The translations under genes were made by a program, and so were the position numbers. This document shows, one piece after another, positions 1 to 64,000 of a DNA stretch of 64,000 nucleotides (the stretch's first letter is position 1; the number at the start of each line of letters is the position of its first letter). The stretch comes from Patescibacteria group bacterium. GTDB lineage: Bacteria > Patescibacteriota > Minisyncoccia > Phycocordibacterales > Phycocordibacteraceae. The stretch covers positions 65,133 to 129,132 of the forward strand of contig JAGWVF010000002.1 of assembly GCA_018971045.1 (NCBI GenBank), read 5' to 3'. The notes below the pieces were generated by a model. The model did not search any database. It had not been told where the DNA came from and saw only the letters and a list, made by a program, of their open reading frames with translations.

Positions 1-30
1 AGTGGCGGCTGATCCACCACCTCTATTTTT

Positions 31-1296
31 ATGGCTAAAAAAACTATTACGAAAAAGAAAAAACCTTCTCGACCGCGTTCGAAGCATCCGGTGAAGAAAT
101 CCGCGAAAAAGCGGACGATGAAGCGTCTGTCCGCGAAAAAGAAAGCGGTGAAGAAGAGCCGCGCGCGCGCGAAGCCGAACAAGAAGCAAGTCGTTCGCGC
201 GGCGCTTCACGGCGCAAAAGCGAAGAGTGAATCGCAGAAAGCGCTTTCGGCCGACGCGCTTATTGAGCGAGGGAAAGAGCGCGGATATGTCACCTACAAT
301 GAGATTCTGAAGTCATTTCCGCACGTTGAGGAAGACGTCGGTTTCCTCGAATCCTTGTACGAGCGGTTTGCGGCTGCCGGAGTCGATGTGCTCGAGGGCG
401 GCATGCTTGAAGACGCCGCTGACGAATATCTCGCGACGCGCAATATCAAGGACCGCCACTCCACGAGTTATGATTCAATCCAGATCTATCTGCGCGAGAT
501 CGGGCAATTCCCGTTGCTTACCGCCGCCGAGGAGCGTGAACTCGCGAAGCGCATTGAAAAAGGCGACGCTGAAGCGCGCAACATTCTTGCCCGTTCCAAT
601 TTGCGTCTCGTGGTGTCGATCGCTAAAAAGTACGTGGGCCGTTCGCCCGATCTTACGCTCCTCGACCTCATTCAAGAAGGCAATCTGGGCCTCTTCCGCG
701 CGGTCGATAAATTCGACTGGAAGAAGGGCTATAAGTTCTCGACGTATGCCACATGGTGGATCCGCCAGGCGATCACGCGGGCGCTCGCCGACCAGAGCCG
801 GACAATCCGCATCCCCGTCCACATGGTCGAGACGATCGCCAAGTACAAGCAAGTCTCGCGCCGCCTCGCGCAGGTCTTGGGACGCGACCCGCAGGCTGAG
901 GAGATCGCGGTGGAAATGGGCGTCGAGCCGGAGAAGATTTATCAAATCGAGAAGATCAATCAGGACACGCTCTCGCTTGAGAATCCGGTCGGTTCGGATG
1001 ACGATGAGAAATCGACGCTCGGCGATTTCATTCCTGACGATAAGATCCCCTCGCCGGTGCAGGAATCGTCGGAGCGCATTCTTGAGGAACAGGTGCGCGC
1101 GATTCTGAACGATCTTTCGCCCAAGGAACGCAAGATCCTTGAGATGCGCCACGGCCTTATGGACGGCATTTACCACACGCTTGAAGAGGTTGGGCGCGAA
1201 TTCGGCGTCACCCGCGAGCGCATCCGCCAGATCGAAGCGAAGGCTCTCGAGAAAATACGAACCCACGACAAAGCGCGGCATTTGAAATCGTACTAG
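31..1296 (+). CDS. rpoD: RNA polymerase sigma factor RpoD (sigma-70) with Lys-rich N-terminal tail
   Basis: 421 aa. Sigma-70 regions 2, 3 and 4 are recognisable ([51 protein letters not shown]; region 4 [24 protein letters not shown]). The first ~60 aa are K/R-rich rather than a canonical region 1.1. Confidence 0.95.
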
Positions 1297-1310
1297 AGTA
1301 TACTCGCCTT

Positions 1311-2150
1311 ATGGCGAAAAAGCGGGTGGTGAAGAAGACAGCGAACGCACCCATTAAACACTGGAGCCATTCGAGTCTGATGGCGTTTTTGCGCAACCCG
1401 CTCGCCTGGTATACGCGATACGTCAAAGAGATTTATGATATGCCGACGACGCCTGCCGCGGTGGTGGGGAGCGCCGGGCACAAGGCGCTCGAGTATTTCT
1501 ATAGCGGAGTCCCGAAAGAGCTGGCGATACAGAAAGGTCTGGATCATATGCGCAATGTCGGCGATTTCGAAATAAACTTTGGGAAGGCGGTCTCAGCGCG
1601 GGCGAAGAGAGAGAGGCGAAAAGCGATGGAAGAGGAGTACCTTCGCGCGATTTCTTATTATCTCGCGCGACCACCTCGGCACACCGTGCTCGGCGTTGAG
1701 GTGGTCGGCGTTGTCAAAGTGAAGGGGCTTCCGATACCGATCAAGGCGATCTCGGATCTCGTCGTGGAATCACGCGTCGAGAAAGGCGCGGTCGATATCG
1801 TCGACCACAAGTTCGTAACGGCCTTTAGCAAGAGCGGCGCGGCGAAGTCGCTTTTTATCATCCAAGCGATTTTCAACTACTACACCGTGCGCGAGCTTTA
1901 CGGCAGGCCGGTACGGCGTTTTATCGTCTATGAGTGCAAAAAGACTAAGAATGGAGACGGCAAGGCGCAACTGCGGCGCTACGAGATCGATTTCACCAAA
2001 TGCGCCGAGAGCTTTGCTGTTTTCCATCGCCTGCTCCATGACGCGACCGCCGAGATTATGCGCGAGCGGCTCTACCTCCCGAATCCTTCTGATCTCTTCG
2101 AAGGCGAGCACTCATTTGAGCTGTATCGCCTCGATCTCCTCGATCGGTAA
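1311..2150 (+). CDS. PD-(D/E)XK nuclease superfamily protein (Cas4/RecB-nuclease-like, no Fe-S cysteines)
   Basis: 279 aa. Motif order D..VDHK followed by Q...Y (GAVDIVDHKF...IIQAIFNYY), typical of PDDEXK_1 / Cas4-like nucleases. Lies 15 nt after the rpoD stop. Confidence 0.6.
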   Translation: MAKKRVVKKTANAPIKHWSHSSLMAFLRNPLAWYTRYVKEIYDMPTTPAAVVGSAGHKALEYFYSGVPKELAIQKGLDHMRNVGDFEINFGKAVSARAKRERRKAMEEEYLRAISYYLARPPRHTVLGVEVVGVVKVKGLPIPIKAISDLVVESRVEKGAVDIVDHKFVTAFSKSGAAKSLFIIQAIFNYYTVRELYGRPVRRFIVYECKKTKNGDGKAQLRRYEIDFTKCAESFAVFHRLLHDATAEIMRERLYLPNPSDLFEGEHSFELYRLDLLDR

Positions 2151-2164
2151 GCGCTCTCGAAAGA

Positions 2165-2836
2165 TTATTGAAGCGATTGATCGACGAGCGTCTTGAGGTC
2201 GTCGTAGGAATAGGCGCCGTCGACGACGACGGGGAGTTTACCGCGCACGAGGATAAGCGAGTAGGGAACCCCGGTGGCCCCCATAGCGAGCGCGTTCTTC
2301 CGGTCGGCTTGAATACGCTCAAGGAGCGGCGCCGACGTCGATTCGCTCGCGTAGCAGGTGGCGAAGGTATCAGCCGGCACATTCGTCACGGCGGCGATCG
2401 TTCCGATCGCCGCCGGAGCGACGGGCTGCCTCGCATAGAGCGCGTCGGTAAATTTCCAAAACGCATCATTGCCGCCAACCTCTGCCGCGCACTCAGCGGC
2501 CTTAGCGAGCGCGAGCGCGTCCGGATGGATCTCGCTGAGAGGGAAGTGGCGGAAGACCCACGCGACTTCGCCGTTCGCTCCTTCGGTCGCTATGATCTGG
2601 TGCAGTGTCTCATTGAATCCCTTACAGTATTCGCAATCGAAGTCGGCGTATTCGACGATCATCACCTTCGCAGCCGGATTCCCGAGAATGTGATCGGATG
2701 CGCTCACGGGGCGCACGAGCGACGGATCGCCTGCGCGTACGGGCGCCGCAGGTTTGGCGAGCGAGAGGTATACCGCCGCGGCGAGGATGATTCCGCTCAC
2801 GACAATCGCGACGGGAATGACGAGTGCGGATTTCAT
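2165..2836 (-). CDS. DsbA-family thiol:disulfide oxidoreductase, membrane-anchored
   Basis: 223 aa. N-terminal TM helix, thioredoxin-fold CxxC motif (ADFDCEYCKGF). Confidence 0.8.
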   Translation of the reverse strand: MKSALVIPVAIVVSGIILAAAVYLSLAKPAAPVRAGDPSLVRPVSASDHILGNPAAKVMIVEYADFDCEYCKGFNETLHQIIATEGANGEVAWVFRHFPLSEIHPDALALAKAAECAAEVGGNDAFWKFTDALYARQPVAPAAIGTIAAVTNVPADTFATCYASESTSAPLLERIQADRKNALAMGATGVPYSLILVRGKLPVVVDGAYSYDDLKTLVDQSLQ

Positions 2837-3414
2837 AGCGGGAGCGCGTGGGTGAGCGAGGAGGTCGAAGAGGGCGCAAGAAGCCAGTCGGACGTGTCGA
2901 TTTTAATATCGCGGGTATCGCGCAATTCTTTATATTTCAAGATGCCGTGCGTAAGCGCATAGTCGTAGAGCGCGCGCGTAAGCCGCACGTCTTCAAGGCA
3001 ATATTCAGCCACCTTCGCTTTCTTGCCTTCGCGCCACCAGTCCTGCGCTTTCAGGCCGTCTCCCTTTTTTCCTTTTCCCAGGGTCGCCTCTGCAAGTGAT
3101 TGCAGACGGATCCGCCGGCCGAGCGCGCGCTGTACCTCGCGCAAAAGATCAAGCGATCGCAGAAAAGAAAGATCTCCCGGGTAATAGCGGTTCAAAAGCG
3201 GGATGTCGAAGGTGTCCGAGTTAAAGCCGATCAGCTGATCCGCGCGCTCGAGTATCGGCCAGAGCTTCGGCAGATCTTCTTTATAGTACGAGGAATATGA
3301 ATCAGTCTCGGAATCGTGAATGCCGACGACCGTAAGCTCCTGTTCGTTTACGTCAATGTGCCCGCGCACTGCCGAGTTCGAAATGGATTCGATGTCAAAC
3401 GTGATCGCGCGCAT
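2833..3414 (-). CDS. RNase H-fold 3'-5' exonuclease (DEDD-like)
   Basis: 193 aa. Starts MRAITFDIES (Exo I motif DxE); downstream FNSDTFDIPLL and a YCLEDV-containing segment resemble Exo II/III of DnaQ-like exonucleases. 4-nt overlap with the downstream dsbA-like gene. Confidence 0.6.
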   Translation of the reverse strand: MRAITFDIESISNSAVRGHIDVNEQELTVVGIHDSETDSYSSYYKEDLPKLWPILERADQLIGFNSDTFDIPLLNRYYPGDLSFLRSLDLLREVQRALGRRIRLQSLAEATLGKGKKGDGLKAQDWWREGKKAKVAEYCLEDVRLTRALYDYALTHGILKYKELRDTRDIKIDTSDWLLAPSSTSSLTHALPL

Positions 3415-3415
3415 A

Positions 3416-4651
3416 TCAGCCTCCGGAGCGCAGCCGCGCGGGAAGGAGAGAGGTCGGAAGCTCGGTCTCCTCGCCGCTCGCTAGAACTTTCATCCGCACC
3501 GTTTGATTGGCGACCTCGTTCGCGCCATACGCGATGAAGAGCGGTATGCCGCGCCGCACCGCATCCTTGATTTGATCGCCGAGCGAGCGTTCAGTCAGAT
3601 TGACGAACACGCGTCCGCCTTCCGCGCGGAGCGTTTCGGCGAATGCCTGCGCCGCGGGAATGTCGCTTGGAACGGGCGTACCGAGATAGAGATGCGGCGC
3701 GTTCGCGTTCGTCTGCGGCAGGAGACCGCGCGTTTCGAGGAAGTCGATAAGCGTTACGTCTCCCATTCCGAAACCGATCGCCGGCACCGGATCGCCGCCG
3801 TACACCGCCACAAGGCCGTCGTACCGGCCGCCGCCAAAGATCGCACGCGGATTCGCAGGGTTGGTATCGAACACTTCGAAAACGAGCCCGGTGTAGTAAT
3901 CGAAGCCTCGCGTGATGCCGGGATCGAAGACGGCATTTTTAACGCCGCGTTCCCTGAGTGTCGCGATGACCGACTCGATTGGTTCCGCCTCAATATGCGC
4001 GAGCGGGTCCGTGTGGGTAATGGTCTCGCGCGCCGCGGTAAACGCCTCGGGCGTCATCTTCGATCGTTTATCGAGCAAGCGGAGATAGGAACGGACATCT
4101 TCTTCCGTAAGCCCCGCTACCTTGCAGGCGGCGTTCAGAAGTTCGCGCGAATTGACGCGGATGACGAAATCGCTGTCCGTTGCGCCGAATGCCTTCAAGA
4201 GCTCGGACGCGATCGTCACGATTTCAATATCGGCTTCGCTCGATCCGATACCGACCAAATCGACGTTCAGTTGATAATGTTCGCGTAGCCTTCCTTTTTG
4301 CGGACGTTCATAGCGAAAGACATTCGGAAGCGAGAACCAGCGGAGAGGAAAAGTGAGTTCGCGCCGCTTCGCCGCGATCATGCGAGCGAGGGTCGGAGTC
4401 ATCTCGGGCCGGAGCGTTACTCTCCGATCTCCGCGGTCGATGAAAGTATACGTTTGCTCAGAGACGATCTCTTCGGAGGTCTTCGCCTCGTAGAGTTCGG
4501 CGCGTTCGAGCGGGGAGGCGTTGTACTCTTCGTATCCCCAGCGCGCGAGAGTATCACGGATCTGCGCGAAGAGCGCGATCATGCGCGCCCAGTCGCCGGG
4601 ATAAAAATCGCGCACGCCCTTGTACGGGTCAGTCGAAAAAGGTTCGGCCAT
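3416..4651 (-). CDS. hisS: histidine--tRNA ligase
   Basis: 411 aa. Class II aaRS motifs and HisRS-specific segments (RGFDYYTGLVFE, GGGRYDGL) plus a C-terminal anticodon-binding domain. Confidence 0.95.
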   Translation of the reverse strand: MAEPFSTDPYKGVRDFYPGDWARMIALFAQIRDTLARWGYEEYNASPLERAELYEAKTSEEIVSEQTYTFIDRGDRRVTLRPEMTPTLARMIAAKRRELTFPLRWFSLPNVFRYERPQKGRLREHYQLNVDLVGIGSSEADIEIVTIASELLKAFGATDSDFVIRVNSRELLNAACKVAGLTEEDVRSYLRLLDKRSKMTPEAFTAARETITHTDPLAHIEAEPIESVIATLRERGVKNAVFDPGITRGFDYYTGLVFEVFDTNPANPRAIFGGGRYDGLVAVYGGDPVPAIGFGMGDVTLIDFLETRGLLPQTNANAPHLYLGTPVPSDIPAAQAFAETLRAEGGRVFVNLTERSLGDQIKDAVRRGIPLFIAYGANEVANQTVRMKVLASGEETELPTSLLPARLRSGG

Positions 4652-4679
4652 AATATAATTTTATCACGAACGGTCGCGG

Positions 4680-5219
4680 CTAAACACCCGTTTCTTTTTC
4701 TTCCGGTATGTATTTGAGAATGAGATCGCGCATCATTTCCGGCTTTGAGATGCCAGACATAGTAAATTCCTCTTCCTCTCCGGCGGACTGCACCTTGATG
4801 GTTCCAATATTGATGATTGAGGAAAGAACGCCGCTCACATCTGACGTGACGTCTTGCACACGCGAAAGGAAGAGGCTCGATACCTCGCGCGAGAAGAAAC
4901 GGCGCTGTTTAATATGGATGATACGTTGATTCGTGAGAATCCATGCGTTGAGGAAATAACGGGTGAAGTTTCCCCACGCCACCGTCCAGATTATGAGGAG
5001 CCAGATCGTCAGAGCGTGGTGCGACTCCGATTGTCGATAATCGAGATACGATATGAAGTGTATATTCGCGGGTACCGGAGCAAACGAAAGTAATTGCGGC
5101 AACGCAAATGGGATTACCGCAAGGATCACATAAGGGAGCATCTCGCCAAGAAGGAGCAACCAATGCTTGCGGAGCAGGCGAACGACAAACTCACCCGGTT
5201 CGAGTTCGAAGCCGTTCAT
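4680..5219 (-). CDS. membrane protein with bacterial PH domain (bPH_2 / YdbS-like)
   Basis: 179 aa. Two N-terminal TM helices followed by a ~80-aa soluble domain resembling YdbS/YdbT bPH_2 proteins. Confidence 0.55.
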   Translation of the reverse strand: MNGFELEPGEFVVRLLRKHWLLLLGEMLPYVILAVIPFALPQLLSFAPVPANIHFISYLDYRQSESHHALTIWLLIIWTVAWGNFTRYFLNAWILTNQRIIHIKQRRFFSREVSSLFLSRVQDVTSDVSGVLSSIINIGTIKVQSAGEEEEFTMSGISKPEMMRDLILKYIPEEKETGV

Positions 5220-5467
5220 ATGAGCAAGTACAATCCAAGTGCGAGCGATATGCTGAGGTGGAGAATGATCGACACCGTCGTTGCAAAAAGATTATGCGCA
5301 TACTTGAGCCAATGATAGATCGCAACGAGCGTATATAGCGCCCAGAAGACGAAAACGGAGATAAATAACCACTGTTTAAGCTGATCGCCGGAGACAATGT
5401 TCAGCATATGCAGATTCTGCATCACCGCCACGGGAGGTGCGAACGGCTGTAGCGGCCGATCAATCAT
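5216..5467 (-). CDS. small hydrophobic membrane protein (hypothetical)
   Basis: 83 aa. Two predicted TM helices. 4-nt and 8-nt overlaps with the flanking same-strand genes suggest a coupled operon member. Confidence 0.45.
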   Translation of the reverse strand: MIDRPLQPFAPPVAVMQNLHMLNIVSGDQLKQWLFISVFVFWALYTLVAIYHWLKYAHNLFATTVSIILHLSISLALGLYLLI

Positions 5468-6242
5468 CGAGAAATGATACCACGATCACGCGCGGAACGC
5501 CGTACTGATCGGCGTGTATTTCTGCGGTCAGGCGCCGATCGGTAAACAACGAGCAGGCGGCCGCTGCGTGTTCGCTATCGCATTCGATCCATGCGGTACC
5601 TTCTCTCGTGAGGTGTTTTGGAAGCTCGGCGGCGATGCGGCGAATGACGGCAAGACCGTCAACCCCCGCCCGCAAAGCGATCTCGGGCTCATAGCGGGCG
5701 ACACTCGCGGGGAGCGTGCGCTCGGAGGGAATATAGGGAGGATTGGCGGCAATGAGGTCGAATGTCTCGCCGTCGAACGGCGCGAAGAGATCGCCGATGC
5801 CGATATGCGCGCGAGACGCATCCAAGGCATTCCCCGATATATTTTTTGAAATAGTTTTCTCGTGCCCGGGATCAATCTCGCCAAACGAGACATCGGCCGT
5901 CGGGAGGCGCTTAAGCGCGGCGCAGCCGATGGCGCCGGAGCCGGCGCAAAGATCTAAAAAGCGAAGGCCGCTCGAATTCTTATTAACGGCTTCTTTAAGA
6001 AGTTGGAAGGTCCACCACTCGGTCTCGGAACGGGGAATAAGCGGACGCGAGTCGAGATGTATCGTAAGGTCGAGGAACGGCTGATGCCCGATCACATAGG
6101 CGAGCGGCTCATCGGCGGCGAGCCGACCGCAATCTGATCTGAAACCATCCGTCGCTACTCCACCGTATTTTTCATCGAGTAGCCGCCGCTCGTCTTTGGT
6201 CATATGTAGAGAACGTAGCACAAAACAAAACAGCCCGCGCAA
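5460..6242 (-). CDS. prmC: release factor glutamine N5-methyltransferase PrmC/HemK
   Basis: 260 aa. SAM-binding motif DLCAGSGAIG and the catalytic NPPY motif (IAANPPYIP). Confidence 0.85.
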   Translation of the reverse strand: MRGLFCFVLRSLHMTKDERRLLDEKYGGVATDGFRSDCGRLAADEPLAYVIGHQPFLDLTIHLDSRPLIPRSETEWWTFQLLKEAVNKNSSGLRFLDLCAGSGAIGCAALKRLPTADVSFGEIDPGHEKTISKNISGNALDASRAHIGIGDLFAPFDGETFDLIAANPPYIPSERTLPASVARYEPEIALRAGVDGLAVIRRIAAELPKHLTREGTAWIECDSEHAAAACSLFTDRRLTAEIHADQYGVPRVIVVSFLDD

Positions 6243-6272
6243 AGCGCGGGCTGTTTTGCCATCAAACGATGA

Positions 6273-6608
6273 TTAGTAGCCTCCTCGGCCGTAGCCGTTC
6301 CCGCCGCCGAAGCCGCCTTCGCGGCGCGGAGGGCGATCACCCTGCGGGCGGGCAAACGAGACGGAGAGCGTACGCCCATCCATCTCCTTGCCATCCCAAC
6401 GGTCGATGGCCGCCTGAGCTTCCGCCTCGGTCGCCATCTCGACAAATCCGAAGCCGCGTGAGCGGCCCGTCATTCGATCGCTAATGATGCTCGCCGAGAC
6501 GACATTTCCGGCCTCGCTAAAGGCCTTTTTAAGATCGTCTTCCGTCGAACGATAGGGAATACCGCCTACGTAGAGCTTGTTTCCCTGAACTGCTGACTGA
6601 TTATCCAT
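6273..6608 (-). CDS. RRM-domain RNA-binding protein with Gly/Arg-rich tail
   Basis: The ORF is trimmed to the internal ATG (MDNQSAVQGNKLYVGGIPY). RNP2 LYVGGI and RNP1 RGFGFVEM motifs; C-terminal GGFGGGNGYGRGGY tail. Confidence 0.85.
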   Translation of the reverse strand: MDNQSAVQGNKLYVGGIPYRSTEDDLKKAFSEAGNVVSASIISDRMTGRSRGFGFVEMATEAEAQAAIDRWDGKEMDGRTLSVSFARPQGDRPPRREGGFGGGNGYGRGGY

Positions 6609-6768
6609 GTGTAGATCTAACCGGTTAATCTCGCTGAAACTGAACGCATGCGGCCGTCGCCGGCCAAGGCATTGCTCGAATACTCCGCGAGTAATTACAG
6701 TATGCCAGAAATGCGCGGAGTACGCAAGGCATTGTTGATAAGCGCCGCCGCATCGAAAAAGAGACACG

Positions 6769-6797
6769 TTGACTTCATTCGTCAGATTTGGTATATA
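6769..6797 (+). promoter_or_regulatory. sigma-70-like promoter (TTGACT - 17 nt - TATATA) upstream of the 6807 CDS
   Basis: TTGACT at 6769-6774, 17-nt spacer, TATATA at 6792-6797, ATG at 6807. No SD, so possibly a very short leader. Confidence 0.5.
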
Positions 6798-6806
6798 TTA
6801 GACCAC

Positions 6807-7886
6807 ATGAAGAGTGCGATAAAAACGAAGCGCAAGGAAGCCTCGAAAGCGGTCAAACCGGTCACGTTTTCTTTTGACAGTATCGCTCTCGTGAAGCGCC
6901 TGCTCGCCTCGGTTCCGCCGCGCGCTCGCGAGGTGCTCACGCGCCGATTCGGCCTCGGCGCCACGACGACTCGCGAGACCCTCGAAACGATCGGTGATCG
7001 CGCCGGCATTACGCGCGAGCGCGTTCGCCAGATCGAGGCCGCCGGACTTGATGCCGTACGCGCAAGCAAGGCGTTTAAGGAAGCGAAAGCGGCATTTGAA
7101 GAGCTCACCTCGTATGTCACGTCGCTCGGCACCCTCGTACCCGAGGAAGCGCTTTTAGCGGCGCTCGGCAAGGACGGGAAAAGCCGCAACCGTTTTCGCT
7201 TCTTTCTTATGCTCGACTCGTCTTTTTATCGCGAGCGCGAAACGAACGAATTCCTCGTACGCTGGCATGTTGATAAAGGAACCGCCAAGCTTATTCACGA
7301 TGCGCTCTCGCGCCTCTACACATCGCTCGCCGATGACGAAGTCATTCCCGAAGGAGAACTTCTGGATCGGTTCCTCGACGAGCTTAAAGAAGTCAATGAT
7401 GCCTACAAGAATGAAGAAGTCTTGAAGCGCTGGCTCTCCTTAAGTAAGCATATCGGCAGCAATCCGCTCTCGGAATGGGGTCGCACGTCCGCTCCCGGTA
7501 TCCGGATCAAGGGCATTCGCGATTACGCGTATCTTGCGGTGAAGCGCCACGGCGAACCGATGCATTTCTCGGATGTTGCAAAGACAATCGGCACGCTTTT
7601 TTCGAAGAAGGCGCATATCGCAACGACCCATAACGAGCTCATCAAGGACCCGCGTTTCGTGCTCGTCGGACGCGGACTCTATGCGCTCACCGAGTGGGGC
7701 TACAAGCCGGGCGTGGTGCGCGAAGTGATCCGCGAAGCGCTCAAACAGGAAGGTCCGATGAAAAAGGATGACATCATCAAGCACGTGAAGCGCGCTCGTT
7801 TCGTGAAGGACAACACGATCTTCGTGAATCTGAACGATTCGCGGTATTTCAAACGCCTTAAGGACGGCCGGTATATCTCCGTCTAA
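6807..7886 (+). CDS. DNA-binding protein with sigma-70 region-4-like HTH (hypothetical regulator)
   Basis: About 360 aa from the ATG at 6807 (the ORF track begins at 6648). The segment ETLETIGDRAGITRERVRQIEAAGL is a sigma region-4-type HTH. No sigma region 2 is present. Confidence 0.55.
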   Translation: MKSAIKTKRKEASKAVKPVTFSFDSIALVKRLLASVPPRAREVLTRRFGLGATTTRETLETIGDRAGITRERVRQIEAAGLDAVRASKAFKEAKAAFEELTSYVTSLGTLVPEEALLAALGKDGKSRNRFRFFLMLDSSFYRERETNEFLVRWHVDKGTAKLIHDALSRLYTSLADDEVIPEGELLDRFLDELKEVNDAYKNEEVLKRWLSLSKHIGSNPLSEWGRTSAPGIRIKGIRDYAYLAVKRHGEPMHFSDVAKTIGTLFSKKAHIATTHNELIKDPRFVLVGRGLYALTEWGYKPGVVREVIREALKQEGPMKKDDIIKHVKRARFVKDNTIFVNLNDSRYFKRLKDGRYISV

Positions 7887-7902
7887 TGGTTATTCGTATG
7901 CA

Positions 7903-7937
7903 CAGAAGCGGCGTCCGCGAGGCGCCGCTTCTGTTTG
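7903..7937 (+). terminator. intrinsic terminator
   Basis: Perfect 11-bp stem CAGAAGCGGCG / CGCCGCTTCTG with an 8-nt loop, followed by TTTGG. Confidence 0.6.
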
Positions 7938-7955
7938 GTATACTGATACGGTACA

Positions 7956-9317
7956 ATGTCGCTCCTCCATAGCGTTGAATCGGCACAGAAAAAAATAACC
8001 TCGAAAACCGGATTACGGTTCGAGCCATGGCCGCTCCTTCTTGTCGCTCTATCGGTTCTCCTCATGGCGTTTGTCTTTATGCCGAGCGTCGCAATGCTCT
8101 CGTTCTCGATGGCGCTCTTTCTCGCGCCGATATGGCTCCCCCTCTTGCTTGTCGGCGGCGCGATCGATCTCTGGTACATCTATAAACGCTCGGAATTCAT
8201 CGCGAGTAAACAATATGTTCTCCTTGAGATAAAGCCTCCGCGCAATCTCGCCAAAACGCCTCTCGCTATGGAGACATTCCTTTCGACGCTGCACCTGACC
8301 GGAGGCGAGTCGACCTGGTGGGCGCGTTTGAATGGAGGAACCCGCCCTTTCTGGTCGCTTGAGATCGCTTCGTTTGAAGGTCAGGTGCATTTCTTTATCT
8401 GGGGGCGCGCTGATTTCCGCAGGCTTATCGAATCGCAGCTGTATGCCCAGTATCCAGGCGTGCATATCGCCGAATCGCTTGACTACACTCGCCTCATCTC
8501 AGCAGCGCCCGAGGAATGGAGTCTGTGGGGGTGCGATTTTATGCATATGGCCGCCGATCCGCTGCCCATCAGGACGTACATTGAATACGGACTTGATAAA
8601 GTACAAAAAGAGCCGGAACAGACCGACCCGCTCGCCAATCTTATCGAGTTCATGGGCTCCATCGGAAAAGGGGAGTATCTCTGGCTCCAATTCATCGTGC
8701 GCGCTCATAAAGGAGAGAAGTATCATAAACACAATGAGAAAGGCGATCCCTTCACGTGGAAAGATTTGGCGAACGAGCTGGTTCAGGATATTCGGAAAGC
8801 GACTCGTGATCCTTATGTCGATCCGGCTACCGGCGAAGAACGGCCAGGATTTCCGAATCCTACCAAAGGTCAGGTAGAAAAAATCGCCGCGATCGAGCGC
8901 AACGTCTCAAAACTCGCGTTCGATGTCGGCGGACGCGGCGTGTATCTCTCTCGGCCGGAACATTTCCACAGCGCGACGATCCCTCAAATGATCTCTCTCT
9001 TTAAGCCGTTTAACTCGGAAGGGTGGAACGGGATCAAAGCATCGGCGTGGCTCATGCGTTTCGACGATTATCCGTGGGAAGTCGGCGTTTCGAAAAAGAA
9101 AGATCATTATCGCCGCGAGCTGGTTGACGCGTTCCGCCGCAGGCAGTTTTTCCATGACCCTTTTCATGAGGGAGGATTGCATGCGGATGACGCCATGGTT
9201 ATGAGCACCGAAGAGCTCGCGACCATCTTCCACATTCCCTCGCGCTCGGTCGAGACGCCAGGTCTCGGACGCGTGCAATCAGCGACCGGCGAAGCGCCGC
9301 CAGACCTGCCCGTCTAG
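7956..9317 (+). CDS. membrane protein: 2 N-terminal TM helices plus a domain paralogous to the N-terminal domain of the 49073-51847 ATPase
   Basis: 453 aa. TM helices LLLVALSVLLMAFVF and LFLAPIWLPLLLVGGAI. The soluble part aligns block by block with residues ~150-520 of the 924-aa ATPase (LLEIKPP~LYEIALPEP; FWSLEIASFEGQVHFFIWG~YYALELAVPAHSPELQFYAAIP; IESQLYAQYPGVHI~FEKQLLAVFPGARL; DPLANLIEF~DPLNALINAF; STEELATIFHIPSRSVETPGLGRV~SLRELTTIYHFPPSGMESSPHLRQ). Confidence 0.7.
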   Translation: MSLLHSVESAQKKITSKTGLRFEPWPLLLVALSVLLMAFVFMPSVAMLSFSMALFLAPIWLPLLLVGGAIDLWYIYKRSEFIASKQYVLLEIKPPRNLAKTPLAMETFLSTLHLTGGESTWWARLNGGTRPFWSLEIASFEGQVHFFIWGRADFRRLIESQLYAQYPGVHIAESLDYTRLISAAPEEWSLWGCDFMHMAADPLPIRTYIEYGLDKVQKEPEQTDPLANLIEFMGSIGKGEYLWLQFIVRAHKGEKYHKHNEKGDPFTWKDLANELVQDIRKATRDPYVDPATGEERPGFPNPTKGQVEKIAAIERNVSKLAFDVGGRGVYLSRPEHFHSATIPQMISLFKPFNSEGWNGIKASAWLMRFDDYPWEVGVSKKKDHYRRELVDAFRRRQFFHDPFHEGGLHADDAMVMSTEELATIFHIPSRSVETPGLGRVQSATGEAPPDLPV

Positions 9318-9321
9318 AGTC

Positions 9322-10293
9322 ATGCCGTTTCCAAGATTTCCTGCTCTCCAGAAGCGGTATCGGTGGCGCATGGCGGCATCAATCGCCGGAATGCTTCTGG
9401 TCAGCTACGCGCTCGTATTCGCTCCGCCGTCTTCCTTCCCGTCAGGGACAGTTCTTCTCGTTCAGCGCGGAGAAGGCGTTCCCGACATCGTGAAGAAATT
9501 TGCTGACGCGCATATCGTCGCCCACCCGTCGGTGCTACGCTTTATTCTGCGCGTCATGGACGCGGGGAATACGGTACAAGCCGGCGCTTACCGTTTCCCC
9601 CGCCCAGAGAGCGTGCTTTCGGTTGCGTATCGCTTGAGTCATGGTGAGTACGGCATTCCCTCCGTCCGCATCACGGTGACGGAAGGCGCAACGGTCCGCG
9701 AATTAGCCGATCAGGTCGCCGCCGCGTTTCCGGAAATATCGGCGGAGGACATGCGCGCGGCGGGCATGAAATACGAAGGATATCTCTTTCCGGACACCTA
9801 CACCTTTCCGCCGGGAACCGACGCGGACTCGGTGATTGCCGCCATGCGCGGCAATTTCGAGACGAAAATCGCTCCTTTGAAGGAGAGCATCGCGGCATCG
9901 GGACACTCGCTCTCTGCTGTTATCACGATGGCATCGCTTCTTGAGAAGGAGGCGCGCACCCTTGAGAGCAAGAAGATGGTCGCGGGCATCTTGTGGAATC
10001 GTCTCGCGCTCGGTATGCCGCTTCAGGTCGACGCAGTTTTCGGGTATATTTATAATCGGGAGACGTACTCGCCCTCGTACGCCGACCTCAAAGTAGATTC
10101 TCCCTATAACACCTACCTTCATAAAGGCCTCCCGCCCGGACCCATCAATAATCCGGGACTCGAGAGCATCGAAGCGGCGTTGAGTCCCACGAAAACTCCC
10201 TATCTCTACTACCTCACGGGGAATGATAATCAAATGCATTACGCCTCAACCTACGCCGGCCACCTTGCCAACCAGCGAAGCTATTTGCGATAG
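9322..10293 (+). CDS. mltG: endolytic murein transglycosylase MltG (YceG family)
   Basis: 323 aa. N-terminal TM anchor and the YceG signature region (GYLFPDTYTF, LLEKEA, GLPPGPINNPG). Confidence 0.9.
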   Translation: MPFPRFPALQKRYRWRMAASIAGMLLVSYALVFAPPSSFPSGTVLLVQRGEGVPDIVKKFADAHIVAHPSVLRFILRVMDAGNTVQAGAYRFPRPESVLSVAYRLSHGEYGIPSVRITVTEGATVRELADQVAAAFPEISAEDMRAAGMKYEGYLFPDTYTFPPGTDADSVIAAMRGNFETKIAPLKESIAASGHSLSAVITMASLLEKEARTLESKKMVAGILWNRLALGMPLQVDAVFGYIYNRETYSPSYADLKVDSPYNTYLHKGLPPGPINNPGLESIEAALSPTKTPYLYYLTGNDNQMHYASTYAGHLANQRSYLR

Positions 10294-10359
10294 TCTTAAG
10301 GGGCGGAATACGAATAAGACCATAGCTAAAGAATCGATTTTTTGCTAAATTTTATTCAT

Positions 10360-12210
10360 ATGGAAAAGCACCCCCTACATCTCAAAAACCCAGAACTTCA
10401 GACTTCTCCTGAGGTCAATCGAGCTGTTGTTCAAGAAGAACGCCACACTGGCGAAAAAATGCCGAACGATCCTGGCGAGCGTATCGAAGCCTACATGGAT
10501 CGGCTTGAGAACATTTTCTTAAATCCGGACGAACGGAAGCGAGAGCGCAATCTCGAAATGTTCCGGGACAAGATTTATGACGCGCTCATCATAAAAAAAG
10601 AAAATTTTCCTGACAGCTATTTCGAACTCCAAAAGCGCATTGCGCGAGAGCGCGGCCAAGCCGTGGAAGAAATTCCGGAAAACGTCCGCGAGCAGATGAT
10701 GGACGTAGCCATCGATGATCAGAGGGCCTCGCTCGACGCATGGATCAACTACCTCGCCTCCGATGACGCCGTATATCCGGCGTGGTTCAAATACTACGCC
10801 TGGAATCAGATCACCAAGCTCTCCCAGTTCGACAAGGAGCGGGGCGAGTTCAAGAAGCGTACCGCTTCGACGGTCGCACCCTTTCCCGATATCTATCGCG
10901 AGCCATTAGCGCAGATCGCCGATCTCTACGAACGCGTCAAAGACGACAATAAAGACTCGGAAGCCCGTCGCGAATTCGACAAGAAGTTCCCCGTGCTCTA
11001 TGCCGAGCTCATCCAGAAATCACTCGCGGCACAGATAGAGAACAAGGAGAACGTCTCCGGGCAATGGGTGAAGTATGAGCAAGGAGACAGCGAAGCGGCG
11101 GAGAAACTTTATCAATCGCTCGAGGGCAAGGGCACCGGCTGGTGCACGGCCGGACATTCTACGGCGCAGGCGCAAATTAATAGCGGAGACTTTTATGTCT
11201 ACTACACCAATGACTCAAACGGCGAGCCGACCCAACCTCGTCTTGCCATTCGTATGAATGGCGACAACCGAATCGGCGAAGTGAGAGGCATCCTCCCTCA
11301 TCAAGGCGTTGAGCCGATCATGCAGGAAGTGCTTGATACCAAACTTCAAGAATTCGGCGGCGAAGCGGACGCATACCGCAAGAAAAGCGCGGATATGAAA
11401 ATGCTCACTGCGCTTGATCAGAAGAAAGAACAGGATCAACCCTTTGATAAGGACGATCTTGTATTCCTCTACGAAATCAATTCATCCATTGAAGGCTTCG
11501 GCTACCAGACCGATCCGCGCATCGCCGAACTCCGTCAAGAACGAAACGTCGAGGAAGACATGCTCACGATCTTTGAATGCACGAAAGACGAGATCGCTTA
11601 CGTCCCAAGCCAGATCACGAAAGACACTAAAGCCTATGTCGGACAGCTTGAGCCGGGCATCTTCCAGAAACTGCCCGAAGGTCTTGAGCATATGTACACT
11701 TCTTTCCCTGAAAAGAAAATCCGTAGGGATAGCATCGAGGTCGGCGGCAAGTCCGCGGAACAGCTCATATCCGAACTAAAAGCGGCAGGCATCCAGATTA
11801 CAAACAATGCAATGAGAATGCTTCTGAACAAGAAAGCATTCATTCCGACAAAAGATCTCGAGGATATGACCCTTATTCGCCTCGCTGTCGACGACCTCCT
11901 CGACTTCGAGCAGGATCCGTCCACCGATCGAATATTCGAGCGAGCGCAAGAGCTCGGTCTGGAAATCTGCCCGCCGGATACCGGCCCGGCTTGGCGCCTT
12001 AAGTATCGCAACCAGCCTTCGGGAAGATTGTTCATCGGCATGAAGCCAATCACTTGCTCCGACGGCCGCTCGCTCGGCCGCTCGTTCGTGTTCGGCCTGA
12101 CCCGGACCGACGACGGCGGCTTGTGGCTGTCCAACGATTGGGCGGATCCCGACGGCGAGTGGTTTCCGTACGACACGTTCGCGTTCCGTCTCCGCAAGCC
12201 TGAAGCTTAA
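10360..12210 (+). CDS. large hypothetical protein (616 aa), locally lower GC
   Basis: Long ORF with no recognisable domain. Preceded by an AT-rich segment. An alternative TTG start lies at 10342. GC by eye is about 50% against the ~60% window average. Confidence 0.6.
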   Translation: MEKHPLHLKNPELQTSPEVNRAVVQEERHTGEKMPNDPGERIEAYMDRLENIFLNPDERKRERNLEMFRDKIYDALIIKKENFPDSYFELQKRIARERGQAVEEIPENVREQMMDVAIDDQRASLDAWINYLASDDAVYPAWFKYYAWNQITKLSQFDKERGEFKKRTASTVAPFPDIYREPLAQIADLYERVKDDNKDSEARREFDKKFPVLYAELIQKSLAAQIENKENVSGQWVKYEQGDSEAAEKLYQSLEGKGTGWCTAGHSTAQAQINSGDFYVYYTNDSNGEPTQPRLAIRMNGDNRIGEVRGILPHQGVEPIMQEVLDTKLQEFGGEADAYRKKSADMKMLTALDQKKEQDQPFDKDDLVFLYEINSSIEGFGYQTDPRIAELRQERNVEEDMLTIFECTKDEIAYVPSQITKDTKAYVGQLEPGIFQKLPEGLEHMYTSFPEKKIRRDSIEVGGKSAEQLISELKAAGIQITNNAMRMLLNKKAFIPTKDLEDMTLIRLAVDDLLDFEQDPSTDRIFERAQELGLEICPPDTGPAWRLKYRNQPSGRLFIGMKPITCSDGRSLGRSFVFGLTRTDDGGLWLSNDWADPDGEWFPYDTFAFRLRKPEA

Positions 12211-12272
12211 ACTCATTGTCTCTTTGTATTTTTCTGATTCTTTGGCTCTTGGATTCGGTGAAAGAAACGAAT

Positions 12273-13307
12273 ATGATCAGAATTTGGAATAAGTACGAAC
12301 AATTAAATACCCCTCTTAAAAGAAAGATATTTGTTGGGCTCTCGGGGGGTGTGGACTCGGCAGTGTCTGCCGCGCTTTTGAAACAAGCGGGAGCGCGCGT
12401 GACGGGCGTGTTTATCAAGGGGTGGTATCCCCCAGGGATACCGTGCGGGTGGGCGGCCGAGCGCCGCGACGCCATGCGGGTCGCGGCGCGGCTCTCGATC
12501 CCGTTTCTTACGCTTGACGCGAGCGAGGAATATAAAAAGGGCGTCATCGAGTATCTGCTTGACGAGTATCGCGCGGGGCGGACTCCGAATCCCGATGTGA
12601 TGTGCAATCGCGAAGTAAAGTTCGGCGCGTTTTATCGATTCATGAAGGCCGAGGGAGCCGATGCCATGGCGACCGGACACTACCGGAGCGGCGCAAAGGA
12701 TCAGAGTTATTTTTTATGGGCGGTGCCAAAGGAAATTCTTGAAACGGCGCTCTTTCCGGTCGGAGATCTGGAAAAAGAAAGGGTGCGCGCGCTCGCGGCT
12801 ACCTTCAACCTTCCGGTCGCCACGAAAAAAGACAGTCAGGGCGTCTGCTTTCTTGGGAATGTATCGGTTGACGAGTTCCTGCGGAGTGAATTCGGCACTA
12901 ATCCTGGCGTAGCCGTTGAGAGCTCGGGGCGGGTCGTCGGTGAGCACGATGGCGCACTTCTCTCTACCCTTGGCCAACGGGTGGCGCTCCGGAACGCCGT
13001 GGAGGAGGGGCCGTGGTTCGTGCTCTCGAAAGACATCAAGAAGAATGAATTGCGCGTCGAGAAGCGTAGCACGCAAAAGCGTATCAGTGCGCCGCGCGAA
13101 ATCCGATTTACTGACGCGAATTGGATCCAGGAGGCGGCACAAGCGACTGAAGCGCAGTACCGGTATCGCGGAGAGCACGTGCCCGGCCGCGTTTTTAATG
13201 ACCGCTTTATCGCCGCCGCGCCGCTCTCCGAGCCGCCCGCGCCAGGACAGTCGCTTGTGTTCTATGGCGCCAACGGACTCGCGGGCGGTGGTATCATTGC
13301 GGCATGA
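12273..13307 (+). CDS. mnmA: tRNA-specific 2-thiouridylase MnmA
   Basis: PP-loop motif VGLSGGVDSAV and the conserved catalytic Cys region. The start is taken at the internal ATG (MIRIWNKY); the ORF track begins at 12216. Confidence 0.9.
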   Translation: MIRIWNKYEQLNTPLKRKIFVGLSGGVDSAVSAALLKQAGARVTGVFIKGWYPPGIPCGWAAERRDAMRVAARLSIPFLTLDASEEYKKGVIEYLLDEYRAGRTPNPDVMCNREVKFGAFYRFMKAEGADAMATGHYRSGAKDQSYFLWAVPKEILETALFPVGDLEKERVRALAATFNLPVATKKDSQGVCFLGNVSVDEFLRSEFGTNPGVAVESSGRVVGEHDGALLSTLGQRVALRNAVEEGPWFVLSKDIKKNELRVEKRSTQKRISAPREIRFTDANWIQEAAQATEAQYRYRGEHVPGRVFNDRFIAAAPLSEPPAPGQSLVFYGANGLAGGGIIAA

Positions 13308-13714
13308 ATCAGAAACGCTTGTGGATCTCCGCGGCTATTATCGGCGTGTTTATTTTTATCGGATTCGTACTGTCCGTGCCGCATACCACGCGCGACGCGG
13401 TCCCGATCGAGAAACAAAACGCTGCCGCCGCGCCGACAGTCGCTCTGCGCGACACGTATAAGAAGGGCGTGCATCTGTTCGCTGGCTCGCTCTTAGTACC
13501 GACCGCCTGCACTACGGCGAGCACGACTGCCAGCCTCATCGGCGCGGCATCGAGCACCGAGAGCATCCTAATCGCGCTCTCGCTCTCAACCGACGCGCGC
13601 GTTTGTCTTCAGTTGCCGACGCAAGTTACTTTTTCGGCCGTGCTTGTCGCTCCAGACACGCTCCCGATTACGGTGACGGTAGACGGAGTCGTGGCGAGCA
13701 CGACCGCGCTATGA
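13304..13714 (+). CDS. small membrane-anchored protein (hypothetical)
   Basis: 136 aa. One N-terminal TM helix then an Ala/Thr/Ser-rich region. ATGA overlaps at both ends (with mnmA and with the 13711 gene). Confidence 0.5.
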   Translation: MNQKRLWISAAIIGVFIFIGFVLSVPHTTRDAVPIEKQNAAAAPTVALRDTYKKGVHLFAGSLLVPTACTTASTTASLIGAASSTESILIALSLSTDARVCLQLPTQVTFSAVLVAPDTLPITVTVDGVVASTTAL

Positions 13715-14550
13715 CGGAACACCCGATTATTATCAAGGCCGATGGAGCAACCGAGGTCTTCGATCCGACTCGTTTGATGATGTCGCTTGAGCAAGCGGGC
13801 GCCGGCGTGCACTCCGCCGAACGCATCGCGCGTTCGATCGCCGCGACGGTACACGCGGGCGCGTCCTCAAAGGACATTTATTCTCGCGCGTTTGCGATGT
13901 TGCGGAAAGAGGCGCGGCCGGTTGCGGCCCGTTACGCGCTTCGGCGAGCGCTCCTCGAGCTTGGACCGACGGGGCACCCGTTTGAAGATTTCGTCTCGCA
14001 TCTCTTTCGCAAAGAAGGCTGGCAGGTCGAGACGCGCAAGCTTATTCAGGGGAAGTGCGTTCAGCACGAAGTTGATTTTTACGCGGCGCATCCGGAACAG
14101 AACACCTATCTCGCGGCGGAGCTCAAATACCATAATGATCCGAGTTACAAAACCGATCTTAAGGTCGCTCTCTATGTCAAAAGCCGATTCGACGATATTT
14201 TCTCCTGTGATCCTGAAGCCCGATCTTGCCCTATCGATCGCGGCCTCCTCGTGACGAATACGAAGTTCACCTCGGAAGCGATCGCCTACGCGCAGTGCTC
14301 GGGCGTCGAGCTTCTTGGGTGGGGGTATCCTATCGACAACACTCTGTACATGCATATGAATCGTCTGAAGGTCTTTCCCATCACGGCGCTCACGACGTTC
14401 TCGCTCTCGGAGAAGCGATTACTCATAGAGAGCGGGGTGATTGCCGTGGACGAGGTCGCGCGCGACCGCAGTCTTCTCGACGTACTCCACCTCTCGAGTG
14501 AACGGGTTGGCGAAGTCCTCGCCGAAGCCGAGGGATTACTGGAGAGCTGA
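13711..14550 (+). CDS. ATP-cone domain + Mrr-like (PD-(D/E)XK) restriction-endonuclease-fold protein
   Basis: N-terminus IIIKADGATEVFDPTRLMMSLEQAG...AERIARSI resembles an ATP-cone (NrdR/RNR-type). Central region FEDFVSHLFRKEGWQVE...HEVDFYAAH...AAELKYH matches the Mrr_cat D...(E)xK core. Confidence 0.65.
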   Translation: MTEHPIIIKADGATEVFDPTRLMMSLEQAGAGVHSAERIARSIAATVHAGASSKDIYSRAFAMLRKEARPVAARYALRRALLELGPTGHPFEDFVSHLFRKEGWQVETRKLIQGKCVQHEVDFYAAHPEQNTYLAAELKYHNDPSYKTDLKVALYVKSRFDDIFSCDPEARSCPIDRGLLVTNTKFTSEAIAYAQCSGVELLGWGYPIDNTLYMHMNRLKVFPITALTTFSLSEKRLLIESGVIAVDEVARDRSLLDVLHLSSERVGEVLAEAEGLLES

Positions 14551-15810
14551 CCGGCGCGCGTATTTGAGTTCTTCGCGCGCGACGGCTGCATCGCTCCACG
14601 GGATGCGGGTGCCGTTCGGACCCATGATGTACGGGCCGGCGCCCTTACCGGTGATGATGACGGCGGAACCTTTGGGAGCGATAGAGAAGGCTTTGCGCAT
14701 GGCAAGGCGGCGATCTTCTATGTATTCATGCTGGTGCATGCGGATTCCACTCGCGACATCGTCGGCGATCGCCCTCGGAGATTCGTCATAAGGATCTTCG
14801 GTGGTGAGGATAATGTACTCACAGTGCTTGTCGGCAACCGCGCCCATCACAGCGCGCTTCGCGACATCGCGCCCGCCGCCGGTTCCGCCGAGGATTCCGA
14901 TGAGGTGATGATTCTTATAGACCGTATACGCGCGTTCGAGCGAGTCGGCCGTGTGCGCGTAGTCGATAATGACAGTGAAATTCTGCCCTTCCTCGATACG
15001 CTCCATCCTGCCTGGGACGAGCTTGAACTTTTCAAGCGCGGATTTGATACTCTCGGAAGCTATGCCGAGAGATTCGGCGAGCGTCGCGGCCGCGAGCGCG
15101 TTCATGATATTAAATTCGCCCGGCAAATTGAGATGGATATTCGCGCCGCGCCAGACCATATTTCCGCCTTCAGGCGAGGTGGTGAACGGTTCTGCGTCGC
15201 GGATGCTGTAAGTGCGCTTAATGCCAGCATGCACCGCAAGGAATTTCTCGGCCTCGGCGTCATCGCGGTTTACCACGATGGTGTGGCGGAGCGCAGCGCC
15301 TTTTTCAAGCTGGCGCGCGAGGCTGAGCTTCGCCGCGACGTAGTTCTCGTAGGATCCGTGCGATTCGATATGTTCGGGCGAAAGGTTGGTGAATATGAGC
15401 GCGTCAAGGTCGACAAAGACGTGGCGAAATTGCTTCGCCCCCTCCGAAGTCATCTCGATAACGGCGTGAGTGCATCCGGCATCGATCGCGCGGCGGAAGA
15501 ATCGCTGTAACAATGTCCGCCCGAGCATGCTGCGTTTCGTGAGATTCTGTTCGCTCTTTCCGGCGATTTTGAGGTGGTTGGTATTCGCGAGCGCTACGGT
15601 ATGGCCGGCCTCTTCGAGAATAGCCGCAAGGAGTTCAGTGGTAGTCGTCTTGCCTTTGGTGCCGGTTACGCCGATCACAAAGAGCCGTTTTGAAGGGAAG
15701 CCGAAGCGCATCGCGCCTATGCCCGCGAGGAGATAATGGTAGACCGGTTGGAGGAGCGAAAAAAGCCGTTTCGGAATGTATTTCTTCGCTATTTTAAGGA
15801 ATGTTTCCAT
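14536..15810 (-). CDS. murE: Mur ligase family protein, MurE-like (UDP-MurNAc-L-Ala-D-Glu:diamino acid ligase)
   Basis: 424 aa. P-loop GVTGTKGKTTT, Mur ligase central and C-terminal domains (DYAHT, HxxG region). Confidence 0.75.
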   Translation of the reverse strand: METFLKIAKKYIPKRLFSLLQPVYHYLLAGIGAMRFGFPSKRLFVIGVTGTKGKTTTTELLAAILEEAGHTVALANTNHLKIAGKSEQNLTKRSMLGRTLLQRFFRRAIDAGCTHAVIEMTSEGAKQFRHVFVDLDALIFTNLSPEHIESHGSYENYVAAKLSLARQLEKGAALRHTIVVNRDDAEAEKFLAVHAGIKRTYSIRDAEPFTTSPEGGNMVWRGANIHLNLPGEFNIMNALAAATLAESLGIASESIKSALEKFKLVPGRMERIEEGQNFTVIIDYAHTADSLERAYTVYKNHHLIGILGGTGGGRDVAKRAVMGAVADKHCEYIILTTEDPYDESPRAIADDVASGIRMHQHEYIEDRRLAMRKAFSIAPKGSAVIITGKGAGPYIMGPNGTRIPWSDAAVAREELKYARRSALQ

Positions 15811-15830
15811 GCGTGGTATAGTAGCTCAAT

Positions 15831-17690
15831 ATGTGTGGCATCGCCGGTATCATTCGCCCCGAGAAGAGGGGGCAAGAAGCGCTTGATCAGATGCTGGACC
15901 GTATTATACACCGCGGACCGGACGACAGCGGGACCTACGTCGACGCCTCTATCGCGCTTGGGATGCGGCGGCTGAGCATTATTGACGTCGCCGGCGGGAA
16001 ACAGCCGATCTCTTCCGAGGACGGCTCGCTCATCATCGTCTTTAACGGCGAGATTTACAATTTCAAAGAACTGCGTCGAGGGCTTGTAGCGCGGAATCAC
16101 CTATTCAAAACCGATTCCGATACTGAAGTCATTTTGCATCTTTATGAGGAATACGGACCTGCGGCGGTACGAAAACTGCGCGGTATGTTTACTTTTTTCA
16201 TTTACGATATGAAGAAAGGGAAGATCTTCGTAGCGCGCGACCCCTTCGGCATCAAGCCGCTCTATTACCTTGAAGAAAACGGCGCGAAGCGCGCGTTCGC
16301 ATCAGAAATAAAAAGCCTTCTCGCGTATCCCGGGTATCAAAAAGAGATCAATGAAGAAGCGATGTACCAATATCTTTCGTTCCAATACAATCCGCTTCGC
16401 GAGACGTTCTTCCGCGGAATCTATCGACTGCCGCCCGCAACGACGCTCCTTATCGATGCGTCGACCGGAGAAGCGGAAGAGCAGGTCTATTGGGATTACG
16501 AATTCCAGGAAGACGCGGAGATGGAAGAACATTCCGCGACCGAGAAGCTCGAGAGTCTTTTGAAAGATTCAGTCGAGCACCACCTGCTCAGCGATGTGCC
16601 ATTGGGCGCGTTTCTTTCCGGCGGCATCGACAGCGCGCTGATCGTGGGAGCCATTCGCGCGATCCATCCGACCGGTGAACTGAGGACATTTACCATCGGA
16701 TCGAAAGAAATCAATGAATTTAACGAGGCGCGCGAGCAGTCCGACGCTCTCCATACGACGCATACCGAGATCGTGCTCGATCCTGACGAATACTTCGCGC
16801 TGCTCCCGCGCATCGCGTGGCACTTTGACGAGCCGGTCGCCGATCCGGCCGCGATCGCGCTTTACTTCCTCGCGCGCGAGGCGCGGAAGCACGTGAAGGT
16901 GGTGCTCTCGGGCGAGGGCGCCGACGAGCTCTTCGGCGGCTACGGAATCTATCGCGAACCGTACTCCTTTGCGCGTTTTGAAAAGAGCGTGCCGAGGGCG
17001 CTGCGCTCGCTACTGCTTTTCTTCGCCCGCGTTCCCGTCCCCGTTCGCGGCATGAATTTTCTGCGCCGGTACCGAAAGCCGCTCGCGGATCGCTATATCG
17101 GCAATGCGTATATCTTCTCGGACGCTGAAGCTCGGAGAATCTGGCGCGGGAAGCCGCACGCGCGCATGAACCTCAAACCGCTGTATGAGAACGTGAAGAT
17201 GCTCTCGGAACCGACGCAGATGCAGTATATCGATATGCATACGTGGCTTCCGGGCGACATTCTCGCAAAAGCGGATAAGATGACGATGGCGCATTCGCTT
17301 GAATTGCGCGTGCCCTTTCTCGATATGAAAGTCGCGAACTTCGCGCGCATGATTCCGGACGCGCTGCGGTATAAGGACGGCACGGTGGGGAATGCGAAGT
17401 ATCTTTTGCGGAAGGCGGCGAAGGCATTCGTACCGCCTACGACCCAGAGACGCACCAAGCTCGGCTTTCCCATTCCGCTCGCCGAGTGGTTGCGGAATCG
17501 TTCCGACTGGCAGGAAAAATTACTCACGCATCCTTTCTTAAAAAAATATTTTGATATGGAGCTCGTGCAGGAGCTAGCTCGCGACCATATCTCGGGAGCG
17601 CGAAACAATGCCCGCAAGATCTTCATCTTCATGATGCTTGCGGCATGGTATGATGCCTACTTCACCGACGCGCTCACGCGTATTCAATAA
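15831..17690 (+). CDS. asnB: asparagine synthase (glutamine-hydrolysing) AsnB
   Basis: 619 aa. N-terminal MCGIAG Ntn-amidotransferase start and the PP-loop SGGIDS. Confidence 0.9.
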   Translation: MCGIAGIIRPEKRGQEALDQMLDRIIHRGPDDSGTYVDASIALGMRRLSIIDVAGGKQPISSEDGSLIIVFNGEIYNFKELRRGLVARNHLFKTDSDTEVILHLYEEYGPAAVRKLRGMFTFFIYDMKKGKIFVARDPFGIKPLYYLEENGAKRAFASEIKSLLAYPGYQKEINEEAMYQYLSFQYNPLRETFFRGIYRLPPATTLLIDASTGEAEEQVYWDYEFQEDAEMEEHSATEKLESLLKDSVEHHLLSDVPLGAFLSGGIDSALIVGAIRAIHPTGELRTFTIGSKEINEFNEAREQSDALHTTHTEIVLDPDEYFALLPRIAWHFDEPVADPAAIALYFLAREARKHVKVVLSGEGADELFGGYGIYREPYSFARFEKSVPRALRSLLLFFARVPVPVRGMNFLRRYRKPLADRYIGNAYIFSDAEARRIWRGKPHARMNLKPLYENVKMLSEPTQMQYIDMHTWLPGDILAKADKMTMAHSLELRVPFLDMKVANFARMIPDALRYKDGTVGNAKYLLRKAAKAFVPPTTQRRTKLGFPIPLAEWLRNRSDWQEKLLTHPFLKKYFDMELVQELARDHISGARNNARKIFIFMMLAAWYDAYFTDALTRIQ

Positions 17691-17698
17691 TAAATACT

Positions 17699-18490
17699 AT
17701 GGCGACAAAATCTCCGCGCACCGGCAGCATCTTCGATCCGCATTCTGCGGAGCCGTTTAAAGTAAGTCGATCAAAAATCGATCTTTTCACCGAATGTCCG
17801 CGTTGCGCCTATCTCGATATGCGTCTTGGCGTAAAACGCCCCTCGACGCCCTCCTTCACGCTTAATAACGCCGTCGACGAGCTCCTGAAACGGGAGTTTG
17901 ATATCCATCGGGCCGCCGGCAGTACGCATCCGCTTGTCGAGAAATACGGCCTCAATGCCGTTCCGCTTGCCGACGACCGGCTCGAAGAATGGCGCGACGC
18001 TCTGCGCCGGGGAATCGCGTATCTGCATGAACCGACCAATATTCTCGTGCGCGGCGGCATCGACGACGTATGGGTCAATCCGAAGGGCGACCTCATCGTC
18101 GTAGACTACAAGGCAACGAGTAAAAAAGTCGGCCCGAGTACCGAGGATGATCTGTATGACGCGTATAAGCGGCAGGTTGAGATTTACCAGTGGCTCTTCC
18201 GCAGGAACGGCTTTTCGGTCTCGCCGACGGCGTATTTCGTTTATGTGAACGGAAAATCCGATGCCAAAGCGTTCGACGCGAAGCTTGAGTTTGACGTCGA
18301 ACTGATCCCGTACGCCGGTAGCGACGCGTGGGTCGAGCCGGCGATCTATGACTTGAAGAAGATGCTTATGAGCGATGAGATCCCGCCGGTCGGCACCTCT
18401 TTCGGCGGCGGACCGTGCGAGCACTGCACGTATCGCGAGGCGGCGGGCAAGGAGCTTCAAGCGCTCCACGCTAAGAATAAGAAAGCGTAG
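17699..18490 (+). CDS. Cas4-like PD-(D/E)XK nuclease with 4-Cys Fe-S cluster signature
   Basis: 263 aa. One N-terminal Cys (ECPRCAYL) plus C-terminal GGGPCEHCTYR. Nuclease motifs GIDDV...VVDYKATSK...QVEIYQWL. Confidence 0.7.
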   Translation: MATKSPRTGSIFDPHSAEPFKVSRSKIDLFTECPRCAYLDMRLGVKRPSTPSFTLNNAVDELLKREFDIHRAAGSTHPLVEKYGLNAVPLADDRLEEWRDALRRGIAYLHEPTNILVRGGIDDVWVNPKGDLIVVDYKATSKKVGPSTEDDLYDAYKRQVEIYQWLFRRNGFSVSPTAYFVYVNGKSDAKAFDAKLEFDVELIPYAGSDAWVEPAIYDLKKMLMSDEIPPVGTSFGGGPCEHCTYREAAGKELQALHAKNKKA

Positions 18491-18493
18491 CGC

Positions 18494-18766
18494 ATGGCCC
18501 GCTCATTCGCCGATCGGGTGCGCGACGTGGTTCGTCAGATTCCGAGGGGCGAGACGCGAACGTATGGCGAGGTGGCCGCGGCGGCAGGACATCCCGGAGC
18601 GGCGCGCGCTGTGGGTACGATCATGAAAAACAATTATGATCCGAGCGTTCCGTGCCATCGCGTAGTGCGCCGCGACGGCGTGCTCGGGGACTATAATCGC
18701 GGCGGAAGCGCGGAGAAGGCGAGACTGCTCAATTCAGAAAGAAAGTTAGGACATCGGATGTCCTAA
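18494..18766 (+). CDS. methylated-DNA-protein-cysteine methyltransferase family protein (DNA-binding/active-site domain only)
   Basis: 90 aa. MGMT C-terminal domain with the active-site PCHRV motif. Confidence 0.8.
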   Translation: MARSFADRVRDVVRQIPRGETRTYGEVAAAAGHPGAARAVGTIMKNNYDPSVPCHRVVRRDGVLGDYNRGGSAEKARLLNSERKLGHRMS

Positions 18767-18770
18767 TAAT

Positions 18771-19439
18771 ATGGAAGTGAGAATTGAGGAGAGTTGGAAA
18801 GAGAAACTGCACGATGAATTCTCGAAGCAGTATTTTGTCGAACTCGCGGAGTTCGTAAAAAAGGAGTACCGCGAGAAAGCGGTGTATCCGGCGCCAAAAA
18901 ATATTTTCCGCGCGTTCGAACTTTGTCCGTTTGATACCGTGGACGTCGTCATCCTCGGACAAGATCCGTACCACGGCGAGCGGCAAGCCAACGGCCTCGC
19001 ATTCGCGGTTGATGAGGGGCGGCAGATCCCGCCGTCGCTCCTGAATATTTTTAAAGAAATAGCGCATGATTTCGGCAAGCCGCTTGAGCATACTGACGGC
19101 GATCTTGCCCGCTGGGCGAAGCAGGGAGTCCTGCTGTTGAACGCGACGCTGACCGTGCGCGCGCACGCCGCTGGATCGCATCAAGATCGCGGCTGGGAGT
19201 CATTTACCGATGCCGTCATCCGCTCGCTCTCCGAAGAGCGCGAACATCTCGTTTTTATGCTCTGGGGAAATTACGCGAAAGCGAAAGGCGCGCACCTTAA
19301 CCGTAAGAAGCACCTCGTACTCGAGGCTCCGCACCCCTCGCCGCTCTCGGCATCCTCAGGCTTTTTCGGTTGCGGCCATTTCAGCAAGGCGAATGACTAC
19401 CTCATTGCGAGCGGCAAGAGTCCGATAGACTGGCTCTAA
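18771..19439 (+). CDS. ung: uracil-DNA glycosylase (family 1)
   Basis: 222 aa. ILGQDPYH water-activating motif and the C-terminal HPSPLS motif. Confidence 0.9.
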   Translation: MEVRIEESWKEKLHDEFSKQYFVELAEFVKKEYREKAVYPAPKNIFRAFELCPFDTVDVVILGQDPYHGERQANGLAFAVDEGRQIPPSLLNIFKEIAHDFGKPLEHTDGDLARWAKQGVLLLNATLTVRAHAAGSHQDRGWESFTDAVIRSLSEEREHLVFMLWGNYAKAKGAHLNRKKHLVLEAPHPSPLSASSGFFGCGHFSKANDYLIASGKSPIDWL

Positions 19440-19459
19440 ACGACGCGTATACTACGCGT

Positions 19460-20032
19460 ATGAACCATACTCCGCAGATTAAGAGAGCGATACAATTTGC
19501 GGCCCGAAAGCATCACGGGCAGATGCGCCGAGAAGCGGATCCGTTGCCGTATATCACGCACCCTTTTTCAGTGGCGCTTCTTGTGGCCGAAGACGGCGCT
19601 CACGACGATGTCGTTACGGCCGCGCTTCTGCACGATACGATCGAGGATACCGGAACGACGCGCGAAGAGATCGCCGCCGTCTTTAACGACCGGGTCGCCG
19701 ACTTAGTCGTCGCGGTAAGCGAGATCAAGAAGCGCAACGGCAAATCGATCGCTTGGAAGGAGCGCAAGGTGGATTATTTTACGCGTTTGGAACATTCCAA
19801 TGACGACGCCATTTTGATTGCCGTCGCCGATAAGATAGACAATATCGAGAGCAAGCTTGAAGCGTATGCAAAAGAGGGCGACGCGCTTCTCGCCCGTTGG
19901 AGACAGTCGCCGAGCGAATATCTTTGGTATCACGAAGAGGCGCTCCGTATCGCTACCCGGCGTCTTCCTGATCACACGCTCACGAAGCGTCTCGCCGAGG
20001 CTCACGCCCGCGAACGCGAGGCGTTTGCGTAG
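19460..20032 (+). CDS. HD-domain phosphohydrolase (RelA/SpoT-like small alarmone hydrolase candidate)
   Basis: 190 aa. HD motif (HPFSVALLV...LLHDTIEDT) resembling the Rel/SpoT hydrolase domain. Confidence 0.65.
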   Translation: MNHTPQIKRAIQFAARKHHGQMRREADPLPYITHPFSVALLVAEDGAHDDVVTAALLHDTIEDTGTTREEIAAVFNDRVADLVVAVSEIKKRNGKSIAWKERKVDYFTRLEHSNDDAILIAVADKIDNIESKLEAYAKEGDALLARWRQSPSEYLWYHEEALRIATRRLPDHTLTKRLAEAHAREREAFA

Positions 20033-20033
20033 G

Positions 20034-22001
20034 TTACCAAATCTTCGCGCGATCTCGCGGCTCTCGATAGAGTTTGTCGCCTTTCTTCACGCCGAATGCC
20101 GCGTAAAACTCGGGAAGGTTTGAGGCCGGACCATTGATGCGGAATTGGCCGGGCGAATGCGGATCGGTCATCACCTGCGTCTTCTCCGATTCGGGACGGC
20201 GGTTCTCGCGCTCGAAGAGCGCGAAGCTTAAGAAGAATCGCTGTTCGGGAGTGAAGCCGTCGATATCTTTTCGTCCCGTTTTCTTTAATCGGTTTTGATA
20301 CGCGTCAAAGGCGATCGATGCGCCTCCGAGATCGGCGATATTCTCTCCGAGGGTAAGCTCGCCGTTCACCCGAAGTCCGTCGGCGACGGCATACTCGTTA
20401 AATTCGCGCACCAGCCGCTTCGTCCTTTCTTCAAATCGCCTGCGATCTTCCGGCGTCCACCATGTTTTCCGGTTTCCTTTGCCGTCGAACTTCGATCCCT
20501 GATCGTCGAAGCCGTGCGTGATCTCGTGGCCGATTACCGATCCGATCGATCCGTAGTTCACCGCATCGTCAGCCTCGATCGAGAAGAAGGGCGGCTGGAG
20601 GATCGCCGCGGGGAAGACGACATCGTTTAAACCGAAACTGCAGTACGCGTTCACCGTCTGCGGATACATGAACCACTCCTTACGATCCACCGGCTTTCGG
20701 AGCCGGCGCATCACGCGCGCGTGTTCCTGAAGCGAGGCGCGGAGCACGTTCCCGAAGTAGTCGTCAGGTCGGATAGAGAGTCCTCGATAGCTTTTCCATA
20801 TATCAGGATAGCCGAGCTTGCGATTCACCTGGCGCAATTTTTGAATCGCTTTTCTTTTTGTAGTGGAGCCCATCCAGTCGAGATTCTTGATTCGCGTCTC
20901 GTACGCTTCAAAGAGATCATCAACGACTTGATTAATATGTTTTTTAGCCTTCTGGGTGAAGTGCTGTTCGACATAGAGTTTCCCCAGCACTTCACCCAGG
21001 CTTCCGTTCACAACGCCAAGAACACGCCGCCAGACGGGCTTCATCGTCTTCACGCCCGAAAGAGCCGTGCCGTAGAAGGCGAAACTTTGCTTTTCAAGCT
21101 TCGTTCCGAGGTAGGGCGAAGCACCGCTCACAAGATGCCACAGGAGAAAGATCTTCCAATCCTCGATCGAGACGTTCGCGAGAAGGGCATTCATCGCTTT
21201 CATGAACTTTGGCTGCATTAAGACTACGTTTCGGGGAGTGCCGGCGCCGACGATCTTGAAGTAGCTCGGCCAATCCACATTCGGCGCGAGCTTGGCGAGC
21301 TTGGCGGTCGATAGCTTGTGGTACGTTTTGTCGACGTCGCGGAGCTCTTCTTTTGGCATCGAGGCTTTCGCGATCTCCGTTTCGATGCGGAGCACGATCT
21401 CGCGTTTCTTCTTTGCATCCGCTTTCGACTCGCCCGTAAGAGCGAACATCGTCTCCACGTGTTTCTCATATGCGTCTCGTACGCGTCTCGACTCCGCGTC
21501 ATCGTTAAGATAATAGTCTCGGTCGGGCATCCCGAGTCCGCTCTGATGGAGGTAGAGGATATATTTCTCGCTGTTTTTCATATCCTGATCGACGGCGAGG
21601 CCGAACGGGCCTCCGCCACCGATCTTTTCAAGATGGGCGAGCGCGGTTACCAGCGAACGCGCGTCCTTAATCTTCTCGATCTTCTGAAGCCACGGCTGAA
21701 GCGGAGTGATGCCCGCCTTGTTTCTTGATGCGAGATCGAGGCCGGAGCGATAGAAGTCGCGAACCATCTGCGCAGGCGTACCGGCTTTCGCGCTCTTCAG
21801 CTTCAACGCGTCCTCAACGATTTTCTTGAGTTGTTTTTCAGTCTCGTAGCGGAGGATGAGGAAGGATCCCCAGCGCGACTCGTGAGGAGGGATCGGATTC
21901 TTCGCGAGCCACCCGCCGTTTACGTGCCGGTAAAAATCATCTTGCGGCCGCACGCCGGTATCCCTGTCCCGGGCATCAAATCCCCAATTCTTTTTCTTCA
22001 T
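20034..22001 (-). CDS. pepO: M13-family zinc metallopeptidase (PepO/neprilysin-like)
   Basis: 655 aa. HEITHGFDD zinc-binding HExxH motif, downstream ENIADLGG, overall M13 length. Confidence 0.85.
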   Translation of the reverse strand: MKKKNWGFDARDRDTGVRPQDDFYRHVNGGWLAKNPIPPHESRWGSFLILRYETEKQLKKIVEDALKLKSAKAGTPAQMVRDFYRSGLDLASRNKAGITPLQPWLQKIEKIKDARSLVTALAHLEKIGGGGPFGLAVDQDMKNSEKYILYLHQSGLGMPDRDYYLNDDAESRRVRDAYEKHVETMFALTGESKADAKKKREIVLRIETEIAKASMPKEELRDVDKTYHKLSTAKLAKLAPNVDWPSYFKIVGAGTPRNVVLMQPKFMKAMNALLANVSIEDWKIFLLWHLVSGASPYLGTKLEKQSFAFYGTALSGVKTMKPVWRRVLGVVNGSLGEVLGKLYVEQHFTQKAKKHINQVVDDLFEAYETRIKNLDWMGSTTKRKAIQKLRQVNRKLGYPDIWKSYRGLSIRPDDYFGNVLRASLQEHARVMRRLRKPVDRKEWFMYPQTVNAYCSFGLNDVVFPAAILQPPFFSIEADDAVNYGSIGSVIGHEITHGFDDQGSKFDGKGNRKTWWTPEDRRRFEERTKRLVREFNEYAVADGLRVNGELTLGENIADLGGASIAFDAYQNRLKKTGRKDIDGFTPEQRFFLSFALFERENRRPESEKTQVMTDPHSPGQFRINGPASNLPEFYAAFGVKKGDKLYREPRDRAKIW

Positions 22002-22161
22002 AATTGCATCTTATATCGAAAGGGAAGATAAGGGAACTCGTGGAAGAAGTTCGGCTTTACATTTTTATAGATTTATTTTATAGTACATCTAGAAGCACGC
22101 CATCCGCGGCTTCACTCTCGCCGCACCGTCGGCTCCGTTCCTGTTCGAAAAGGAGTTTGAA

Positions 22162-22734
22162 ATGGCATTGAAATTGAAAATAGAAGCGCACATTGAGTTG
22201 CCAGAAATCGCCAGAAAGACGACTCTGGACTGTTTCGTCAACGCTCGCTTTCGTGATGAGATGCTTGATTGCGAGTTGCCGGTCGTACAGACGGCAACGG
22301 CGGCGGCCAAGATCATCGCCGTCAGTTTCAATGAAGAGTGGGATGATCGCGATGTAGCATACGCGCTTATCGGACTCGATCGAAAGACCGATCGGATATC
22401 CTGCCGGACGCTTGGAAATCTGCTGATCGCGCTCGACCATACGCTGACATTGCCGCAGGCTGAAGCGGTTCTGACAGGAGCCGCTTTCAAGATCAATGAC
22501 GCCCGGATCCGAGGCGAGCAGACGTATCATTGCTTTGTCGTAACGGGCGATCCGCAAAATCCGGTCGCCGTTTGCGCCGTTCGCGTGTGCTACGACTGGG
22601 AAGAGTGGATGGAAGATTGGAGCTACTCGGTCGATCTCCTCGCGCCATTTCTGGGCGATCAGGCGGGCTCCGAGACGTGCCACAATCAATTCTTCCTCGT
22701 TCCTAATTTTGTTCGGCGCTACGCCTACGCGTAG
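22162..22734 (+). CDS. hypothetical protein (orphan transcription unit)
   Basis: 190 aa. Strong SD AAAGGAG 6 nt before the ATG, AT-rich upstream region, own terminator downstream. No recognisable domain. Confidence 0.6.
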   Translation: MALKLKIEAHIELPEIARKTTLDCFVNARFRDEMLDCELPVVQTATAAAKIIAVSFNEEWDDRDVAYALIGLDRKTDRISCRTLGNLLIALDHTLTLPQAEAVLTGAAFKINDARIRGEQTYHCFVVTGDPQNPVAVCAVRVCYDWEEWMEDWSYSVDLLAPFLGDQAGSETCHNQFFLVPNFVRRYAYA

Positions 22735-22748
22735 CCGGTTTTGCGCTT

Positions 22749-22785
22749 CAGAAGCCCCGTAATTGGGGCTTCTGCTTTTATAATG
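22749..22785 (+). terminator. intrinsic terminator
   Basis: 10-bp stem CAGAAGCCCC / GGGGCTTCTG, 6-nt loop, then CTTTTAT. Confidence 0.65.
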
Positions 22786-22805
22786 TTTACGGTACTCTCT
22801 ACCGT

Positions 22806-24671
22806 ATGACGGTGAATGACGTACGGGCGAGATATATGCGTTTTTTCGAGAAGCGAGGACACGCCGCGATTCCGTCGGCCCCGATTATTCCCGAGAATGA
22901 TCCGACCACCCTCTTCACGAGTAGTGGAATGCAGCCCCTTGTGCCGTATCTCCTCGGCCAACCTCATCCGGAGGGTACGCGGCTCGTTGATTCCCAGCTC
23001 TCGTTTCGCGCCGAGGATATTGAAGAAATCGGAGACAATCGCCACACGACCTTCTTCGAAATGCTCGGGAACTGGTCCCTGGGCGATTATTTCAAAGCGG
23101 AGCAGCTGCCGTGGCTTTTCGAATTTTTGACTTCCGCGACCGACGGTCTGGGACTCGATCCGCATAAGCTATATGTGACCGTGTTTGACGGCGACGCTCG
23201 CGCGAAGATGGAGCTCGACGCCGAGACTGTCGAGATTTGGAAATCCATTTTCGCAAACGCCGGTATCACGGCCGATCTCGTGCGTCTCGGAACCGAGGAA
23301 GCAGGGTATCAGAAGGGGATGCAGGGAGGGAGGATCTTCTCTTATGGCGCCAGGAAGAATTGGTGGAGCCGCGCGGGGGTTCCGGATACGATGCCAGCCG
23401 GCGAGATCGGCGGACCCGATTCCGAAGTCTTTTATGATTTCGGCCTTCCGCACAATCCGAGTTTTGGAAAGGAGTGCCATCCGAACTGCGATTGCGGACG
23501 GTTCGTTGAAGTCGGGAATTCGGTCTTTATGCAATTCGTAAAAAGAGGAGACGGCAGTTTTGCGGAATTACCGAAGCGCAACGTCGATTTCGGCGGCGGG
23601 CTCGAGCGACTCACTGCCGCGACGCGCGGGAACCCCGACGTATTCCTCATCGATACGTTCGATGCGGCGCGCGCGGCGCTCGAGGAGCGGTCGGGGAAGC
23701 GTTATGCCGATGCGAAACGATCATTCCGCATCATCCTCGATCATATGCGCGCGGCGTCATTTTTTCTCGCTTCCGGCATCCGTCCCGGGAATACGGAACA
23801 AGGATATGTGCTTCGGCGTCTCATTCGCCGCTCGATCCGCGAAGCGGATAAGCTCGGGATCAAAGAGATGGCGCTTTCTCCAGTCGCAGAAGGCTTCGGG
23901 AATGCGTATGCCGCGCCGTATCCTTTCGTTCTTGCCGCTCGCGATCTGATTTACGGCGAGCTCGAGAAAGAAGAACGGCAATTTCGAGGAACACTCGCTC
24001 GCGGCCTGCACGAGCTCGATAAGATGGGGGACGCCATAGACGCTTTTATGCTTTTTACCACGTATGGCTTTCCGATCGAGCTTACCGCCGAGATCGCGGA
24101 GGAGCGAGGGCTCGCTTTTGACTTAGACGAAGTACAACGGCAAATGGAAGCGCATCAGGCGCTCTCGCGCGCGGGCGCCGCACAAAAGTTTGCCGGCGGA
24201 CTCGCGGATCGCGCCGAACAGACGATCCGCTACCATACCGCGCATCACCTCCTCTTGAGAGCGCTTCAGATAGTGCTCGGACCTTACGTTCATCAGCGGG
24301 GAAGCAATATTACGAACGAGCGCCTGCGCATCGACTTTTCCTATGGAAAGAAGATGACGCCGGAGCAGATACGGAACGTGGAGGAAATAGTGAATGAAAA
24401 AATATCCGAAGCGCTTCCCGTTATCCGGACCGACATGAAGAAAGAGGAGGCCGAGAGACTTGGCGCCGAGCACGAGTTTGGCGCCGTCTACCCTGATATC
24501 GTATCGGTGTATTCAGTCGGCCCGCTTGACGGCGCGTTCTCGATCGAATTTTGCGGCGGTCCGCACGTGGCGAATACGCGTGAGCTCGCCGAGGGCGGCA
24601 AACATTTCCACATTCTTAAGGAAGAAGCGTCGTCTTCCGGCGTTCGGAGGATTAAAGCAGTGTTAAAATAA
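22806..24671 (+). CDS. alaS: alanine--tRNA ligase (short form)
   Basis: 621 aa. AlaRS catalytic-core motifs (FTSSGM, FFEMLGNWS) plus editing-domain HxxxH (TAHHLL) and CGGPH motifs. About 250 aa shorter than typical bacterial AlaS. Confidence 0.85.
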   Translation: MTVNDVRARYMRFFEKRGHAAIPSAPIIPENDPTTLFTSSGMQPLVPYLLGQPHPEGTRLVDSQLSFRAEDIEEIGDNRHTTFFEMLGNWSLGDYFKAEQLPWLFEFLTSATDGLGLDPHKLYVTVFDGDARAKMELDAETVEIWKSIFANAGITADLVRLGTEEAGYQKGMQGGRIFSYGARKNWWSRAGVPDTMPAGEIGGPDSEVFYDFGLPHNPSFGKECHPNCDCGRFVEVGNSVFMQFVKRGDGSFAELPKRNVDFGGGLERLTAATRGNPDVFLIDTFDAARAALEERSGKRYADAKRSFRIILDHMRAASFFLASGIRPGNTEQGYVLRRLIRRSIREADKLGIKEMALSPVAEGFGNAYAAPYPFVLAARDLIYGELEKEERQFRGTLARGLHELDKMGDAIDAFMLFTTYGFPIELTAEIAEERGLAFDLDEVQRQMEAHQALSRAGAAQKFAGGLADRAEQTIRYHTAHHLLLRALQIVLGPYVHQRGSNITNERLRIDFSYGKKMTPEQIRNVEEIVNEKISEALPVIRTDMKKEEAERLGAEHEFGAVYPDIVSVYSVGPLDGAFSIEFCGGPHVANTRELAEGGKHFHILKEEASSSGVRRIKAVLK

Positions 24672-24675
24672 AGTA

Positions 24676-25725
24676 ATGAGCTTTATACGAAATGTATTCG
24701 TCCGTGCGAAGGATGCCGAATCGGTCGTTCTTATCGACATCGGAGCGCAAACAGTTTCCGGCGCGTATGCGCTTTTCGTCGAAGGCCAATCGCCCGTGAT
24801 TCTCTATGAGCGCAGCATGGCCGTTGAGTTCCACGAGGGAGAAGCGCAGGAACAGGCGGTATTGCGCGCTTTGAAGACGCTCGGCGAGACTATTCTGCGC
24901 GAAGGCGCGCCCGTACTTATTCGCGCCGTCGGAAAAGGAAATACCCGCGGGATCCTCGTCTCGATCGACGCGCCGTGGCAGCGAACTTCCGTGCGCACTG
25001 AATACATTGAGGAGAAGAAACCCTTTCTCTTTACGAAACATCTCGTATCCGCGCTCCTCGAAAAGACCAAGGTGAAGCCTCCCGGCAAGATGCTGGTTGA
25101 CGAGAGCGTGATCGGCACCGTCCTCAATGGTTACGAGACGAACAATCCCTACGGTAAGGAAGCGCATCGGGCTGAAATTATGATTCTCACTTCGCTCATT
25201 GATGAAGTGATCGCGAAGAATATCGTGACGACGCTGCGCAGTGTCTATCACACTCGACATGTTCTCCCGATCGCGGGAACATCGCTTCGATACCAGGCGG
25301 TGCGGAATATCTTTCCGCATGAACGGGACGCGCTCATTCTCGACGTTACGGGGCCTCTGACGTCGATCGCGCTCATCCGCAATGATTTGTTCGTATCAAT
25401 CATACAGATCACGGATCGTCTCGCGACGATTGAGGAGTGGGTCGCGCGAGTGGTGGCGGAACTGGTAGAAGTCGCGCGGCGCTATCCGCTCCCGCGGACA
25501 ATCTTCTTGCTCGCCCGCGAACCCGAGGTACTGGAGCTTCAGAAAGCGCTTGCCGCCGCGAGTCTCGGCGATCTTTGGCTTTCGGACAGTCCTCCAGCGA
25601 TCGTTCCGGTGCTCTCGAGCCAACTCACGAGCCTTGTTCGGCAGGCAACTACCGGCACCCCGGATCTTTTGACCCTGCTTATGGCGCTCTATTGGCGCTA
25701 TCGCGACCCTGTTCGGGAACGGTAA
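24676..25725 (+). CDS. hypothetical protein, possible actin-like ATPase fold (PilM/FtsA-like)
   Basis: 349 aa. VLIDIGAQTVSG and ALILDVTGPLTSIAL resemble the phosphate-1/phosphate-2 motifs of actin-fold proteins. Weak assignment. Confidence 0.35.
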   Translation: MSFIRNVFVRAKDAESVVLIDIGAQTVSGAYALFVEGQSPVILYERSMAVEFHEGEAQEQAVLRALKTLGETILREGAPVLIRAVGKGNTRGILVSIDAPWQRTSVRTEYIEEKKPFLFTKHLVSALLEKTKVKPPGKMLVDESVIGTVLNGYETNNPYGKEAHRAEIMILTSLIDEVIAKNIVTTLRSVYHTRHVLPIAGTSLRYQAVRNIFPHERDALILDVTGPLTSIALIRNDLFVSIIQITDRLATIEEWVARVVAELVEVARRYPLPRTIFLLAREPEVLELQKALAAASLGDLWLSDSPPAIVPVLSSQLTSLVRQATTGTPDLLTLLMALYWRYRDPVRER

Positions 25726-25746
25726 TGCACCATCGCTCGCGCACTA

Positions 25747-26994
25747 TTGTTCGATGAGCTGGTATACTGGAAATATATGCGCACTTTCAATGACATAACC
25801 CCGCCGTCTCGGCGTAAAGACTATGAATCCACAGGAGAAGCAAATACCCCCGATCGCGGCCCGTTACGCGTCGTCGGACGGCAGCCGAAGTTTCCGTTTG
25901 TCACGCTTCTTTCCGTTTTTCTCATTATCATCGGATCGGTTGGGGCCCTCTTCTATTTCTCGAGCGCAAGCATCAACGTAACCGCAAGCTCCGCTTCGGC
26001 GGCGATACAAGGATCGTTTACGGCGAGTCAAAGCGCCGGGGCGTTGCCGTATGAGATTATAACCGCTCAAAAGATAGCGACGCAGAGCGTAAAAGGGAGC
26101 GGAACGAAGGCCGTAACCTCAAGCGCGTCGGGAACTCTCACGATATATAACACCCAAACGAAAGCGCAGCATCTCGTGAGCAATACGCGCTTCGCGACCG
26201 CGGCGGGACTCATCTTCCGGATTCATACCGCCGTAACTGTTCCCGGGGGAAGTCCAGCGCGGCCGGGTTCTATCACCGCCAGGGTTTACGCCGATCAGCC
26301 GGGAAGTTCCTATAATATCGGAGCGGCTTCCTTTACTATTCCCGGCTTTGCCGGCACGCCGCAAGAAACCCAGGTGTACGCGCGCTCAACGAGCGCGATG
26401 AGTGGCGGCGCCTCCGGCAATGTGCCGGTCGTAGACCCGACGCTTGAGGCGCAGACGCGCGGCGCGCTCGTCAGAGCGCTCGCGCCTGACCTCGCGTCGA
26501 GTATTCAGAGCCAGATCCCCTCGGGCTACGCATTGCTCGATGGCGCGGCTACGACGACATACGAACATCTCGAATCGACGCCCTCCGATATTACCGGCAT
26601 GGTCGACGTAAAGGAGCAGGGGACGATCACGGCGATCGTCTTCCCGAACGCCGCACTCGCAAAGACCGTCGCGGCGTCAATTCCGAGCCTCGCCTCGCAG
26701 AATGCCGCGCTGACTCTCGCGCCTACGAGTACGCTCCACCTTACCGCGCCGAATCTGCCGGACACTACAGCCGCTTCATTTACCTTTACGCTCACCGGCA
26801 CCGCAGTGCTTGATTACGTCGTCGATCCTACGGCGATCGCCGCCGCAGTCGCGGGGAAAACACGTTCAGCCGCTGAAGTCGCTCTGACCAATTACCCCGA
26901 AGTCAAGCGCGCCATTATCATACTGCGGCCATTCTGGCGGCAAACATTCCCGCAGGATCCGGCATCTATTACGGTTAAGGTCGACAAGCCGTAA
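25747..26994 (+). CDS. membrane-anchored Ser/Thr/Ala-rich protein (hypothetical; possible PilN/O-like partner)
   Basis: 415 aa. Single TM helix (FPFVTLLSVFLIIIGSVGALFYF) then a low-complexity extracytoplasmic region. Confidence 0.4.
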   Translation: MFDELVYWKYMRTFNDITPPSRRKDYESTGEANTPDRGPLRVVGRQPKFPFVTLLSVFLIIIGSVGALFYFSSASINVTASSASAAIQGSFTASQSAGALPYEIITAQKIATQSVKGSGTKAVTSSASGTLTIYNTQTKAQHLVSNTRFATAAGLIFRIHTAVTVPGGSPARPGSITARVYADQPGSSYNIGAASFTIPGFAGTPQETQVYARSTSAMSGGASGNVPVVDPTLEAQTRGALVRALAPDLASSIQSQIPSGYALLDGAATTTYEHLESTPSDITGMVDVKEQGTITAIVFPNAALAKTVAASIPSLASQNAALTLAPTSTLHLTAPNLPDTTAASFTFTLTGTAVLDYVVDPTAIAAAVAGKTRSAAEVALTNYPEVKRAIIILRPFWRQTFPQDPASITVKVDKP

Positions 26995-26996
26995 CG

Positions 26997-27086
26997 TCAG
27001 CGTCCGGCAGTGAGAGCCGGGAGGAGCGTCCCGATCATCCCAAGAGCGAGGAGGATGACGATGATGATTGCCAGAGCGCGTTTCAT
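26997..27086 (-). CDS. candidate 29-aa single-TM micro-protein
   Basis: The reverse strand encodes MKRALAIIIVILLALGMIGTLLPALTAGR. Below the ORF-track cut-off; no SD. Confidence 0.2.
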   Translation of the reverse strand: MKRALAIIIVILLALGMIGTLLPALTAGR

Positions 27087-27154
27087 TCGCTCAACGATAC
27101 CAGAGGGCTCTCAGACAGCCAAGCCGTTCGGGGCGGGTGCAGGTGTGGATAAGC

Positions 27155-27183
27155 TTGTAATTTATCAAAATATATTGTATTAT
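27155..27183 (+). promoter_or_regulatory. sigma-70-like promoter TTGTAA - 17 nt - TATTAT
   Basis: Located in an AT-rich island. The downstream leader begins with a perfect 10-bp hairpin (27196-27219) before the SD AAAGGAG and a GTG start at 27265. Confidence 0.5.
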
Positions 27184-27264
27184 GGAGAAGTCGTAAACCA
27201 ACCGCGTTAGCGGTTGGTTCGACATAAACAGTCTTTCCGTAACAATCGCAAAAGGAGTTAAGAA

Positions 27265-27684
27265 GTGAAAAAGAATCACGGACCCGATCTTGACGACAAA
27301 CCTGAACCTCTCGAGAAAGAGGTAAATGAACCACAACTGCGTCTCACTGTCGTTACGACAGGGTGGTTTCGCGAAGGACTGCTCTGCGAAGCGGAACCTC
27401 TCTGTACAAAAGGAAAGAAGGAATGCAAAGAGTGTCCCCTCGGGCCGGGCGTAGCACATCCGGGCGTTTTCGAGGGAAAAGACGAGGCGATAGCCGCATT
27501 CGAGCGACTTTTTATTGATGAACTCGAACGCGTGATCCACGCGTGGGCGACGCATCCGCCGGTGAAGCCGTATGTTCCCCGACCCGCCCGGGCCGAGGTC
27601 TACGAGCTGGCGAGTCTCGCACGCGGCAATCATGTTCGCGCCGAGATTCGCTCGGTCTACGAGGGGTCGAGGTTACTTCACTAG
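27265..27684 (+). CDS. small Cys-rich protein (hypothetical; C-x5-C...C-x2-C cluster)
   Basis: 139 aa from a GTG start 7 nt after AAAGGAG. Cys cluster CEAEPLCTKGKKECKECPLGPG. Confidence 0.5.
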   Translation: MKKNHGPDLDDKPEPLEKEVNEPQLRLTVVTTGWFREGLLCEAEPLCTKGKKECKECPLGPGVAHPGVFEGKDEAIAAFERLFIDELERVIHAWATHPPVKPYVPRPARAEVYELASLARGNHVRAEIRSVYEGSRLLH

Positions 27685-27729
27685 AGTAGACTCTCCTCGC
27701 TTGAAGGCGCCCCAAGGCGCCTTCTCCAT

Positions 27730-29394
27730 TTACGGCATCGTCTCTGCCATATCGCGTTTGATATCCTCGAAAGTTCCTCCGACTTTTTTACCCGGATTCA
27801 GAATTTCCTGCGGATCGAATATTGTCTTCGTCTTCTTGAAGAGCGCGATCATCTCGTCGCCAAAGAGCATCGGGAGATACGGCGTGCGGATAATGCCGTC
27901 GTTATGTTCGCCGGTAGTGGTACCGCCCTCCTTGATGACGAGCTCGTACACCTTCGGGGCGAGATCGAGGATCACTTGGCGGTTATCTTCTTTCGTAAGG
28001 TCCATGAGCGGAATGATGTGGAAATTGCCGTTGCCGATATGGCCCGCGATCGTGTAGATAAAGTGCTTAGAATATTCGGCGAGAAGCGCGTTCAGCTTCG
28101 GCAAGAATTCCGGATAGCTCTCCGGCGGGACGACGAAGTCGTCGATAAAGGGCGCGGTGTGCAGTCCGCGGACGTTCTTGCGCAAGAGATTGAAGCTCTC
28201 GCGGCGAATAATCCAATACTTCTCCGATTCTTTTTCATTCTTTTCGATCTTCATCTCCAAATGCATGTCGGCTAAAGTCTCTTTCGCCGCCTGCGCTTTC
28301 ATATCGGCTTCTTCGATCGTGTCTTCGGCAAATTCGGCCATGAGGATCATTTTCGGAACGCCGCCCGTCGCTACCAGCGCCGCTTCGGGGATGAGGTCGA
28401 TGCCGAGTTTTGCGGCGCGCACGAACCCCATTTGCGCGAGCATTTGGGGCATGAACTTTACGGCAAGGGTGAAGGTGTTGTCGTCATAGGATTCAAACGA
28501 CTCAGGATGCTGAGGGAGAACCCGCTTCACGATCTCGGGTAACGGCGCGATGTCGTAGAGGAAAACGACCAGCATCGCGCGGTGTTCCTTCGGCTTGACC
28601 AGCGCGAGCTTCGCACTGGTCCAGAGCGCGAGCGTGCCTTGCGAGCCGCAGATAAGCTTCGCGAGATTGAAGGTGCCGTTCTTCGGATCTTTGATATCCC
28701 AGAGGCCGTAGCCGGCGGAATTTTTTGACACTTTCGGCCGCTTCGCTTCGATAAGAGCGGCGTTCTTCTCGAGGAGCGCGTCCATCTCGCGGTAGATTTC
28801 GCCCTCAAGGTTCTGAAGTTTTTTCTTCTCTTCAAGCTCGGCGGCGGTGAGCGGCTTGAAGCGGGCTGATGAGCCGTCAGAAAGGACGACATCCATCTCT
28901 TCGATATAGCGCTCGGTCTTACCGTATTCGAGGGTGCGTTCGCCGCCCGAGTTGTTGGAGACGATGCCGCCCATGGCGGCGATCTCGCGGCTCGCCGGAT
29001 AGGAGGGAAGGACGAGCCCTTTCTCGAGCGTCGCCTTCTCAAAGTCGCGGTAATAGACGCCCGGCTCAGTCGTCGCCCAACCGTCTCCGACTTCGCCCAT
29101 ATGGTTCATATGCTTGGTGAACGATACAACGACTCCGGTAGTCAAAGGGCCGCCCGACATATCGGTTCCGGCGGATCGAGCAGTAAGCGATACGGACTCG
29201 CCCTCCGCCTTCCTGCGGGCAATCTCCTTCACGATCGCGCTTACGTCGTTTGCATCCTTAGGAAAGACCACGAGTTCGGGCATCCGTTCGAAAAGCGACG
29301 TGTCGCGGCTGTTCGCCTTCAGGGTTTCCGCATCATCCGCCACCTCGCCCCGTATCGTCTCCGCAATCGACTTCTTCAATTCTTCAGTATTCAT
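27730..29394 (-). CDS. FAD-linked oxidase (GlcD / D-lactate dehydrogenase family)
   Basis: 554 aa. FAD-binding PCMH domain (GAGTDMSGG-type motif SAGTDMSGGPL) and a C-terminal FAD-oxidase_C domain. Confidence 0.8.
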   Translation of the reverse strand: MNTEELKKSIAETIRGEVADDAETLKANSRDTSLFERMPELVVFPKDANDVSAIVKEIARRKAEGESVSLTARSAGTDMSGGPLTTGVVVSFTKHMNHMGEVGDGWATTEPGVYYRDFEKATLEKGLVLPSYPASREIAAMGGIVSNNSGGERTLEYGKTERYIEEMDVVLSDGSSARFKPLTAAELEEKKKLQNLEGEIYREMDALLEKNAALIEAKRPKVSKNSAGYGLWDIKDPKNGTFNLAKLICGSQGTLALWTSAKLALVKPKEHRAMLVVFLYDIAPLPEIVKRVLPQHPESFESYDDNTFTLAVKFMPQMLAQMGFVRAAKLGIDLIPEAALVATGGVPKMILMAEFAEDTIEEADMKAQAAKETLADMHLEMKIEKNEKESEKYWIIRRESFNLLRKNVRGLHTAPFIDDFVVPPESYPEFLPKLNALLAEYSKHFIYTIAGHIGNGNFHIIPLMDLTKEDNRQVILDLAPKVYELVIKEGGTTTGEHNDGIIRTPYLPMLFGDEMIALFKKTKTIFDPQEILNPGKKVGGTFEDIKRDMAETMP

Positions 29395-29490
29395 ATCTGA
29401 ATAGTATACCCGCAGTACGGCGTTTTTGTCCCATGTTCAACCGCTATGCTGATGGGGAAAGTACTCTCCAGCCGGTTCATTATAATTGGG

Positions 29491-29519
29491 TTGACAAATA
29501 TGTATAGCCGTGTATACTG
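29491..29519 (+). promoter_or_regulatory. consensus sigma-70 promoter TTGACA - 17 nt - TATACT
   Basis: Exact -35 consensus at 29491-29496 and near-consensus -10 at 29514-29519. No protein ORF follows on this strand. Confidence 0.65.
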
Positions 29520-29525
29520 AATATG

Positions 29526-29790
29526 CTTGTTCGGTTCGGGTCATACCCCGTTCGCCTCTCTCGAGCAGAGGTAGAAGTCATAACCCCAGCAAGCGCCGTA
29601 TCGGCGAGAGCTGCAACCGCCGGTACGTACCTCGGGTGTTCCTCGAGCGCAGCCGCCACTACCTAGCCGTGGACGATACTGTAGCGGAAGGGTGAGAGCG
29701 ATGGGATGCTAGGCGCCCGGGGATTGGTCCCCAAAACAAATCGCTCTCACCCGCAGGGCCCCGTTTCGACGGCGGCCCTTTTTTATTTCT
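29526..29790 (+). ncRNA. candidate structured ncRNA (~265 nt) of unidentified family
   Basis: Bounded by the consensus promoter and an intrinsic terminator (GGGCCCCG..CGGCGGCCC + T6 at 29756-29788). Contains a perfect 13-bp helix GGGTGAGAGCGAT/ATCGCTCTCACCC and several shorter helices. No coding potential on this strand. Confidence 0.5.
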
Positions 29791-30664
29791 CCATTTTATA
29801 GTGGTTGCGAGTTGTCGATTTTTCCAACTCGGAACGAGTCAGTTTTCGGATCCAAGCCTTTTGACGGCGGGCGTATTGCCAGAGCTTCGCGGAGAGGGTC
29901 GGGAACAGCGACGCTTCATCGCGCTCGCCGCGCAGATACTCGCCCACGATTTTGTATTCAAGGCCAAATTCATTCAGACGCTCGTCTCCCGTTCGTTCAC
30001 GAACCCGGCGAACTTCGTCAATGAGGCCGTGCGCAAGCGCGCTCGCGAGGCGCGCGTCAATCCGAGCGCGCAGCTCTTCGCGGGGCGGATCGAGGATAAT
30101 CCACTCGGCATTATAGGGCGGCATAATCCGCGTTCGTTCCGGAACCGATCCTCTATCCGCAATGATCTCGAGCGCGCGGATAATCCGGCGGCGGTTCTGC
30201 GGATCGAGATCGGCGGCGCGGCGCCCGTCTAAGGAGACGATGCGAGCGTACAATTCTTCAGTCGGCACGTCTTTAAGGCTTTCGCGAAAGGCGGGATCCG
30301 TCTTGACGCCCGGCAGTCCCGACAGAAGCGCGTCAAAATAGAAGTGAGTTCCGCCGGCGAGGATCGGCCGTTTCCCGCGAGCCGCGATCTCGATGATGAG
30401 ATTCGCCGCATCGGCGGCGAAGTCGCCCGCTGAGTAAGTCTCTTCCGGATCGCGGATATCGATCAGATGGTGGGGGATGCCGAGCATCTCTTCGGGAGAA
30501 ATCTTCTCGGTCCCGATATCGAGCCCGCGATACACTTGGCGCGAGTCGACCGATATGATTTCTCCCCCGCGCTCGAGAGCCTCGCGTATCGCGCGCGCCG
30601 ATTTACCCGAGGCCGTTGGCCCCGCGATGCAGATAATATGCGGAGGTTGTGCCTTGCCGGACAT
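29783..30664 (-). CDS. miaA: tRNA dimethylallyltransferase MiaA
   Basis: P-loop IAGPTASGKS at the trimmed start (MSGKAQPPHIICIAGPTASGKS). Conserved DSRQVYRGLDIGT motif. Confidence 0.9.
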   Translation of the reverse strand: MSGKAQPPHIICIAGPTASGKSARAIREALERGGEIISVDSRQVYRGLDIGTEKISPEEMLGIPHHLIDIRDPEETYSAGDFAADAANLIIEIAARGKRPILAGGTHFYFDALLSGLPGVKTDPAFRESLKDVPTEELYARIVSLDGRRAADLDPQNRRRIIRALEIIADRGSVPERTRIMPPYNAEWIILDPPREELRARIDARLASALAHGLIDEVRRVRERTGDERLNEFGLEYKIVGEYLRGERDEASLFPTLSAKLWQYARRQKAWIRKLTRSELEKSTTRNHYKMEK

Positions 30665-30716
30665 GCGAGTAAGATGATAAGCGAACCTTACACCGTATCC
30701 AATAACCCTGCCATCT

Positions 30717-31376
30717 ATGAAAGAAACCAAGAGCAATTATTGCGAGAACTGCGGCGAATTCCACGACGCGGTGCGCGACTACCTCTCGCAAGTGAAGGTC
30801 GGCGAGACGGTGCCCGATTTCGAATTCGAAGCATTCCATCAAGGAGAGATTAAGCTCATGAGCCTTTCGAAGTTGCGCGGAAAATGGACCGTCCTCGTCT
30901 TCTATCCGGCCGACTTCACCTTCGTCTGCCCGACCGAGCTCGAGGAGCTCGCGAAGCTGTATCCCAAATTCCAGGCGCAGAACGCGGAGATTATTTCGAT
31001 TTCTTCCGATACCGTATTCACCCACAAAGCATGGCACGAAGTTTCGCCGGGGATTAAAGAGATTAAATATCCCATGGCGGCCGATCCCTCGAGCAAGCTC
31101 GCGTATGCCTTCGGCGTACTCGTTGAAGGCGGAGAAGCGGCGTTCACTCCCGATGAGGGATTGGCTTTACGGGGAACGTTTATTATCGATCCGAACGGTA
31201 TACTTCGTTCGATGGAGATAACCGATAACTCAATCGGCAGGAAGGGCGCGGAAACATTACGGAAGCTCCAGGCGGCGCAGTACGTAGAAACGCACAAAGG
31301 CAAGGTCTGTCCGGCCTCGTGGGAGCCGGGAGAAGATCCGCTCGAACCGGGTCTCGATCTCGTCGGAAAGCTGTAA
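30717..31376 (+). CDS. 2-Cys peroxiredoxin (AhpC/Prx1 family) with short Cys-containing N-terminal extension
   Basis: Peroxidatic-Cys motif FTFVCPTE and a resolving Cys in GKVCPASW. N-terminal CENCGEFH extension. Confidence 0.85.
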   Translation: MKETKSNYCENCGEFHDAVRDYLSQVKVGETVPDFEFEAFHQGEIKLMSLSKLRGKWTVLVFYPADFTFVCPTELEELAKLYPKFQAQNAEIISISSDTVFTHKAWHEVSPGIKEIKYPMAADPSSKLAYAFGVLVEGGEAAFTPDEGLALRGTFIIDPNGILRSMEITDNSIGRKGAETLRKLQAAQYVETHKGKVCPASWEPGEDPLEPGLDLVGKL

Positions 31377-31420
31377 ATAGAGAAATCAACGGTGCGCTAC
31401 GAGAAAGCACATCATACGTG

Positions 31421-31502
31421 TGCTGGAGGTGGGAATCGAACCCACAACCCTTGCGGGACGGGATTTTGAGGCCCGCGCGTATACCTATTCCGCCACTCCA
31501 GC
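31421..31502 (-). tRNA. tRNA-Leu (anticodon CAA), type II with long variable arm
   Basis: Reverse complement GCTGGAGTGGCGGAATAGGTATACGCGCGGGCCTCAAAATCCCGTCCCGCAAGGGTTGTGGGTTCGATTCCCACCTCCAGCA. Anticodon loop CUCAAAA; T-arm GTGGGTTCGATTCCCAC; variable arm CCCGCAAGGG. Confidence 0.85.
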
Positions 31503-31540
31503 GTGGTACTCGTAGCGTACCATATGCTAAAATCATTACC

Positions 31541-32524
31541 ATGAAAGATGACGCGGCGTACGTACCGACAAAATACGATTCGATTTTCTGGATCGACATC
31601 GATCGAATTATTCCGAACCCCTATCAGCCGCGCAAGGACTTCACCGAAGCGGGAATCGCCTCGCTTGCCGAGAGCATCCGGCAGTACGGCGTGCTCCAGC
31701 CGCTCGTCGTCAGCCGTTCGGAGGTCGAGAAGCCAGAGGGCGGTCTCGAGAGCGTCTACGAGCTCGTGGCGGGCGAGCGGCGTCTCCGCGCGAGTAAGCT
31801 CGCCGGACTAAAGCAGGTGCCGGTCGTGATTCGACACGGAGAGAATAACCTCACCAAGCTCGAACTCGCGATTATCGAGAACCTTCAGCGCGAAGATCTG
31901 AACGCGATCGATCGCGCCAAAGCGCTCGCGAGACTCATCGAGGAATTCGGCATTTCCCACGCCGAGACCGCGGCGAAGATCGGCAAGAGCCGCGAATACG
32001 TTTCAAACAGCCTGCGGCTTCTCTCGTTGCCGCAACATATGCAGGATGCCGTCGTCGCGCGCGAGATCAATGAGGGTCACGCCCGCCCGCTCCTCTCGCT
32101 CATCGAACGCCCCGAGGAGCAAGAGGCGCTTTTCAAGGAGATCATTCTCAAGAAACTGCCGGTGCGCCACGCGGAGCGGATCGCGCGCTCGATCGCTCAG
32201 GAGCGCGTACATAAAAAGAACCGCAAGTCGCCCGAGATGGTGGAAATCGAGAAATCATTGACCGAGACGCTTGGCACGCGCGTGATTATCGAACAGAACG
32301 CCGAGGGCGGCCGCCTTCTGATCGACTTCTTTTCTCCCGACGACCTCCAACTGCTCATCGATGCGCTGGCTTCTCGAGAAGCCGGAGTAACGACCCCTCC
32401 ATCCGCGCCGGAGATGCCGGTTTTCCCCAACACCACGCCGGTATCCGACGATTTCATCATCGCTCCGCCCGCGCCTGAAGAGGTTGACGATGAGCTCTAC
32501 TCGGTTACGAACTTCACGGTCTAG
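31541..32524 (+). CDS. parB: ParB/Spo0J-family partition protein (ParB N-terminal domain + HTH)
   Basis: ParB-box motif (VAGERRLRASKLAGLKQVPVV) and HTH (HAETAAKIGKSREYVSNSLRLL). The start is trimmed to the ATG at 31541; the longer ORF reads through the tRNA gene. Confidence 0.8.
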   Translation: MKDDAAYVPTKYDSIFWIDIDRIIPNPYQPRKDFTEAGIASLAESIRQYGVLQPLVVSRSEVEKPEGGLESVYELVAGERRLRASKLAGLKQVPVVIRHGENNLTKLELAIIENLQREDLNAIDRAKALARLIEEFGISHAETAAKIGKSREYVSNSLRLLSLPQHMQDAVVAREINEGHARPLLSLIERPEEQEALFKEIILKKLPVRHAERIARSIAQERVHKKNRKSPEMVEIEKSLTETLGTRVIIEQNAEGGRLLIDFFSPDDLQLLIDALASREAGVTTPPSAPEMPVFPNTTPVSDDFIIAPPAPEEVDDELYSVTNFTV

Positions 32525-34125
32525 TTTTTATTTTTAAGAGATTTTGAAACGAAGCGCGTGCGGCGCTTGCGGGGGGACTTATTGATCTCGGTCATGCCGA
32601 GCGCCGCCCGGATGTGCCGGCGCGCGAGCGAGGTGCGCACGAGAGTCAGCCATTTTGGCGAAGGATGAGCCGAGTCTTTCCGAATAATCTCGACGACATC
32701 GCCGTTTCCGAGCTCCGTATCGAAGGAGACGAGCTTGCCGTTGACCTTTGCGCCTTGCAGGTGATCGCCCAGGTCTGAATGAATCGCATAGGCGAAGTCG
32801 ATCGGAGTCGAGGCGGCGGGAAGGTCGATGACGTCGCCTTGCGGCGTGAAGACGAAAACGCGGTGGGAGAAGAAGTCTTCCTTGAGCCCCTCGACGAATT
32901 CTTCAGAGCCGGCGATGTCAGTGTGGGCATCGGCGAGTTCGGCGAGCCAAAGCGGCACTTTCACGACGGGCCGTTCACCGCCCTCTTTTTTGGTCACGCG
33001 CATCAGAGAGGGGATAAGCGAGCGGATCCACGAGAATGAGAGCGCCGAGAAGCGGGTTTTCTGCTCCTGTTTATCGAGTTTCTCGATATCCTTGCCGAGT
33101 TGTTTGTAGGACATATGCGACGCGATGCCGAAGGCCGCGCGCTTATGCATCTCTTCGGTGCGGATTTGGATCTCGACAATGCCCGCTTTCGGAGTGACAA
33201 CCGTGGTATGAAGCGACTGATAGCCGTTCGGTTTCGGGAAGGCGATATAATCTTTGAATTCTCCCGGGAGAGGCTTATAGAGCGCGTGCACGAGTCCGAG
33301 AGTCGTGTAGCAGTCTTCGATCGACGGTACGACGAGCCTGAGCGCGGCGATGTCGTGGATCAGATTGATATCATCGTGCTTGCGCTTCAACTTCTGATGC
33401 AGGCTCCAGAGGCCCTTCATTCGGATATCCGTGCGGAAGGCGGTCAATCCTTTTTTCGCGAGTTCGGCTTTTAGTTCTTTCTGCACCTTCTTAAGACCCT
33501 CTTCAGTTTCCTGCGTCTTCAGTTTGCGCACCTCCGCGGTGTGCAGAGCGGCATCCGGATCGATAAAGGGGAAGGCGAGATCCTCGAGGTCCCGCTTCAT
33601 CATTCCCATCCCGAGGCGGTCGGCAATGGGCGCATAGATCTCGATCGTCTCGAGCGCGATGCGGCGGCGCTTGTGTTCCGGCACATGCTCGAGCGTTTGC
33701 ATATTGTGATATCGATCCGCAAGCTTGACGATGAGCACGCGGATATCGCTCGCGGTCGCGACGAGCAGCCGGCGCAAGCTCTCCGCGTGGCGTTCGGCGC
33801 CGCGATACTTATGCGTTCCGAGCTTCGTCACGCCGTCGACGATAAAAAGGAGCTCCTTTCCGAATTCTTTTTCCATATCTTCACGCGAGACGCGCCCGTC
33901 TTCGACGGCGTCGTGGAGGAGTCCGGCGGCGATGGTAACCGTATCCATTCCGTATTCAGCGAGAATCTTAGCCGCCGCCGCCGGGTGGATGAAGTACGGC
34001 TCGCCCGAGTAGCGGGTCTGCCCCTCATGAGCCTTTTTCGAGTACTCATAAGCCCTCTCGATGTAGGCGGCGTCTTCTTTCGAGTGGTTCTCCATGAGAG
34101 CCACGATCTCCCTCGCTGTGGTCAT
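32521..34125 (-). CDS. rel: RelA/SpoT-family (p)ppGpp synthetase/hydrolase (HD + synthetase + TGS domains)
   Basis: 534 aa. HD hydrolase motif (HPAAAAKIL...LHDAVED), synthetase domain (DIAALRLVV, GYQSLHTTV), C-terminal TGS-like GDVVEI. Confidence 0.85.
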   Translation of the reverse strand: MTTAREIVALMENHSKEDAAYIERAYEYSKKAHEGQTRYSGEPYFIHPAAAAKILAEYGMDTVTIAAGLLHDAVEDGRVSREDMEKEFGKELLFIVDGVTKLGTHKYRGAERHAESLRRLLVATASDIRVLIVKLADRYHNMQTLEHVPEHKRRRIALETIEIYAPIADRLGMGMMKRDLEDLAFPFIDPDAALHTAEVRKLKTQETEEGLKKVQKELKAELAKKGLTAFRTDIRMKGLWSLHQKLKRKHDDINLIHDIAALRLVVPSIEDCYTTLGLVHALYKPLPGEFKDYIAFPKPNGYQSLHTTVVTPKAGIVEIQIRTEEMHKRAAFGIASHMSYKQLGKDIEKLDKQEQKTRFSALSFSWIRSLIPSLMRVTKKEGGERPVVKVPLWLAELADAHTDIAGSEEFVEGLKEDFFSHRVFVFTPQGDVIDLPAASTPIDFAYAIHSDLGDHLQGAKVNGKLVSFDTELGNGDVVEIIRKDSAHPSPKWLTLVRTSLARRHIRAALGMTEINKSPRKRRTRFVSKSLKNKN

Positions 34126-34191
34126 AGAGAAACACTATATACCACAAACACTCTTTTGTGTTTCGGCAGAAACGGGACGGCCTCCGCGCAT

Positions 34192-36603
34192 TTATTTCAA
34201 ATACTCTGCCGCTTCGGCGGGGGTGAGAGCGTCTGGTTTGGTGTCAGTGGGGAGGTAGATGCGGCGAAGACCTTTCTTTAAGAAGAGGCCCTGCTTTGAT
34301 TTATAGAGCACGAGCTCTTTACCGGTGCGGGGATGTTTGCCGATTTCTCTCACGATCTCAACTCCTCTCGGCGGCTTCTTCGGCGTCGCGAGAAGCGCGA
34401 GCGCGGTATCGAGCGTAACCGTGTAGGGGTCGCCAACGTTTGGTTTGAGCGATCGAAATTCCCCGTCGCTGCCGACGTAGGGGCCGAAGCGTCCGGTCGA
34501 CGCGAAGACGGGCTTACCCGTTCCCGGATGCATCCCGAGTTCGCGGGGGAGCGAGAGATACTTGACCGCGTCGGCGAGCGTGATCGACGAGAGGTCGGTG
34601 CCTTTAGGAATACTTGCGCGCTTGGCCGCCGTCTTGGGCCGCCCTCTTCCTTTTTTTGCTGCTTTTTTCTTTTTTGATTTCTTAATTTCGATGCCAGCAG
34701 GTTCTTCCTCAATCTTTACCTCTTCCTCTGGAAGCGCCATCTCCACATACGGCCCAAACCGTCCCGTCTTAATATAAATCGGCGCGCCCGTATCGGGGTG
34801 TGTCCCGATCGGTTCATCGCCTTTTAATTCTTCTCCCGTCTCGGTGCGCGCGCCAAGACAATCGGGATAGCGTTTACAGCTCATAAACACCCCGCCGCGC
34901 CCAAGCTTCAGTTCCATCGGAGAGCCGCAGATCGGGCAGGGGAACTTCTCGCGGTCAACATCGCCTAATGAGGTCGCCTTCGGTAACTTCTCTTTTGCCT
35001 TCACCGCCTTCTCGAATGGTCCGTAAAAAGTAGAAAGCGTCTCGGTATAGCCGCGCTCGCCGCGCGCGATCTCGTCAAGCTCGTTCTCCATTTCGGCGGT
35101 AAAGGTATCACTCACATATTCTGGGAAGTTTTCTTCGAGCCATCCGGAAACGACCATGCCGGTCGCGGTCGGCTTCAGAGCGCGGCCGAGTTTATCGACG
35201 TAACCGCGATCCTGAATCGTTTTCATAATCGCGGCATACGTCGAGGGGCGTCCGATGCCTCGCTTCTCGAGCTCCTTGATAAGGCCGGCTTCGGTATAGC
35301 GATTCGGAGGCTCGGTCTGTTTCTCATCGGCGGCGAGCGAGAGGAGCGAGAGCGGATCACCGATCGCCAGCTTCGGCAATTCATTATCTTCACCGCGCGC
35401 TCTCGTATCGAGCGCAAGCCATCCCGGGAAGATCGTGCGGGAGCCGGTGGCGGCGAAAGGCGGTATCGGCGCGTCCGCGCGGGCAGTGAGACTCGTGCGC
35501 ATAATACGCGCGGGTGCCATCTGCGACGCAAGCGCGCGTGTGCGGATCAATTCATACAGGTGCGTTTCGTCTGGCGTCGCGCCTGCCCGCTCCTTTCCGG
35601 GATCCGTGGGGCGGATCGCTTCGTGCGCTTCTTGCGCATTCTTACTCGTCGTTTTGTACGCGCGAACCTGGAGATACTCTTTGCCAAACAGGTTCTCGAT
35701 AAGTCCGGCCATCTTCGCGACGGCCTCTTTACTTAAATTGACCGAGTCGGTGCGCATGTAAGTAATGTACCCGGCCTCATAGAGCTTCTGCGCGGCGCGC
35801 ATCGTGCGCGAGGGCGCGAAGCCGAGCCGAGTCGAGGCCGTCTGCTGCAGCGTGGAGGTAGTAAAGGGTGGGCGCGGAGAGCGTTCCTCCGCTTTCTCGA
35901 TGATGTCCGCAACGCTCCACGAAGCACTGCGGCCAGCCCGCACGATGCGTTCCGATTCTTCCTTCGAACCTGGTTGTTCGACGCAGACAGCCGCGACAGT
36001 TCCGGCGCTCGACTGAAACAGCGCCGTTAAGACGAAATAGGTAACCGGATTGAAAGAGGCGATCTCGCGTTCGCGTTCGGCGAGGATCCGGAGCGCCGGC
36101 GACTGCACGCGTCCGGCCGAGAGACCGTAGCGGACTTTCTTCCAGATAAGGCCTGAGAGGTCGTAGCCAACGATGCGATCGAGGACTCTCCGGGCTTCCT
36201 GGGCGCGGCGGAGATTTTCATCGATAGTGCGCGGATGTTTGAGCGCCTCTTTAATCGCGTCCTCGGTAATTTCGTGGAAGACGACTCTCTTCGGCCTCTT
36301 CAATCCGGCGACTTCCTTGATGTGCCAGGCGATCGCTTCGCCCTCGCGATCAGGGTCAGTCGCGAGAAAAACCTCGTCGGCTTTTTTCGCGGCGCGCTCG
36401 ATTTTCTCGATCACCTCGCGTTTCTCGGCGGGAATGACGTAATGCGGGATAAAGCCGCCCTCGATATCGACGGCGTCTTTGTTCGTCTTCGGCAAGTCGC
36501 GTACATGCCCTACCGATGCGAGTACGGTATACTCCGCCCCGAGATAGTGGCCGATGGTGCGCGCCTTGGTGGGGGATTCCACGATAAGCAGTCGTTTCTC
36601 CAT
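34192..36603 (-). CDS. topA: DNA topoisomerase I with C-terminal Zn-ribbons and Lys-rich tail
   Basis: Toprim start LLIVESPTKA, active-site Tyr region (GYITYMRTDS), multiple C4 zinc ribbons, KKSKKKKAAKKGRGRPK tail. Start trimmed to MEKRLLIV. Confidence 0.95.
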   Translation of the reverse strand: MEKRLLIVESPTKARTIGHYLGAEYTVLASVGHVRDLPKTNKDAVDIEGGFIPHYVIPAEKREVIEKIERAAKKADEVFLATDPDREGEAIAWHIKEVAGLKRPKRVVFHEITEDAIKEALKHPRTIDENLRRAQEARRVLDRIVGYDLSGLIWKKVRYGLSAGRVQSPALRILAEREREIASFNPVTYFVLTALFQSSAGTVAAVCVEQPGSKEESERIVRAGRSASWSVADIIEKAEERSPRPPFTTSTLQQTASTRLGFAPSRTMRAAQKLYEAGYITYMRTDSVNLSKEAVAKMAGLIENLFGKEYLQVRAYKTTSKNAQEAHEAIRPTDPGKERAGATPDETHLYELIRTRALASQMAPARIMRTSLTARADAPIPPFAATGSRTIFPGWLALDTRARGEDNELPKLAIGDPLSLLSLAADEKQTEPPNRYTEAGLIKELEKRGIGRPSTYAAIMKTIQDRGYVDKLGRALKPTATGMVVSGWLEENFPEYVSDTFTAEMENELDEIARGERGYTETLSTFYGPFEKAVKAKEKLPKATSLGDVDREKFPCPICGSPMELKLGRGGVFMSCKRYPDCLGARTETGEELKGDEPIGTHPDTGAPIYIKTGRFGPYVEMALPEEEVKIEEEPAGIEIKKSKKKKAAKKGRGRPKTAAKRASIPKGTDLSSITLADAVKYLSLPRELGMHPGTGKPVFASTGRFGPYVGSDGEFRSLKPNVGDPYTVTLDTALALLATPKKPPRGVEIVREIGKHPRTGKELVLYKSKQGLFLKKGLRRIYLPTDTKPDALTPAEAAEYLK

Positions 36604-36661
36604 CTGTTCACAAATAACCCGCGCACCCATTCTCGGTCAAGCCCATCGAGTAGGGTAACGG

Positions 36662-37432
36662 CTATACGTTGGCCAAAACTGGGTGATGATCCGATCCATA
36701 GAGATCGGGAATGACTTCGGCGTGGTCGAGCGTGAAGTGGCGCGACACGAGAATGTGGTCAAGCTGGGAACGCGAGAGGGGGTGGGTGATGGCGCCCGGA
36801 AGGGTGTTCACGAGCTCGTGTTCCATAAAGCGCTGTTCGATGCGGGTGCGCTCTCTGCGGTAGAGGAGCGCGTCGCTCGTACTGCCGCCCATGATCCAGT
36901 TAAGAGGCGTGATGTGGGGGGACTCGAGGATATTGAAATCGCCGCAGACGATCGTCGGGCGCGCCGGATCGCGTTCGACCATCGCCGCCTCAAACTCGCC
37001 GAAGCGGATGTTCGGATTGGCGAGGATCAGGTGGAGATTAAACACGCGCATCAAACCGGAGGGAAGGGCGAGGTCGACGAACAGCGCGCTTCGGTTATGG
37101 AGCCGGTTGAAAAAGCGCGAGGGCGCGAGGCGAATGAACCATTTTGTCCGGTTCGGGAGAAGCGGCCAATAATCGGCGAATGAAATATCTCCCTGCGTCT
37201 CGATCGGATGCTTCGACAGCACCACCAGGAAGTGTTCTTCGCGGATCCGGTTCACGAGCATTTCCCGATCGCGCGCGTATGCAAGTGAGCCGGGAAGGGT
37301 TTGCAAGCGTTTCAAGAAGTGCTTCGGGACTTCCTGAAGGCAAAAGATATCGAAATCGCTTCGGGCGATAAACTCGAATGCGCGATCAGGTTCTCTATTG
37401 CGGAAGAGCATGTTCCATGAATAAATGTTCAT
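36662..37432 (-). CDS. endonuclease/exonuclease/phosphatase (EEP) family protein
   Basis: Trimmed to the internal ATG (MNIYSWNM). EEP motifs FDIFCLQEV, CGDFN and C-terminal SDHHPV. Confidence 0.75.
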   Translation of the reverse strand: MNIYSWNMLFRNREPDRAFEFIARSDFDIFCLQEVPKHFLKRLQTLPGSLAYARDREMLVNRIREEHFLVVLSKHPIETQGDISFADYWPLLPNRTKWFIRLAPSRFFNRLHNRSALFVDLALPSGLMRVFNLHLILANPNIRFGEFEAAMVERDPARPTIVCGDFNILESPHITPLNWIMGGSTSDALLYRRERTRIEQRFMEHELVNTLPGAITHPLSRSQLDHILVSRHFTLDHAEVIPDLYGSDHHPVLANV

Positions 37433-37439
37433 ACGAATA

Positions 37440-38297
37440 TTATACGCGCCGCCAGGCGCCGAATTCCTCTTTGGCGAGGCCGCGGAGTTCAAGAGCGGCG
37501 AGCGCGGTGAGCGCCTCTCCGGCGCCGTGAGGCGCGGCGCGGAGGATCTCGTCGCGCGTTTTCGGCTCATCGAGCAGCCGCCAGATTTCGCGTTCGGCAT
37601 CCTCGAGATCCTGCGGCGCCTCGCCCGATACGATCGGGCCGCGCGGCGCGATCCCGAGCGCCTCAAGAATGTGGATCGGGTCGGAGACGAGCGCCGCGCC
37701 GAGCCGGATGAAGAGGTGGCTCGCGAAGCCGTGCGAGTCTCCCATGCGGTGCGGAACGCACAGGAGATCGCGGTTATACTCGCCCGCGAGCCGGGCGGTG
37801 ATAAGCGTTCCCGACTTTGGTCCAGCCTCGATCACGAGCACCGCGTCCGCGAGCCCGACCATCAGCCGATTGCGCTCGGGGAAGTAGTGCACCCGCGACG
37901 CGCGGTCAGGCGCATATTCTGAAAGCATCCCGCCGCCTTTTTCGAGAATTTCCAAAGCAAAGCGGCGATTGCTGCGCGGGTAGAGGACGGTATCATCGAG
38001 GCCCGATCCGGGAAGCGCGAGAGTATGAATGCCCGCCGCGAGCGCCGCTTCGTGCGCGCACGTATCAATGCCGAGCGCGAGCCCGCTTACGATCGAGATT
38101 GGGTAGCCGGCGAGTCCGGAAATCAGCTTTCGGCACGCCTCTTCGCCGTAGCGCGTCATCGCGCGCGATCCGACGACGGTCAAGAATTTCGTTCCTGCGG
38201 GCGGGAGACTTCCGCGAATCCAGAGCCGTTTCGGGAGCTGGGGGATCTCGGCGAGTTGTACAGGCCACTCTTCCCGTGCGAGTTCACGGATGTCCAT
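37440..38297 (-). CDS. dprA: DNA processing protein DprA (Smf)
   Basis: 285 aa. Rossmann-like DprA core (VVGSRAMTRYGEE..., GIDTCAHEAAL) and a C-terminal winged-helix-like region. Confidence 0.85.
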   Translation of the reverse strand: MDIRELAREEWPVQLAEIPQLPKRLWIRGSLPPAGTKFLTVVGSRAMTRYGEEACRKLISGLAGYPISIVSGLALGIDTCAHEAALAAGIHTLALPGSGLDDTVLYPRSNRRFALEILEKGGGMLSEYAPDRASRVHYFPERNRLMVGLADAVLVIEAGPKSGTLITARLAGEYNRDLLCVPHRMGDSHGFASHLFIRLGAALVSDPIHILEALGIAPRGPIVSGEAPQDLEDAEREIWRLLDEPKTRDEILRAAPHGAGEALTALAALELRGLAKEEFGAWRRV

Positions 38298-38321
38298 TCA
38301 CCTAGTATACTAGAAAGCATC

Positions 38322-39593
38322 ATGCTCGATATTAAATTTATCCGAGAAAATCTCGACGTCGTCAAAGCCGGCGCGGCGAAGAAGCATATCGCGGTCGATC
38401 TCGAGAGATTAATCGCGGTTGATGAAGAGCGCAAGCGGCTACGCCAAGAGCTTGATGCTAAGAAGGCCGAACAGAATCGCCGCAGTAATGAAATCCAGAT
38501 CGCGAAGGATCTGGAGCGCGAGAAACTCATCGAACAGATGCAGCACTTGAAGGCGGGAATGGCTGAGAGCGAAGACCGGCTCAAGGAGGTCATGGTCGAG
38601 TGGCAGACGCTGATGCTCACTATTCCGAATGTTCCCGACATGTCCGTTCCAGACGGCGAGAGCGACGAGCAGAATCTCGAGGCGCGCACGTGGGGAGAGA
38701 AACCGGCCTTCTCCTTTACGCCGAAGCCTCACCACGAACTAATGACGGCTCTCGGCCTTGCCGACTTTGAGCGGGGCGCCAAGGTCGCGGGCTTTCGCGG
38801 ATATTTCTTGCGGGGCGACGGCGCGCGGCTCCTCATGGCGCTTCGGCGTTTCGTAGAAGATCGATTCATGAATCGCGAGGGCTTCGAGCCGATGTTCGCA
38901 CCCTCGCTTGTACGCCGCGAAGCCTTCATCGGTACCGGCTATCTGCCGCAGGGCGAAGAGGATCTCTACAAGACGCAGAACGGCGAGTATCTCGCCGGCA
39001 CCGCCGAGGTGGCGACAATGGGCTACTTTATGAATGAAGTGATCGATCAGTCCATGCTCCCTTTGAAGTTTTTCGCGTATTCTCCTTGCTTCCGCCGCGA
39101 AGCGGGCAGCCACGGAAAGGATGAAAAAGGAGTCTTTCGAGTGCATGAATTCGAGAAATATGAACAGGTCGTTCTCTGCGAAGCCGATCATGCGACCTCG
39201 GTTCAGCTCCACGAGGAGATCACGGCGAATTCAGAGAAGCTTCTTCAGGAACTCGGCCTCCACTACCGCGTCGTGGTAAATTGCGGCGGCGATCTCGGCC
39301 TCGGCCAGGTCAAGAAGTATGATCTTGAAGCGTGGATGCCGTCCGAGAATCGTTATCGAGAGACGCACTCGGCGTCCTACTTCCATGATTTTCAAACGCG
39401 GCGGCTCAATATCCGGTATCGCGACAGCGGGGGGATATTGCGCTATGCGCATTCTCTGAATAACACGGCGCTCGCGATACCGCGCATTCTCACGCAGATC
39501 GTCGAGAACTACCAAAAGGCCGACGGCACGGTCAAGGTGCCCCCGGTCCTCGTGCCGCATGTGGGGAAGGACACTCTCGGCGTCGCGCGGTAA
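38322..39593 (+). CDS. serS: serine--tRNA ligase
   Basis: N-terminal coiled-coil tRNA-binding arm. Class II motifs (FRREAGSHGKD, RVHEFEKYEQ, GLGQ). Start trimmed to MLDIKFIRENLD. Confidence 0.95.
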   Translation: MLDIKFIRENLDVVKAGAAKKHIAVDLERLIAVDEERKRLRQELDAKKAEQNRRSNEIQIAKDLEREKLIEQMQHLKAGMAESEDRLKEVMVEWQTLMLTIPNVPDMSVPDGESDEQNLEARTWGEKPAFSFTPKPHHELMTALGLADFERGAKVAGFRGYFLRGDGARLLMALRRFVEDRFMNREGFEPMFAPSLVRREAFIGTGYLPQGEEDLYKTQNGEYLAGTAEVATMGYFMNEVIDQSMLPLKFFAYSPCFRREAGSHGKDEKGVFRVHEFEKYEQVVLCEADHATSVQLHEEITANSEKLLQELGLHYRVVVNCGGDLGLGQVKKYDLEAWMPSENRYRETHSASYFHDFQTRRLNIRYRDSGGILRYAHSLNNTALAIPRILTQIVENYQKADGTVKVPPVLVPHVGKDTLGVAR

Positions 39594-40413
39594 TCGCCGC
39601 TTTACGGAGCGACGGCGCTCGCGCCGCCGCCGCGTCCTCATCGTCTCCGGAAGTTTGTTTTTGCTTTCTCTCGCCGCCGCCGTGTATATGCTTAATCAGA
39701 ATTTCGCGCGCATAGCGAGAGTGCAGGTGTATGGATCGGATCAGTCGCTCGCCGCGATCGCGAGACAAGCGATGGAAGGGACCTATTTCGGCATCATCCC
39801 GCGCGATTCGACTCTGTTTTATCCGGGCGACCGGATCCGATCGATGATTACCGCGGCATATCCGGATATCGCCGCGGTGTCTTTGTTCCACGACGGACCT
39901 ACCCAGCTTTCGATCAGGGTGAGCAACCGCATTCCGATAGCGCGGTGGTGCGGCGCGCCGCCGCCGAATGGCTTTACCGCGTCGTCGACTCTCGCCGACG
40001 CGGCGAACTGCGGCTTTTTCGACGCGAGCGGAGTGCTCTATGCGACAACAACGAGCGACGAGCCGATTAATACCTTTCGCGTGTATGGATCGGATACGAG
40101 TACAGCCGGCGCGTCCGCGCTCGGCACGACGCTCCCCGACGCGCGCCGGTTTCCCGCGGCGTTTGACTTCGCGCGACAGCTCGGCTCATTCGGATCTCCG
40201 GTTACGATAGTCGTTTTCCGAAATGGCGAAGCAGATGACTATCTCGCGAGCGGAACGCGCGTGACGTATGTGCTCGATGATGAACAGAACGCGTTTGCGG
40301 CGCTTGCTTCGGCGCGCGCAAATTTCGATCTTACGAACGGCTCGGTTGAGTATGTCGACCTGCGGTTCGATGGAAAAGTGTATGTGAAGCCGAAAAATGC
40401 TACGGTTCCGTAA
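39559..40413 (+). CDS. ftsQ: FtsQ/DivIB-like cell-division protein (TM + POTRA-like domain)
   Basis: Arg-rich cytoplasmic N-terminus, TM helix VLIVSGSLFLLSLAAAVYML, periplasmic domain with FtsQ-like topology. The 5' end overlaps the serS 3' end by 35 nt, so the true start is uncertain. Confidence 0.55.
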   Translation: MWGRTLSASRGNRRFTERRRSRRRRVLIVSGSLFLLSLAAAVYMLNQNFARIARVQVYGSDQSLAAIARQAMEGTYFGIIPRDSTLFYPGDRIRSMITAAYPDIAAVSLFHDGPTQLSIRVSNRIPIARWCGAPPPNGFTASSTLADAANCGFFDASGVLYATTTSDEPINTFRVYGSDTSTAGASALGTTLPDARRFPAAFDFARQLGSFGSPVTIVVFRNGEADDYLASGTRVTYVLDDEQNAFAALASARANFDLTNGSVEYVDLRFDGKVYVKPKNATVP

Positions 40414-41417
40414 TGTCATTCTGGAATAATCTTCCCAAGCCTTTTTTCGTCATGGCGCCGCTCAAGGACGTTACGGACGCGGCCTTTCGCGCGCTTGTCG
40501 CGGCGCGGGGCGCCCCCGACGTGTCTTGGACCGAATTTGTCTCAGCTGACGGGCTCTACCACACCCGTATGAAGCGGCGCGTGCCCGATGCCGAGAATCC
40601 TCTGATGCGCGATCTCGCATTTACCGAAACCGAGCGGCCGATCGTCGCGCAGATCTTCTCGAGCGAGCCGGCGATGATAGCGTACGCGGCTCGTCTCGCG
40701 GCCGAGCTCGGCTTCGACGGAGTCGATCTCAATATGGGCTGTCCGGATCGTTCGGTCGAGAAGCAGGGAAGCGGGGCCGCGCTTATCAAGACGCCCGAGA
40801 TCGCGCGCGGAATTATTCGCGCCGCAAAGGCGGCGAGCGATCTCCCTGTCTCGGTGAAGACGCGCATCGGGTACCATAAAGAAACGCTCGAAGCATGGCT
40901 CCCGGCGATCCTTGAAGAAGATCCGACGGCGGTAACGATTCATTTGCGCACGCGTAAAGAGATGTCAAAGGTTCCCGCGCATTGGGATCTGATGGCGCGC
41001 GCGGTCGAGATCCGCAATCGCGTGAATCCGGGCGTGCTCCTTATCGGCAACGGCGATCTAGCGGATCTCGATGATGCGCGCGGCAAGATCGCTGTCTCCG
41101 GTTGCGACGGCGCGATGCTCGGCCGCGCGATGTTCGGGAATCCGTGGTTATTTGAGGATATCGAACGATTTCGCAATCCCCTCGCGAATAGCGGATGTGC
41201 GAAATCCGCCCATTCCGCGCGAGAGAAGCTCGACGCGCTCATCGAACTCGCGCACCGCTTCGAGAAACTCTCGCCACCGAAATCGTTTTCCATTCTGAAA
41301 AAGCACATCAAGGCCTTTGCGGCGGGCTTCGACGCCGCCGCCGAATTGCGGGCGAGGCTCATGCTAACCGGCTCCGCCGCCGAATTGGAGCGCGCTATTC
41401 GCGATAATCCGCTATAA
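40413..41417 (+). CDS. dus: tRNA-dihydrouridine synthase
   Basis: 334 aa. TIM-barrel Dus motifs (MAPLKDVTD, GVDLNMGCP, catalytic Cys in MGCPD). Confidence 0.85.
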   Translation: MSFWNNLPKPFFVMAPLKDVTDAAFRALVAARGAPDVSWTEFVSADGLYHTRMKRRVPDAENPLMRDLAFTETERPIVAQIFSSEPAMIAYAARLAAELGFDGVDLNMGCPDRSVEKQGSGAALIKTPEIARGIIRAAKAASDLPVSVKTRIGYHKETLEAWLPAILEEDPTAVTIHLRTRKEMSKVPAHWDLMARAVEIRNRVNPGVLLIGNGDLADLDDARGKIAVSGCDGAMLGRAMFGNPWLFEDIERFRNPLANSGCAKSAHSAREKLDALIELAHRFEKLSPPKSFSILKKHIKAFAAGFDAAAELRARLMLTGSAAELERAIRDNPL

Positions 41418-41425
41418 TCGCTCTC

Positions 41426-42457
41426 ATGGCTCACCAGTCGCTCTATCGGATGTATCGCCCGTCAACTTTTGCCGACGTTGTCGGTCAAGAGCAGGTGACG
41501 AAGCCGCTCGAAGAAGCGGTGAAGGCAAAGAAGATCGGCCACGCGTATCTCTTCGCCGGCAGCCGCGGACTCGGGAAGACCTCGGTGGCCCGCATCTTCG
41601 CGAAGGAGGCCGGTTGTACCGAACACGATCTCTACGAGATCGACGCCGCGAGCAATAATAGCGTCGAGGATATTCGCGCGCTCACCGAGGGCGTCTATAC
41701 GCTCCCGTTCCAATCGCCTTACAAAGTGTATATTCTCGATGAGGTGCATATGCTCTCGAGAGGCGCATGGAACGCCTTTCTCAAAACGCTTGAAGAGCCG
41801 CCCGCGCACGCGATATTTATCCTCGCGACGACCGAGCTCGAGAAGGTGCCCGAGACGGTGCAGTCGCGCTGTCAGGTATTCGAATTTAAGAAACCGACGC
41901 GCGCCGTTCTCGCGGAAATGACGGCGGCCGTCGCGAAGAAAGAGGGTTACGCGCTCGCGCCGGACGCCGCCGAGCTTATCGCGCATCTCGCCGAGGGTTC
42001 GTATCGGGACGCGCTGTCGATTTTGCAAAAAGTATGCGCGAGCGCCGAGGAGAAGTCGCTCTCGCGCAGTGCGGTTGAGGCTGCGACCGGCGCGCCGCGC
42101 CGCGAGCAGGTACACGCGCTTCTTACCGCGCTCGCAAAGGGCGAGCGCGGCGGCGCGCTCGCGGCGATCGAGCGCGCCGCGAAGGAGCAGGTGGATATGC
42201 GCCTCTTTCTCGAGCTTACGCTCGAGGCTTTGCGCGCGGCGCTTCTCATTCGCTTCGCGCCCGATCTGCACGATGCGCTCCGGACCGAGCTCGGGACGGA
42301 TGAATTCTCCTCTCTCCAGCGTATCGGGAGCGGTGGTTCCGGCATATCGCACGCCACCCTGCTCGCGTTTTTAAATGCCGCGGATCGCATCCGCTACGCG
42401 CCTATCCCGTCATTACCGCTTGAGCTCGCGGTTCTCGAGCTTCTTGGCGGCGCATGA
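41426..42457 (+). CDS. dnaX: DNA polymerase III subunit gamma/tau (short form)
   Basis: AAA+ clamp-loader motifs (GSRGLGKTS Walker A, ILDEVHML Walker B, SRC motif TVQSRCQ). Confidence 0.9.
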   Translation: MAHQSLYRMYRPSTFADVVGQEQVTKPLEEAVKAKKIGHAYLFAGSRGLGKTSVARIFAKEAGCTEHDLYEIDAASNNSVEDIRALTEGVYTLPFQSPYKVYILDEVHMLSRGAWNAFLKTLEEPPAHAIFILATTELEKVPETVQSRCQVFEFKKPTRAVLAEMTAAVAKKEGYALAPDAAELIAHLAEGSYRDALSILQKVCASAEEKSLSRSAVEAATGAPRREQVHALLTALAKGERGGALAAIERAAKEQVDMRLFLELTLEALRAALLIRFAPDLHDALRTELGTDEFSSLQRIGSGGSGISHATLLAFLNAADRIRYAPIPSLPLELAVLELLGGA

Positions 42458-43161
42458 GTGATGATGCGGCGGGTTGGGCGATACTTGCTATCGTTCTCGC
42501 GGCCGCGGCCGGCGGCGTTTACTACGAGTACCAGCGTACTCGCCCCTGCGCCGTACCCATCCCGTACGCGATCGGAGCGGTCGACAGCCGCTTCGATATC
42601 TCAAATGCGACCTTGATCGCGGACGCGAAGAGCGCGGCGGCAATCTGGAACAAGGCGGAAGGGAAGACTCTGTTTACCTACGATCCGCAAGCGAAGCTCA
42701 CGATTAACTTAGTGTATGATTCGCGCGAGGCGGCGGCGAAACTCGGCAACGATATTGCCGTACAGCAAGCCGATCTCGATGCCGAGCGCGCCGCGCTCGA
42801 CGAGCTCAAGGCACAGTGTCCTGTCGATCGATCGATGTGCGATGAATTGCCGGCGCGAGTCGCGAGCTATAACGCGCATGTCGCGGCGTATAATGCCGAG
42901 GTGGCGCAGTACAATCAAACTGCCGGACACACGTTCCAAGAAGGCCAGTATCTCCGCGATGCGTCGGGAGAGCGGATCAATGTATTTGAATTTACCGGCG
43001 CTCTCCAGCTCAAGCGCGTGCTCGCGCACGAGTTCGGCCACGCGCTCGGGCTCGAGCATAATAAGAATCCCGAATCGATCATGTATGCCGAAAACGAGGG
43101 CGGCAATCTGGCGCCCTCCGCCGCCGACCTCGCGGAACTTCGCGCCCTCTGCGGGACTTAA
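42454..43161 (+). CDS. membrane-anchored matrixin-like zinc metalloprotease (HExxHxxGxxH)
   Basis: N-terminal TM helix; HEFGHALGLEH zinc-binding motif followed by a Met-turn candidate (SIMY). Confidence 0.7.
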   Translation: MSDDAAGWAILAIVLAAAAGGVYYEYQRTRPCAVPIPYAIGAVDSRFDISNATLIADAKSAAAIWNKAEGKTLFTYDPQAKLTINLVYDSREAAAKLGNDIAVQQADLDAERAALDELKAQCPVDRSMCDELPARVASYNAHVAAYNAEVAQYNQTAGHTFQEGQYLRDASGERINVFEFTGALQLKRVLAHEFGHALGLEHNKNPESIMYAENEGGNLAPSAADLAELRALCGT

Positions 43162-43194
43162 AACGATCACTGAATAATGCTAGAGTGCATCCAT

Positions 43195-43265
43195 TGCCCG
43201 ATCGTCTAATGGTAGGACACCGCCCTTTGGAGGCGGGTATTGGGGTTCGAGTCCCTGTCGGGCAG
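43195..43265 (+). tRNA. tRNA-Gln (anticodon TTG)
   Basis: TGCCCGATCGTCTAATGGTAGGACACCGCCCTTTGGAGGCGGGTATTGGGGTTCGAGTCCCTGTCGGGCAG. U1-A72 pair typical of tRNA-Gln; anticodon loop CUUUGGA; CCA not encoded. Confidence 0.85.
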
Positions 43266-43483
43266 CAAAAAGTGCGCAGCAACTTTTTACTGCCCGAAGC
43301 GAGTCGCGGGACGACTCGCGTCAGGGACGAGAAGACCTTGTGAGCAGATTTTGCGATTTCCTGAAGCAAAATCTCCACAAGGTGTACTGAAGCTGTAAGC
43401 TTCGAGAAATGTAATCATGGCCCCTGTCGGGGGACTTAACGACCTGAGGGTTCTAATACGAGGAAACAAATCCGTGATTTTTG

Positions 43484-43492
43484 TGGTATAAT
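43484..43492 (+). promoter_or_regulatory. extended -10 element TGgTATAAT
   Basis: TGGTATAAT at 43484-43492, about 160 nt upstream of the methyltransferase ATG. It heads a long structured leader that contains a 25-codon ORF at 43499-43576. Confidence 0.4.
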
Positions 43493-43651
43493 ATCTCATA
43501 TGCAGCATCGTATGCAGGTATCGACGGAGCCATTCGAGAAGATTGTTCGCAGAGAGAAGGTAACAGTTTTATTCTGATGAAGACGAGGTGAAGTACGGAG
43601 TGGTGGGTATTCGTATCGAGGTCAATTAAATCTTAATTTCAAAACCAGCCC

Positions 43652-44434
43652 ATGACACCAAAGCAACCGATCAGAGGAGCGAAGAGGGCGGCCGAATCGT
43701 GGAGCGAAGTCGCGGAGTGGTATGACTCCCTGCTTGAAGGAGATCAAGACACGTATCAATCGAAGGTCATTTTGCCGAATCTGTTGCGCGTGCTCGCGCT
43801 CGCGAAAGGCGAGCGGGTGATCGATATCGCGTGCGGACAGGGGTTCTTCACCCGCGCGTGCAGGGACGCGGGAGCGGCGCCGATGGGCGCTGATATTTCA
43901 GAAGAGCTTATCGCGTTCGCGCGCGAGAGGTCGGCCGATATTCCGTATCACGCCGCGCCGGCGCACGAGCTTTCATTCGCCAAAGACGCGAGTTACGAAA
44001 CGGCGCTCATGGTCTTGGCGATCCAGAATATTGAAAAGATAGACGCCGCTTTTGCCGAGGCGAAGCGCGTTCTGACTCCGAGCGGGCGCGTGGTGATGGT
44101 GCTTAATCATCCGGCCTTCCGCGTGCCGAAGCATTCGAGCTGGGGATATGAGGAGCAGTCGCGCATCCAGTACCGCCGCGTGGATCGCTACCTCTCGGGT
44201 GAGAAGATATCGATCGATATGCATCCCGGGCAGAAGCACGGCGCAAAGACCGTCTCGTATCACCGCTCGCTCCAGGACATCGTGAAGTCGCTTTCAAAGA
44301 GCGGTTTCGCGATCACGCGGCTTGAGGAGTGGATCTCGCATCGAGCGAGCGGCCGCGGTCCGCGCAAGAAGGCGGAGGACACTGCGCGGAAGGAGATACC
44401 ACTTTTTATGCTCATCGAAGCGCGCGGACGGTAA
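43652..44434 (+). CDS. class I SAM-dependent methyltransferase
   Basis: 260 aa. Motif I VIDIACGQGFF; Rossmann-fold MTase layout. Confidence 0.75.
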   Translation: MTPKQPIRGAKRAAESWSEVAEWYDSLLEGDQDTYQSKVILPNLLRVLALAKGERVIDIACGQGFFTRACRDAGAAPMGADISEELIAFARERSADIPYHAAPAHELSFAKDASYETALMVLAIQNIEKIDAAFAEAKRVLTPSGRVVMVLNHPAFRVPKHSSWGYEEQSRIQYRRVDRYLSGEKISIDMHPGQKHGAKTVSYHRSLQDIVKSLSKSGFAITRLEEWISHRASGRGPRKKAEDTARKEIPLFMLIEARGR

Positions 44435-44480
44435 TTGCCGCGTCGCGTTTCGAGGATAATTCGGGTAAAATACGACCGTC

Positions 44481-45620
44481 ATGCGAATGAATCAGCGAGT
44501 CGTCTCTGTCGGCGCGGGAGCGTCCGCTCTTATTCTTTTCGGCGGCTTCTGGCTCGCCGGCCTTTTCTCGACCGAGTACCGCTCGGCGAACGCTGACGCG
44601 GAGCGCGTCATCCCATTGCCGGTTCTCAATAAAGAAGAATATAACAAGCGGATGCTTGCGCTCGCTCATTTCGTACTGCCGACCGTTGCGCCCGCGGCGA
44701 CGTCATCAAGAGCGACTTCCTCCCCGGCGTCCGCCGCGGCGAGTTCAACGCTCATTCTGCCGATCTCGACCGCGACGACCACAGTCTCGGTTCCCGGCCG
44801 CTTATGGCCGGTTCCGACCGTCTATCCCCGTGTCGGCGCGCTCTTACCCTTCAATCGCATCGTCGCATACTATGGGAATTTCTATTCAAAAGGCATGGGT
44901 GTGCTCGGCGAATACCCGACGGATACGTTGCTCGGTATGCTCGCGAGTACGACGGCGGTATGGGCCGCGGCGGATCCGTCGACGCCCGTGGTGCCCGCCA
45001 TCCAATATATCGCCGTGGTCGCGCAGGCGCGTTCGGGGAAGGAGGGGAATTATATTCTCCGGATGCCGGACACGGAGATCGATCACGCGCTCGATCTCGC
45101 GAACCAAGTACACGGCATCCTGATCCTGGATGTGCAGGTAGGGAAGAGCACCGTGGAGCACGAGATCCCGCTTCTCGAGAAGTACCTCCTGATGCCAAAT
45201 GTGCATCTCGCGATCGACCCCGAATTCTCGATGAAGTTTAATGATGCGCCCGGAGAAGTAATCGGCACCTTTGACGCGAAGGATATTAACTATGCCGCGT
45301 CGTATCTCGCGGGTCTTGTCGAGCAGTATCACTTGCCGCCGAAGATTCTCGTGGTGCATCGCTTTACTGAGGATATGGTGACCCACTACAAACAGATCAC
45401 GCCGCTTCCCGAGGTGCAGATCGTGATGGATATGGACGGTTGGGGCTCGCAGGCCAAGAAGAAAGGCACGTATAATCACGTGATCGCTCCCGAGCCGGTA
45501 CAGTTCACCGGGATCAAACTCTTTTATAAAAACGATCTGAAGCCGCCCTCGACCGGCATGCTCACGACGGCTGAGATTCTCGGCCTTATCCCCGCGCCGA
45601 TCTATATTCAATATCAGTAA
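44481..45620 (+). CDS. membrane-anchored hypothetical protein (possible TIM-barrel glycoside-hydrolase-like, DUF4015-like)
   Basis: 379 aa. N-terminal TM helix and a Ser/Ala/Thr-rich linker. The C-terminal region has alternating beta/alpha-like segments. No firm motif. Confidence 0.35.
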   Translation: MRMNQRVVSVGAGASALILFGGFWLAGLFSTEYRSANADAERVIPLPVLNKEEYNKRMLALAHFVLPTVAPAATSSRATSSPASAAASSTLILPISTATTTVSVPGRLWPVPTVYPRVGALLPFNRIVAYYGNFYSKGMGVLGEYPTDTLLGMLASTTAVWAAADPSTPVVPAIQYIAVVAQARSGKEGNYILRMPDTEIDHALDLANQVHGILILDVQVGKSTVEHEIPLLEKYLLMPNVHLAIDPEFSMKFNDAPGEVIGTFDAKDINYAASYLAGLVEQYHLPPKILVVHRFTEDMVTHYKQITPLPEVQIVMDMDGWGSQAKKKGTYNHVIAPEPVQFTGIKLFYKNDLKPPSTGMLTTAEILGLIPAPIYIQYQ

Positions 45621-45622
45621 AA

Positions 45623-46414
45623 GTGCCGAAAGCTATTGCGCCTCTCGAGGGTGTGATATCATTCCGCCATATGGAAACACATAACACCGGGAATAATTAT
45701 TTTTTGCCTATCGCCGTCGTGATCGGCTGTCTCTTTATCGCCGGAGCGGTCTACTGGAACGGGGCGCACCCGTCCGCGGCGCCCGCGGGCGGCACTCAGC
45801 CGGGCGGTACGGCGCCGATAGCAGTCGACATTAAGAACGTGAAGATGGACGGCGATCCCTATATCGGATCGCCTACGGCGCCGGTAACCATCGCGTTCTG
45901 GAGCGATTTCCAATGCCCCTTTTGTAAAGAGTTTGAAGTCGGCGGGGTGAAAGAGCTTGAATCGCGCGGAACGACGTCGTCTTTGCCGGACATCATCAAG
46001 AATTATGTGAACACGGGCAAAGTAAAGATTGTGTTTATGGACATGGCATTCCTCGGCAATGATTCGATCACGGCGGCCGAGTACGGCCGGTCGGTGTGGA
46101 AGCTCTATCCACAGCAGTACTTCGCCTGGCGCACGGCGATGTACACCGCGCAGGGGACCGAGAATACCGGCTGGGCTACCGCCGATAAAATCGAGAAGAT
46201 CACGGCGACTGTTTCCGGACTCGACGTATCGGCGATCTCGGCGGACGTAAAAGCGAATGCTTCGGCGTATCAGGCGATGATGGACGCCGATAAGGCCGAG
46301 GCGGGGAAAGTAGGAATCAGCGCGACGCCGTCATTCGTGATCGGTAAGCAGGTGATCGCGGGGGCGTATCCGTACAGCACTTTCCAGTCCGCGATCGACG
46401 CGCTCTTGAAGTAA
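45623..46414 (+). CDS. DsbA-family thiol:disulfide oxidoreductase (second copy), membrane-anchored
   Basis: 263 aa. TM helix then thioredoxin-fold CPFC motif (FWSDFQCPFCKEF). Confidence 0.8.
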   Translation: MPKAIAPLEGVISFRHMETHNTGNNYFLPIAVVIGCLFIAGAVYWNGAHPSAAPAGGTQPGGTAPIAVDIKNVKMDGDPYIGSPTAPVTIAFWSDFQCPFCKEFEVGGVKELESRGTTSSLPDIIKNYVNTGKVKIVFMDMAFLGNDSITAAEYGRSVWKLYPQQYFAWRTAMYTAQGTENTGWATADKIEKITATVSGLDVSAISADVKANASAYQAMMDADKAEAGKVGISATPSFVIGKQVIAGAYPYSTFQSAIDALLK

Positions 46415-46428
46415 CCACGGGAGACAGA

Positions 46429-46461
46429 CAGCGTGCGGCCGGGCTTTCCGGCCGCACGCTG
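46429..46461 (+). repeat. GC-rich perfect 14-bp inverted repeat (hairpin)
   Basis: CAGCGTGCGGCCGG gcttt CCGGCCGCACGCTG. Lies between the dsbA-like stop and the ZIP-transporter start. No U-tract. Confidence 0.55.
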
Positions 46462-46476
46462 GTGTATGATGGCGTT

Positions 46477-47190
46477 ATGACCGTCCTCATAATCGCGTTC
46501 GCCGCCTCGGCGGCAACCTTTATCGGAGGGAGTTTCGCCCTGCGCTTCCGCGACAAACTCCACCTCATTCTCGGTTTTTCGGCTGGCGCAGTCGCGGGCG
46601 TTGCGCTCTTTGATCTTTTGCCCGAGGCGATTTCGCTCGGCTCACAGTATCATTCCGCTGAGACGGTGGCGCTCGGCATCGCCGCCGGCCTTTTCGGGTA
46701 CCTGATTCTTGATCGGCTTATTCTGCTCCACTCGCATGAAGAAGATGAAGCGGCGAGTACGCCTCGCGGATTTCTCGGAGCGCTCACGCTCTCCACGCAC
46801 AGCTTTCTCGACGGTATCGCGATCGGCGTCGGGTTCCAGGCGACCACGGCGATCGGGATTATCGTAGCCGCCGCGGTGCTGACGCATGATTTCTCCGATG
46901 GCATCAACACGGTCAATCTGGTGTTGCGCAATGGCGGGACATGGAAGGCGGCTCTGCGCTGGCTCGCGGTTGACGCCGCGGCGCCGTTTCTCGGCGCCGC
47001 GGCGACGCTTTTCTTTCATATTTCCGAATCGGCGATCGGGCTCGTGCTTGCCGTTTTCGTCGGTTCTTTCCTCTATCTCGCGGCGAGCGATCTTATTCCC
47101 GAGAGCCACCATCGCCATCCTCGCGCGCTCACGACCGTCATGACGCTCTTTGGCGCACTGGTGATTTATATCGTGGTTCACGTGGTATAA
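46477..47190 (+). CDS. ZIP-family divalent metal transporter (ZupT-like)
   Basis: Multi-TM protein with His-rich loop HSHEEDE and ZIP signature HSFLDGIAIG. The start is taken at the in-frame ATG; a GTG at 46462 abuts the hairpin. Confidence 0.8.
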   Translation: MTVLIIAFAASAATFIGGSFALRFRDKLHLILGFSAGAVAGVALFDLLPEAISLGSQYHSAETVALGIAAGLFGYLILDRLILLHSHEEDEAASTPRGFLGALTLSTHSFLDGIAIGVGFQATTAIGIIVAAAVLTHDFSDGINTVNLVLRNGGTWKAALRWLAVDAAAPFLGAAATLFFHISESAIGLVLAVFVGSFLYLAASDLIPESHHRHPRALTTVMTLFGALVIYIVVHVV

Positions 47191-47200
47191 TACGAAGCGT

Positions 47201-47536
47201 ATGAAACTATTTTTCCACTGGTTCGTCGCGGCGTTGACTATCCTCATCGCCGCATACATTGTTCCGAACGTGTCGGTAACGCTCGCGGGAGCGGCGATAG
47301 CGGCGGTAGTTCTCGGGGCGCTCAACCTTTTCATTCGCCCGATCCTTATGATATTGACGCTGCCTATTACGATTGTAACGCTCGGCCTCTTCTCGATCGT
47401 GATTAACGCGGTGCTCGTTATGCTCGCGTCGCTCGTAGTTCCCGGCTTTTTCGTCGGCGGATTCGGGACGGCGCTCCTCTTTGCGTTCACGCTTTCGGTG
47501 ATCAACTGGGTATTCCATCGGTGGGCGACATTTTAA
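47201..47536 (+). CDS. 4-TM phage-holin-family / DUF360-like membrane protein
   Basis: 111 aa. Four TM helices with the small-holin IV (YvlD-like) pattern. Confidence 0.5.
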   Translation: MKLFFHWFVAALTILIAAYIVPNVSVTLAGAAIAAVVLGALNLFIRPILMILTLPITIVTLGLFSIVINAVLVMLASLVVPGFFVGGFGTALLFAFTLSVINWVFHRWATF

Positions 47537-47537
47537 T

Positions 47538-47741
47538 ATGATCGATCCTGAACTTGCCGCGAAGCTTGACGAGATCGGCGCGAAGGCCGACCGAGCGTAC
47601 CAGGCCGCCGAGAAGGTGCGGAAGTACCTCTTTTGGGCCGGCGTCATCAGTATCGCGCTCTTCGTCATTCCCGCCGTCGGCCTCGCCTTCGTCATTCCGA
47701 AATTCATCGCCGCCTATTCGACCACGCTCGGGGGAATCTGA
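47538..47741 (+). CDS. small membrane protein (hypothetical)
   Basis: 67 aa. Amphipathic N-terminus plus one TM helix. 1-nt spacing from the upstream gene. Confidence 0.4.
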   Translation: MIDPELAAKLDEIGAKADRAYQAAEKVRKYLFWAGVISIALFVIPAVGLAFVIPKFIAAYSTTLGGI

Positions 47742-48359
47742 CTAAATCGCGCGTTTCCCGCGGATGATGTTGAAGAGAATCGGAAAGAAAGAAACAATGA
47801 TAATTACGAGAGAAAGGGGGAGAACGTAATGCTCACTGTTCGGAAGAAGCGAACCCAAGGTGTAGCCGAGGAGTACCATCCCGGCTCCCCAGAGACAGCC
47901 GCCGATAATATTAAAGAAGAGGAATTTCTTATATGTCATCGAACCGATGCCGGCGAGTATGGGAGCAATCGTGCGTACGATGGGGACGAAACGCGCGAGA
48001 ATAACCGCCCGCCCGCCGTAGTTCTCGTAGAACCGTTCGGTTCGTCTCAGATACTCGCGCTTAAAGAAGAAAGAGTCTTTTCTGGAGAAGAAATTTACCC
48101 CGACATTGGCGCCGAACCAGTAGCCGACTGAGTCGCCTATAATAGCGGCTGCGGCGACAAAGAGGGTAAGAGGAAGGATAGCGAGCGTCCCGTTCGAGGA
48201 GAGAAGTCCGGCCGCGAAGAGGAGCGAATCGCCGGGAAGGAAGATGCCGAAGAGCAATCCGCTCTCCGCGAAGATAAGGAACGCGATGCCGACGTAACCG
48301 CCGGTTCGGATCATCGCGATCGGATCAAGATTCACGCAAGCGGAAAGAAAATTCAACAC
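47742..48359 (-). CDS. DedA-family membrane protein
   Basis: 205 aa. DedA/SNARE-associated signature (FAESGLLFGIFLPGDSLLF). Confidence 0.8.
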   Translation of the reverse strand: MLNFLSACVNLDPIAMIRTGGYVGIAFLIFAESGLLFGIFLPGDSLLFAAGLLSSNGTLAILPLTLFVAAAAIIGDSVGYWFGANVGVNFFSRKDSFFFKREYLRRTERFYENYGGRAVILARFVPIVRTIAPILAGIGSMTYKKFLFFNIIGGCLWGAGMVLLGYTLGSLLPNSEHYVLPLSLVIIIVSFFPILFNIIRGKRAI

Positions 48360-48427
48360 CCCCGTATTTTATCAGATAGAAAACAAGACGGGCGCCAGAG
48401 TTATCCGGCGCCCGCGAGAATGATTGT

Positions 48428-48949
48428 CTATCTGGGGACGAGCTTCAAAAACAAATCGGCAAACGCCTGCTCGGAGCGGAACACGGTTTCGGCGCGTTCT
48501 GCCTGCCGGATATCGCGATCGCGCCTCTCTTCGAGCGATCGTTCGAAATGCTTTTTCCAGAACCCGGGCGTATCGTCGCCGCCAAGCCGCTGCTTCGGGA
48601 AATCATGTTCGGATTCGCGGCAGTGATGCCCGGCCCAGAGTAGCTTCACGGCAAGCTTTCCGTCCTCGTCCGCCACTGGGAACCCCCGCTCGTCGACGAT
48701 AGCCGTCGGAGAGGTGATTTGGACCCAAAGACATCCTGGTGCTGGCGTGGCAACGTGACTCAAGACGCGAGAATAGCGGATTGCGTATAATCCTTTGAGG
48801 GCATTCGCAACCCAGCCGCTGTTTGGAGGCGCTTGCGACGCGTTGTCGACGAACCGCAGCGTATTCTCGATGAGAATGATTCTGTTCGTCGGCCGCCCGG
48901 GACTCCTTCCGCGAGGCAAGTAGCGATGATCGTCATACCATAGGATCAT
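48428..48949 (-). CDS. hypothetical protein (173 aa)
   Basis: Start trimmed to the ATG that lies 6 nt after GGAG (MILWYDDHRYLP). No recognisable domain. Transcribed divergently from the ATPase gene. Confidence 0.5.
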   Translation of the reverse strand: MILWYDDHRYLPRGRSPGRPTNRIILIENTLRFVDNASQAPPNSGWVANALKGLYAIRYSRVLSHVATPAPGCLWVQITSPTAIVDERGFPVADEDGKLAVKLLWAGHHCRESEHDFPKQRLGGDDTPGFWKKHFERSLEERRDRDIRQAERAETVFRSEQAFADLFLKLVPR

Positions 48950-49072
48950 AATGCACTCCAATGTACACGCGCGGATCCCCCACGCAAGGATGCTTATCAA
49001 GGGCAATAAGCCTGATATGAAATTATCATGTCGATGTGATTAGTCAAAAATTAATATCGTATACTGTGGAGT

Positions 49073-51847
49073 ATGGAATCTTCGCCGAAGCTCTCGACGC
49101 CTGAAGAAGAACTCTCGTATTTGCGCGAACAGGTGCTCCGCAAGGAGCGCGAGATAGCCCTTCAAACGGGGATCGAGAACACTAGCCCGGAACGCGAGCG
49201 GATCATCAGGGAACAGGTGCGCGCGCACCAAACGGCGCCTGCCGAAGCGTTCTCGCCCGAATATCATCTGAATGAAGCGACCCAAGCGGCGGCGGCGGAC
49301 GCGATTCTCGCCGAACTTGAACTTGGAAGTGGCGAGGAAGCGATCAAGAGCCTACAGAAAATCCTCGAGGAAAAGGGAATCAGGAACGCTCTCGCCGTCG
49401 CCGAGAAGATGCGCGATCCTCACGCAACCGACGACTTCCATCGCTATTTGGTGCGTTATGTCGCCGCCGGCCTGCCGATGCATGAAGGAGACGAGAAGGC
49501 GCCGCGCTTCCGGTCGCTTCATATGACGCTCTACGAGATCGCGCTTCCCGAGCCGAAGGCGGTCGAGCAGGGAGGACGGCAGAAGACTCTCAAAGAACTT
49601 ATTTCGGGCATGGAGCAGTTGTATGCCGGCCTCCTCTCGATCGAGGACGCTCTGCCGGGCGAACCGACGTACTATGCGCTCGAGCTCGCGGTGCCGGCAC
49701 ACAGTCCCGAATTGCAATTTTACGCCGCCATCCCGAATACGAAGAAGAATCTTTTTGAAAAACAGCTCCTCGCCGTCTTTCCCGGTGCGCGTCTGGTGCC
49801 TCAGCCGTACGATTACAACGTATTCGTTTCGAACGGTACGACGCTCGCCTCGGTCGCCGCGCTCGCAGAAAATCCGGCGCTCCCGTTGAAGGATTACGCT
49901 GATTTCGACCACGATCCTTTGAACGCGCTTATCAATGCTTTCGCTAAAATCGAGAACACCGGCGAGGGCGCCGCGCTCCAGATCATCATCGAGCCGCGCG
50001 CCGATCGGCACATGAAGCATTATCAAAAGATCCTGCAGGCGCTTCGCAAAGGCGAGAGACATGATGTGGCGTTCAAGACGCCCGAGACGATCATTGGTGA
50101 AATCGGGCGCGATTTCTCCCGCATCCTATTCTCGAATAAACCGAAGGACGTACAGAAGGCTAAAGAGGCCGAGACGCGCCAGATCGAAGCGAATAAGACC
50201 GCTATCGAGCAAGTCGAGAAGAAGATCGCGATGCCGATCGTCGGAGCCACGATCCGAGTCGTCGCGTCCTCGCACGACGCGCATACGGCGGCGCGGATCC
50301 TCGACGAGATCGAGTCGACCTTTCATCAGTTCGGAAATACGCAAGGGAATCATATCGAGTTCGCGCGCGCTACGGATCGAAGTGCGCAAGCGGTATTTGA
50401 CGCATTTTCCTTCCGTCTTCCGTCATCCGACGCGCTCCCGCTCTCCCTGCGCGAACTGACGACGATCTACCATTTTCCTCCATCGGGAATGGAGTCATCG
50501 CCGCATCTCCGGCAGGAGCGCTTCACGCACGCGCCGGCGCCGATCTCTCTGCCGCAGACAGGCGTACTGCTTGGCATTAATAATTATCGAGGGAAAGAGA
50601 CGCGTGTCTGCCTCGATCCTGAAGATCGCCTCCGTCATCTCTACGTCATCGGCCAAACCGGCACCGGGAAGACCGGACTCTTGAAGTCGATGATTCAACA
50701 AGACATTATGCGCGGGGAGGGATGCTGTTTTATTGATCCGCACGGCACCGACATTCTCGACATCCTCGCGATGGTGCCGCCTGCGCGTTACAAGGACGTT
50801 ATCTATTTCGACCCCGCCGATCTCTCGAGGCCGTTTGCGCTCAACTTCCTCGAGTATGACCTCTCGCGTCCGGAGCAGAAGACCTTCATCGTCAACGAAC
50901 TCCTCATGATCTTTCGCCGTCTCTACGGCGACGTTCCCGAGAGCATGGGGCCGGCGTTCGAGCAATACTTCCGCAACGCGACGCAACTCGTGATGGAGGA
51001 CCCGGCGAGCGGTTCCACCATCCTCGATATCGCGCGCGTTCTCTCAAATAGTGAATTTCGGCGGATGAAGCTCGCGAAAAGTATGAACCCGATCGTCAAC
51101 CAATTCTGGAACGAGATCGCGACTAAAGCTGGTGGCGAAGCATCGCTTGAAAATGTGGTGCCCCATATCACCAACAAGTTCGATGATTTCACCGCAAACG
51201 ACTTCATCCGGCCGATCGTCGGACAACAGCACTCCTCTTTTAATTTCCGCGAGGTGATGGATTCGAAGAAGATCCTACTCGTTAATCTCTCGAAGGGCCG
51301 CTTGGGCGAGAAGAACGCCAATCTTCTCGGACTCATCATCGTCGGTAAGCTCTTTATGGCGGCGCTTTCGCGCGCCGACTCGCCTCGCGCTCATTTTCCG
51401 CCTTTTTATCTCTATATTGACGAATTCCACAATGTAACGACCGATTCGATCCCCGGCATCCTCTCGGAAGCGCGCAAATATAAGCTTGCGCTCTCCGTGG
51501 CACATCAGTTCCTTAATCAGGTCGAGGAAGCGACGCGCCAAGCCGTGTTCGGCAACGTCGGCAATATGGCGATATTCCGCATCGGCGAAGAAGACGCGGA
51601 ATTTTTCGAAAAGCAGTTCGCGCCCGTCTTTACCGCGCTTGATTTCGTGAATATCGAGAATCGCAATGCGTACGTGAAGATTCTCGCGAAAGGCGTCCCG
51701 CAAAAGCCGTTTGATATGCGAACGCCGGATACGCCCGCCGGAAATCCCGAGCAGATCGACGATCTTATTCAACTCTCATCGCTCACTTACGGCCGCGATC
51801 GTGCTACAGTGGAGACTATGATCCGCGAACGGTATCTTACGCACTGA
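49073..51847 (+). CDS. P-loop NTPase of the TraD/TrwB/VirD4 coupling-protein or HerA/FtsK-like clade, with large N-terminal domain of unknown function
   Basis: 924 aa. Walker A GQTGTGKTG, Walker B YLYIDEFHN, sensor-like SVAHQ. A ~400-aa N-terminal non-ATPase domain is paralogous to the 7956-9317 protein. No TM helices. Confidence 0.75.
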   Translation: MESSPKLSTPEEELSYLREQVLRKEREIALQTGIENTSPERERIIREQVRAHQTAPAEAFSPEYHLNEATQAAAADAILAELELGSGEEAIKSLQKILEEKGIRNALAVAEKMRDPHATDDFHRYLVRYVAAGLPMHEGDEKAPRFRSLHMTLYEIALPEPKAVEQGGRQKTLKELISGMEQLYAGLLSIEDALPGEPTYYALELAVPAHSPELQFYAAIPNTKKNLFEKQLLAVFPGARLVPQPYDYNVFVSNGTTLASVAALAENPALPLKDYADFDHDPLNALINAFAKIENTGEGAALQIIIEPRADRHMKHYQKILQALRKGERHDVAFKTPETIIGEIGRDFSRILFSNKPKDVQKAKEAETRQIEANKTAIEQVEKKIAMPIVGATIRVVASSHDAHTAARILDEIESTFHQFGNTQGNHIEFARATDRSAQAVFDAFSFRLPSSDALPLSLRELTTIYHFPPSGMESSPHLRQERFTHAPAPISLPQTGVLLGINNYRGKETRVCLDPEDRLRHLYVIGQTGTGKTGLLKSMIQQDIMRGEGCCFIDPHGTDILDILAMVPPARYKDVIYFDPADLSRPFALNFLEYDLSRPEQKTFIVNELLMIFRRLYGDVPESMGPAFEQYFRNATQLVMEDPASGSTILDIARVLSNSEFRRMKLAKSMNPIVNQFWNEIATKAGGEASLENVVPHITNKFDDFTANDFIRPIVGQQHSSFNFREVMDSKKILLVNLSKGRLGEKNANLLGLIIVGKLFMAALSRADSPRAHFPPFYLYIDEFHNVTTDSIPGILSEARKYKLALSVAHQFLNQVEEATRQAVFGNVGNMAIFRIGEEDAEFFEKQFAPVFTALDFVNIENRNAYVKILAKGVPQKPFDMRTPDTPAGNPEQIDDLIQLSSLTYGRDRATVETMIRERYLTH

Positions 51848-51850
51848 CGT

Positions 51851-53611
51851 ATGGCATCTCCCGAACAACTTGGACGCCGGACAAATGGTCCGGAAAAAAT
51901 CGAAACCACGTTACCCGCATCACCGTCCGATGATCTGACAGGGACAGATCGCGACGATTTTATTGCGGCGCTTAAAAAATTACGATCGCGCGCCCTCGAA
52001 GACGGAGATTACCAGAAAATGTTTGCAATTGAAAACAGGCTCTGGGGAAAGGGTGGAATTGATGAAAAAGCGCTTTTGGGGAAGGAAGGGATTGACGAAG
52101 GAAGCGCCACGAGCCAGCCGCACGAGGAAGTCAAAAAAGATCCAGGTGAATTTCCAGCTTCAGTGGAAGCCGACGTGGATCCTTTTGCGGAAGATGAAGA
52201 TATGAGCGGGACGCCCGACGGGACGAGAGAATGGAGTGCGCGATGGAGAGGGAAACTGCGCAGTATCGTCGAGGGTTCAAAGGAACTGGTCGGCGGGTTG
52301 AGCGAGCGCGGCGCGCGCCTCTCCGAATATCTGAAGAATCGTTCAGTTGAAATAGACGCGAAAGCGGAAATGAGTAAATTGGAAAGAGGCTTTCGATGGA
52401 TGGGCGAGCGGTACGACAAGCTGGGATGGAAGTCGAAGGTCGCGATCGGCGCGAGTCTTGGCATCGGGGCAGGCGCCGCCTCCGCCATTTCTCTTCCCGT
52501 AGCGCTTGCGCTGACCGGAGGCATCGCGGCACAGCGGGTGTTTGGATTGGCAAGCGCGTTCACGAAGCTCGAGAAGCGGTATCAAGACAAGGAATCCGGC
52601 GGGTTTTTCGCGAAGAAAGAGAGGGCGATGGGGAAGGCGATGGTTCACGCGGCCTTCATGACGGGTGTGATGCTCGCCGTGGCCGAGGGGGCGAAAGAGG
52701 TTACCGAATACGCGAGAGAGCATCAGTTGACCGAGAGATTGCTGGAGTGGCTGAGGCATTCTCACTCCCTCGATCACTCCGCGCCGCCAACAGCGGCGCA
52801 TCCCGCGCCCGTTCTCGAAATGAATGCGCCCGCGAGCGGCAACCTCATGCCCGAGGTGTCGGTCGAGGCTTCTTCGAGAGGCTACGAAGGAATGACCAGG
52901 CACTTGTGGGAGCGATTGCAGGAACAGCATCTCGACCCGAGCAAGTTTCCTGAAGGGAGCGATATCCGCAGGCTTTTGGAGGCCGACGCGCATTCGATCG
53001 GAAAGGTCGCGCATCAGATCGCGAGCGATCCGTCGCACGGCTTCTTCAAGCCTGACGGTACGAGCGTCGTCGTCCCCGAGTCGGCGCATATGACCATCGG
53101 CGCTGACGGGCAACTGCATATGAGTGATTCGGCCCTTCCCGGAGGCTTTGTGCACGCGCCCGAGAACGCGGCCGTAACCGAAGGGTCTCAGCATCATTAT
53201 GAATGGGAGAATGAGCCGGTGAGAACGACCGTTGAACCAGTCCCAAGCGATACTCCCGCGTACGACGTTCCGCAAAATACGACGCCGGAGTCCGCTCCGT
53301 TCCAGACGCCCGACTCGCTTATCGAAACGCCTACACCCGACGCGCATATTTATAGCGGCTTAGACGGAGGCCGGCCGATCGCATTCGGCGGGACGCCAGA
53401 GAAGCTTCACGCGGCGATCACGGAGTATCTGAAGCAAAATCCGGGGAAGGGCATTGTCGGCAACGATGATGCGGGAGCGCATCGCGTTCTTTGGCATCTG
53501 GTTGACGACAAACTCACTTCGAGCGCCCCCTTGCGGGAAAAAATCTTCGGCCTCTTTTCGAGAACGCTCCCGCCGTTCGGCCCCGATGATTTCAGAAATA
53601 TTATCACCTAG
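51851..53611 (+). CDS. hypothetical membrane protein (586 aa), translationally coupled to the ATPase
   Basis: Starts 3 nt after the ATPase stop. Acidic N-terminal region, two central TM helices (AIGASLGIGAGAASAISLPVALALTGGIAA and AMVHAAFMTGVMLAVAEGA), His/Pro-rich C-terminal half. Confidence 0.6.
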   Translation: MASPEQLGRRTNGPEKIETTLPASPSDDLTGTDRDDFIAALKKLRSRALEDGDYQKMFAIENRLWGKGGIDEKALLGKEGIDEGSATSQPHEEVKKDPGEFPASVEADVDPFAEDEDMSGTPDGTREWSARWRGKLRSIVEGSKELVGGLSERGARLSEYLKNRSVEIDAKAEMSKLERGFRWMGERYDKLGWKSKVAIGASLGIGAGAASAISLPVALALTGGIAAQRVFGLASAFTKLEKRYQDKESGGFFAKKERAMGKAMVHAAFMTGVMLAVAEGAKEVTEYAREHQLTERLLEWLRHSHSLDHSAPPTAAHPAPVLEMNAPASGNLMPEVSVEASSRGYEGMTRHLWERLQEQHLDPSKFPEGSDIRRLLEADAHSIGKVAHQIASDPSHGFFKPDGTSVVVPESAHMTIGADGQLHMSDSALPGGFVHAPENAAVTEGSQHHYEWENEPVRTTVEPVPSDTPAYDVPQNTTPESAPFQTPDSLIETPTPDAHIYSGLDGGRPIAFGGTPEKLHAAITEYLKQNPGKGIVGNDDAGAHRVLWHLVDDKLTSSAPLREKIFGLFSRTLPPFGPDDFRNIIT

Positions 53612-53629
53612 TATGCTATCCTCTTCCTT

Positions 53630-53926
53630 ATGCACGACGAATTGACGGCCCTTATCGCCAAAGACCTCGGTATTGAATCACTGCCTCTTGATGATCAGAA
53701 GAATCTTATCGCGCAGTTCGGCGAAGTGGCGCTTAAGGCGGCGACACTCGCGGTAACGGAGAAGCTCTCGGCCGACAAGCAGGCGGAATTCATGAAGCTT
53801 GCCGAAGTCGGCGATGCGAAGGAGCTCAAAACGTTCCTCGATCGCGAAGTTCCCGATCACGAAGATATCGCTCAAGCCGCGGTCGCCGAGGAACTTAAGA
53901 AGTTTAAAGAATTTCAGACGCCGTAG
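53630..53926 (+). CDS. small acidic protein (hypothetical, 98 aa)
   Basis: No recognisable domain. Co-directional with the ATPase cluster. Confidence 0.45.
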   Translation: MHDELTALIAKDLGIESLPLDDQKNLIAQFGEVALKAATLAVTEKLSADKQAEFMKLAEVGDAKELKTFLDREVPDHEDIAQAAVAEELKKFKEFQTP

Positions 53927-53952
53927 TATACTGCCTACGTAACATTAAAATT

Positions 53953-54501
53953 ATGAAACCGACTCAAACTGGAATCGTTACCGCACTCGCGCTCACGGTC
54001 ATCGTTGTCTTTTTCGCCTTCCCGGGCCTGTCGCCGTTTAATCAGCCTCAGACTCAATCGCAAACCGCTGCGGCTGATCAGGCGCAAGATTTATCCACCA
54101 ATCCGCAGGCACAACCTGCGGCTACCACATCCGTTACCATGCCTACCGATACCCCCAAGATTACTCAGCTCATGATGAAGGATGAAGTCGTCGGAACCGG
54201 CAGTGCCGCCGCCGCGGGTGACACCGTTACCGTAAATTATGTCGGCGCGCTTACGAACGGCACGGTTTTCGACGCGTCCGCGAAGCATGGCTCGGACGGA
54301 TTCACCTTTACGCTCGGCGCCGGACAGGTGATCAAGGGTTGGGATCAGGGCATCGTTGGAATGAAAGTCGGCGGGAAGCGCATGCTCGCCATTCCCTCGG
54401 CGCTCGCGTACGGCAGTCAGGCAGTGGGCAATGTGATTCCGGCCAATTCCGATCTCATATTCGAGGTGGAACTTTTGAAGGTGGTCAAAGGGGCAAAATA
54501 A
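53953..54501 (+). CDS. FKBP-type peptidyl-prolyl cis-trans isomerase, membrane-anchored
   Basis: TM helix then FKBP domain (VTVNYVGALTNGTVFDAS...GAGQVIKGWDQGIVGMKVGGKRMLAIPSALAYG). Confidence 0.85.
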   Translation: MKPTQTGIVTALALTVIVVFFAFPGLSPFNQPQTQSQTAAADQAQDLSTNPQAQPAATTSVTMPTDTPKITQLMMKDEVVGTGSAAAAGDTVTVNYVGALTNGTVFDASAKHGSDGFTFTLGAGQVIKGWDQGIVGMKVGGKRMLAIPSALAYGSQAVGNVIPANSDLIFEVELLKVVKGAK

Positions 54502-54525
54502 ACAGCTATCTGCTAGGGTGAGGGG

Positions 54526-55740
54526 ATGAGCGCCCTGACATTTAAGATCGAAGCCCGCGCCGCTCAGCACGGCCGCGCGGGGGTACTCACGACGCCGCAC
54601 GGCAGTATCCGCACGCCCGCCTTTGTTCCGGTCGGTACCAAAGCAAACGTGAAGGGTATTCTACCGAGCCAAATGCTTGCGCTCGGCGCTCAGGCGGTGC
54701 TCGCGAATACGTATCATCTCTATCTCCAGCCGGGCGAGACGATCGTGAAGAGAGCGGGAGGTCTCGGCGAGTTTATGCGATGGCCGGGGCCGACGATGAC
54801 CGATTCGGGCGGATTTCAGGTGTTCTCGCTCGGCGCCGCCTTCGGAAAAACGATTTCAAAATTTACCGCCGGCGAGACTCCGGAAGAGGAGGCCGTCGCC
54901 ATCTATGATGAGAGCGTCGCCAGCCAGCACGGCCAACTTGCGGTTATCGACGACGAGGGCGTTACCTTTACCTCGCACCTCGACGGATCGCTCCATCGAT
55001 TCACTCCGGAGCGCTCGGTTGAGATCCAGCATGCGCTCGGCGCCGACCTCTTCTTCGCGTTTGATGAGTGCACCTCGCCGGTCGAGCCGTATGCCTATCA
55101 GCGCGAGGCGATGGACCGGACGCATCGCTGGGCCGCGCGTTCGCTTACGGCGCATCGGCAGGATCTCGACGCGAACAAGAAACAGGCGATATTCGGCATC
55201 GTGCAGGGCGGCCGATATGAAGATTTGCGCCGCGAGTCCGCTCGGGAGATCGCCTCGCTCGGCTTTGACGGCATCGGCATCGGCGGATCGTTTTCAAAGG
55301 AGGACATGCGCGGAGCGCTTCAAGCGGCCGTGGAAGAATTGCCCGTTGAGCTTCCGCGCCACTTCCTCGGCATCGGCGAACCGGGCGACCTTCTCGAGGG
55401 CATCATGCAGGGAATGGATCTTTTCGATTGCGTCGCGTCGACGCGGATCGGCCGGCACGGATCCGTTTACACGCGCCGCGGCATCATCCACCTGAAGAGC
55501 GAGAGATATCGCGATGATTTCTCGCCGATCGATCCGAGTTATGCGGCGCCGGGAACCGAGGGATTCACGCGCGCGTACGTGGCGCATCTGATCCGATCGA
55601 AAGAAATGCTCGGCTCGCAGATCTGTTCGATGCACAACATCGGCTTCATTCTTGCGCTTGTCGACGGCGCTCGCCAGGCTCTTCTTGAGGGGCGGTTCGA
55701 CGCGTACCGTTCGGACTTCATTCGCGACTACTATGGATAA
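54526..55740 (+). CDS. tgt: queuine tRNA-ribosyltransferase
   Basis: 404 aa. TGT motifs (TPAFVPVGT, DSGGFQV) and a C-terminal Zn site (C..C..C..H pattern near CSMHN). Confidence 0.9.
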   Translation: MSALTFKIEARAAQHGRAGVLTTPHGSIRTPAFVPVGTKANVKGILPSQMLALGAQAVLANTYHLYLQPGETIVKRAGGLGEFMRWPGPTMTDSGGFQVFSLGAAFGKTISKFTAGETPEEEAVAIYDESVASQHGQLAVIDDEGVTFTSHLDGSLHRFTPERSVEIQHALGADLFFAFDECTSPVEPYAYQREAMDRTHRWAARSLTAHRQDLDANKKQAIFGIVQGGRYEDLRRESAREIASLGFDGIGIGGSFSKEDMRGALQAAVEELPVELPRHFLGIGEPGDLLEGIMQGMDLFDCVASTRIGRHGSVYTRRGIIHLKSERYRDDFSPIDPSYAAPGTEGFTRAYVAHLIRSKEMLGSQICSMHNIGFILALVDGARQALLEGRFDAYRSDFIRDYYG

Positions 55741-57805
55741 TTTCAAACTCCATCTTCCTTTTAATCCGGCGGGAGATCAGCCGGCGGCGATAGCCGCGCT
55801 TCTACGTGGCCTCGATGAAGGCATGCGCGATCAGATCCTCTTTGGAGCGACGGGAACGGGAAAGACCTTCACTATCGCCAATGTGATCGCCCGCCACGGA
55901 AAGCCGACGCTGGTCCTCGCGCACAATAAAACGCTCGCGGCGCAACTCGCGCAGGAGTACCGCGAATTCTTCCCTGAGAATGCCGTGCATTACTTCGTCT
56001 CCTATTACGATTACTATCAGCCGGAAGCGTATATCGCGCATTCGGATACGTATATCGAGAAGGAAGCGATGATCAACGCCGAGATCGACCGGCTCCGCCA
56101 CGCGGCGACGCAGGCGCTCCTCACGCGGAGCGACGTCATTATCGTCGCTTCCGTCTCGGCGATCTACGGCCTCGGCTCGCCGGAGGAATATGAGAGCGTG
56201 CATGTCAAAATCCAAACGCAGGAAGCCGTGGCAGGCGGACGGGGAGGGCTTATTCGAAAATTGATCGGCATCTATTTTGAACGCACGAACGCCGATCTGA
56301 ATCCGGGGCAATTGCGCGCGATCGGCAATTCGCTCGAATTTATGCCCGTCAACGAGCGCGTGCTGTACCGCATCGGCTTTGAGGGAGATATCGTCGCCTC
56401 GATCGATCAGCTCGACCCGGTCTCGCGCGCGCAGATGGCGGAGCCGACGTCCGTGTTCGTCTTTCCGGCAAAGCACTTCGTGACGAGCGAGAAGGAGCGC
56501 GATCGCGCCATCGAGGATATCAAGCTCGAACTCGAAGAGCAGCTGGCCAAATTCAAGCGCGAGGAGAAGCCGCTTGAAGCCGAGCGGCTGAAGCGCCGCA
56601 CGCTCCACGACCTCGCGCTCATCCGCGAACTCGGCTACACGAGCGGGATCGAGAATTACTCGCGCCATTTTGACGGGCGGAAGCCGGGGGAGCCGCCGCA
56701 TACCCTGCTCTCCTATTTCCCTCACGCCAAGGATGGATCGGCGGAATTTCTTACCGTGATCGACGAATCGCACGTGACGGTGCCGCAGATCGGAGGGATG
56801 TACGCGGGCGACAAGTCGCGCAAGGATGTTCTCGTCGAATACGGTTTTCGCCTCCCTTCGGCGCGCGACAACCGGCCGCTCACGTTTGAAGAGTTCGAGG
56901 CGCGCGTGGGGCAGATCATCTACACGAGCGCGACGCCGGGATCTTATGAAAAGAGCCGTGCCAAGCAGGTGGTGGAACAGGTGATTCGTCCGACCGGCCT
57001 CGTCGATCCCGAGCTATCGGTCCGACCCGTCATTGAAGGCGCGTCGAGCGGAGCGCCCGGCTATCCGGGACAAATCGCTGATTTCATTGCCGAAGCGGAG
57101 ACGGTCATCAAGCGAGGCGGCCGCGCGCTCGCGACTACGCTGACCAAGCAGATGGCCGAGGATCTCGCCGATTTTCTCAAAAAGAAGGGAATCAAGGCCG
57201 AGTATCTCCACTCCGACGTGAAGACCATTGATCGTATTGATATCCTGAGCACGTTCCGTCAAGGAGGTTTCGATATTCTAGTCGGGGTTAATCTCTTGCG
57301 CGAAGGGCTTGATCTGCCCGAGGTGGAGCTGGTCGGCATTCTCGACGCCGATAAGGAAGGATTTTTGCGCAGCGAGACGTCGCTCATCCAGACTATCGGC
57401 CGCGCGGCGCGGAACGTGCTGGGACGCGTTATCCTGTACGCGGACGTGATGACTGGATCTCTCGAACGCGCGATCAGCGAGACGAACCGCCGCCGCGCCA
57501 TTCAGATCGCCTATAATCAGAAGCACGGCATCACTCCGCAGACGATTAAAAAGGAGATTCACGATATCGCCGCTTCGATGCGCACCGAGCATCAGCGAAC
57601 CGTTCATGAACTTCTTGCTCTCGACACGCTTGCGTACAAGGACAATCCGAAGGAGTTCATCGCGCGCAAACGAGAAGAGATGGCGGAGGCGGTCGAGCGG
57701 CTCGACTTTGAGACGGCGGCGCTTCTCCGCGACGAAATCTACAGATTCGAAGGCACGACTCCCAAGGCGCGTAAACCCCGCGTTCGTAAACCGCTCAGTG
57801 GATAA
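55733..57805 (+). CDS. uvrB: excinuclease ABC subunit B
   Basis: Start trimmed to MDNFKLH, overlapping the tgt stop (ATGGATAA). Helicase motifs GATGTGKTF and DESH; C-terminal UvrB-UvrC interaction helix. Confidence 0.95.
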   Translation: MDNFKLHLPFNPAGDQPAAIAALLRGLDEGMRDQILFGATGTGKTFTIANVIARHGKPTLVLAHNKTLAAQLAQEYREFFPENAVHYFVSYYDYYQPEAYIAHSDTYIEKEAMINAEIDRLRHAATQALLTRSDVIIVASVSAIYGLGSPEEYESVHVKIQTQEAVAGGRGGLIRKLIGIYFERTNADLNPGQLRAIGNSLEFMPVNERVLYRIGFEGDIVASIDQLDPVSRAQMAEPTSVFVFPAKHFVTSEKERDRAIEDIKLELEEQLAKFKREEKPLEAERLKRRTLHDLALIRELGYTSGIENYSRHFDGRKPGEPPHTLLSYFPHAKDGSAEFLTVIDESHVTVPQIGGMYAGDKSRKDVLVEYGFRLPSARDNRPLTFEEFEARVGQIIYTSATPGSYEKSRAKQVVEQVIRPTGLVDPELSVRPVIEGASSGAPGYPGQIADFIAEAETVIKRGGRALATTLTKQMAEDLADFLKKKGIKAEYLHSDVKTIDRIDILSTFRQGGFDILVGVNLLREGLDLPEVELVGILDADKEGFLRSETSLIQTIGRAARNVLGRVILYADVMTGSLERAISETNRRRAIQIAYNQKHGITPQTIKKEIHDIAASMRTEHQRTVHELLALDTLAYKDNPKEFIARKREEMAEAVERLDFETAALLRDEIYRFEGTTPKARKPRVRKPLSG

Positions 57806-57866
57806 GTCCCGCAAGGCCTTGCCGCATGTTCTATACTCCTAAGGGAGCATCAAAAGAACGATTTCC

Positions 57867-58502
57867 ATGCCTTATTATCCAGACGACGATAAATCCCTCT
57901 ACATTAGTCCCACCGTTGGCATTTCGATCAGCCTTATTCTCTTGGTTGTTGGCGGCGGTCTTGGCGCTCTCACGTCTTGGTACCTCTCAAAGCCGGCGAT
58001 TGCGCCCGAGTGCAGTACTGCCGAGCTCAATCAGAAATATCAGAGCGGATTTGAAGCCGCGAAGCAATTGGTCGAGAACAGCAGCATCGGCGGCGCCTTT
58101 CGCCCTGCTACCGACGTGCGTACGCTCACCGGCACGGTTACCTCGGTGAGCGCTGATCGCTTCACCCTGAACAGTCCGTCCGTAAATCCCTTTGATGACC
58201 AATCAATGAATATTCGAACCGTCTTCTTTTCCGGAACAACGACGATTGTCGCGCTTATTCCTAAAGATCCCGTTGCGTATCAAAAAGAGATGGACGTCTT
58301 CGTCAGGTCAGCTCGTTTGGGCACGTCAACGCCGTTAAACGCGCCGTCTTCGACAACCGAGATCGCTAAGAAAACAGCGGATATCAAAGTCGGCGATGCG
58401 ATTACCGTTATTGCCGCCGAGAATATCAGATCCCTTAAGGAGTTTCCTGCGGATAAAATCGAGATCTTAATTCCTTCATCTCTTCATGCACCACTTCCAT
58501 AG
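57867..58502 (+). CDS. membrane-anchored hypothetical protein
   Basis: 211 aa. N-terminal TM helix and an extracytoplasmic Ser/Thr-rich domain. Confidence 0.5.
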   Translation: MPYYPDDDKSLYISPTVGISISLILLVVGGGLGALTSWYLSKPAIAPECSTAELNQKYQSGFEAAKQLVENSSIGGAFRPATDVRTLTGTVTSVSADRFTLNSPSVNPFDDQSMNIRTVFFSGTTTIVALIPKDPVAYQKEMDVFVRSARLGTSTPLNAPSSTTEIAKKTADIKVGDAITVIAAENIRSLKEFPADKIEILIPSSLHAPLP

Positions 58503-59961
58503 ATTCAATTCAGCGATAGCTGGCATAGGGTTGGCTTCCGTACTCTTTTTTACGGGCGGCGCGGTTGCGTATGCGAGCGGCGGAAATACGGCCTTTACGT
58601 GCCCGACCGGAACCTATATGACCGGCCTTTATTTTCCCAATCTGGCCGAAAGTAATTATCAAGATTTTTCCGGCGTTACGGCAACTTGCGTACCGGCGAC
58701 CATGGGCGCGCCCTTTTTCCCTACGGGAGGAGGAGGCGCGGGAGTTACCTGCTACCAGAGCCCGGGCCAATTCGGGGTCGAGTCCAGCGTCACTTTCCCG
58801 ATAGTGGGCGGAGTACCGACAGCCCTCGGAGTGCAGGGTACGTGCGCGGCCATCGTGACCAACTCCGCTTCCGTACCGGCTGTCTATTCAGAAGATCCTA
58901 CGTCATGGAGCCGGCTTGACTGCCCGCCGAACTCTTTTCTCAATTACTTCTATTTCCCGAACGCATGGAGCCCAACTCAGCCCGGCTTATACTTAAGTGG
59001 CGGATGCCAGGCTCTCCCTCCGACGGCAAGTCTCAGCGCTGCTCCAACCACAGTGAATTCAGGCGGCGCCACGCACTTAAATTGGGGCTCCGTTGGAGCG
59101 TCGAACTGCACGGCTGGCGGTCCGTGGAGCAATGCAAGCTCGCCTCTTTCAGGAAGCGGATGGGGTAACTCTCTGTTTGCCGACGCTATTTACACGTTCC
59201 AGTGCTCGGCATTCGGCGGCTTCCTGCAGTCGCTTCTCCAGTCAGTCACCGTGAGGGTGAATACCTGCAATTTGCCGTGGGGAGGAACGATAGCCGACGG
59301 ACAATCCGTTACCGCGTATCAAAGCGCATCGTCGGCGACCTGCCCCTCTGAGACGCGCGTTTGTCAGGGATCAACGCTGAGCGGAACGTATCAGTCGCAA
59401 AACTGCACATCGACGTCAAGCAACACGATCGTCGCCACTCTTACCGCAACGCCGAGTCAAGTCAAATTCGGGAAGTCGTCTGTTCTTACTTGGACGTCTC
59501 AGAATGCGACCGAATGTGACGCCGTCGGCGGATTTACGACCGGCGGCATGCCGAATAACGCCACGGGCGTCTCCGTCGGCCCGATCACTTCGGTTCAAAA
59601 TTATCAGATATTCTGTTTCTACCGGACGGCGGCGGGAGATATTACGAATCAAGCATATTCGAATATAGCGACGGTTACCGTTCCGACGCCGATCTCCATC
59701 AATGCTTCTCAGACTCGCGTGCCGCCGGGGAGTCAGGTAACTATCTCGTGGACCTCCACGCTGCCGGCGAATTCCTACAACTGCCAGCTCTTGGGGCCGA
59801 ATGTTCCCGCGCTCGGCAACTTAACCTTCCCCGGAAGCCAGAAAGTCGTGATTAATTCCCAATCGGTCTACACTATTTCCTGCACCGATCCGTTAGGCGG
59901 AACCCCGCCGCCGGCGGTCTCGGTGCGAGTGAACATTACCGGATCTTCTCGAGAGTTCTAG
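58486..59961 (+). CDS. secreted/surface Cys-, Thr-, Gly-rich protein with internal repeats (Ig-like modules)
   Basis: 491 aa. Signal/TM segment. Duplicated N-terminal modules ([14 protein letters not shown]... / [14 protein letters not shown]...) and repeated ...TWTS... beta-rich modules with paired Cys. Confidence 0.55.
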
Positions 59962-60021
59962 AGACTCGTCTCGTGTGGTACACTGAACGCGAACCTGCCC
60001 CGCCACGGGCAGGGAATTCGC

Positions 60022-62700
60022 ATGCCGAAACAAACCAAGAAAAAAGAAATCCCTCGAGATCCTGTCCGGGATAAGCAACATAAGCACGGAAGCGACTGGC
60101 TTTCCGTGAGAGGCGCCCGCACGCATAATCTGAAGAATATCTCGGTGGATATGCCGCGCGGCGCGATGACGGTGATCACCGGACTTTCCGGTTCGGGGAA
60201 GAGCTCGCTCGCCTTCGATACGATCTTCGCGGAAGGACAGCGGCGGTATGTCGAATCCCTCTCAGCCTACGCGCGCCAGTTCTTAAATCAAATGGCGAAG
60301 CCGGACGTCGACGAGATCAGCGGCCTCTCGCCGGCTATTTCAATCGACCAGAAAAGCCGCTCCAATAATCCGAGATCCACCGTCGCGACCGTTACCGAGA
60401 TTTACGATTATTTGCGCGTGCTCTATGCGCGCGCCGGACAGCCCTACTGCATCCATCACGATGTCCCGATCTCGCGCCTTTCAAAGGAGGAGATGATCAA
60501 GATGGTCTTTTCGCGCGTCGAGAAGAAGCGCAAAGGCGCGGCCGCAGGATCCGCGGAAAAGGTGATGGGCGTCGCCGTTGATAGAAGCGCGGTTACCGTC
60601 TACGCGCCCGTCGTGGTGGGGCGCAAGGGAGAATACTATCAACTGCTCTACGATCTGCTCGGGAAGGGCTACGAGCGCGCCGTCATTGACGGGAAGCCGT
60701 TCTCATTGCGCGAGAAGATTGAACTCGATCGAAATAAACAGCACTCAATCGACGCGGTCGTTGACTCCATCTACGTCTCCGAGTTTGCACGCTCGGCCGA
60801 GAGCGCGCGCGAGCGCCTCTCCGAGGCTCTGGAGCTCGCGCTTAAAGAAACCGGAGGGCTCGTGAAGATAGCCCATGCCGACGGTTCGGTCGAAACTCTC
60901 TCGTCGAGGTTTATTTGTCCGGAAGACGGCGCGTCTTTCCCCGAGGTGGAACCTCGCCTCTTCTCTTTTAATTCTCCGTACGGAGCGTGCCCGGAGTGCC
61001 ACGGCCTCGGCACCGAATCGCTCTTCTCCGACGCGCCGTGTCCGGTCTGCGGGGGGAAACGCCTGCGTCCGGAGGCCTTGCGCGTCTATTTGAAGAGCAA
61101 GAAGGACGCGACGCTCGGTAAAAACATCGTGGATTTCACCGGCATGTCGATTCGCGAGGCAAAGGAATTCGTCGATTCGATCGCGCTGTCCGAGATGAAG
61201 CGCGAGATCGCCTCGCCGATACTTAAGGAGATCGACAGCCGGCTCGCGTTCATGCTGAATGTCGGCCTCGATTACTTGACCCTGAATCGTTCGGCCGCGA
61301 CGCTCTCTGGCGGCGAGGCTCAGCGCATCCGCCTCGCGTCCCAGCTCGGGAGCGGGCTCACGGGCGCGCTCTACGTCCTTGACGAACCGACGATCGGACT
61401 CCATCAGCGCGACAACGACCGCCTCATCAAGACCTTATTGGTGCTCAAAGAGCTCGGCAATACGATCATCGTCGTCGAACACGATGAAGACACCATCTAC
61501 GCCGCCGATTATCTGGTAGATATCGGTCCGAGCGCGGGAATTCACGGCGGCACGGTCGTAGCCGCCGGATGGCTTGATGACCTGCTTACGGCGAAGAAAA
61601 ACGAGAGCGGTTCGGTAACGCTCGCGTATCTGCGCGAAGAGAAGGAGATCGCCATTCCTGAAGAGCGCCGCACGAGCGAGAAGGGGTGGATCAAGGTGCG
61701 CGGCGCGACGCTCCATAATATAAAAAATCAAAATATTGACGTGCCGCTCGGCAGGCTCGTAGGCATCACGGGCGTGTCGGGGAGCGGGAAGTCGACCTTT
61801 CTGTACGACATCCTGCACCGGAATATCGCGGCGCGCTTCATGCGCCGCGAAGCCGCGCTCGCGCACGCGAGCGCTCTGACCGGCACCGAGTATGTCGGCC
61901 GTGCGGTGCTTATCGATCAGTCGCCGATCGGCCGCACGCCGCGCTCGAATCCGGCCACCTATACGGGCGCGTTCACTCACATTCGCGATCTCTTCGCGGC
62001 GACCGCTGAAGCGCGAGCGCGCGGCTGGAAGCCGGGCCGATTCTCATTCAATGTCCCCGGCGGGCGCTGTGAAGCCTGTCAAGGGAACGGCTCCATCGCG
62101 GTCGAGATGCACTTCCTCCCGACGGTTTACGTAACCTGCGATATCTGCGGCGGCAAGCGCTTTATGAAAGAGACGCTCGAGATCACCTATCGGGGGAAGA
62201 ATATCCACGAAGTGCTCATGATGACGATCGAAGAGGCCGAACGATTTTTTGAAGATATTCCGGCCATTTCCGATCGTCTGCGGAGCTTAAACGCGACGGG
62301 GCTTGAATATCTCACGCTCGGCCAGAGCGCGACGACGCTCTCGGGCGGCGAGGCTCAGCGGGTGAAGATCGCGAGCGAGATGTACCGTCCGATGACGATG
62401 AAGACGATCTACCTTCTCGACGAACCGACAGTCGGCCTCCATTACGAGGACGTGCGCAAGCTCATCGAGATTCTCCAGGAACTCGTGCGCCGCGGCAATA
62501 CGGTCGTCGTGATCGAGCATAATCTCGACGTGATCAAAAGCGCCGATTATCTTATCGACTTCGGTCCCGAGGGAGGTCTTGACGGCGGCAAGGTTGTCGC
62601 GAAGGGCACGCCTGAAGAAGTGGCAAAGACCTCGGGATCGCACACGGGCGCCTATCTCGCGAAGACATTCTCGCGCCATGCAAAGAAGCGAACTCGATAG
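60022..62700 (+). CDS. uvrA: excinuclease ABC subunit A
   Basis: 892 aa. Two ABC ATPase modules ([14 protein letters not shown]; [13 protein letters not shown]) and zinc-finger Cys pairs. Confidence 0.95.
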
Positions 62701-63937
62701 ATTCAATCTCCCGGACGTGCCGGGAGTGTACCTCTTCAAGAAGGGCAGGCGCGTGATCTATATCGGCAAGGCGACATCGCTCCGCGATCGGGTGCGCTCC
62801 TACTTCGACGACGATCTCATCGCCGCGCGCGGCCCGCGCATCGTCGACATGGTCACGCAGGCGACCGCTCTTACGTATCAGAGCACCGCCACGGTTCTGG
62901 AGGCGCTGGTGCTTGAAGCCGCGCTCATAAAAAAATACCAGCCGAGAGCGAATGCGATCGGAAAAGACGATAAGAGCTTTTTATACGCCGTCATTACCCG
63001 GGAGCCGATCCCGCGCGTGCTCACCGTGCGGAAGAAGGACATCGATTTTGAAAAGAAGAGCGCGCCTCTCCCTCTGATGACGGAACTCGAATCGATCTAC
63101 GGGCCGTTCACGTCGGGGTCGCAGTTGCGAGAAGCGCTTCGGCTCATTCGCCGCATCTTCCCGTTCTTCGATACTCAAAAGCCCGTCGGTTCAAGAAGCA
63201 AGCATCAAGCGGCAAAGATAGAATTTAATGCGCAGATTGAGCAATACCCGCGCGACGTTACGGAATATCGCCGGACGATCCGGCACGTGAAGCTCTTACT
63301 GAGCGGCCGAGGGAAGGAACTGCGCGCGTCGCTTGCGCGCGAGATGAGGCGGGCGGCCCGCGACGAGCGTTTTGAAGAGGCGATGGAGGCCCGCCGTGCG
63401 CTCTTCGCGCTCGATCACCTGCAGGACGTCTCTCTCATTAAAGACGAACATCGGCGCGCCGATGGAGAGCCTCACGCCGAAGAAGGCAAGGGTATGCGAA
63501 TTGAAGCGTACGACACCGCGCACCTCGCGGGAACCAGCGCGATCGGGGTGATGACGGTCGTCGAGGGCGGCGAGCCAGTCAAAAGGGAATACCGGACCTT
63601 CCGCATCCGGGGCGTGAAAAAGAATGACGACGTCGGTTCGCTGAAAGAAATCCTTTCGCGCCGGCTCGATCATCCCGAATGGCCCTTCCCGGGCGTAATC
63701 GTGATCGACGGCGGCGCCGCGCAGAAGAGGGCGGCCGAGACGGTTTTGAAAGAGCGCGGATTCGCGATCCCGGTGGTCGGGGTCGTGAAGGATGAACGGC
63801 ATCGCCCCCGCGAGGTGATCGGCGCGCGGCGCGCGGGCGTCCTCGAGGCGGACGCCGTGCTCGCGAACGCGGAGGCGCACCGCTTCTCGCTCGCGCGCCA
63901 CCGCATCGCGCGCGCGCAAGCTCTGCATTTGAAATGA
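62678..63937 (+). CDS. uvrC: excinuclease ABC subunit C (short form lacking C-terminal HhH domain)
   Basis: Trimmed to MQRSELD; overlaps the uvrA end by 23 nt. GIY-YIG N-terminus (GVYLFKKGRRVIYIGKA) and RNase-H-like endonuclease region (IEAYDTAHLAGTSAIGVMTV). Stops after about 419 aa. Confidence 0.85.
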   Translation: MQRSELDRFNLPDVPGVYLFKKGRRVIYIGKATSLRDRVRSYFDDDLIAARGPRIVDMVTQATALTYQSTATVLEALVLEAALIKKYQPRANAIGKDDKSFLYAVITREPIPRVLTVRKKDIDFEKKSAPLPLMTELESIYGPFTSGSQLREALRLIRRIFPFFDTQKPVGSRSKHQAAKIEFNAQIEQYPRDVTEYRRTIRHVKLLLSGRGKELRASLAREMRRAARDERFEEAMEARRALFALDHLQDVSLIKDEHRRADGEPHAEEGKGMRIEAYDTAHLAGTSAIGVMTVVEGGEPVKREYRTFRIRGVKKNDDVGSLKEILSRRLDHPEWPFPGVIVIDGGAAQKRAAETVLKERGFAIPVVGVVKDERHRPREVIGARRAGVLEADAVLANAEAHRFSLARHRIARAQALHLK

Positions 63938-64000
63938 TATACTGGATTGATGCAAACTATCGTCGGAGTTCTGCGAGGCGGGACGGGCCGGGAACACGAC

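What the first reader, a model, noticed from the sequence alone, without database searches (positions are those of the whole stretch)
7956..9317. Membrane-anchored paralogue of the ATPase N-domain, 40 kb away: split anchor/ATPase architecture
The 453-aa protein has two N-terminal TM helices and then a ~380-aa domain. That domain aligns block-for-block with the N-domain of the 49073 ATPase (LLEIKPP~LYEIALPEP; FWSLEIAS-FEGQVHFFIWG~YYALELAVPAHSPELQFYAAIP; STEELATIFHIPSRSVETPGLGRV~SLRELTTIYHFPPSGMESSPHLRQ). It is not a recent duplicate, because identity is low. Two genes therefore carry the same domain family, one fused to a membrane anchor and one to a motor ATPase. This suggests a hetero-oligomeric complex in which the anchor tethers the soluble ATPase. 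Canonical VirD4/TraD proteins carry their own TM helices. This would be an unusual split arrangement.
Basis: seen in the sequence. Interest (0 to 1): 0.7.

Follow-up and report, generated by a model that had tools for sequence, protein, structure and literature searches.

The report
Motor-less membrane paralogue of coupling ATPase
A candidate-phyla (Patescibacteria) genome carries a membrane-anchored protein that copies the front half of its type IV secretion 'coupling' ATPase but has no motor, while the ATPase has the motor but no anchor, so the two may work as a split pair.

Summary
ORF 7956-9317 (453 aa) has two N-terminal TM helices and a ~370-aa domain homologous to residues 148-497 of the TM-less ATPase at 49073-51847 (BLASTP E 1e-9; hhalign 98.7%, E 3e-16). 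Pfam already catalogues this domain as DUF8128 (PF26449); no paper in the searched library mentions it.

New here:
- The ATPase belongs to the Patescibacterial DUF8128 + VirD4-like coupling-protein family. 63 of 92 sampled members are unsplit: N-terminal TM, DUF8128, then motor.
- The 453-aa protein matches the N-terminal half of those unsplit proteins better (E 2e-31) than its own genome's ATPase.
- It represents a monophyletic, motor-less family in at least 578 species. It lies in a conserved housekeeping block directly upstream of mltG and is never within 10 kb of the ATPase.

So one paralogue lacks the motor and the other lacks the anchor, which fits an anchor/motor hetero-oligomer. No interaction was tested. 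Co-occurrence is shown only in three Kaiserbacteria-type assemblies. Split anchors have precedents (TraI/TraJ, VirB3/VirB4, TrsD).

The parts
7956..9317 (+). Stand-alone TM-DUF8128 protein (453 aa): a motor-less paralogue of the N-terminal half of Patescibacterial coupling proteins.
   Evidence: ORF confirmed. More than 1279 homologues at about 70% identity, all carrying PF26449. 1925 50%-identity cluster representatives match at E<1e-3. At least 578 species genomes encode it. AF2 model pLDDT 91.7.
8025..8174 (+). Two-helix membrane hairpin (residues about 24-73), with basic residues on both flanks, so the DUF8128 domain is predicted to be cytoplasmic.
   Evidence: Hydropathy peaks of 2.60 and 2.17. 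Model helices 24-41, 43-55 and 57-84. 117 of 129 full-length family representatives have an N-terminal hydrophobic segment.
8205..9314 (+). DUF8128 domain (residues 84-453) with the VirB4 N-terminal-domain fold. It ends at the conserved ...HxP...AP.NLP linker that precedes the motor in full-length relatives.
9322..10293 (+). MltG/YceG endolytic transglycosylase, 4 nt downstream: the probable operon partner of the anchor gene.
   Evidence: TIGR00247 E 1e-54. YceG E 5e-71. Adjacent within 300 bp in 52 of 80 species loci and present in 77 of 80; the cluster is seen in 79 of 80.
6648..7886 (+). Sigma70-region-4 + HARE-HTH protein, the conserved upstream neighbour. A hairpin followed by a T-rich tract lies between it and the anchor gene.
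   Evidence: Pfam. Directly upstream in 69 of 80 loci and in 76 of 80 by clustering. Inverted repeat near 7903-7933 seen in the sequence; terminator-like site at 7919-7931.
49073..51847 (+). TM-less DUF8128 + VirD4/TraD-like ATPase (924 aa), a member of the Patescibacterial coupling-protein (T4CP) family.
   Evidence: ORF. Homologues at 75-80% identity carry PF26449 + PF01935 + PF12696. NCBIfam TraD/VirD4 hits. Its P-loop profile hits 92 of 92 CPR DUF8128-T4CPs, median 412 bits.
49073..49513 (+). Soluble N-terminal extension (residues 1-147) occupying the position of the TM helix seen in most sampled family members.
   Evidence: No Pfam hit and no hydrophobic segment. The same kind of extension is present in the closest non-Kaiserbacteria relatives P0477, P0494 and P0479, whereas the next closest relatives mostly start with a TM helix.
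49514..50563 (+). DUF8128 domain of the ATPase (residues 148-497).
   Evidence: hhalign. A3 HMM E 4e-18.
50564..51844 (+). P-loop motor domain. Walker A is GQTGTGKTG (residues 527-535, nt 50651-50677) and Walker B is FYLYIDEF (residues 778-785, nt 51404-51427); both are invariant in the family.
   Evidence: Invariant columns. Pfam DUF87, TrwB_AAD_bind and TraG-D_C. hhalign to TrwB E 2e-6 against TrwK E 0.014.
51851..53611 (+). Membrane protein of unknown family (586 aa), 3 nt downstream of the ATPase: a rival or additional membrane partner.
   Evidence: Hydrophobic segments at 203-221 (1.83) and 263-281 (1.45). 34% identical syntenic homologue. Adjacent in 42 of 55 ATPase loci with enough downstream sequence. 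No Pfam or NCBIfam hit. Not evident next to the more distant TM-less relative P0477.

Best explanation
Shown:
- ORF 7956-9317 encodes a cytoplasmic-membrane protein with a two-TM hairpin and a cytoplasmic DUF8128 domain that has the fold of the VirB4 N-terminal domain.
- It belongs to a monophyletic, motor-less family. That family is homologous to the N-terminal half (TM + DUF8128) of the Patescibacterial type IV coupling-protein family, whose commonest sampled architecture is TM - DUF8128 - VirD4-like P-loop motor.
- ORF 49073-51847 is this lineage's member of that coupling-protein family. It keeps DUF8128 and an intact motor but has a 147-aa soluble extension where the TM helix normally sits.

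Inferred:
- The pair may be a product of duplication followed by complementary loss, with one copy keeping the anchor and the other the motor.
- They would function together. The anchor's DUF8128 would pair with the ATPase's DUF8128, as VirB4 N-domains pair with each other and dock on the VirB3 hairpin in R388.
- This would hold the hexameric motor at the membrane. The role would be chromosomal and housekeeping-like, not plasmid conjugation, possibly coordinated with the co-transcribed MltG.
For: - Homology of the two domains.
- Shared Pfam DUF8128.
- 63 of 92 CPR DUF8128-T4CPs have an N-terminal TM, then DUF8128, then Walker A near residue 420.
- The 453-aa protein matches those unsplit proteins at E 1.8e-31 over residues 54-453, against 8.6e-8 to its own genome's ATPase.
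- The window ATPase is a family member: its P-loop profile hits 92 of 92 and its N-domain profile 90 of 92.
- The ATPase and its closest relatives lack any TM.
- Both genes lie on the same contig in three assemblies (window).
- Both are under strong purifying selection: mean column identity 71% and 82%.
- The family is tied to type IV secretion elsewhere. In CPR locus L172 a DUF8128-T4CP sits next to PrgI/VirB3 and VirB4 genes. In Bacillus phage G, gp156 sits next to VirB6-like and VirB4-like genes.
Against: - No physical or co-evolutionary test of the interaction was possible.
- The two genes are never within 10 kb of each other: 0 of 80 and 0 of 80 loci.
- In a rough neighbour-joining tree of DUF8128 the two lineages are not sisters. 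The anchor is therefore not a recent split of this particular ATPase.
- Co-occurrence is shown only among close relatives (Kaiserbacteria-type).
- It is unknown whether these genomes also hold a TM-bearing coupling protein or a VirB4.
- The anchor's conserved partners by gene order are MltG and a sigma70_r4/HARE-HTH protein inside a general housekeeping synteny block.
- The ATPase has its own translationally coupled membrane protein.
- In Southlakia, a different class, the coupling-protein homologue was reported as non-essential (PMC12102498).
Confidence: 0.45

Rival explanations
1. The 453-aa protein is an independent membrane scaffold. It would be an EccE-like or TrsD-like structural subunit that does not bind the 924-aa ATPase. 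It could instead serve the canonical VirB4 secretion system elsewhere in the genome, or an envelope process linked to its operon partner MltG.
For: - Class-wide adjacency to mltG (52-79 of 80 loci) and to a sigma70_r4/HARE-HTH gene (69-76 of 80), and never to the ATPase.
- ATPase-less proteins related to the VirB4 N-terminus (TrsD) are common T4SS parts in Patescibacteria.
- The two DUF8128 lineages are not sisters.
Against: - By sequence the domain is detectably related only to coupling-protein N-domains. No similarity to TrwK/VirB4 or to pSK41 TrsD was found.
- The canonical CPR cluster already has its own VirB3 and TrsD.
- The mltG neighbourhood is a general housekeeping synteny block (ychF-leuS-...-alaS), so adjacency may not indicate function.
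- The ATPase's lack of a TM is then left unexplained.
Confidence: 0.3
2. The ATPase is tethered by the membrane protein encoded 3 nt downstream (51851-53611). This would resemble pIP501, where TraI is proposed to anchor TraJ. The 453-aa paralogue would then be irrelevant to anchoring.
For: - Translational coupling.
- The homologue is adjacent in 42 of 55 ATPase loci with enough downstream sequence, and in two long contigs.
- It has hydrophobic segments.
- Precedent: a separately encoded anchor proposed for a TM-less coupling protein.
Against: - The protein evolves fast (34% identity where the ATPase is about 77%) and varies from 586 to 818 aa.
- It has no recognisable domain.
- No comparable gene is evident next to the more distant TM-less relative P0477, where the downstream gene is 238 aa after a 170-nt gap.
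- It does not explain why a motor-less DUF8128 paralogue is conserved in at least 578 species.
Confidence: 0.2
3. The similarity is a chance or compositional artefact, or the 453-aa ORF is a decaying fragment of a former coupling-protein gene.
For: Only 24% pairwise identity, with many gaps.
Against: - hhalign 98.7%, E 3e-16, over the whole domain.
- Both proteins are in one Pfam family.
- The conserved core residues are shared.
- The family has 1925 cluster representatives at E<1e-3 and members in at least 578 species, with 71% mean column identity among close members and a high-confidence fold.
Confidence: 0.02

Closest known systems
Patescibacterial T4CP homologues (VirD4-like; catalogued in PMC12102498; Pfam architecture PF26449 + PF10412/PF02534/PF12696)
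   Same: - The 924-aa ATPase is a member by profile score: its P-loop profile hits 92 of 92, median 412 bits.
- It lies far from any virB4, as do 5,565 of the 5,713 reported homologues.
- The 453-aa protein is homologous to the TM + DUF8128 half of these proteins at E 2e-31.
   Different: - The window ATPase has a soluble extension in place of the N-terminal TM helix.
- The 453-aa protein has no motor at all.
- The paper neither describes the N-domain nor lists a motor-less paralogue, in the text and the truncated tables that were read.
VirB4 (TrwK of R388) with its membrane partner VirB3
   Same: - The domain sits directly N-terminal of a VirB4/VirD4-superfamily P-loop domain.
- A two-TM hairpin is associated with it.
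- VirB4 N-domains mediate dimerisation and VirB3 docking.
   Different: - No sequence similarity to TrwK was detected.
- The motor scores as TraD/VirD4/TrwB and not as VirB4: TIGR03743 at 8e-12 against TIGR00929 at 0.06, and TrwB at 2e-6 against TrwK at 0.014.
- Here the hairpin is fused to a motor-less N-domain.
pIP501 TraI / TraJ (a separately encoded anchor proposed for a TM-less coupling protein)
   Same: A coupling ATPase without TM helices, plus a separately encoded two-TM protein proposed to tether it.
   Different: - TraI is described as a small two-TM protein encoded in the same tra cluster, with no reported domain shared with TraJ.
- Here the candidate anchor is a 453-aa paralogue of the ATPase's own N-domain, encoded 40 kb away.
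TrsD (pGO1/pSK41 type) and its Patescibacterial homologues
   Same: A separate, ATPase-less protein related to the N-terminal part of a VirB4-family ATPase.
   Different: - TrsD is 227 aa and lies immediately upstream of virB4, in the order VirB3-TrsD-VirB4.
- hhalign between the DUF8128 profile and pSK41 TrsD finds nothing.
- The 453-aa gene lies in a housekeeping block next to mltG.
EccE of mycobacterial type VII secretion (ESX)
   Same: - Two TM helices, a linker helix, and a cytoplasmic beta-rich domain with no catalytic site.
- It is part of a membrane complex built around an FtsK-like hexameric ATPase.
   Different: - No sequence-family match.
- The structural score is far weaker than to VirB4.
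- In the ESX-3 structure EccE3 contacts EccD and not the ATPase EccC.
Bacillus phage G gp156 and relatives (phrog_5156)
   Same: - DUF8128 + T4CP-like motor: E 7e-27 by tblastn, hhalign 97.6%, precomputed PF26449.
- Encoded beside VirB6-like and VirB4-like genes.
   Different: - It is phage-encoded.
- It has an internal hydrophobic segment inside DUF8128 and no N-terminal TM.
- tblastn found no motor-less paralogue in the phage collection.

Membership tests
Pfam PF26449 (DUF8128) | Significant match to the family model. | tested here: met
   Precomputed PF26449 hits on the 100%-identical database copies P0001 and P0121 and on all 240 listed homologues; the family name is given. The local Pfam copy did not return this model, so the match rests on the precomputed annotation plus hhalign between the two families.
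VirD4/TraD-type coupling protein (T4CP), for the 924-aa ATPase | VirD4/TrwB-type P-loop nucleotide-binding domain with Walker A and B motifs. | tested here: met
   Invariant GQTGTGKTG and YIDEF motifs. NCBIfam TraD 8e-12 and 1e-8, VirD4-like CD1115 3e-8 spanning residues 517-843; all are below the equivalog cut-offs. Pfam TrwB_AAD_bind scores 20.4 against a cut-off of 20.5, TraG-D_C 20.5 against 22, DUF87 28 against 23.2. hhalign to TrwB E 2e-6. Relatives carry PF10412, PF02534 and PF12696.
VirD4/TraD-type coupling protein (T4CP), for the 924-aa ATPase | N-terminal transmembrane helices. | tested here: not met
   No hydrophobic window of 1.6 or more; the maximum is 1.57, inside the motor core.
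VirD4/TraD-type coupling protein (T4CP), for the 924-aa ATPase | Genetic linkage to a relaxase or a mating-pair-formation cluster. | tested here: not met
   No VirB4, VirB6 or relaxase among the large ORFs of the 64-kb window; the neighbours are DedA, uvrB, uvrA and the like. Family members elsewhere are linked to such clusters.
VirB4 | N-terminal domain of the VirB4 fold, directly N-terminal of the P-loop domain. | tested here: met
   [not shown]
VirB4 | VirB4-type C-terminal ATPase by sequence (TIGR00929, CagE_TrbE_VirB, P-loop_TraG). | tested here: not met
   TIGR00929 E 0.062. No PF03135 or PF19044 hit. hhalign to TrwK reaches 3% probability and covers only the Walker A region.
VirB3 | A small protein (about 100 aa) with a two-TM hairpin, encoded next to virB4. 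| tested here: not met
   The hairpin is present. However, the protein is 453 aa, has no VirB3/PrgI Pfam hit, and is not next to a virB4.
TrsD/TraD family (pGO1/pSK41) | Sequence homology to TrsD, and a position immediately upstream of virB4. | tested here: not met
   hhalign of the DUF8128 profile against pSK41 TrsD gives E 0.41; this is a weak test against a single sequence. The gene context differs.
EccE (type VII secretion) | Membership of the EccE sequence family, within an ESX locus containing EccB, EccC and EccD. | tested here: not met
   [not shown]

The most novel reading that the evidence does not exclude
Paceibacteria would run a chromosomal, conjugation-independent membrane translocation motor. 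In it a TM-less coupling-type hexamer is docked, N-domain to N-domain, onto a ring of motor-less membrane-anchored paralogues. This would resemble the VirB4 'hexamer of dimers' with the outer ATPase ring replaced by pure anchors. The machine would be co-expressed with MltG to cross the wall, for example to take up DNA or other macromolecules from hosts. As a corollary, CPR coupling proteins that retain a VirB4-type N-domain would be a surviving intermediate between VirB4 and classical VirD4.
Probability: 0.15. Interest if true: 0.8.

Novelty: new variant of a known kind. Interest (0 to 1): 0.55.

Why it matters
Coupling-protein homologues occur in 2,918 of 3,035 Patescibacteria genomes. Almost all lie far from virB4, and their role is an open question (PMC12102498).

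- If DUF8128 is a VirB4-type N-domain, these proteins have a concrete structural template.
- If Paceibacteria split the protein into an anchor-only and a motor-only paralogue, that yields a directly testable assembly model.
- The architecture would also bear on how VirD4-type coupling proteins arose from VirB4-like ancestors.
- A widespread 'hypothetical protein' family, present in at least 578 species, would gain a function.

Tried and rejected
- The local Pfam, NCBIfam, PADLOC and PHROGs scans of the 453-aa protein returned nothing useful. PF26449 is not returned by the local Pfam copy.
- Sequence search of solved structures with either family profile gave only Walker-A-level hits to TrwB and DotL for the ATPase, and nothing for the anchor.
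- The first AF2 model, built from 39 close homologues, was poor (pLDDT 65). It was redone with 126 diverse sequences.
- The afdb50 fold library was not available.
- hhalign of the DUF8128 profile against single sequences of TrwK, pSK41 TrsD and phage G gp155 gave no signal.
- Gene-neighbourhood linkage of the two genes was searched in 160 loci and not found.
- IMG/VR scans for both families found nothing.
- Supplementary Table S3 of PMC12102498 is truncated as stored and did not reach the Kaiserbacteria genomes of interest.
- The listing of cluster members gave no taxonomy for the coupling-protein relatives.
- A defence-system reading was rejected. The PADLOC mad8 and HerA hits cover only the P-loop domain.
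- A 'recent duplicate' reading was rejected because the two lineages are not sisters.
Full report
**1. The observation**

Both ORFs are real: 7956-9317 (+, 453 aa) and 49073-51847 (+, 924 aa). Hydropathy shows two strong hydrophobic segments in the short protein, at residues 27-45 and 52-70. Basic residues lie on both flanks, so the N-terminus and the large C-terminal domain are predicted to be cytoplasmic. The ATPase has no segment reaching the TM threshold; its maximum of 1.57 lies inside the motor core.

- BLASTP gives 24% identity over 363 columns, E 1e-9.
- Profile-profile comparison gives 91.6% probability with close homologues.
- With a profile of 126 diverse homologues it gives 98.7%, E 2.9e-16, over 319 columns.
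- Six of the seven positions invariant across the stand-alone family are identical in the ATPase domain, against 23% identity overall.
- No third copy exists in the window.

The shared domain is already catalogued. All listed homologues of both proteins, including 100%-identical database copies, carry the precomputed hit PF26449, named DUF8128. No paper in the searched library mentions DUF8128.

**2. What the domain is**

An AlphaFold2 model built on 126 diverse sequences is confident (pLDDT 91.7, pTM 0.88).
- The poorer first model gave the same ranking.
- In Foldseek, all 8 hits at E<=1e-3 are TrwK chains.

The hit lists contain no TrwB, FtsK, HerA or other P-loop proteins. The match must therefore be to the VirB4 N-terminal domain and not to its ATPase domain. 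This agrees with DUF8128 sitting directly in front of the P-loop domain in the 924-aa paralogue.

In the R388 structure the VirB4 N-domain (residues 15-400) provides the whole VirB4central-VirB4outside dimer interface. It is also wrapped by the two-TM protein VirB3 (PMC9259494).

At the sequence level nothing links DUF8128 to TrwK or to pSK41 TrsD. The relationship is seen only at the level of fold.

**3. What the ATPase is**

The motor has invariant Walker A and B motifs. It scores as TraD/VirD4/TrwB and not as VirB4.

A PHROG hit (phrog_5156, E 3e-63 over residues 210-919) led to Bacillus phage G gp156. This protein is DUF8128 plus a T4CP-like motor. It is encoded next to a TrbL/VirB6-like protein, a small hydrophobic protein and a VirB4-like ATPase.

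Searching with gp156 returned 92 Patescibacterial proteins of 725-1142 aa. Their architecture is PF26449 plus TrwB_AAD_bind, T4SS-DNA_transf and TraG-D_C. Source names include Berkel-, Falkow-, Gottesman- and Saccharibacteria.
- The window ATPase's motor profile hits all 92, with a median of 412 bits.
- Its N-domain profile hits 90 of 92.
- The window ATPase is therefore a member of this family.
- This is evidently the family counted as 'T4CP homologues' in 2,918 of 3,035 Patescibacteria genomes. Only 148 of those 5,713 homologues lie near virB4, and their authors say exaptation cannot be excluded (PMC12102498).
- One member, in locus L172, does sit beside a PrgI/VirB3 and VirB4 cluster near dnaN.

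**4. The key comparison**

Of the 92 family members, 63 have an N-terminal hydrophobic helix within the first 70 residues. Directly after it come the first DUF8128 strand motif (...LFLIKIPKE...) and a Walker A near residue 420. The commonest architecture in the sample is thus unsplit: TM, DUF8128, motor.
- The window ATPase and its nearest non-Kaiserbacteria relatives (P0477, P0494, P0479; Walker A near residue 520) instead begin with a soluble, charged extension.
- The 453-aa protein matches the N-terminal half of the unsplit proteins at E 1.8e-31, covering residues 54-453 including TM2. Its match to its own genome's ATPase is only E 8.6e-8.
- In a rough neighbour-joining tree of the domain, the stand-alone family is monophyletic (31 of 31) and so is the Kaiserbacteria ATPase group. 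The two are not sisters; their common ancestor includes the unsplit coupling proteins.
- The stand-alone protein ends exactly at the conserved linker (...HxP...AP.NLP) that precedes the motor in full-length relatives.

**5. Distribution and context**

The stand-alone family is large.
- 1925 cluster representatives at 50% identity match at E<1e-3, and 703 at E<1e-30.
- The best 150 are all fragments or about 400-500 aa, and most have an N-terminal hydrophobic segment.
- At least 578 species-representative genomes encode it. The best 80 are overwhelmingly Paceibacteria-type labels (Kaiser-, Nomura-, Zambryski-, Taylor-, Campbell- and Lloydbacteria) plus generic MAG labels such as 'uncultured Candidatus Saccharibacteria', at 70% down to 33% identity.

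Across those 80 loci the gene sits in a conserved same-strand housekeeping block: ychF - DUF5671 - leuS - sigma70_r4/HARE-HTH - TM-DUF8128 - mltG - ... - alaS.
- The sigma-like gene lies directly upstream in 69 of 80 loci.
- mltG lies directly downstream in 52 of 80 loci and is present in 77-79 of 80.
- In the window mltG starts 4 nt after the stop codon.
- A hairpin separates the gene from the sigma-like ORF.

No type IV secretion gene and no ATPase of this family lies within 10 kb in any of these loci.

The reverse holds in 80 ATPase loci at 63-80% identity.
- DedA is the usual upstream neighbour.
- A fast-evolving membrane protein follows directly in 42 of the 55 loci with enough downstream sequence.
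- The anchor is never nearby.

Both genes lie on the same contig in the window and in two other assemblies, 28 kb and 42 kb apart, with the gene order differing.

**6. Mechanism**

Shown:
- The homology of the two domains.
- The fold of DUF8128.
- The membership of the ATPase in the CPR coupling-protein family.
- The complementary presence of anchor and motor in the two paralogues.
- Strong conservation of both.

Inferred:
- The motor-less anchor pairs through its VirB4-type N-domain with the N-domain of the TM-less motor and holds it at the membrane.
- The fold's known behaviour in R388 makes this plausible, as does the logic of duplication with complementary loss.

Several points count against it or leave it open.
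- The genes are unlinked.
- The two lineages are not sisters.
- Deep co-occurrence is unmeasured.
- A translationally coupled membrane protein follows the ATPase in Kaiserbacteria. It is not evident beside the more distant relative P0477.
- The conserved link to mltG could point to a different role.

I put the pairing model at about 0.45. An independent scaffold role gets about 0.3, and anchoring by the downstream protein about 0.2.

**7. Comparison with known systems and novelty**

Separately encoded anchors or N-domain fragments have precedents.
- pIP501 TraI is proposed to anchor the TM-less coupling protein TraJ.
- VirB3 docks VirB4.
- TrsD is a separate protein related to the VirB4 N-terminus.
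- EccE has the same two-TM plus cytoplasmic-domain layout beside an FtsK-like motor.

Three things do not appear in the literature searched:
- the assignment of DUF8128 to the VirB4 N-domain fold;
- the finding that CPR coupling proteins carry such a domain between TM helix and motor;
- the existence of a widespread, monophyletic, motor-less membrane paralogue as a core gene of Paceibacteria.

I class this as a new variant of a known kind, with interest about 0.55.

Noticed in passing
L168 (Bacillus phage G, NC_023719.1 85048-99063): 2725-8289: The jumbo phage G carries a compact type IV secretion-like module. gp153 is TrbL/VirB6-like with many TM segments. gp154 is a 125-aa protein with a hydrophobic pair. 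gp155 is VirB4-like (P-loop_TraG 1.6e-15). gp156 is DUF8128 + T4CP-like motor, with an internal hydrophobic segment at residues 182-207. Two other large IMG/VR contigs (L170, L171) hold gp156 relatives.
   Followed up: partly
L132: 493-1929 and 1933-3354: In one metagenomic contig the ATPase orthologue is interrupted by a single in-frame stop exactly between the DUF8128 part and the P-loop part. This could be a natural split, a pseudogene or a sequencing error.
   Followed up: no
window 6648-7886 (+); also L072:2542-3606 and 76 of 80 related loci: A protein combining sigma-70 region 4 with a HARE-HTH domain (as in RNA polymerase delta) is conserved directly upstream of the TM-DUF8128 gene across Paceibacteria. 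It is not the primary sigma factor, which is at window 31-1296.
   Followed up: partly
L056:5440-8268; L166:1-1855: Leucyl-tRNA synthetases of these Paceibacteria carry a NUDIX domain inserted after the editing domain (residues about 385-514 in L056).
   Followed up: no
window 10342-12210 (+): A 622-aa ORF (TTG start) with no Pfam or NCBIfam hit lies between mltG and the next conserved genes. A homologue was found in only 1 of 80 related loci, so it looks like a lineage-specific insertion into the conserved block.
   Followed up: no
[not shown]
   Followed up: partly
window 51851-53611 (+); L002:12759-15215: The membrane protein translationally coupled to the ATPase has no recognisable family. 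It varies from 586 to 818 aa and is only 34% identical between genomes whose ATPases are about 77% identical.
   Followed up: partly
window 7903-7933 (+): An inverted repeat, CAGAAGCGGCG...CGCCGCTTCTG, followed by TTTGG lies between the sigma-like ORF and the TM-DUF8128 start. It looks like an intrinsic terminator and suggests the anchor-mltG pair is a separate transcription unit.
   Followed up: partly
L172: 2963-7872 (-) and 8001-10187 (+): In a 996-kb CPR contig a TM-less 728-aa DUF8128-T4CP is divergently adjacent to a T4SS cluster near dnaN: a PrgI/VirB3-containing protein, a VirB4 split into two ORFs, and an M23 peptidase.
   Followed up: no

Follow-up and report, generated by a model that had tools for sequence, protein, structure and literature searches.

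A stretch of 64,000 nucleotides from a Patescibacteria group bacterium, referred to here in its entirety as the window, encodes a 279-residue protein which, judged by sequence comparison and structure prediction, is built of three domains: an N-terminal ATP-cone, a PD-(D/E)XK nuclease and an AF1548-like C-terminal domain. We favour, with a probability of roughly 0.55, the reading that this protein is a nucleotide-gated, metal-dependent housekeeping endonuclease of Patescibacteria, which works together with a partner exonuclease. The fusion of an ATP-cone to an Mrr-type PD-(D/E)XK core, proposed in the preliminary description of this DNA, has held up, and the catalytic set is intact. The features discussed are collected in Table 1.

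Table 1. Positions in the window of the nuclease gene, its domains and the genes of the surrounding array
Feature	Position	Strand	Remarks
X453, 453-residue membrane protein without a Pfam family	7956–9317	+	
YceG/MltG	9322–10293	+	Pfam
mnmA, tRNA 2-thiouridine(34) synthase, 344 residues	12273–13307	+	ATG start at 12273
ATGA overlap, mnmA stop/membrane-protein start	13304–13307	+	Direct sequence reading
Small membrane-anchored protein, 136 residues	13304–13714	+	
ATGA overlap, membrane-protein stop/nuclease start	13711–13714	+	Direct sequence reading
ATP-cone nuclease gene, 279 residues	13711–14550	+	ATG start at 13711; stop codon included
ATP-cone, residues 1–84	13711–13962	+	K9 at 13735–13737
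PD-(D/E)XK core, Mrr_cat/AF1548 type, residues 85–205	13963–14325	+	
Catalytic codon E92	13984–13986	+	
Catalytic codon D122	14074–14076	+	
Catalytic codon E137	14119–14121	+	
Catalytic codon K139	14125–14127	+	
AF1548-like C-terminal helical domain, residues 206–279 and stop	14326–14550	+	
Mur-ligase/AsnB pair	14536–17690	− (Mur ligase)	
PDDEXK_1 Cas4-like nuclease	17699–18490	+	Pfam
UDG	18771–19439	+	Pfam
HD_4 hydrolase	19460–20032	+	Pfam

Domain organisation of the nuclease

Comparison with the Pfam Mrr_cat profile gave a score of 26.1 bits for the window protein, above the cut-off of 21, and the same profile is matched by 98 of 110 family members. Residues E92, D122, E137 and K139 are invariant in all 110 of these diverse homologues. 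The two motifs singled out in the preliminary description carry three of them, D122 lying within HEVDF and E137 and K139 within AAELKYH, and the catalytic residues, whose loss on alignment had been entertained there, are all present.

The core matches AF1548 from Archaeoglobus fulgidus (PDB entry 1Y88): the single sequence gives E = 2.7e-21, the family profile 1.9e-51 and Foldseek 5e-13. The catalytic set aligns with AF1548 residues D38, E51 and K53, which are predicted to be catalytic (PMC1821046). The alignment extends to residue 276 of the query, so that the C-terminal domain (AF1548 residues ~128–199) as well as the nuclease core is homologous. AF1548 differs in having no ATP-cone; its chain is 199 residues long and the match begins at residue 22. 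It is a structural-genomics protein of only predicted function, that of a restriction endonuclease, and has been grouped with COG1787 and Mrr (PMC3424549).

The C-terminal domain profile PF22357 (AF1548-like_C) is matched by 56 of the 110 family members, the window protein taken alone giving no match at E ≤ 1. In the AlphaFold2 model of the nuclease (pLDDT 97, pTM 0.92), residues 212–278 are helical, and a single family member gives a weak match to HHH_5. Domains of the HhH type are typically found in proteins that bind duplex DNA. The structure-specific endonucleases XPF, Mus81 and Hef have the same domain grammar, their nuclease of restriction-endonuclease fold being followed by a DNA-binding domain of helix-hairpin-helix type.

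Foldseek revealed two further sets of relatives of the core. The first comprises 7bdv, 8bao, 6xl1 and 9u49, from the Card1, Can2 and Cdn1 group, in which an N-terminal small-molecule sensor likewise precedes a PD-(D/E)XK nuclease. Their sensor is a CARF domain, whereas the window nuclease has an ATP-cone and no CARF domain was detected in it; the window contains no cas genes, and a CRISPR or cyclic-oligoadenylate context is lacking. The second set consists of domains of MspJI and AspBHI, which share the Mrr_cat-type catalytic domain with Mrr and with our protein. In Mrr, a DNA-recognition domain occupies the position taken here by the ATP-cone. The window nuclease is set apart from all three enzymes by the lack of a modified-DNA recognition domain and of a defence context, and by its conserved position in the core genome.

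The match to Pfam that had been anticipated for both domains was found for Mrr_cat but not, in this protein alone, for the ATP-cone: against PF03477 it reaches 19.9 bits (E = 1.1e-3), short of the cut-off of 25.8. The family and the fold nevertheless give a consistent picture. At E ≤ 1e-3, 97 of the 110 homologues match PF03477, the best of them at 1.3e-10, and a family profile run against the PDB retrieves the cones of NrdD and NrdR with E ~0.003–0.006. Residues 6–82 of the model form a β-hairpin followed by helices, as in the ATP-cone fold, where the hairpin caps a four-helix bundle, and the modelled cone can be superposed on the cones of Escherichia coli NrdR at 2.2–2.5 Å over ~83 residues. 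On these sequence and model comparisons, we regard membership of the ATP-cone family as confirmed at the level of family homology and fold.

In every characterised case, namely the ribonucleotide reductases and NrdR, ATP-cones bind ATP/dATP and shift the oligomeric state, their mode of action being ATP/dATP-dependent oligomer switching (bioRxiv 10.1101/2025.03.28.645925). The window cone has in common with those of NrdR and the class I and III ribonucleotide reductases a fold of ~84 residues and the signature K..G..E.F...K, and by analogy it would sense ATP/dATP and act through oligomer switching; nucleotide binding by the cone and gating of the nuclease are inferred. The output domain differs from the Zn-ribbon DNA binder or the reductase of these systems, and the Zn-ribbon that precedes the cone in NrdR is absent, the cone of the nuclease beginning at residue ~5. 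The nuclease family also has KAxG in place of the frequent KRDG, and in a profile alignment that presumes the numbering of the PDB chain to be offset by 2 residues, R79, four residues past Y75, occupies the position of the discriminating outer-site Tyr131 of NrdR. A ligand other than ATP/dATP is therefore conceivable, as is the use of a single site.

These departures, together with the sub-threshold score of the cone in the window protein and the complete absence of a cone from the archaeal homologue AF1548, might be taken to mean that the cone is vestigial or structural, and the protein either a constitutive nuclease or a non-catalytic, NrdR-like nucleic-acid-binding regulator without gating. 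We consider this unlikely. Among 110 sequences of 33–46 % identity, K9 and G12 never vary and F17, K21, T53 and Y75 hardly do; virtually every full-length member of the family has the cone, which is ~70 % identical within the close clade. Moreover, an invariant linker, G85-P86-x-G88-x-P90-F91-E92, ties the cone straight to the first catalytic helix and to the catalytic residue E92 itself, and the invariant catalytic tetrad speaks against a non-catalytic role.

Operon structure and the link to mnmA

The three open reading frames run as the preliminary description had them, coupled through ATGA overlaps. The longest possible reading frame for the nuclease gene begins at TTG 13603; the start at 13711 is that of an identical database protein (P0001; 279 residues, beginning MTEHP). 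All 27 related genome loci share the 4-nt overlap of the membrane-protein and nuclease genes, and 20 of the 27 that of mnmA and the membrane-protein gene, the spacing in the others ranging from −1 to +59 nt. Because the overlaps are conserved across related loci, the ATGA junctions are not due to chance. At one locus without the membrane-protein gene (L010), mnmA overlaps the nuclease gene directly, again by 4 nt. A scan for promoters and terminators gave no signal beyond chance, and a search with Rfam found just two tRNAs, distant from the operon.

The first gene had been called mnmA, and its product passes the NCBIfam equivalog model NF001138 (308.3 bits, cut-off 284), scores 273.5 bits with TIGR00420 and contains all three Pfam domains, the tRNA_Me_trans HUP domain, the PRC-barrel and the C-terminal barrel. 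The small membrane-anchored protein matched no family in Pfam, NCBIfam or PADLOC. It has homologues in only 70 clusters, each of ~135 residues and all from Patescibacteria, and an equivalent reading frame separates mnmA from the nuclease gene even where the nuclease is 40–46 % identical, although it is absent from other lineages. An AlphaFold2 prediction made from the database homologues (pLDDT 88) has an N-terminal helix at residues 3–24 followed by a seven-stranded β-sandwich, with strands between residues 45 and 135; C69 and C101 are invariant, and a fold search returned no significant structural match.

Whether mnmA adjoins the nuclease gene in related genomes was a question raised by the preliminary description, and the arrangement proves not to be unique to this one. 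In 69 of 81 non-redundant related loci mnmA is directly upstream on the same strand, frequently abutting, and the adjacency persists to ~38 % protein identity. The link is, nevertheless, less specific than it first appeared, and the idea that mnmA and the nuclease gene form a two-gene module of their own can be rejected, the pair being part of a longer conserved array. The order X453–YceG–mnmA–(membrane protein)–nuclease–(DUF7282)–PDDEXK_1–UDG–HD, all on one strand, is retained from 85 % to 38 % identity. Clusters corresponding to X453 and YceG are each found in 53 related loci, upstream and in the same orientation, and downstream same-strand clusters correspond to PDDEXK_1 in 63 loci, UDG (uracil-DNA glycosylase) in 35 and HD in 14; since the loci were gathered by similarity to the query, these counts may overstate the uniformity of the synteny. 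The metagenome scan used an alignment of 12 sequences. In the window, a Mur-ligase/AsnB pair is inserted between the nuclease gene and the downstream array, an insertion common to some close relatives only. The neighbourhood mixes cell-wall, tRNA-modification and DNA-repair functions and therefore does not fix the substrate.

The persistence of mnmA at this position raises the alternative that the nuclease belongs with tRNA 2-thiolation and acts on RNA, tRNA included; it might for instance be an anticodon or quality-control nuclease that senses nucleotide pools and attacks the s2U34 tRNAs that MnmA makes, in which case a substrate common to both enzymes would lie behind the mnmA operon. At locus L128, from Wolfebacteria, a SufS-family-like class V aminotransferase gene overlaps the nuclease start by 4 nt, and enzymes of this class supply sulfur to MnmA; this is, however, a single locus, and the aminotransferase scores 136 bits against a cut-off of 475. 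The resemblance of the core to Card1 and Can2, which are able to cleave RNA, points the same way, as does the RNA-type β-CASP partner, with an RMMBL domain, found in another clade (see below). Set against this, the pair is embedded among unrelated genes (YceG, PDDEXK_1, UDG and HD), so the adjacency of mnmA may be inherited synteny; the link is missing throughout the Bacteroidota/Chlamydiota clade and has been lost in several Patescibacteria loci; and the HhH-like C-terminal domain, for which there is one weak HHH_5 match, is of a kind more usual in binders of duplex DNA. We think it quite unlikely that the nuclease acts on tRNA in this way, and we see only a slim chance that it partners s2U34 thiolation (MnmA or a cysteine desulfurase) as an RNA/tRNA endonuclease that senses the nucleotide pool and links RNA turnover, or the modification status of tRNA, to ATP/dATP levels. 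Were a tRNA-linked role true, no earlier nuclease would be known to be gated by an ATP-cone, and organisms unable to make their own nucleotides would prove to have a novel level of translational control.

Distribution, conservation and mobility of the family

The preliminary description held that a nuclease gated by ATP/dATP and co-transcribed with a tRNA thiolase and a membrane peptide is not a characterised arrangement. A literature search combining the ATP-cone with nuclease, restriction endonuclease, Patescibacteria or CPR found no experimental study of the fusion and no published assay of any family member, and to that extent the statement stands; the rarity it implied does not, as at least 4,775 sequence clusters are catalogued, from Patescibacteria, Bacteroidota, Chlamydiota and Dependentiae, under the names 'ATP cone domain-containing protein' or 'restriction endonuclease'.

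Comparison of the encoded proteins shows the nuclease gene to be under strong purifying selection. Across 28 genomes, the median pairwise identity is 73.8 % for the nuclease against 68.2 % for MnmA, and the nuclease value exceeds that of MnmA in 357 of 378 genome pairs. The nuclease domain is the most conserved of the domains, with a median pairwise identity of 84 %, and in Patescibacteria few of the proteins encoded around the nuclease are as well conserved as the nuclease itself. The gene is single-copy within the window and has no compositional anomaly, and its neighbours in the window include RpoD, HisRS, AlaRS, RelA/SpoT, Topo I and UvrA.

The preliminary description had also suggested a role in defence, in the manner of Type IV restriction enzymes. 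Such an anti-phage or anti-foreign-DNA nuclease could be an Mrr-like restriction enzyme or an abortive-infection effector that senses nucleotide depletion, nucleotide pools being perturbed by phage infection, and the Mrr_cat domain and the similarity of the core to the nuclease domains of MspJI/AspBHI and Can2/Card1 are in keeping with it. The comparison with PADLOC, however, gave no system match and only a weak one to the ZorD nuclease domain (E = 0.012, 11.4 bits). None of 50,697 phage records matches the nuclease family, no relative was found among IMG/VR viral contigs, and BFVD contains isolated domains only. Among 72,556 plasmids the family occurs on 2, in both cases within metabolic cassettes. 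The gene keeps a fixed place in a housekeeping array over deep divergence (38–85 % identity) and is better conserved than mnmA, and its surroundings contain neither a modified-DNA reader domain nor a methyltransferase or any other gene of defence. With no PADLOC system, no sign of mobility and fixed synteny, the proposal of defence or Type IV restriction was not sustained, and we judge such a role highly improbable. A vertically inherited housekeeping gene, rather than one of defence, is the best reading.

In Bacteroidota and Chlamydiota, the nuclease gene instead precedes a gene for a β-CASP nuclease of the RNA type (RMMBL, aCPSF1/Cas14-like). The β-CASP gene lies at or abuts the nuclease stop codon in L038–040, L121, L122 and L124–127, with one small reading frame between the two genes in L127. 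In L121 and L122 the genes that come immediately next are those of a TIGR02645-type phosphorylase and Prs; in L124 the phosphorylase is further downstream, in the company of glycolytic enzymes, and Prs was not seen. The window contains no homologue of the β-CASP, phosphorylase, Prs or GAPDH-II partners. Cassettes in which the nuclease is joined by β-CASP, sometimes with a nucleoside/NMP phosphorylase and Prs, point to regulated nucleic-acid turnover. As the β-CASP partner is of RNA type and the partners in Patescibacteria look DNA-directed, a single common role for the family is an assumption.

Proposed mode of action

For the favoured reading, a nucleotide-gated endonuclease with a partner exonuclease, we propose the following scheme, in which the substrate (DNA or RNA), the cooperation with a neighbouring nuclease and the physiological role are what we infer. 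The nuclease would be cytoplasmic, with its activity set by the N-terminal ATP-cone, and the stop/start overlaps would fix the ratio in which the nuclease, MnmA and the membrane-anchored protein are translated. Occupancy of the cone by an adenine nucleotide would toggle the enzyme between inactive and active assemblies. With its C-terminal helical domain the active enzyme would bind nucleic acid, which it would cut endonucleolytically, and the cut nucleic acid would then be processed by a partner exonuclease, the PDDEXK_1 protein in Patescibacteria and the β-CASP protein in Bacteroidota and Chlamydiota. Repair or turnover of the cell's own nucleic acid, and with it nucleotide recycling, would in this way be tied to the ATP/dATP pool. 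The DNA-damage nuclease offered as an alternative in the preliminary description is plausible.

To our knowledge, ATP-cones are known experimentally only as the ATP/dATP sensors of ribonucleotide reductases and NrdR. If the nuclease is indeed under the control of its cone, this allosteric module would extend to nucleic-acid cleavage. Patescibacteria have minimal genomes and depend on nucleotide salvage, and the high conservation of the nuclease suggests an important and unrecognised housekeeping function in such organisms. A gene of this family is carried, at locus CA264_RS21705–21690 of plasmid NZ_CP021236, by a cultivable bacterium, Pontibacter actiniarum DSM 19842.

Gene junctions and domains of the nuclease

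Analysis of the junctions linking mnmA, the gene for the 136-residue membrane-anchored (TM) protein and the nuclease gene reveals an ATGA sequence at each, in agreement with the preliminary description. The overlaps are kept in relatives. All 27 GTDB genome loci in which the small gene and the nuclease gene occur together show a 4-nt overlap of the two, and 20/27 show a 4-nt overlap of mnmA with the small gene; in L010, a related locus without the small gene, mnmA itself overlaps the nuclease gene by 4 nt. We conclude that MnmA, the TM protein and the nuclease are translationally coupled. The first gene encodes a bona fide MnmA (NF001138, 308.3 bits; cut-off 284). The longest frame of the nuclease gene opens at a TTG codon at 13603, but the identical database protein, P0001, has 279 residues and the N-terminus MTEHP. 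Promoter and terminator scans gave no signal exceeding chance, no structured RNA elements were found and no compositional anomaly was seen across the operon.

Coordinates of features in the window and in related loci
Feature	Position	Strand	Remarks
Second PDDEXK_1 paralogue	1311-2150	+	279 aa; after RpoD
X453 (array cluster X456)	7956-9317	+	453-aa predicted membrane protein, no Pfam family
YceG	9322-10293		array cluster member
622-aa ORF	10342-12210	+	between YceG and mnmA; no Pfam family
mnmA	12273-13307	+	start ATG
136-aa small-protein ORF	13304-13714	+	
Nuclease gene, 279-aa ORF	13711-14550	+	start ATG
Mur-ligase-family gene/nuclease gene overlap	14536-14550	minus (Mur ligase)	tail-to-tail, 15 nt
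Mur ligase and AsnB	14536-17690		between nuclease gene and PDDEXK_1
PDDEXK_1	17699-18490		array cluster member
UDG	18771-19439		array cluster member
HD	19460-20032		array cluster member
M13 peptidase	20034-22001	minus	belongs to neighbour clusters
924-aa and 586-aa proteins	49073-53611	+	in this order
L031, DUF7282 gene	747-1238		example
L121 cassette	1972-6597		Pontibacter plasmid NZ_CP021236
L122 cassette	5995-10602		Criblamydia plasmid NZ_LK031773
L128, aminotransferase	2511-4004		497 aa
L129	3801-7047		

An ATP-cone and an Mrr-type catalytic core had been proposed for the 279-residue product. The second of these assignments stands, Mrr_cat scoring 26.1 bits against a cut-off of 21; the ATP-cone in the window protein falls under its cut-off (19.9 versus 25.8 bits, E = 1.1e-3) and is recovered at the level of family and fold. 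Among 110 diverse homologues aligned with one another (identities of 32-44 %, plus a single sequence at 73 %), the ATP-cone is matched by 97 sequences (best E = 1.3e-10), Mrr_cat by 98 and AF1548-like_C (PF22357) by 56. The family profile matches the ATP-cones of Prevotella copri NrdD and Escherichia coli NrdR in the PDB at E about 0.003-0.006, and the first roughly 83 residues of an AlphaFold2 model (pLDDT 97.0, pTM 0.92) superpose on NrdR cones at 2.2-2.5 Å. Because of these matches and this superposition, the ATP-cone assignment is secure despite the sub-cut-off score.

Homology to AF1548, a structural-genomics protein (PDB 1Y88; E = 2.7e-21, family profile 1.9e-51), covers residues 94-276, and D38, E51 and K53 of AF1548 have been predicted to be catalytic (PMC1821046). 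These align with D122, E137 and K139, which, together with E92, are invariant over the 110 sequences, so that the catalytic residues are intact. The protein is thus, as judged from its sequence, a three-domain enzyme with an intact predicted metal-binding PD-(D/E)XK site. K9 and G12 of the cone are likewise invariant, as are G85, G88 and F91 of the linker, with P86 nearly so; P86 and P90 are invariant in a 12-sequence cross-phylum alignment. The conserved cone is therefore tied to the catalytic helix through an invariant linker. The family has KAxG in place of the frequent KRDG, and R79 aligns with the discriminating Tyr131 of NrdR in a profile alignment that assumes a two-residue numbering offset in the PDB chain; for these reasons, the identity or stoichiometry of the cone ligand may differ.

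An exhaustive HMMER search over 1.84 billion representatives gave 1,001 matches at E <= 1e-3, of which 358 reached E <= 1e-30; almost all of those listed are 270-290 residues long and align end to end. The family profile has at least 4,775 matches at E <= 1e-10 among 90 % clusters. The taxa include Patescibacteria (Kaiserbacteria, Wolfebacteria, Parcubacteria), Saprospiraceae, Balneolaceae, Pontibacter, Criblamydia and Dependentiae, and the sources name the proteins 'ATP cone domain-containing protein', 'restriction endonuclease', 'ATPase' or 'Holliday junction resolvase-like predicted endonuclease'. The fusion is therefore already catalogued in databases, and the window protein is a member of this ATP-cone/Mrr_cat/AF1548-like_C family. 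We found no paper on the fusion and no characterised member, which bears out the earlier view of an uncharacterised arrangement; a 2012 survey of PD-(D/E)XK proteins merely grouped 1Y88 and COG1787 with Mrr.

The small protein matches no Pfam, NCBIfam or PADLOC family, and its homologues form only 70 clusters, all from Patescibacteria, about 135 residues long and unnamed. Its model (pLDDT 88) has a TM helix at residues 3-24, followed by a linker of low confidence and a β-sandwich of seven strands, and no solved structure gave a significant match; C69 and C101 are invariant. Most simply, it is a membrane-anchored extracytoplasmic domain inserted at the mnmA-nuclease junction in some lineages. 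No mechanistic tie to the nuclease was seen.

Linkage to mnmA and the longer array

Linkage was counted over 33 genome loci, 80 metagenome loci and the exact look-up loci, taking non-redundant loci with enough upstream flank and requiring mnmA on the same strand, <=700 nt upstream. Far from being unique to this genome, the adjacency is found in 38/38 loci whose nuclease is >= 67 % identical to the window protein, in 10/10 at 50-66 %, in 21/29 at 38-49 % and in 0/4 at < 38 %. The two genes are separated by <150 nt without an intervening gene in 20 linked loci; in the others, the intervening ORF always encodes 126-189 residues (126-158 with the exception of one locus), and its product has two or three cysteines and a hydrophobic helix at the N-terminus. 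In a neighbour-joining tree, mnmA-linked sequences fill several deep branches, and a single clade unites eight loci that have a β-CASP gene just downstream with four loci lacking both partners.

When every neighbouring ORF from 124 non-redundant loci was clustered, a longer same-strand block emerged, X456 - YceG - mnmA - (TM) - nuclease - (DUF7282) - PDDEXK_1 - UDG - HD, which persists over nuclease identities of 85 % to 38 %. The mnmA link is real and ancient, yet it is alone no proof of shared function because the pair sits inside this array. PDDEXK_1 is a recurrent second-nuclease neighbour (63 loci).

The window departs from this order in places. The 622-residue ORF, of lower GC (0.48-0.55) and strong positive AT skew, has a homologue in 0/124 related loci and looks like a lineage-specific insertion into the otherwise conserved array. 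The Mur ligase and AsnB genes are inserted in the window and close relatives only, the former at the same position in only about 10 of them, with some copies just 33-37 % identical. The window lacks a DUF7282 protein of roughly 163 residues with an N-terminal hydrophobic segment, whose gene immediately follows the nuclease gene in 38 loci. X453, a conserved uncharacterised Patescibacteria gene, always lies just upstream of YceG (53 related loci). The second PDDEXK_1 paralogue lies outside the array. Two large uncharacterised genes of the window encode proteins of 924 residues, with a weak HerA/DUF87 match only, and of 586 residues, without a family.

Chromosomal setting and comparison with known systems

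A defence role, possibly as a Type IV restriction enzyme, had been suggested. PADLOC returned a weak match to the ZorD nuclease domain and nothing else. In 28 genomes with all three genes, the nuclease protein has a median pairwise identity of 73.8 % (cone, 69.7 %; nuclease domain, 84.3 %; C-terminal domain, 64.9 %), compared with 68.2 % for MnmA and 48.9 % for the TM protein, and its identity exceeds that of MnmA in 357 of 378 pairs. Homologues were absent from 50,697 phage records searched by tblastn and from an IMG/VR scan, BFVD held isolated Mrr-like domains or RNR cones only, and of 72,556 plasmids only two, from Pontibacter actiniarum and Criblamydia sequanensis, gave matches. The window itself is ordinary chromosome, encoding RpoD, HisRS, AlaRS, RelA/SpoT, Topo I and UvrA, and the nuclease gene occupies a core-genome position. 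Taken together, the conservation, the database results and the chromosomal setting disfavour the reading as a Type IV restriction enzyme or other defence gene.

Defining features of Mrr Type IV restriction enzymes, NrdR and CARF nucleases were each looked for and not found, and the protein belongs to none of these groups. It may be likened to Card1 and Can2 as a ligand-gated PD-(D/E)XK effector, although it has another sensor and no defence context. Control of a nuclease by an ATP-cone, if true, would add a new variant to the allosteric designs already known. Its interest to enzymologists and for CPR biology is moderate to high, though lessened by the existing database annotation of the family and by the inferential nature of its function.

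Other gene contexts and a possible role

The two plasmids carry the same cassette, in which a nuclease homologue is followed by genes for a β-CASP MBL hydrolase, an archaeal-type thymidine/AMP-phosphorylase-family protein (about 500 residues) and a ribose-phosphate diphosphokinase (Prs paralogue). The phosphorylase is above the TIGR02645 cut-off and reaches 480-486 bits with the AMP phosphorylase model (cut-off 535). The Criblamydia copy has genes for phosphoketolase, glycogen phosphorylase (GlgP) and acetate kinase around it. Found in two phyla, the cassette may be a horizontally spread module for nucleic-acid catabolism and energy. In L038-040 and L124-127 (Saprospiraceae-type and others), the β-CASP gene starts at the stop codon of the nuclease gene or close to it, an 84-residue ORF intervening in L127, and the neighbourhood includes genes for Type II GAPDH, 2-hydroxyacid dehydrogenase, class I FBP aldolase, PFK and P-type ATPases. 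The β-CASP gene is a recurrent second-nuclease neighbour in eight non-redundant loci; its product is nearest the RNA-type enzymes aCPSF1 and Cas14 (NCBIfam), under their cut-offs. None of these metabolic partner genes occurs within the 64-kb window.

By analogy with RNR and NrdR, adenine nucleotides would bind the cone and switch the oligomeric state or conformation of the enzyme, thereby gating cleavage. Judging from the gene contexts, the enzyme would make endonucleolytic cuts for a partner exonuclease to extend, so that the cell could repair or turn over its own nucleic acid and recycle nucleotides. The UDG and Cas4-like neighbours and the HhH-like C-terminal domain suggest a DNA substrate; MnmA and the RNA-type β-CASP partner suggest RNA.

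Three further loci have other arrangements. In L128 (Candidatus Wolfebacteria), a divergent SufS-family-like class V aminotransferase gene shares 4 nt with the start of the nuclease gene and takes the usual position of mnmA, a single case with a score far under the cut-off. In L129, the nuclease gene overlaps by 4 nt both a DUF2933 gene upstream and a heavy-metal P-type ATPase gene downstream, and L130 has the order YceG, mnmA, nuclease, MgtC, EamA, with AlaRS further downstream. Heavy-metal or cation P-type ATPases and copper genes (YHS, multicopper oxidase) recur near members not linked to mnmA (L129, L040, L122, L123, L127, L034, L038 and L125).

Follow-up and report, generated by a model that had tools for sequence, protein, structure and literature searches.

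The raiA, OLE, ROOL, and GOLLD RNAs are large structured orphan non-coding RNAs of bacteria, familiar from Rfam and the Breaker/Weinberg literature. The 6S and Ms1 RNAs are abundant and structured, and both bind RNA polymerase. Kissing loops are known from the cobalamin riboswitch, where L5 contacts L13, and from the lysine riboswitch, where L2 contacts L3. The CPR/Patescibacteria account for a large share of bacterial diversity and have tiny genomes; to our knowledge, almost nothing is known about their non-coding RNAs. RNase P RNAs that lack helices and fall below the Rfam thresholds occur in 10 of 35 complete CPR genomes (PMC8172020). A full-text search of the literature returned no description in Patescibacteria of an RNA such as the one reported here.

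The locus lies on the + strand of the window, which is the whole 64-kb stretch of DNA that was analysed. It is probably a stand-alone gene whose product is a stable and highly structured non-coding RNA, about 260-300 nt long, from a family that is absent from Rfam 15 and present in several Candidatus Kaiserbacteria (Patescibacteria/CPR) lineages. Copies from three other MAGs, referred to by their loci as L008, L015, and L029, bring the family to four distinct sequences. Its main support is the conservation of the whole unit across other species, beyond fold energy or a lone terminator. The original prediction, in which a promoter and a terminator delimit a structured RNA of about 265 nt, was borne out with a length of about 262 nt, and relatives display both conservation and covariation in the form of homologues with compensatory changes.

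Promoter, transcript, and terminator

The promoter consists of a -35 hexamer, TTGACA (29491-29496, + strand), and a -10 hexamer, TATACT (29513-29518, + strand), with GTG directly upstream of the latter. Both hexamers had been predicted correctly, but the spacer between them measures 16 nt and not 17 nt. With 11 of 12 consensus positions matched, this is a near-consensus sigma-70 promoter. A promoter scan of 2.5 kb found four promoter-like sites against 0.9 expected, and TTGACA-16-TATACT is the best of the four. The -35 hexamer is kept in all four copies, with the form GTGACA in L029. The sequence GTGTATACT of the window is kept in L008 and L015, and L029 has GTGTACAAT at this place. Every copy carries a run of G before the -35 hexamer and a spacer of 16-18 nt that varies in sequence. 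Hexamer conservation around a spacer that has diverged is the hallmark of a functional promoter.

The predicted primary transcript is about 262 nt long (29523-29785, + strand), as judged from the geometry of the promoter and terminator, with its 5' end placed 5-8 nt past the -10 hexamer and its 3' end placed in the T-tract. In all four copies, the sequence GCUUGUU starts 6-8 nt downstream of the -10 hexamer.

The intrinsic terminator has the stem GGGCCCCG/CGG(C)GGCCC (29756-29778, + strand), followed by six T residues (29779-29784). The anticipated 8-bp G+C stem and T6 run are present, and the stem carries one bulged C. The terminator starts 3-7 nt after the long helix H7, and a G+C hairpin followed by a U-run occupies the equivalent place in L015, L029, and L008, with stem sequences that are unrelated to one another. 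On their own, terminator-like sites are not above expectation (2 found versus 2.5 expected). An independent sigma-70 unit that ends in an intrinsic terminator is found in all four copies.

The span had been described as free of ORFs on its strand, but the mechanical ORF list for the + strand contains a 47-aa ATG ORF (29523-29666) and a 61-aa GTG ORF (29510-29695). The start codons of both are absent in the three homologues, so neither is a credible gene for a small protein. A tmRNA-like tag ORF reading from GCAGCC is likewise not conserved.

Predicted fold of the RNA

The 5' domain (29525-29594, + strand) is closed by helix P1, in which GCUUGUU (29525-29531) faces AGCAAGC (29588-29594). Across the copies, this closing helix takes the form GCUUGUU/A(N)CAAGC. 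All 7 pairs of P1 are paired in the four sequences (100%), and the changes among them are one-sided only (U-A/U-G); the sequences are compatible with P1 pairing, which is unproven by covariation. The 5' end pairs locally with a position near 70, and not with the 3' end, in all four copies.

Within the 5' domain, folding predicts hairpin D1 (29551-29576, + strand), with stem GCCUCU/AGAGGU and loop CUCGAGC. The D1 loop is pyrimidine-rich in the common architecture, and its core in the window, CUCGAG, is self-complementary. The homologous loops are UCUCCCGGUACAG in L008, UUUCUCCGGUACAG in L029, and CCCGGUGU in L015, each of which reads as having a CCGG core. A self-complementary core, either CUCGAG or CCGG, in four of four copies hints that D1 might permit dimerisation. 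In L008, a second pseudoknot is predicted to join the pyrimidine run of D1 to the purine linker; it was rejected, as no consistent alignment across the four sequences accommodates it.

Between the 5' domain and hairpin H6 lie one to four variable hairpins per copy. In the window, folding gives H4 (29597-29627, + strand), with a 10-bp stem and the loop AGAGCUGCAAC, and the small variable hairpin H5, CUCGGG/CCUCGAG (29631-29647, + strand). The AGCUG loop motif of H4 recurs on different stems in L029 (AUAGCUGCUUA) and L015 (UUGAGCUGUGUAG), which places it in three of the four copies. At the position of H5, L015 and L029 have small hairpins and L008 has none. The resemblance of H4 to domain V of group II introns is not conserved in the homologues and has no Rfam match, and this identity was discarded.

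The 3' half begins with hairpin H6 (29656-29672, + strand), which has a covarying stem, CCAC/GUGG, and the loop UACCUAGCC. A purine-rich linker leads from H6 to the long helix H7 (29690-29752, + strand), whose strands GGGTGAGAGCGAT (29690-29702) and ATCGCTCTCACCC (29740-29752) form 13 bp. Across the copies, H7 follows the pattern GGGYGAGAR.../...YUCUCRYCC, and it encloses a three-way junction. The perfect 13-bp helix of the original prediction stands, and it encloses two small hairpins. The first, H7a (29703-29718, + strand), has the stem GGG/CCC and the loop AUGCUAGGCG, which is 10 nt long in four of four copies. The second, H7b (29719-29739, + strand), comprises GGGGA-UUGG-UCCCC and an AAAACAA junction; it is a variable insertion that only the window and L015 contain and that L029 and L008 lack.

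Complementarity between the H6 and H7a loops is found in every copy. In the window, CCUAGC (29662-29667) of H6 matches GCUAGG (29708-29713) of H7a, and the pair in L008 is identical. In L015, the corresponding sequences are CUCUGGC and GCCAGAG, and in L029 they are CCUGGA and UCUAGG, which include one U-G pair. Under composition-preserving shuffles, the probability of such complementarity is 0.006-0.085 per sequence. The covarying loops, 6-7 nt in length, point to a kissing-loop tertiary contact that would compact the 3' half.

Covariation

The comparative evidence was counted on alignment A5, a hand-made, N-padded alignment of four rows that was fitted to the structure. It holds 37 pairs and 134 cells, which are 100% paired, and 13 pairs that changed on both sides, counts that are inflated because the alignment was fitted by hand. 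The two-sided changes fall on 4 of 7 pairs in H6, 3 of 13 in H7, 3 of 4 in H7a, and 3 of 6 in the loop-loop contact. Not one of 500 shuffled controls attains the observed value on any of the five measures, and the paired fraction of cells is 39-48% in slid controls. An unsupervised analysis of three sequences with MAFFT and RNAalifold recovers H7 with compensatory changes, an H6-type hairpin, and the terminator. The family rests on four distinct sequences, among which the window and L008 share the kissing-loop sequence.

Strand and genomic neighbourhood

The RNA occupies an intergenic gap (29395-29782) between two genes of the - strand. On one side is a gene for an FAD-linked oxidase (27730-29394, - strand; Pfam FAD_binding_4 and FAD-oxidase_C), and on the other is miaA (29783-30664, - strand; Pfam IPPT, E = 6e-64). 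The region was also considered as a replication origin on account of a nearby parB gene, but it is G+C-rich and DnaA-box-like repeats were not seen in it.

The + strand folds with an MFE z-score of -2.78, and 0 of 200 shuffles fold as well; the z-scores over the four copies are -2.8, -4.9, -3.5, and -2.5. The - strand has a z-score of -3.42. Because it folds equally well, folding energy alone cannot assign the strand. The assignment of the RNA to the + strand follows from three other features, namely the conserved promoter, a U-run that follows the terminator hairpin on the + strand only, and seven G-U cells in the pair count of the hand alignment that would turn into A-C mismatches on the - strand.

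These features bear directly on the alternative of a - strand element, which would be either a structured 5' leader of the oxidase gene or a hairpin cluster that ends miaA transcription. Besides a fold at least as good as that of the + strand, this alternative can draw on the co-directional miaA and oxidase genes that flank the region and on a GC-rich metagenome contig, L086, in which another FAD-binding oxidase is preceded by a short matching sub-motif. However, L086 is most likely a chance match, as it has neither the 10-nt H7a loop nor the outer helix, and no oxidase lies downstream in L015, L029, or L008. In the window itself, a promoter-like TATACA-16-TATAAT (29506-29479, - strand) sits between the structured region and the oxidase gene. 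A - strand element is, on this evidence, highly improbable.

Downstream of the terminator, the four copies differ. In the window, the RNA gene abuts the 3' end of the convergent miaA, and the T-tract of the terminator overlaps the miaA stop codon (29783-29785, - strand). In L008, the next downstream gene is convergent and kinase-like; a tRNA-Trp gene lies just upstream of the RNA gene, which is 1.9 kb downstream of miaA on the same strand. Within about 60-100 nt past the terminator, L015 and L029 each have an ORF on the strand of the RNA, and an ORF also stands between the RNA and miaA. The downstream ORFs of these two copies are mutually unrelated, one encoding an 89-aa protein with no Pfam match and the other a Sigma70_r4 protein. 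On direct reading, the ORF of L029 is preceded, past the terminator, by a promoter-like TTGACG..TATAAA of its own.

With two of the four copies having no downstream gene on the strand of the RNA, the transcript stands alone, and the neighbourhoods show that the RNA gene is not the leader of any particular gene. A + strand cis leader, in which a riboswitch or attenuator would control the downstream gene through the terminator and the window copy would be an orphan, draws on the same-strand ORFs of L015 and L029, on a complex fold with a kissing loop of the kind seen in cobalamin and lysine riboswitches, and on the short distance of 3-7 nt from H7 to the terminator. It is nonetheless decidedly improbable. 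Its candidate target genes in L015 and L029 have nothing in common, the one in L029 has a promoter-like site of its own, and the next gene is convergent in both the window and L008. No riboswitch family matches the RNA, and no obvious anti-terminator pairing involves the terminator stem. A same-strand ORF follows two of the four copies, which leaves some room for a cis role.

Homologues and distribution

The search for homologues covered 80 miaA loci of species representatives, with DNA fetched around miaA only. In GTDB data with one genome per species, the closest miaA relatives share 76% identity at most and come from MAGs of Candidatus Kaiserbacteria, Paceibacterota, and Patescibacteria, which places the window in an uncultured CPR bacterium of Candidatus Kaiserbacteria. 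Searches of the 80 loci with blastn and nhmmer returned L015 as the sole match (nhmmer, E = 9.5e-10), a locus from a Hainich groundwater MAG that is the same genome as L087. L029, from MAG GFS_9566, matched the single-sequence covariance model R1 (E = 5e-9); R1 misaligned its 5' half, and the true 5' end lies about 100 nt further upstream than the R1 alignment. L008, from MAG S40-23, was missed by nhmmer and by R1, including with filters off. Its promoter and 5' motif led to it, and direct reading confirmed it.

The promoter hexamers, the GCUUGUU 5' end, the hairpin order, and the terminator are common to the four copies, and the peripheral hairpins vary. All four also combine this 5' end and terminator with pairing between the H6 loop and the 10-nt H7a loop and with GGGYGAGAR/YUCUCRYCC, the features by which membership in the proposed family was judged. 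Among the 80 species representatives, miaA identity does not make the four carriers one another's nearest relatives. Such scattered carriers imply that the RNA is either old in the group or mobile. A copy within 3 kb of miaA is absent in 76 of the 80 related species representatives, and the family could be rare rather than widespread.

Further searches enlarged the set only by identical sequences. Six short-read assemblies (contigs L081-L085 and L088) represent the same strain as the window and carry an identical RNA, which makes them uninformative for covariation. An HMM built from the four sequences found no new copies, and searching with a descriptor that combines a long helix and a subsequent terminator yielded no additional members. 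A metagenome scan with the pattern CGATGGG..GTCCCCAAAACNAATCG, which describes the variable insertion H7b limited to the window and L015, returned only L087, from the L015 genome, and L086. The latter was rejected as a homologue because it also lacks the family helices. Two pattern scans of viral contigs gave chance matches only, and five more miaA neighbourhoods (P0095, P0027, P0099, and P0006 with 10-kb flanks, and P0001 with 3-kb flanks) held no new distinct copy.

The proximity to miaA raises the alternative that the RNA is an antisense or transcription-interference device against this gene. In the window, the arrangement is convergent, the T-tract overlaps the stop codon as described above, and in none of the four copies does the distance to miaA exceed 2 kb. 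However, the apparent link to miaA is an ascertainment effect, since only the surroundings of miaA were searched. The antisense adjacency to the 3' end of miaA noted in the original prediction is true of the window and fails as a general rule, because the other copies either have an unrelated ORF in between, as in L015 and L029, or lie 1.9 kb off in another strand arrangement, as in L008, where the RNA follows tRNA-Trp. Taken with the 76 of 80 relatives that have no copy beside miaA, this makes a miaA-directed device exceedingly improbable.

Searches against known RNA families

Rfam 15 at its gathering threshold finds only two tRNAs in the whole 64-kb window and only tRNAs in 149 kb of related loci. 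A relaxed search at E <= 10 of positions 29350-29900 returned noise only, with no match to RNase P, SRP, 6S, tmRNA, or a riboswitch, and a search at E <= 5 of the L008, L015, and L029 loci also returned noise only. ARAGORN reports tRNA-Leu and tRNA-Gln alone in the window, and no tmRNA. Once run, the Rfam covariance models left the window locus without a family match. Rfam, ARAGORN, and direct reading agree with the earlier failure to match the RNA by eye to RNase P RNA, tmRNA, SRP RNA, or a cobalamin riboswitch.

RNase P RNA (RF00010/RF00011) was rejected because no model matches, even weakly, at E <= 10 in the window and E <= 5 in the homologues. On direct reading, the P4 core GGAAAGUCC ... 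ACAGAA-CCGGCUUA is absent from the four sequences, as are the P4 sequences AAAGUCC and ACAGAA..GGCUUA. SRP RNA has no Rfam match as either the small (RF00169) or the large (RF01854) form, and direct reading of the four sequences finds no GNAR/GGAA-capped helix 8 with the GGAAGCAGC motif. 6S RNA (RF00013) has no match either, and both the MFE and the comparative folds contain multiple hairpins, not a rod with a central bubble. For tmRNA, the four sequences have no T-arm or CCA end, and neither Rfam nor ARAGORN gives a match. The raiA, OLE, ROOL, GOLLD, and HEARO RNAs have no Rfam covariance-model match, and the likeness to them is in kind only.

The cobalamin riboswitch (RF00174 and related families) has no match, and no downstream gene exists for it in the window or L008. 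The motif GCCACUA had been noted in an RNA that lacks the other B12 elements, and GCCACTA is indeed seen in the window. Its GCCAC forms the 5' strand of the covarying H6 stem, where the homologues have CAUCCAC, CCCCA, or CCUGU instead, and therefore does not represent a conserved B12 box.

A very divergent form of a universal RNA, whether RNase P, SRP, 6S, or tmRNA, could score too low for the Rfam models to recognise. The sub-threshold RNase P RNAs of 10 of 35 CPR genomes (PMC8172020) set a precedent for this reading; the spread of carriers over Kaiserbacteria lineages suits a housekeeping RNA, and a length of 260-300 nt is compatible with a reduced RNase P RNA or a long SRP RNA. The relaxed Rfam and ARAGORN results and the absence of P4, SRP helix 8, and a T-arm/CCA end speak against it, as does a 5' end that pairs locally at the head of a chain of hairpins. 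A divergent universal RNA is therefore very improbable. SRP RNA and 6S RNA, once favoured as the most likely identities, are not supported by the searches at E <= 10 or by a fold that is a string of hairpins with a kissing loop. That neither had been found elsewhere in the window carries no weight, as the window is 64 kb of a roughly 1-Mb genome. The suggestion that the RNA may be novel fared better, as the family is absent from Rfam 15 and has homologues with compensatory changes.

Proposed role

The preferred reading remains that of a stand-alone gene for a structured RNA. With a near-consensus sigma-70 promoter and an intrinsic terminator of its own, the gene would yield a discrete + strand RNA. 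This transcript would fold into the 5' domain, the variable hairpin set, H6, and the long 3' helix H7 carrying H7a, and the kissing contact between H6 and H7a would lock the 3' half into a compact fold. We infer an action in trans, with the RNA working as a folded particle and most probably in a protein-binding or scaffold role. This role is favoured over that of a short-seed antisense RNA because selection is evident in helices and a tertiary contact, and not in one exposed linear stretch. An important role is likely, since a gene of about 260-300 nt is costly in a roughly 1-Mb genome and this one combines a near-consensus promoter with a compensated tertiary contact.

A broader and unlikely proposal is that the RNA is a lineage-wide housekeeping RNA of Kaiserbacteria, and possibly of the wider Paceibacteria, present at variable loci in most genomes. 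In this form, the RNA locked by its kissing loop would assemble through the D1 core into homo-dimers or higher-order RNA or RNP particles. Were this true, it would constitute a CPR-specific class of functional RNA with no counterpart in cultivated bacteria. Should the family prove widespread, the few known classes of large structured bacterial RNAs would gain a new one; should it occur in a few lineages only, it would be a further lineage-specific sRNA of modest interest.

Comparison with described RNAs

The divergent CPR RNase P RNAs (PMC8172020) come from the same group of organisms, have a similar reduced size, and share poor Rfam scores with the RNA described here. Unlike them, it has no P4 core, no P1 joining its two ends, and no sub-threshold match to RF00010 or RF00011.

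The cobalamin and lysine riboswitches resemble the RNA in that a loop-loop contact of 6-7 bp appears to organise the fold, and the window copy also carries the B12-box-like GCCACU of the cobalamin riboswitch. It differs from both in having no Rfam match and no consistent downstream gene.

The 6S and Ms1 RNAs share with the family a strong consensus promoter, independent transcription (predicted in the present case), and a phylogenetically scattered occurrence, and Ms1 is also of similar size. In contrast to these RNAs, the window RNA has no rod fold or central bubble, its two ends do not pair with each other, and it does not match RF00013.

The raiA, OLE, ROOL, and GOLLD RNAs differ from the RNA in their helix order, and their models do not match it at E <= 10. 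The RNA occurs in a different phylum, Patescibacteria/CPR, and is much smaller than OLE, ROOL, and GOLLD. As in these RNAs, however, a stand-alone gene with its own promoter and terminator encodes an RNA of at least 200-300 nt that has numerous conserved helices, as well as tertiary or pseudoknot contacts over long range. Variable neighbours are a further shared feature; in L008, the RNA gene directly follows a tRNA gene.

Promoters and genes around the RNA locus

The promoter region of the predicted structured RNA is overlapped back to back by a minus-strand promoter-like site at window positions 29479-29506 (TATACA-16-TATAAT, 10 of 12 positions matched). The site is positioned to drive the FAD-linked oxidase gene (start 29394), and the leader would then be roughly 80 nt long. 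Competition may occur between these divergent promoters, one directing plus-strand transcription of the RNA and the other reading the minus strand.

The order ParB, tRNA-Leu(CAA), peroxiredoxin, and miaA is kept in the window, in two loci carrying homologues of the RNA (L015 and L029), and in loci L238 and L248-L251; in the window, part of this conserved order occupies 30717-31376 and 31420-31502. The peroxiredoxin beside miaA has an N-terminal extension that starts MKETKSNYCE(N/H)CGEFHD. Another assembly, L088 (2404 nt), represents nearly the same strain, and its comparison with the window reveals 25 differing positions, all within 412 nt inside miaA (window 29846-30257). The RNA, the oxidase gene, and the remainder of miaA show no differences between the two assemblies, and the clustered differences look like a recombination patch.

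Upstream block and the segment downstream of tRNA-Trp

Several loci have in common a TTGAACCAYTTACG-GGGG block directly upstream of a -35 hexamer. It is found at the promoters of the RNA homologues in L008 (5640-5690) and L015 (4552-4575, minus strand), at a methyltransferase promoter in L238 (12330-12395), and downstream of tRNA-Trp in L070. The block is longer in L008, L238, and L070, where it reaches GGTTGTATTTACTGG..CACACGGAATCGAACTCT, the complement of which resembles a tRNA T-arm remnant. For the TTGAACCAYTTACG-GGGG block, an UP-like element and an att remnant are both possible identities.

In most miaA loci, tRNA-Trp(CCA) lies 1-2.5 kb downstream of miaA, and in many of them the stretch just 3′ of this tRNA is a structured segment, conserved and rich in G+C, that spans roughly 110-250 nt. 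It is present at L238 12058-12330 and in L002, L016, L019, L021, L022, L031, L040, L045-L047, L050, L052, L059, L060, and others; it is absent from the window and has no match in Rfam. The segment occurs in at least three sequence types, to which GTCAGCAGAC(A/G)AAAC is common, and it often finishes with a second copy of the tRNA-Trp 3′ terminus (CCTGGTGGGCC). On the opposite strand of the L238 segment, the two ends are complementary through GGCCCA/UGGGCC pairing, and the segment read in this direction has a bidirectional terminator in common with tRNA-Trp. It could be the remnant of an integrated element or else a further unannotated RNA gene.

Look-alikes of the 3′ module

The 3′ module of the RNA consists of the long helix H7, GCAGG, and the terminator. 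A similar element adjoins tRNA-Leu on the minus strand of L015 (1341-1400), where GCAGG links a 13-bp hairpin to the terminator hairpin behind it; R1, a single-sequence covariance model, picks it up at E = 6e-5. This hairpin pair may represent a two-hairpin terminator design common in these genomes. A match to CGATGGG..GGGGATGCGTCCCCAAAACGAATCG is located at 1595-1634 of the GC-rich metagenome contig L086, which stops 36 nt past it. The match is probably due to chance: the contig lacks the outer helix and 10-nt loop of the RNA family, although the matching stretch lies divergently upstream of an FAD-binding (BBE-type) oxidase gene, the same arrangement relative to an FAD-type oxidase gene as in the window.
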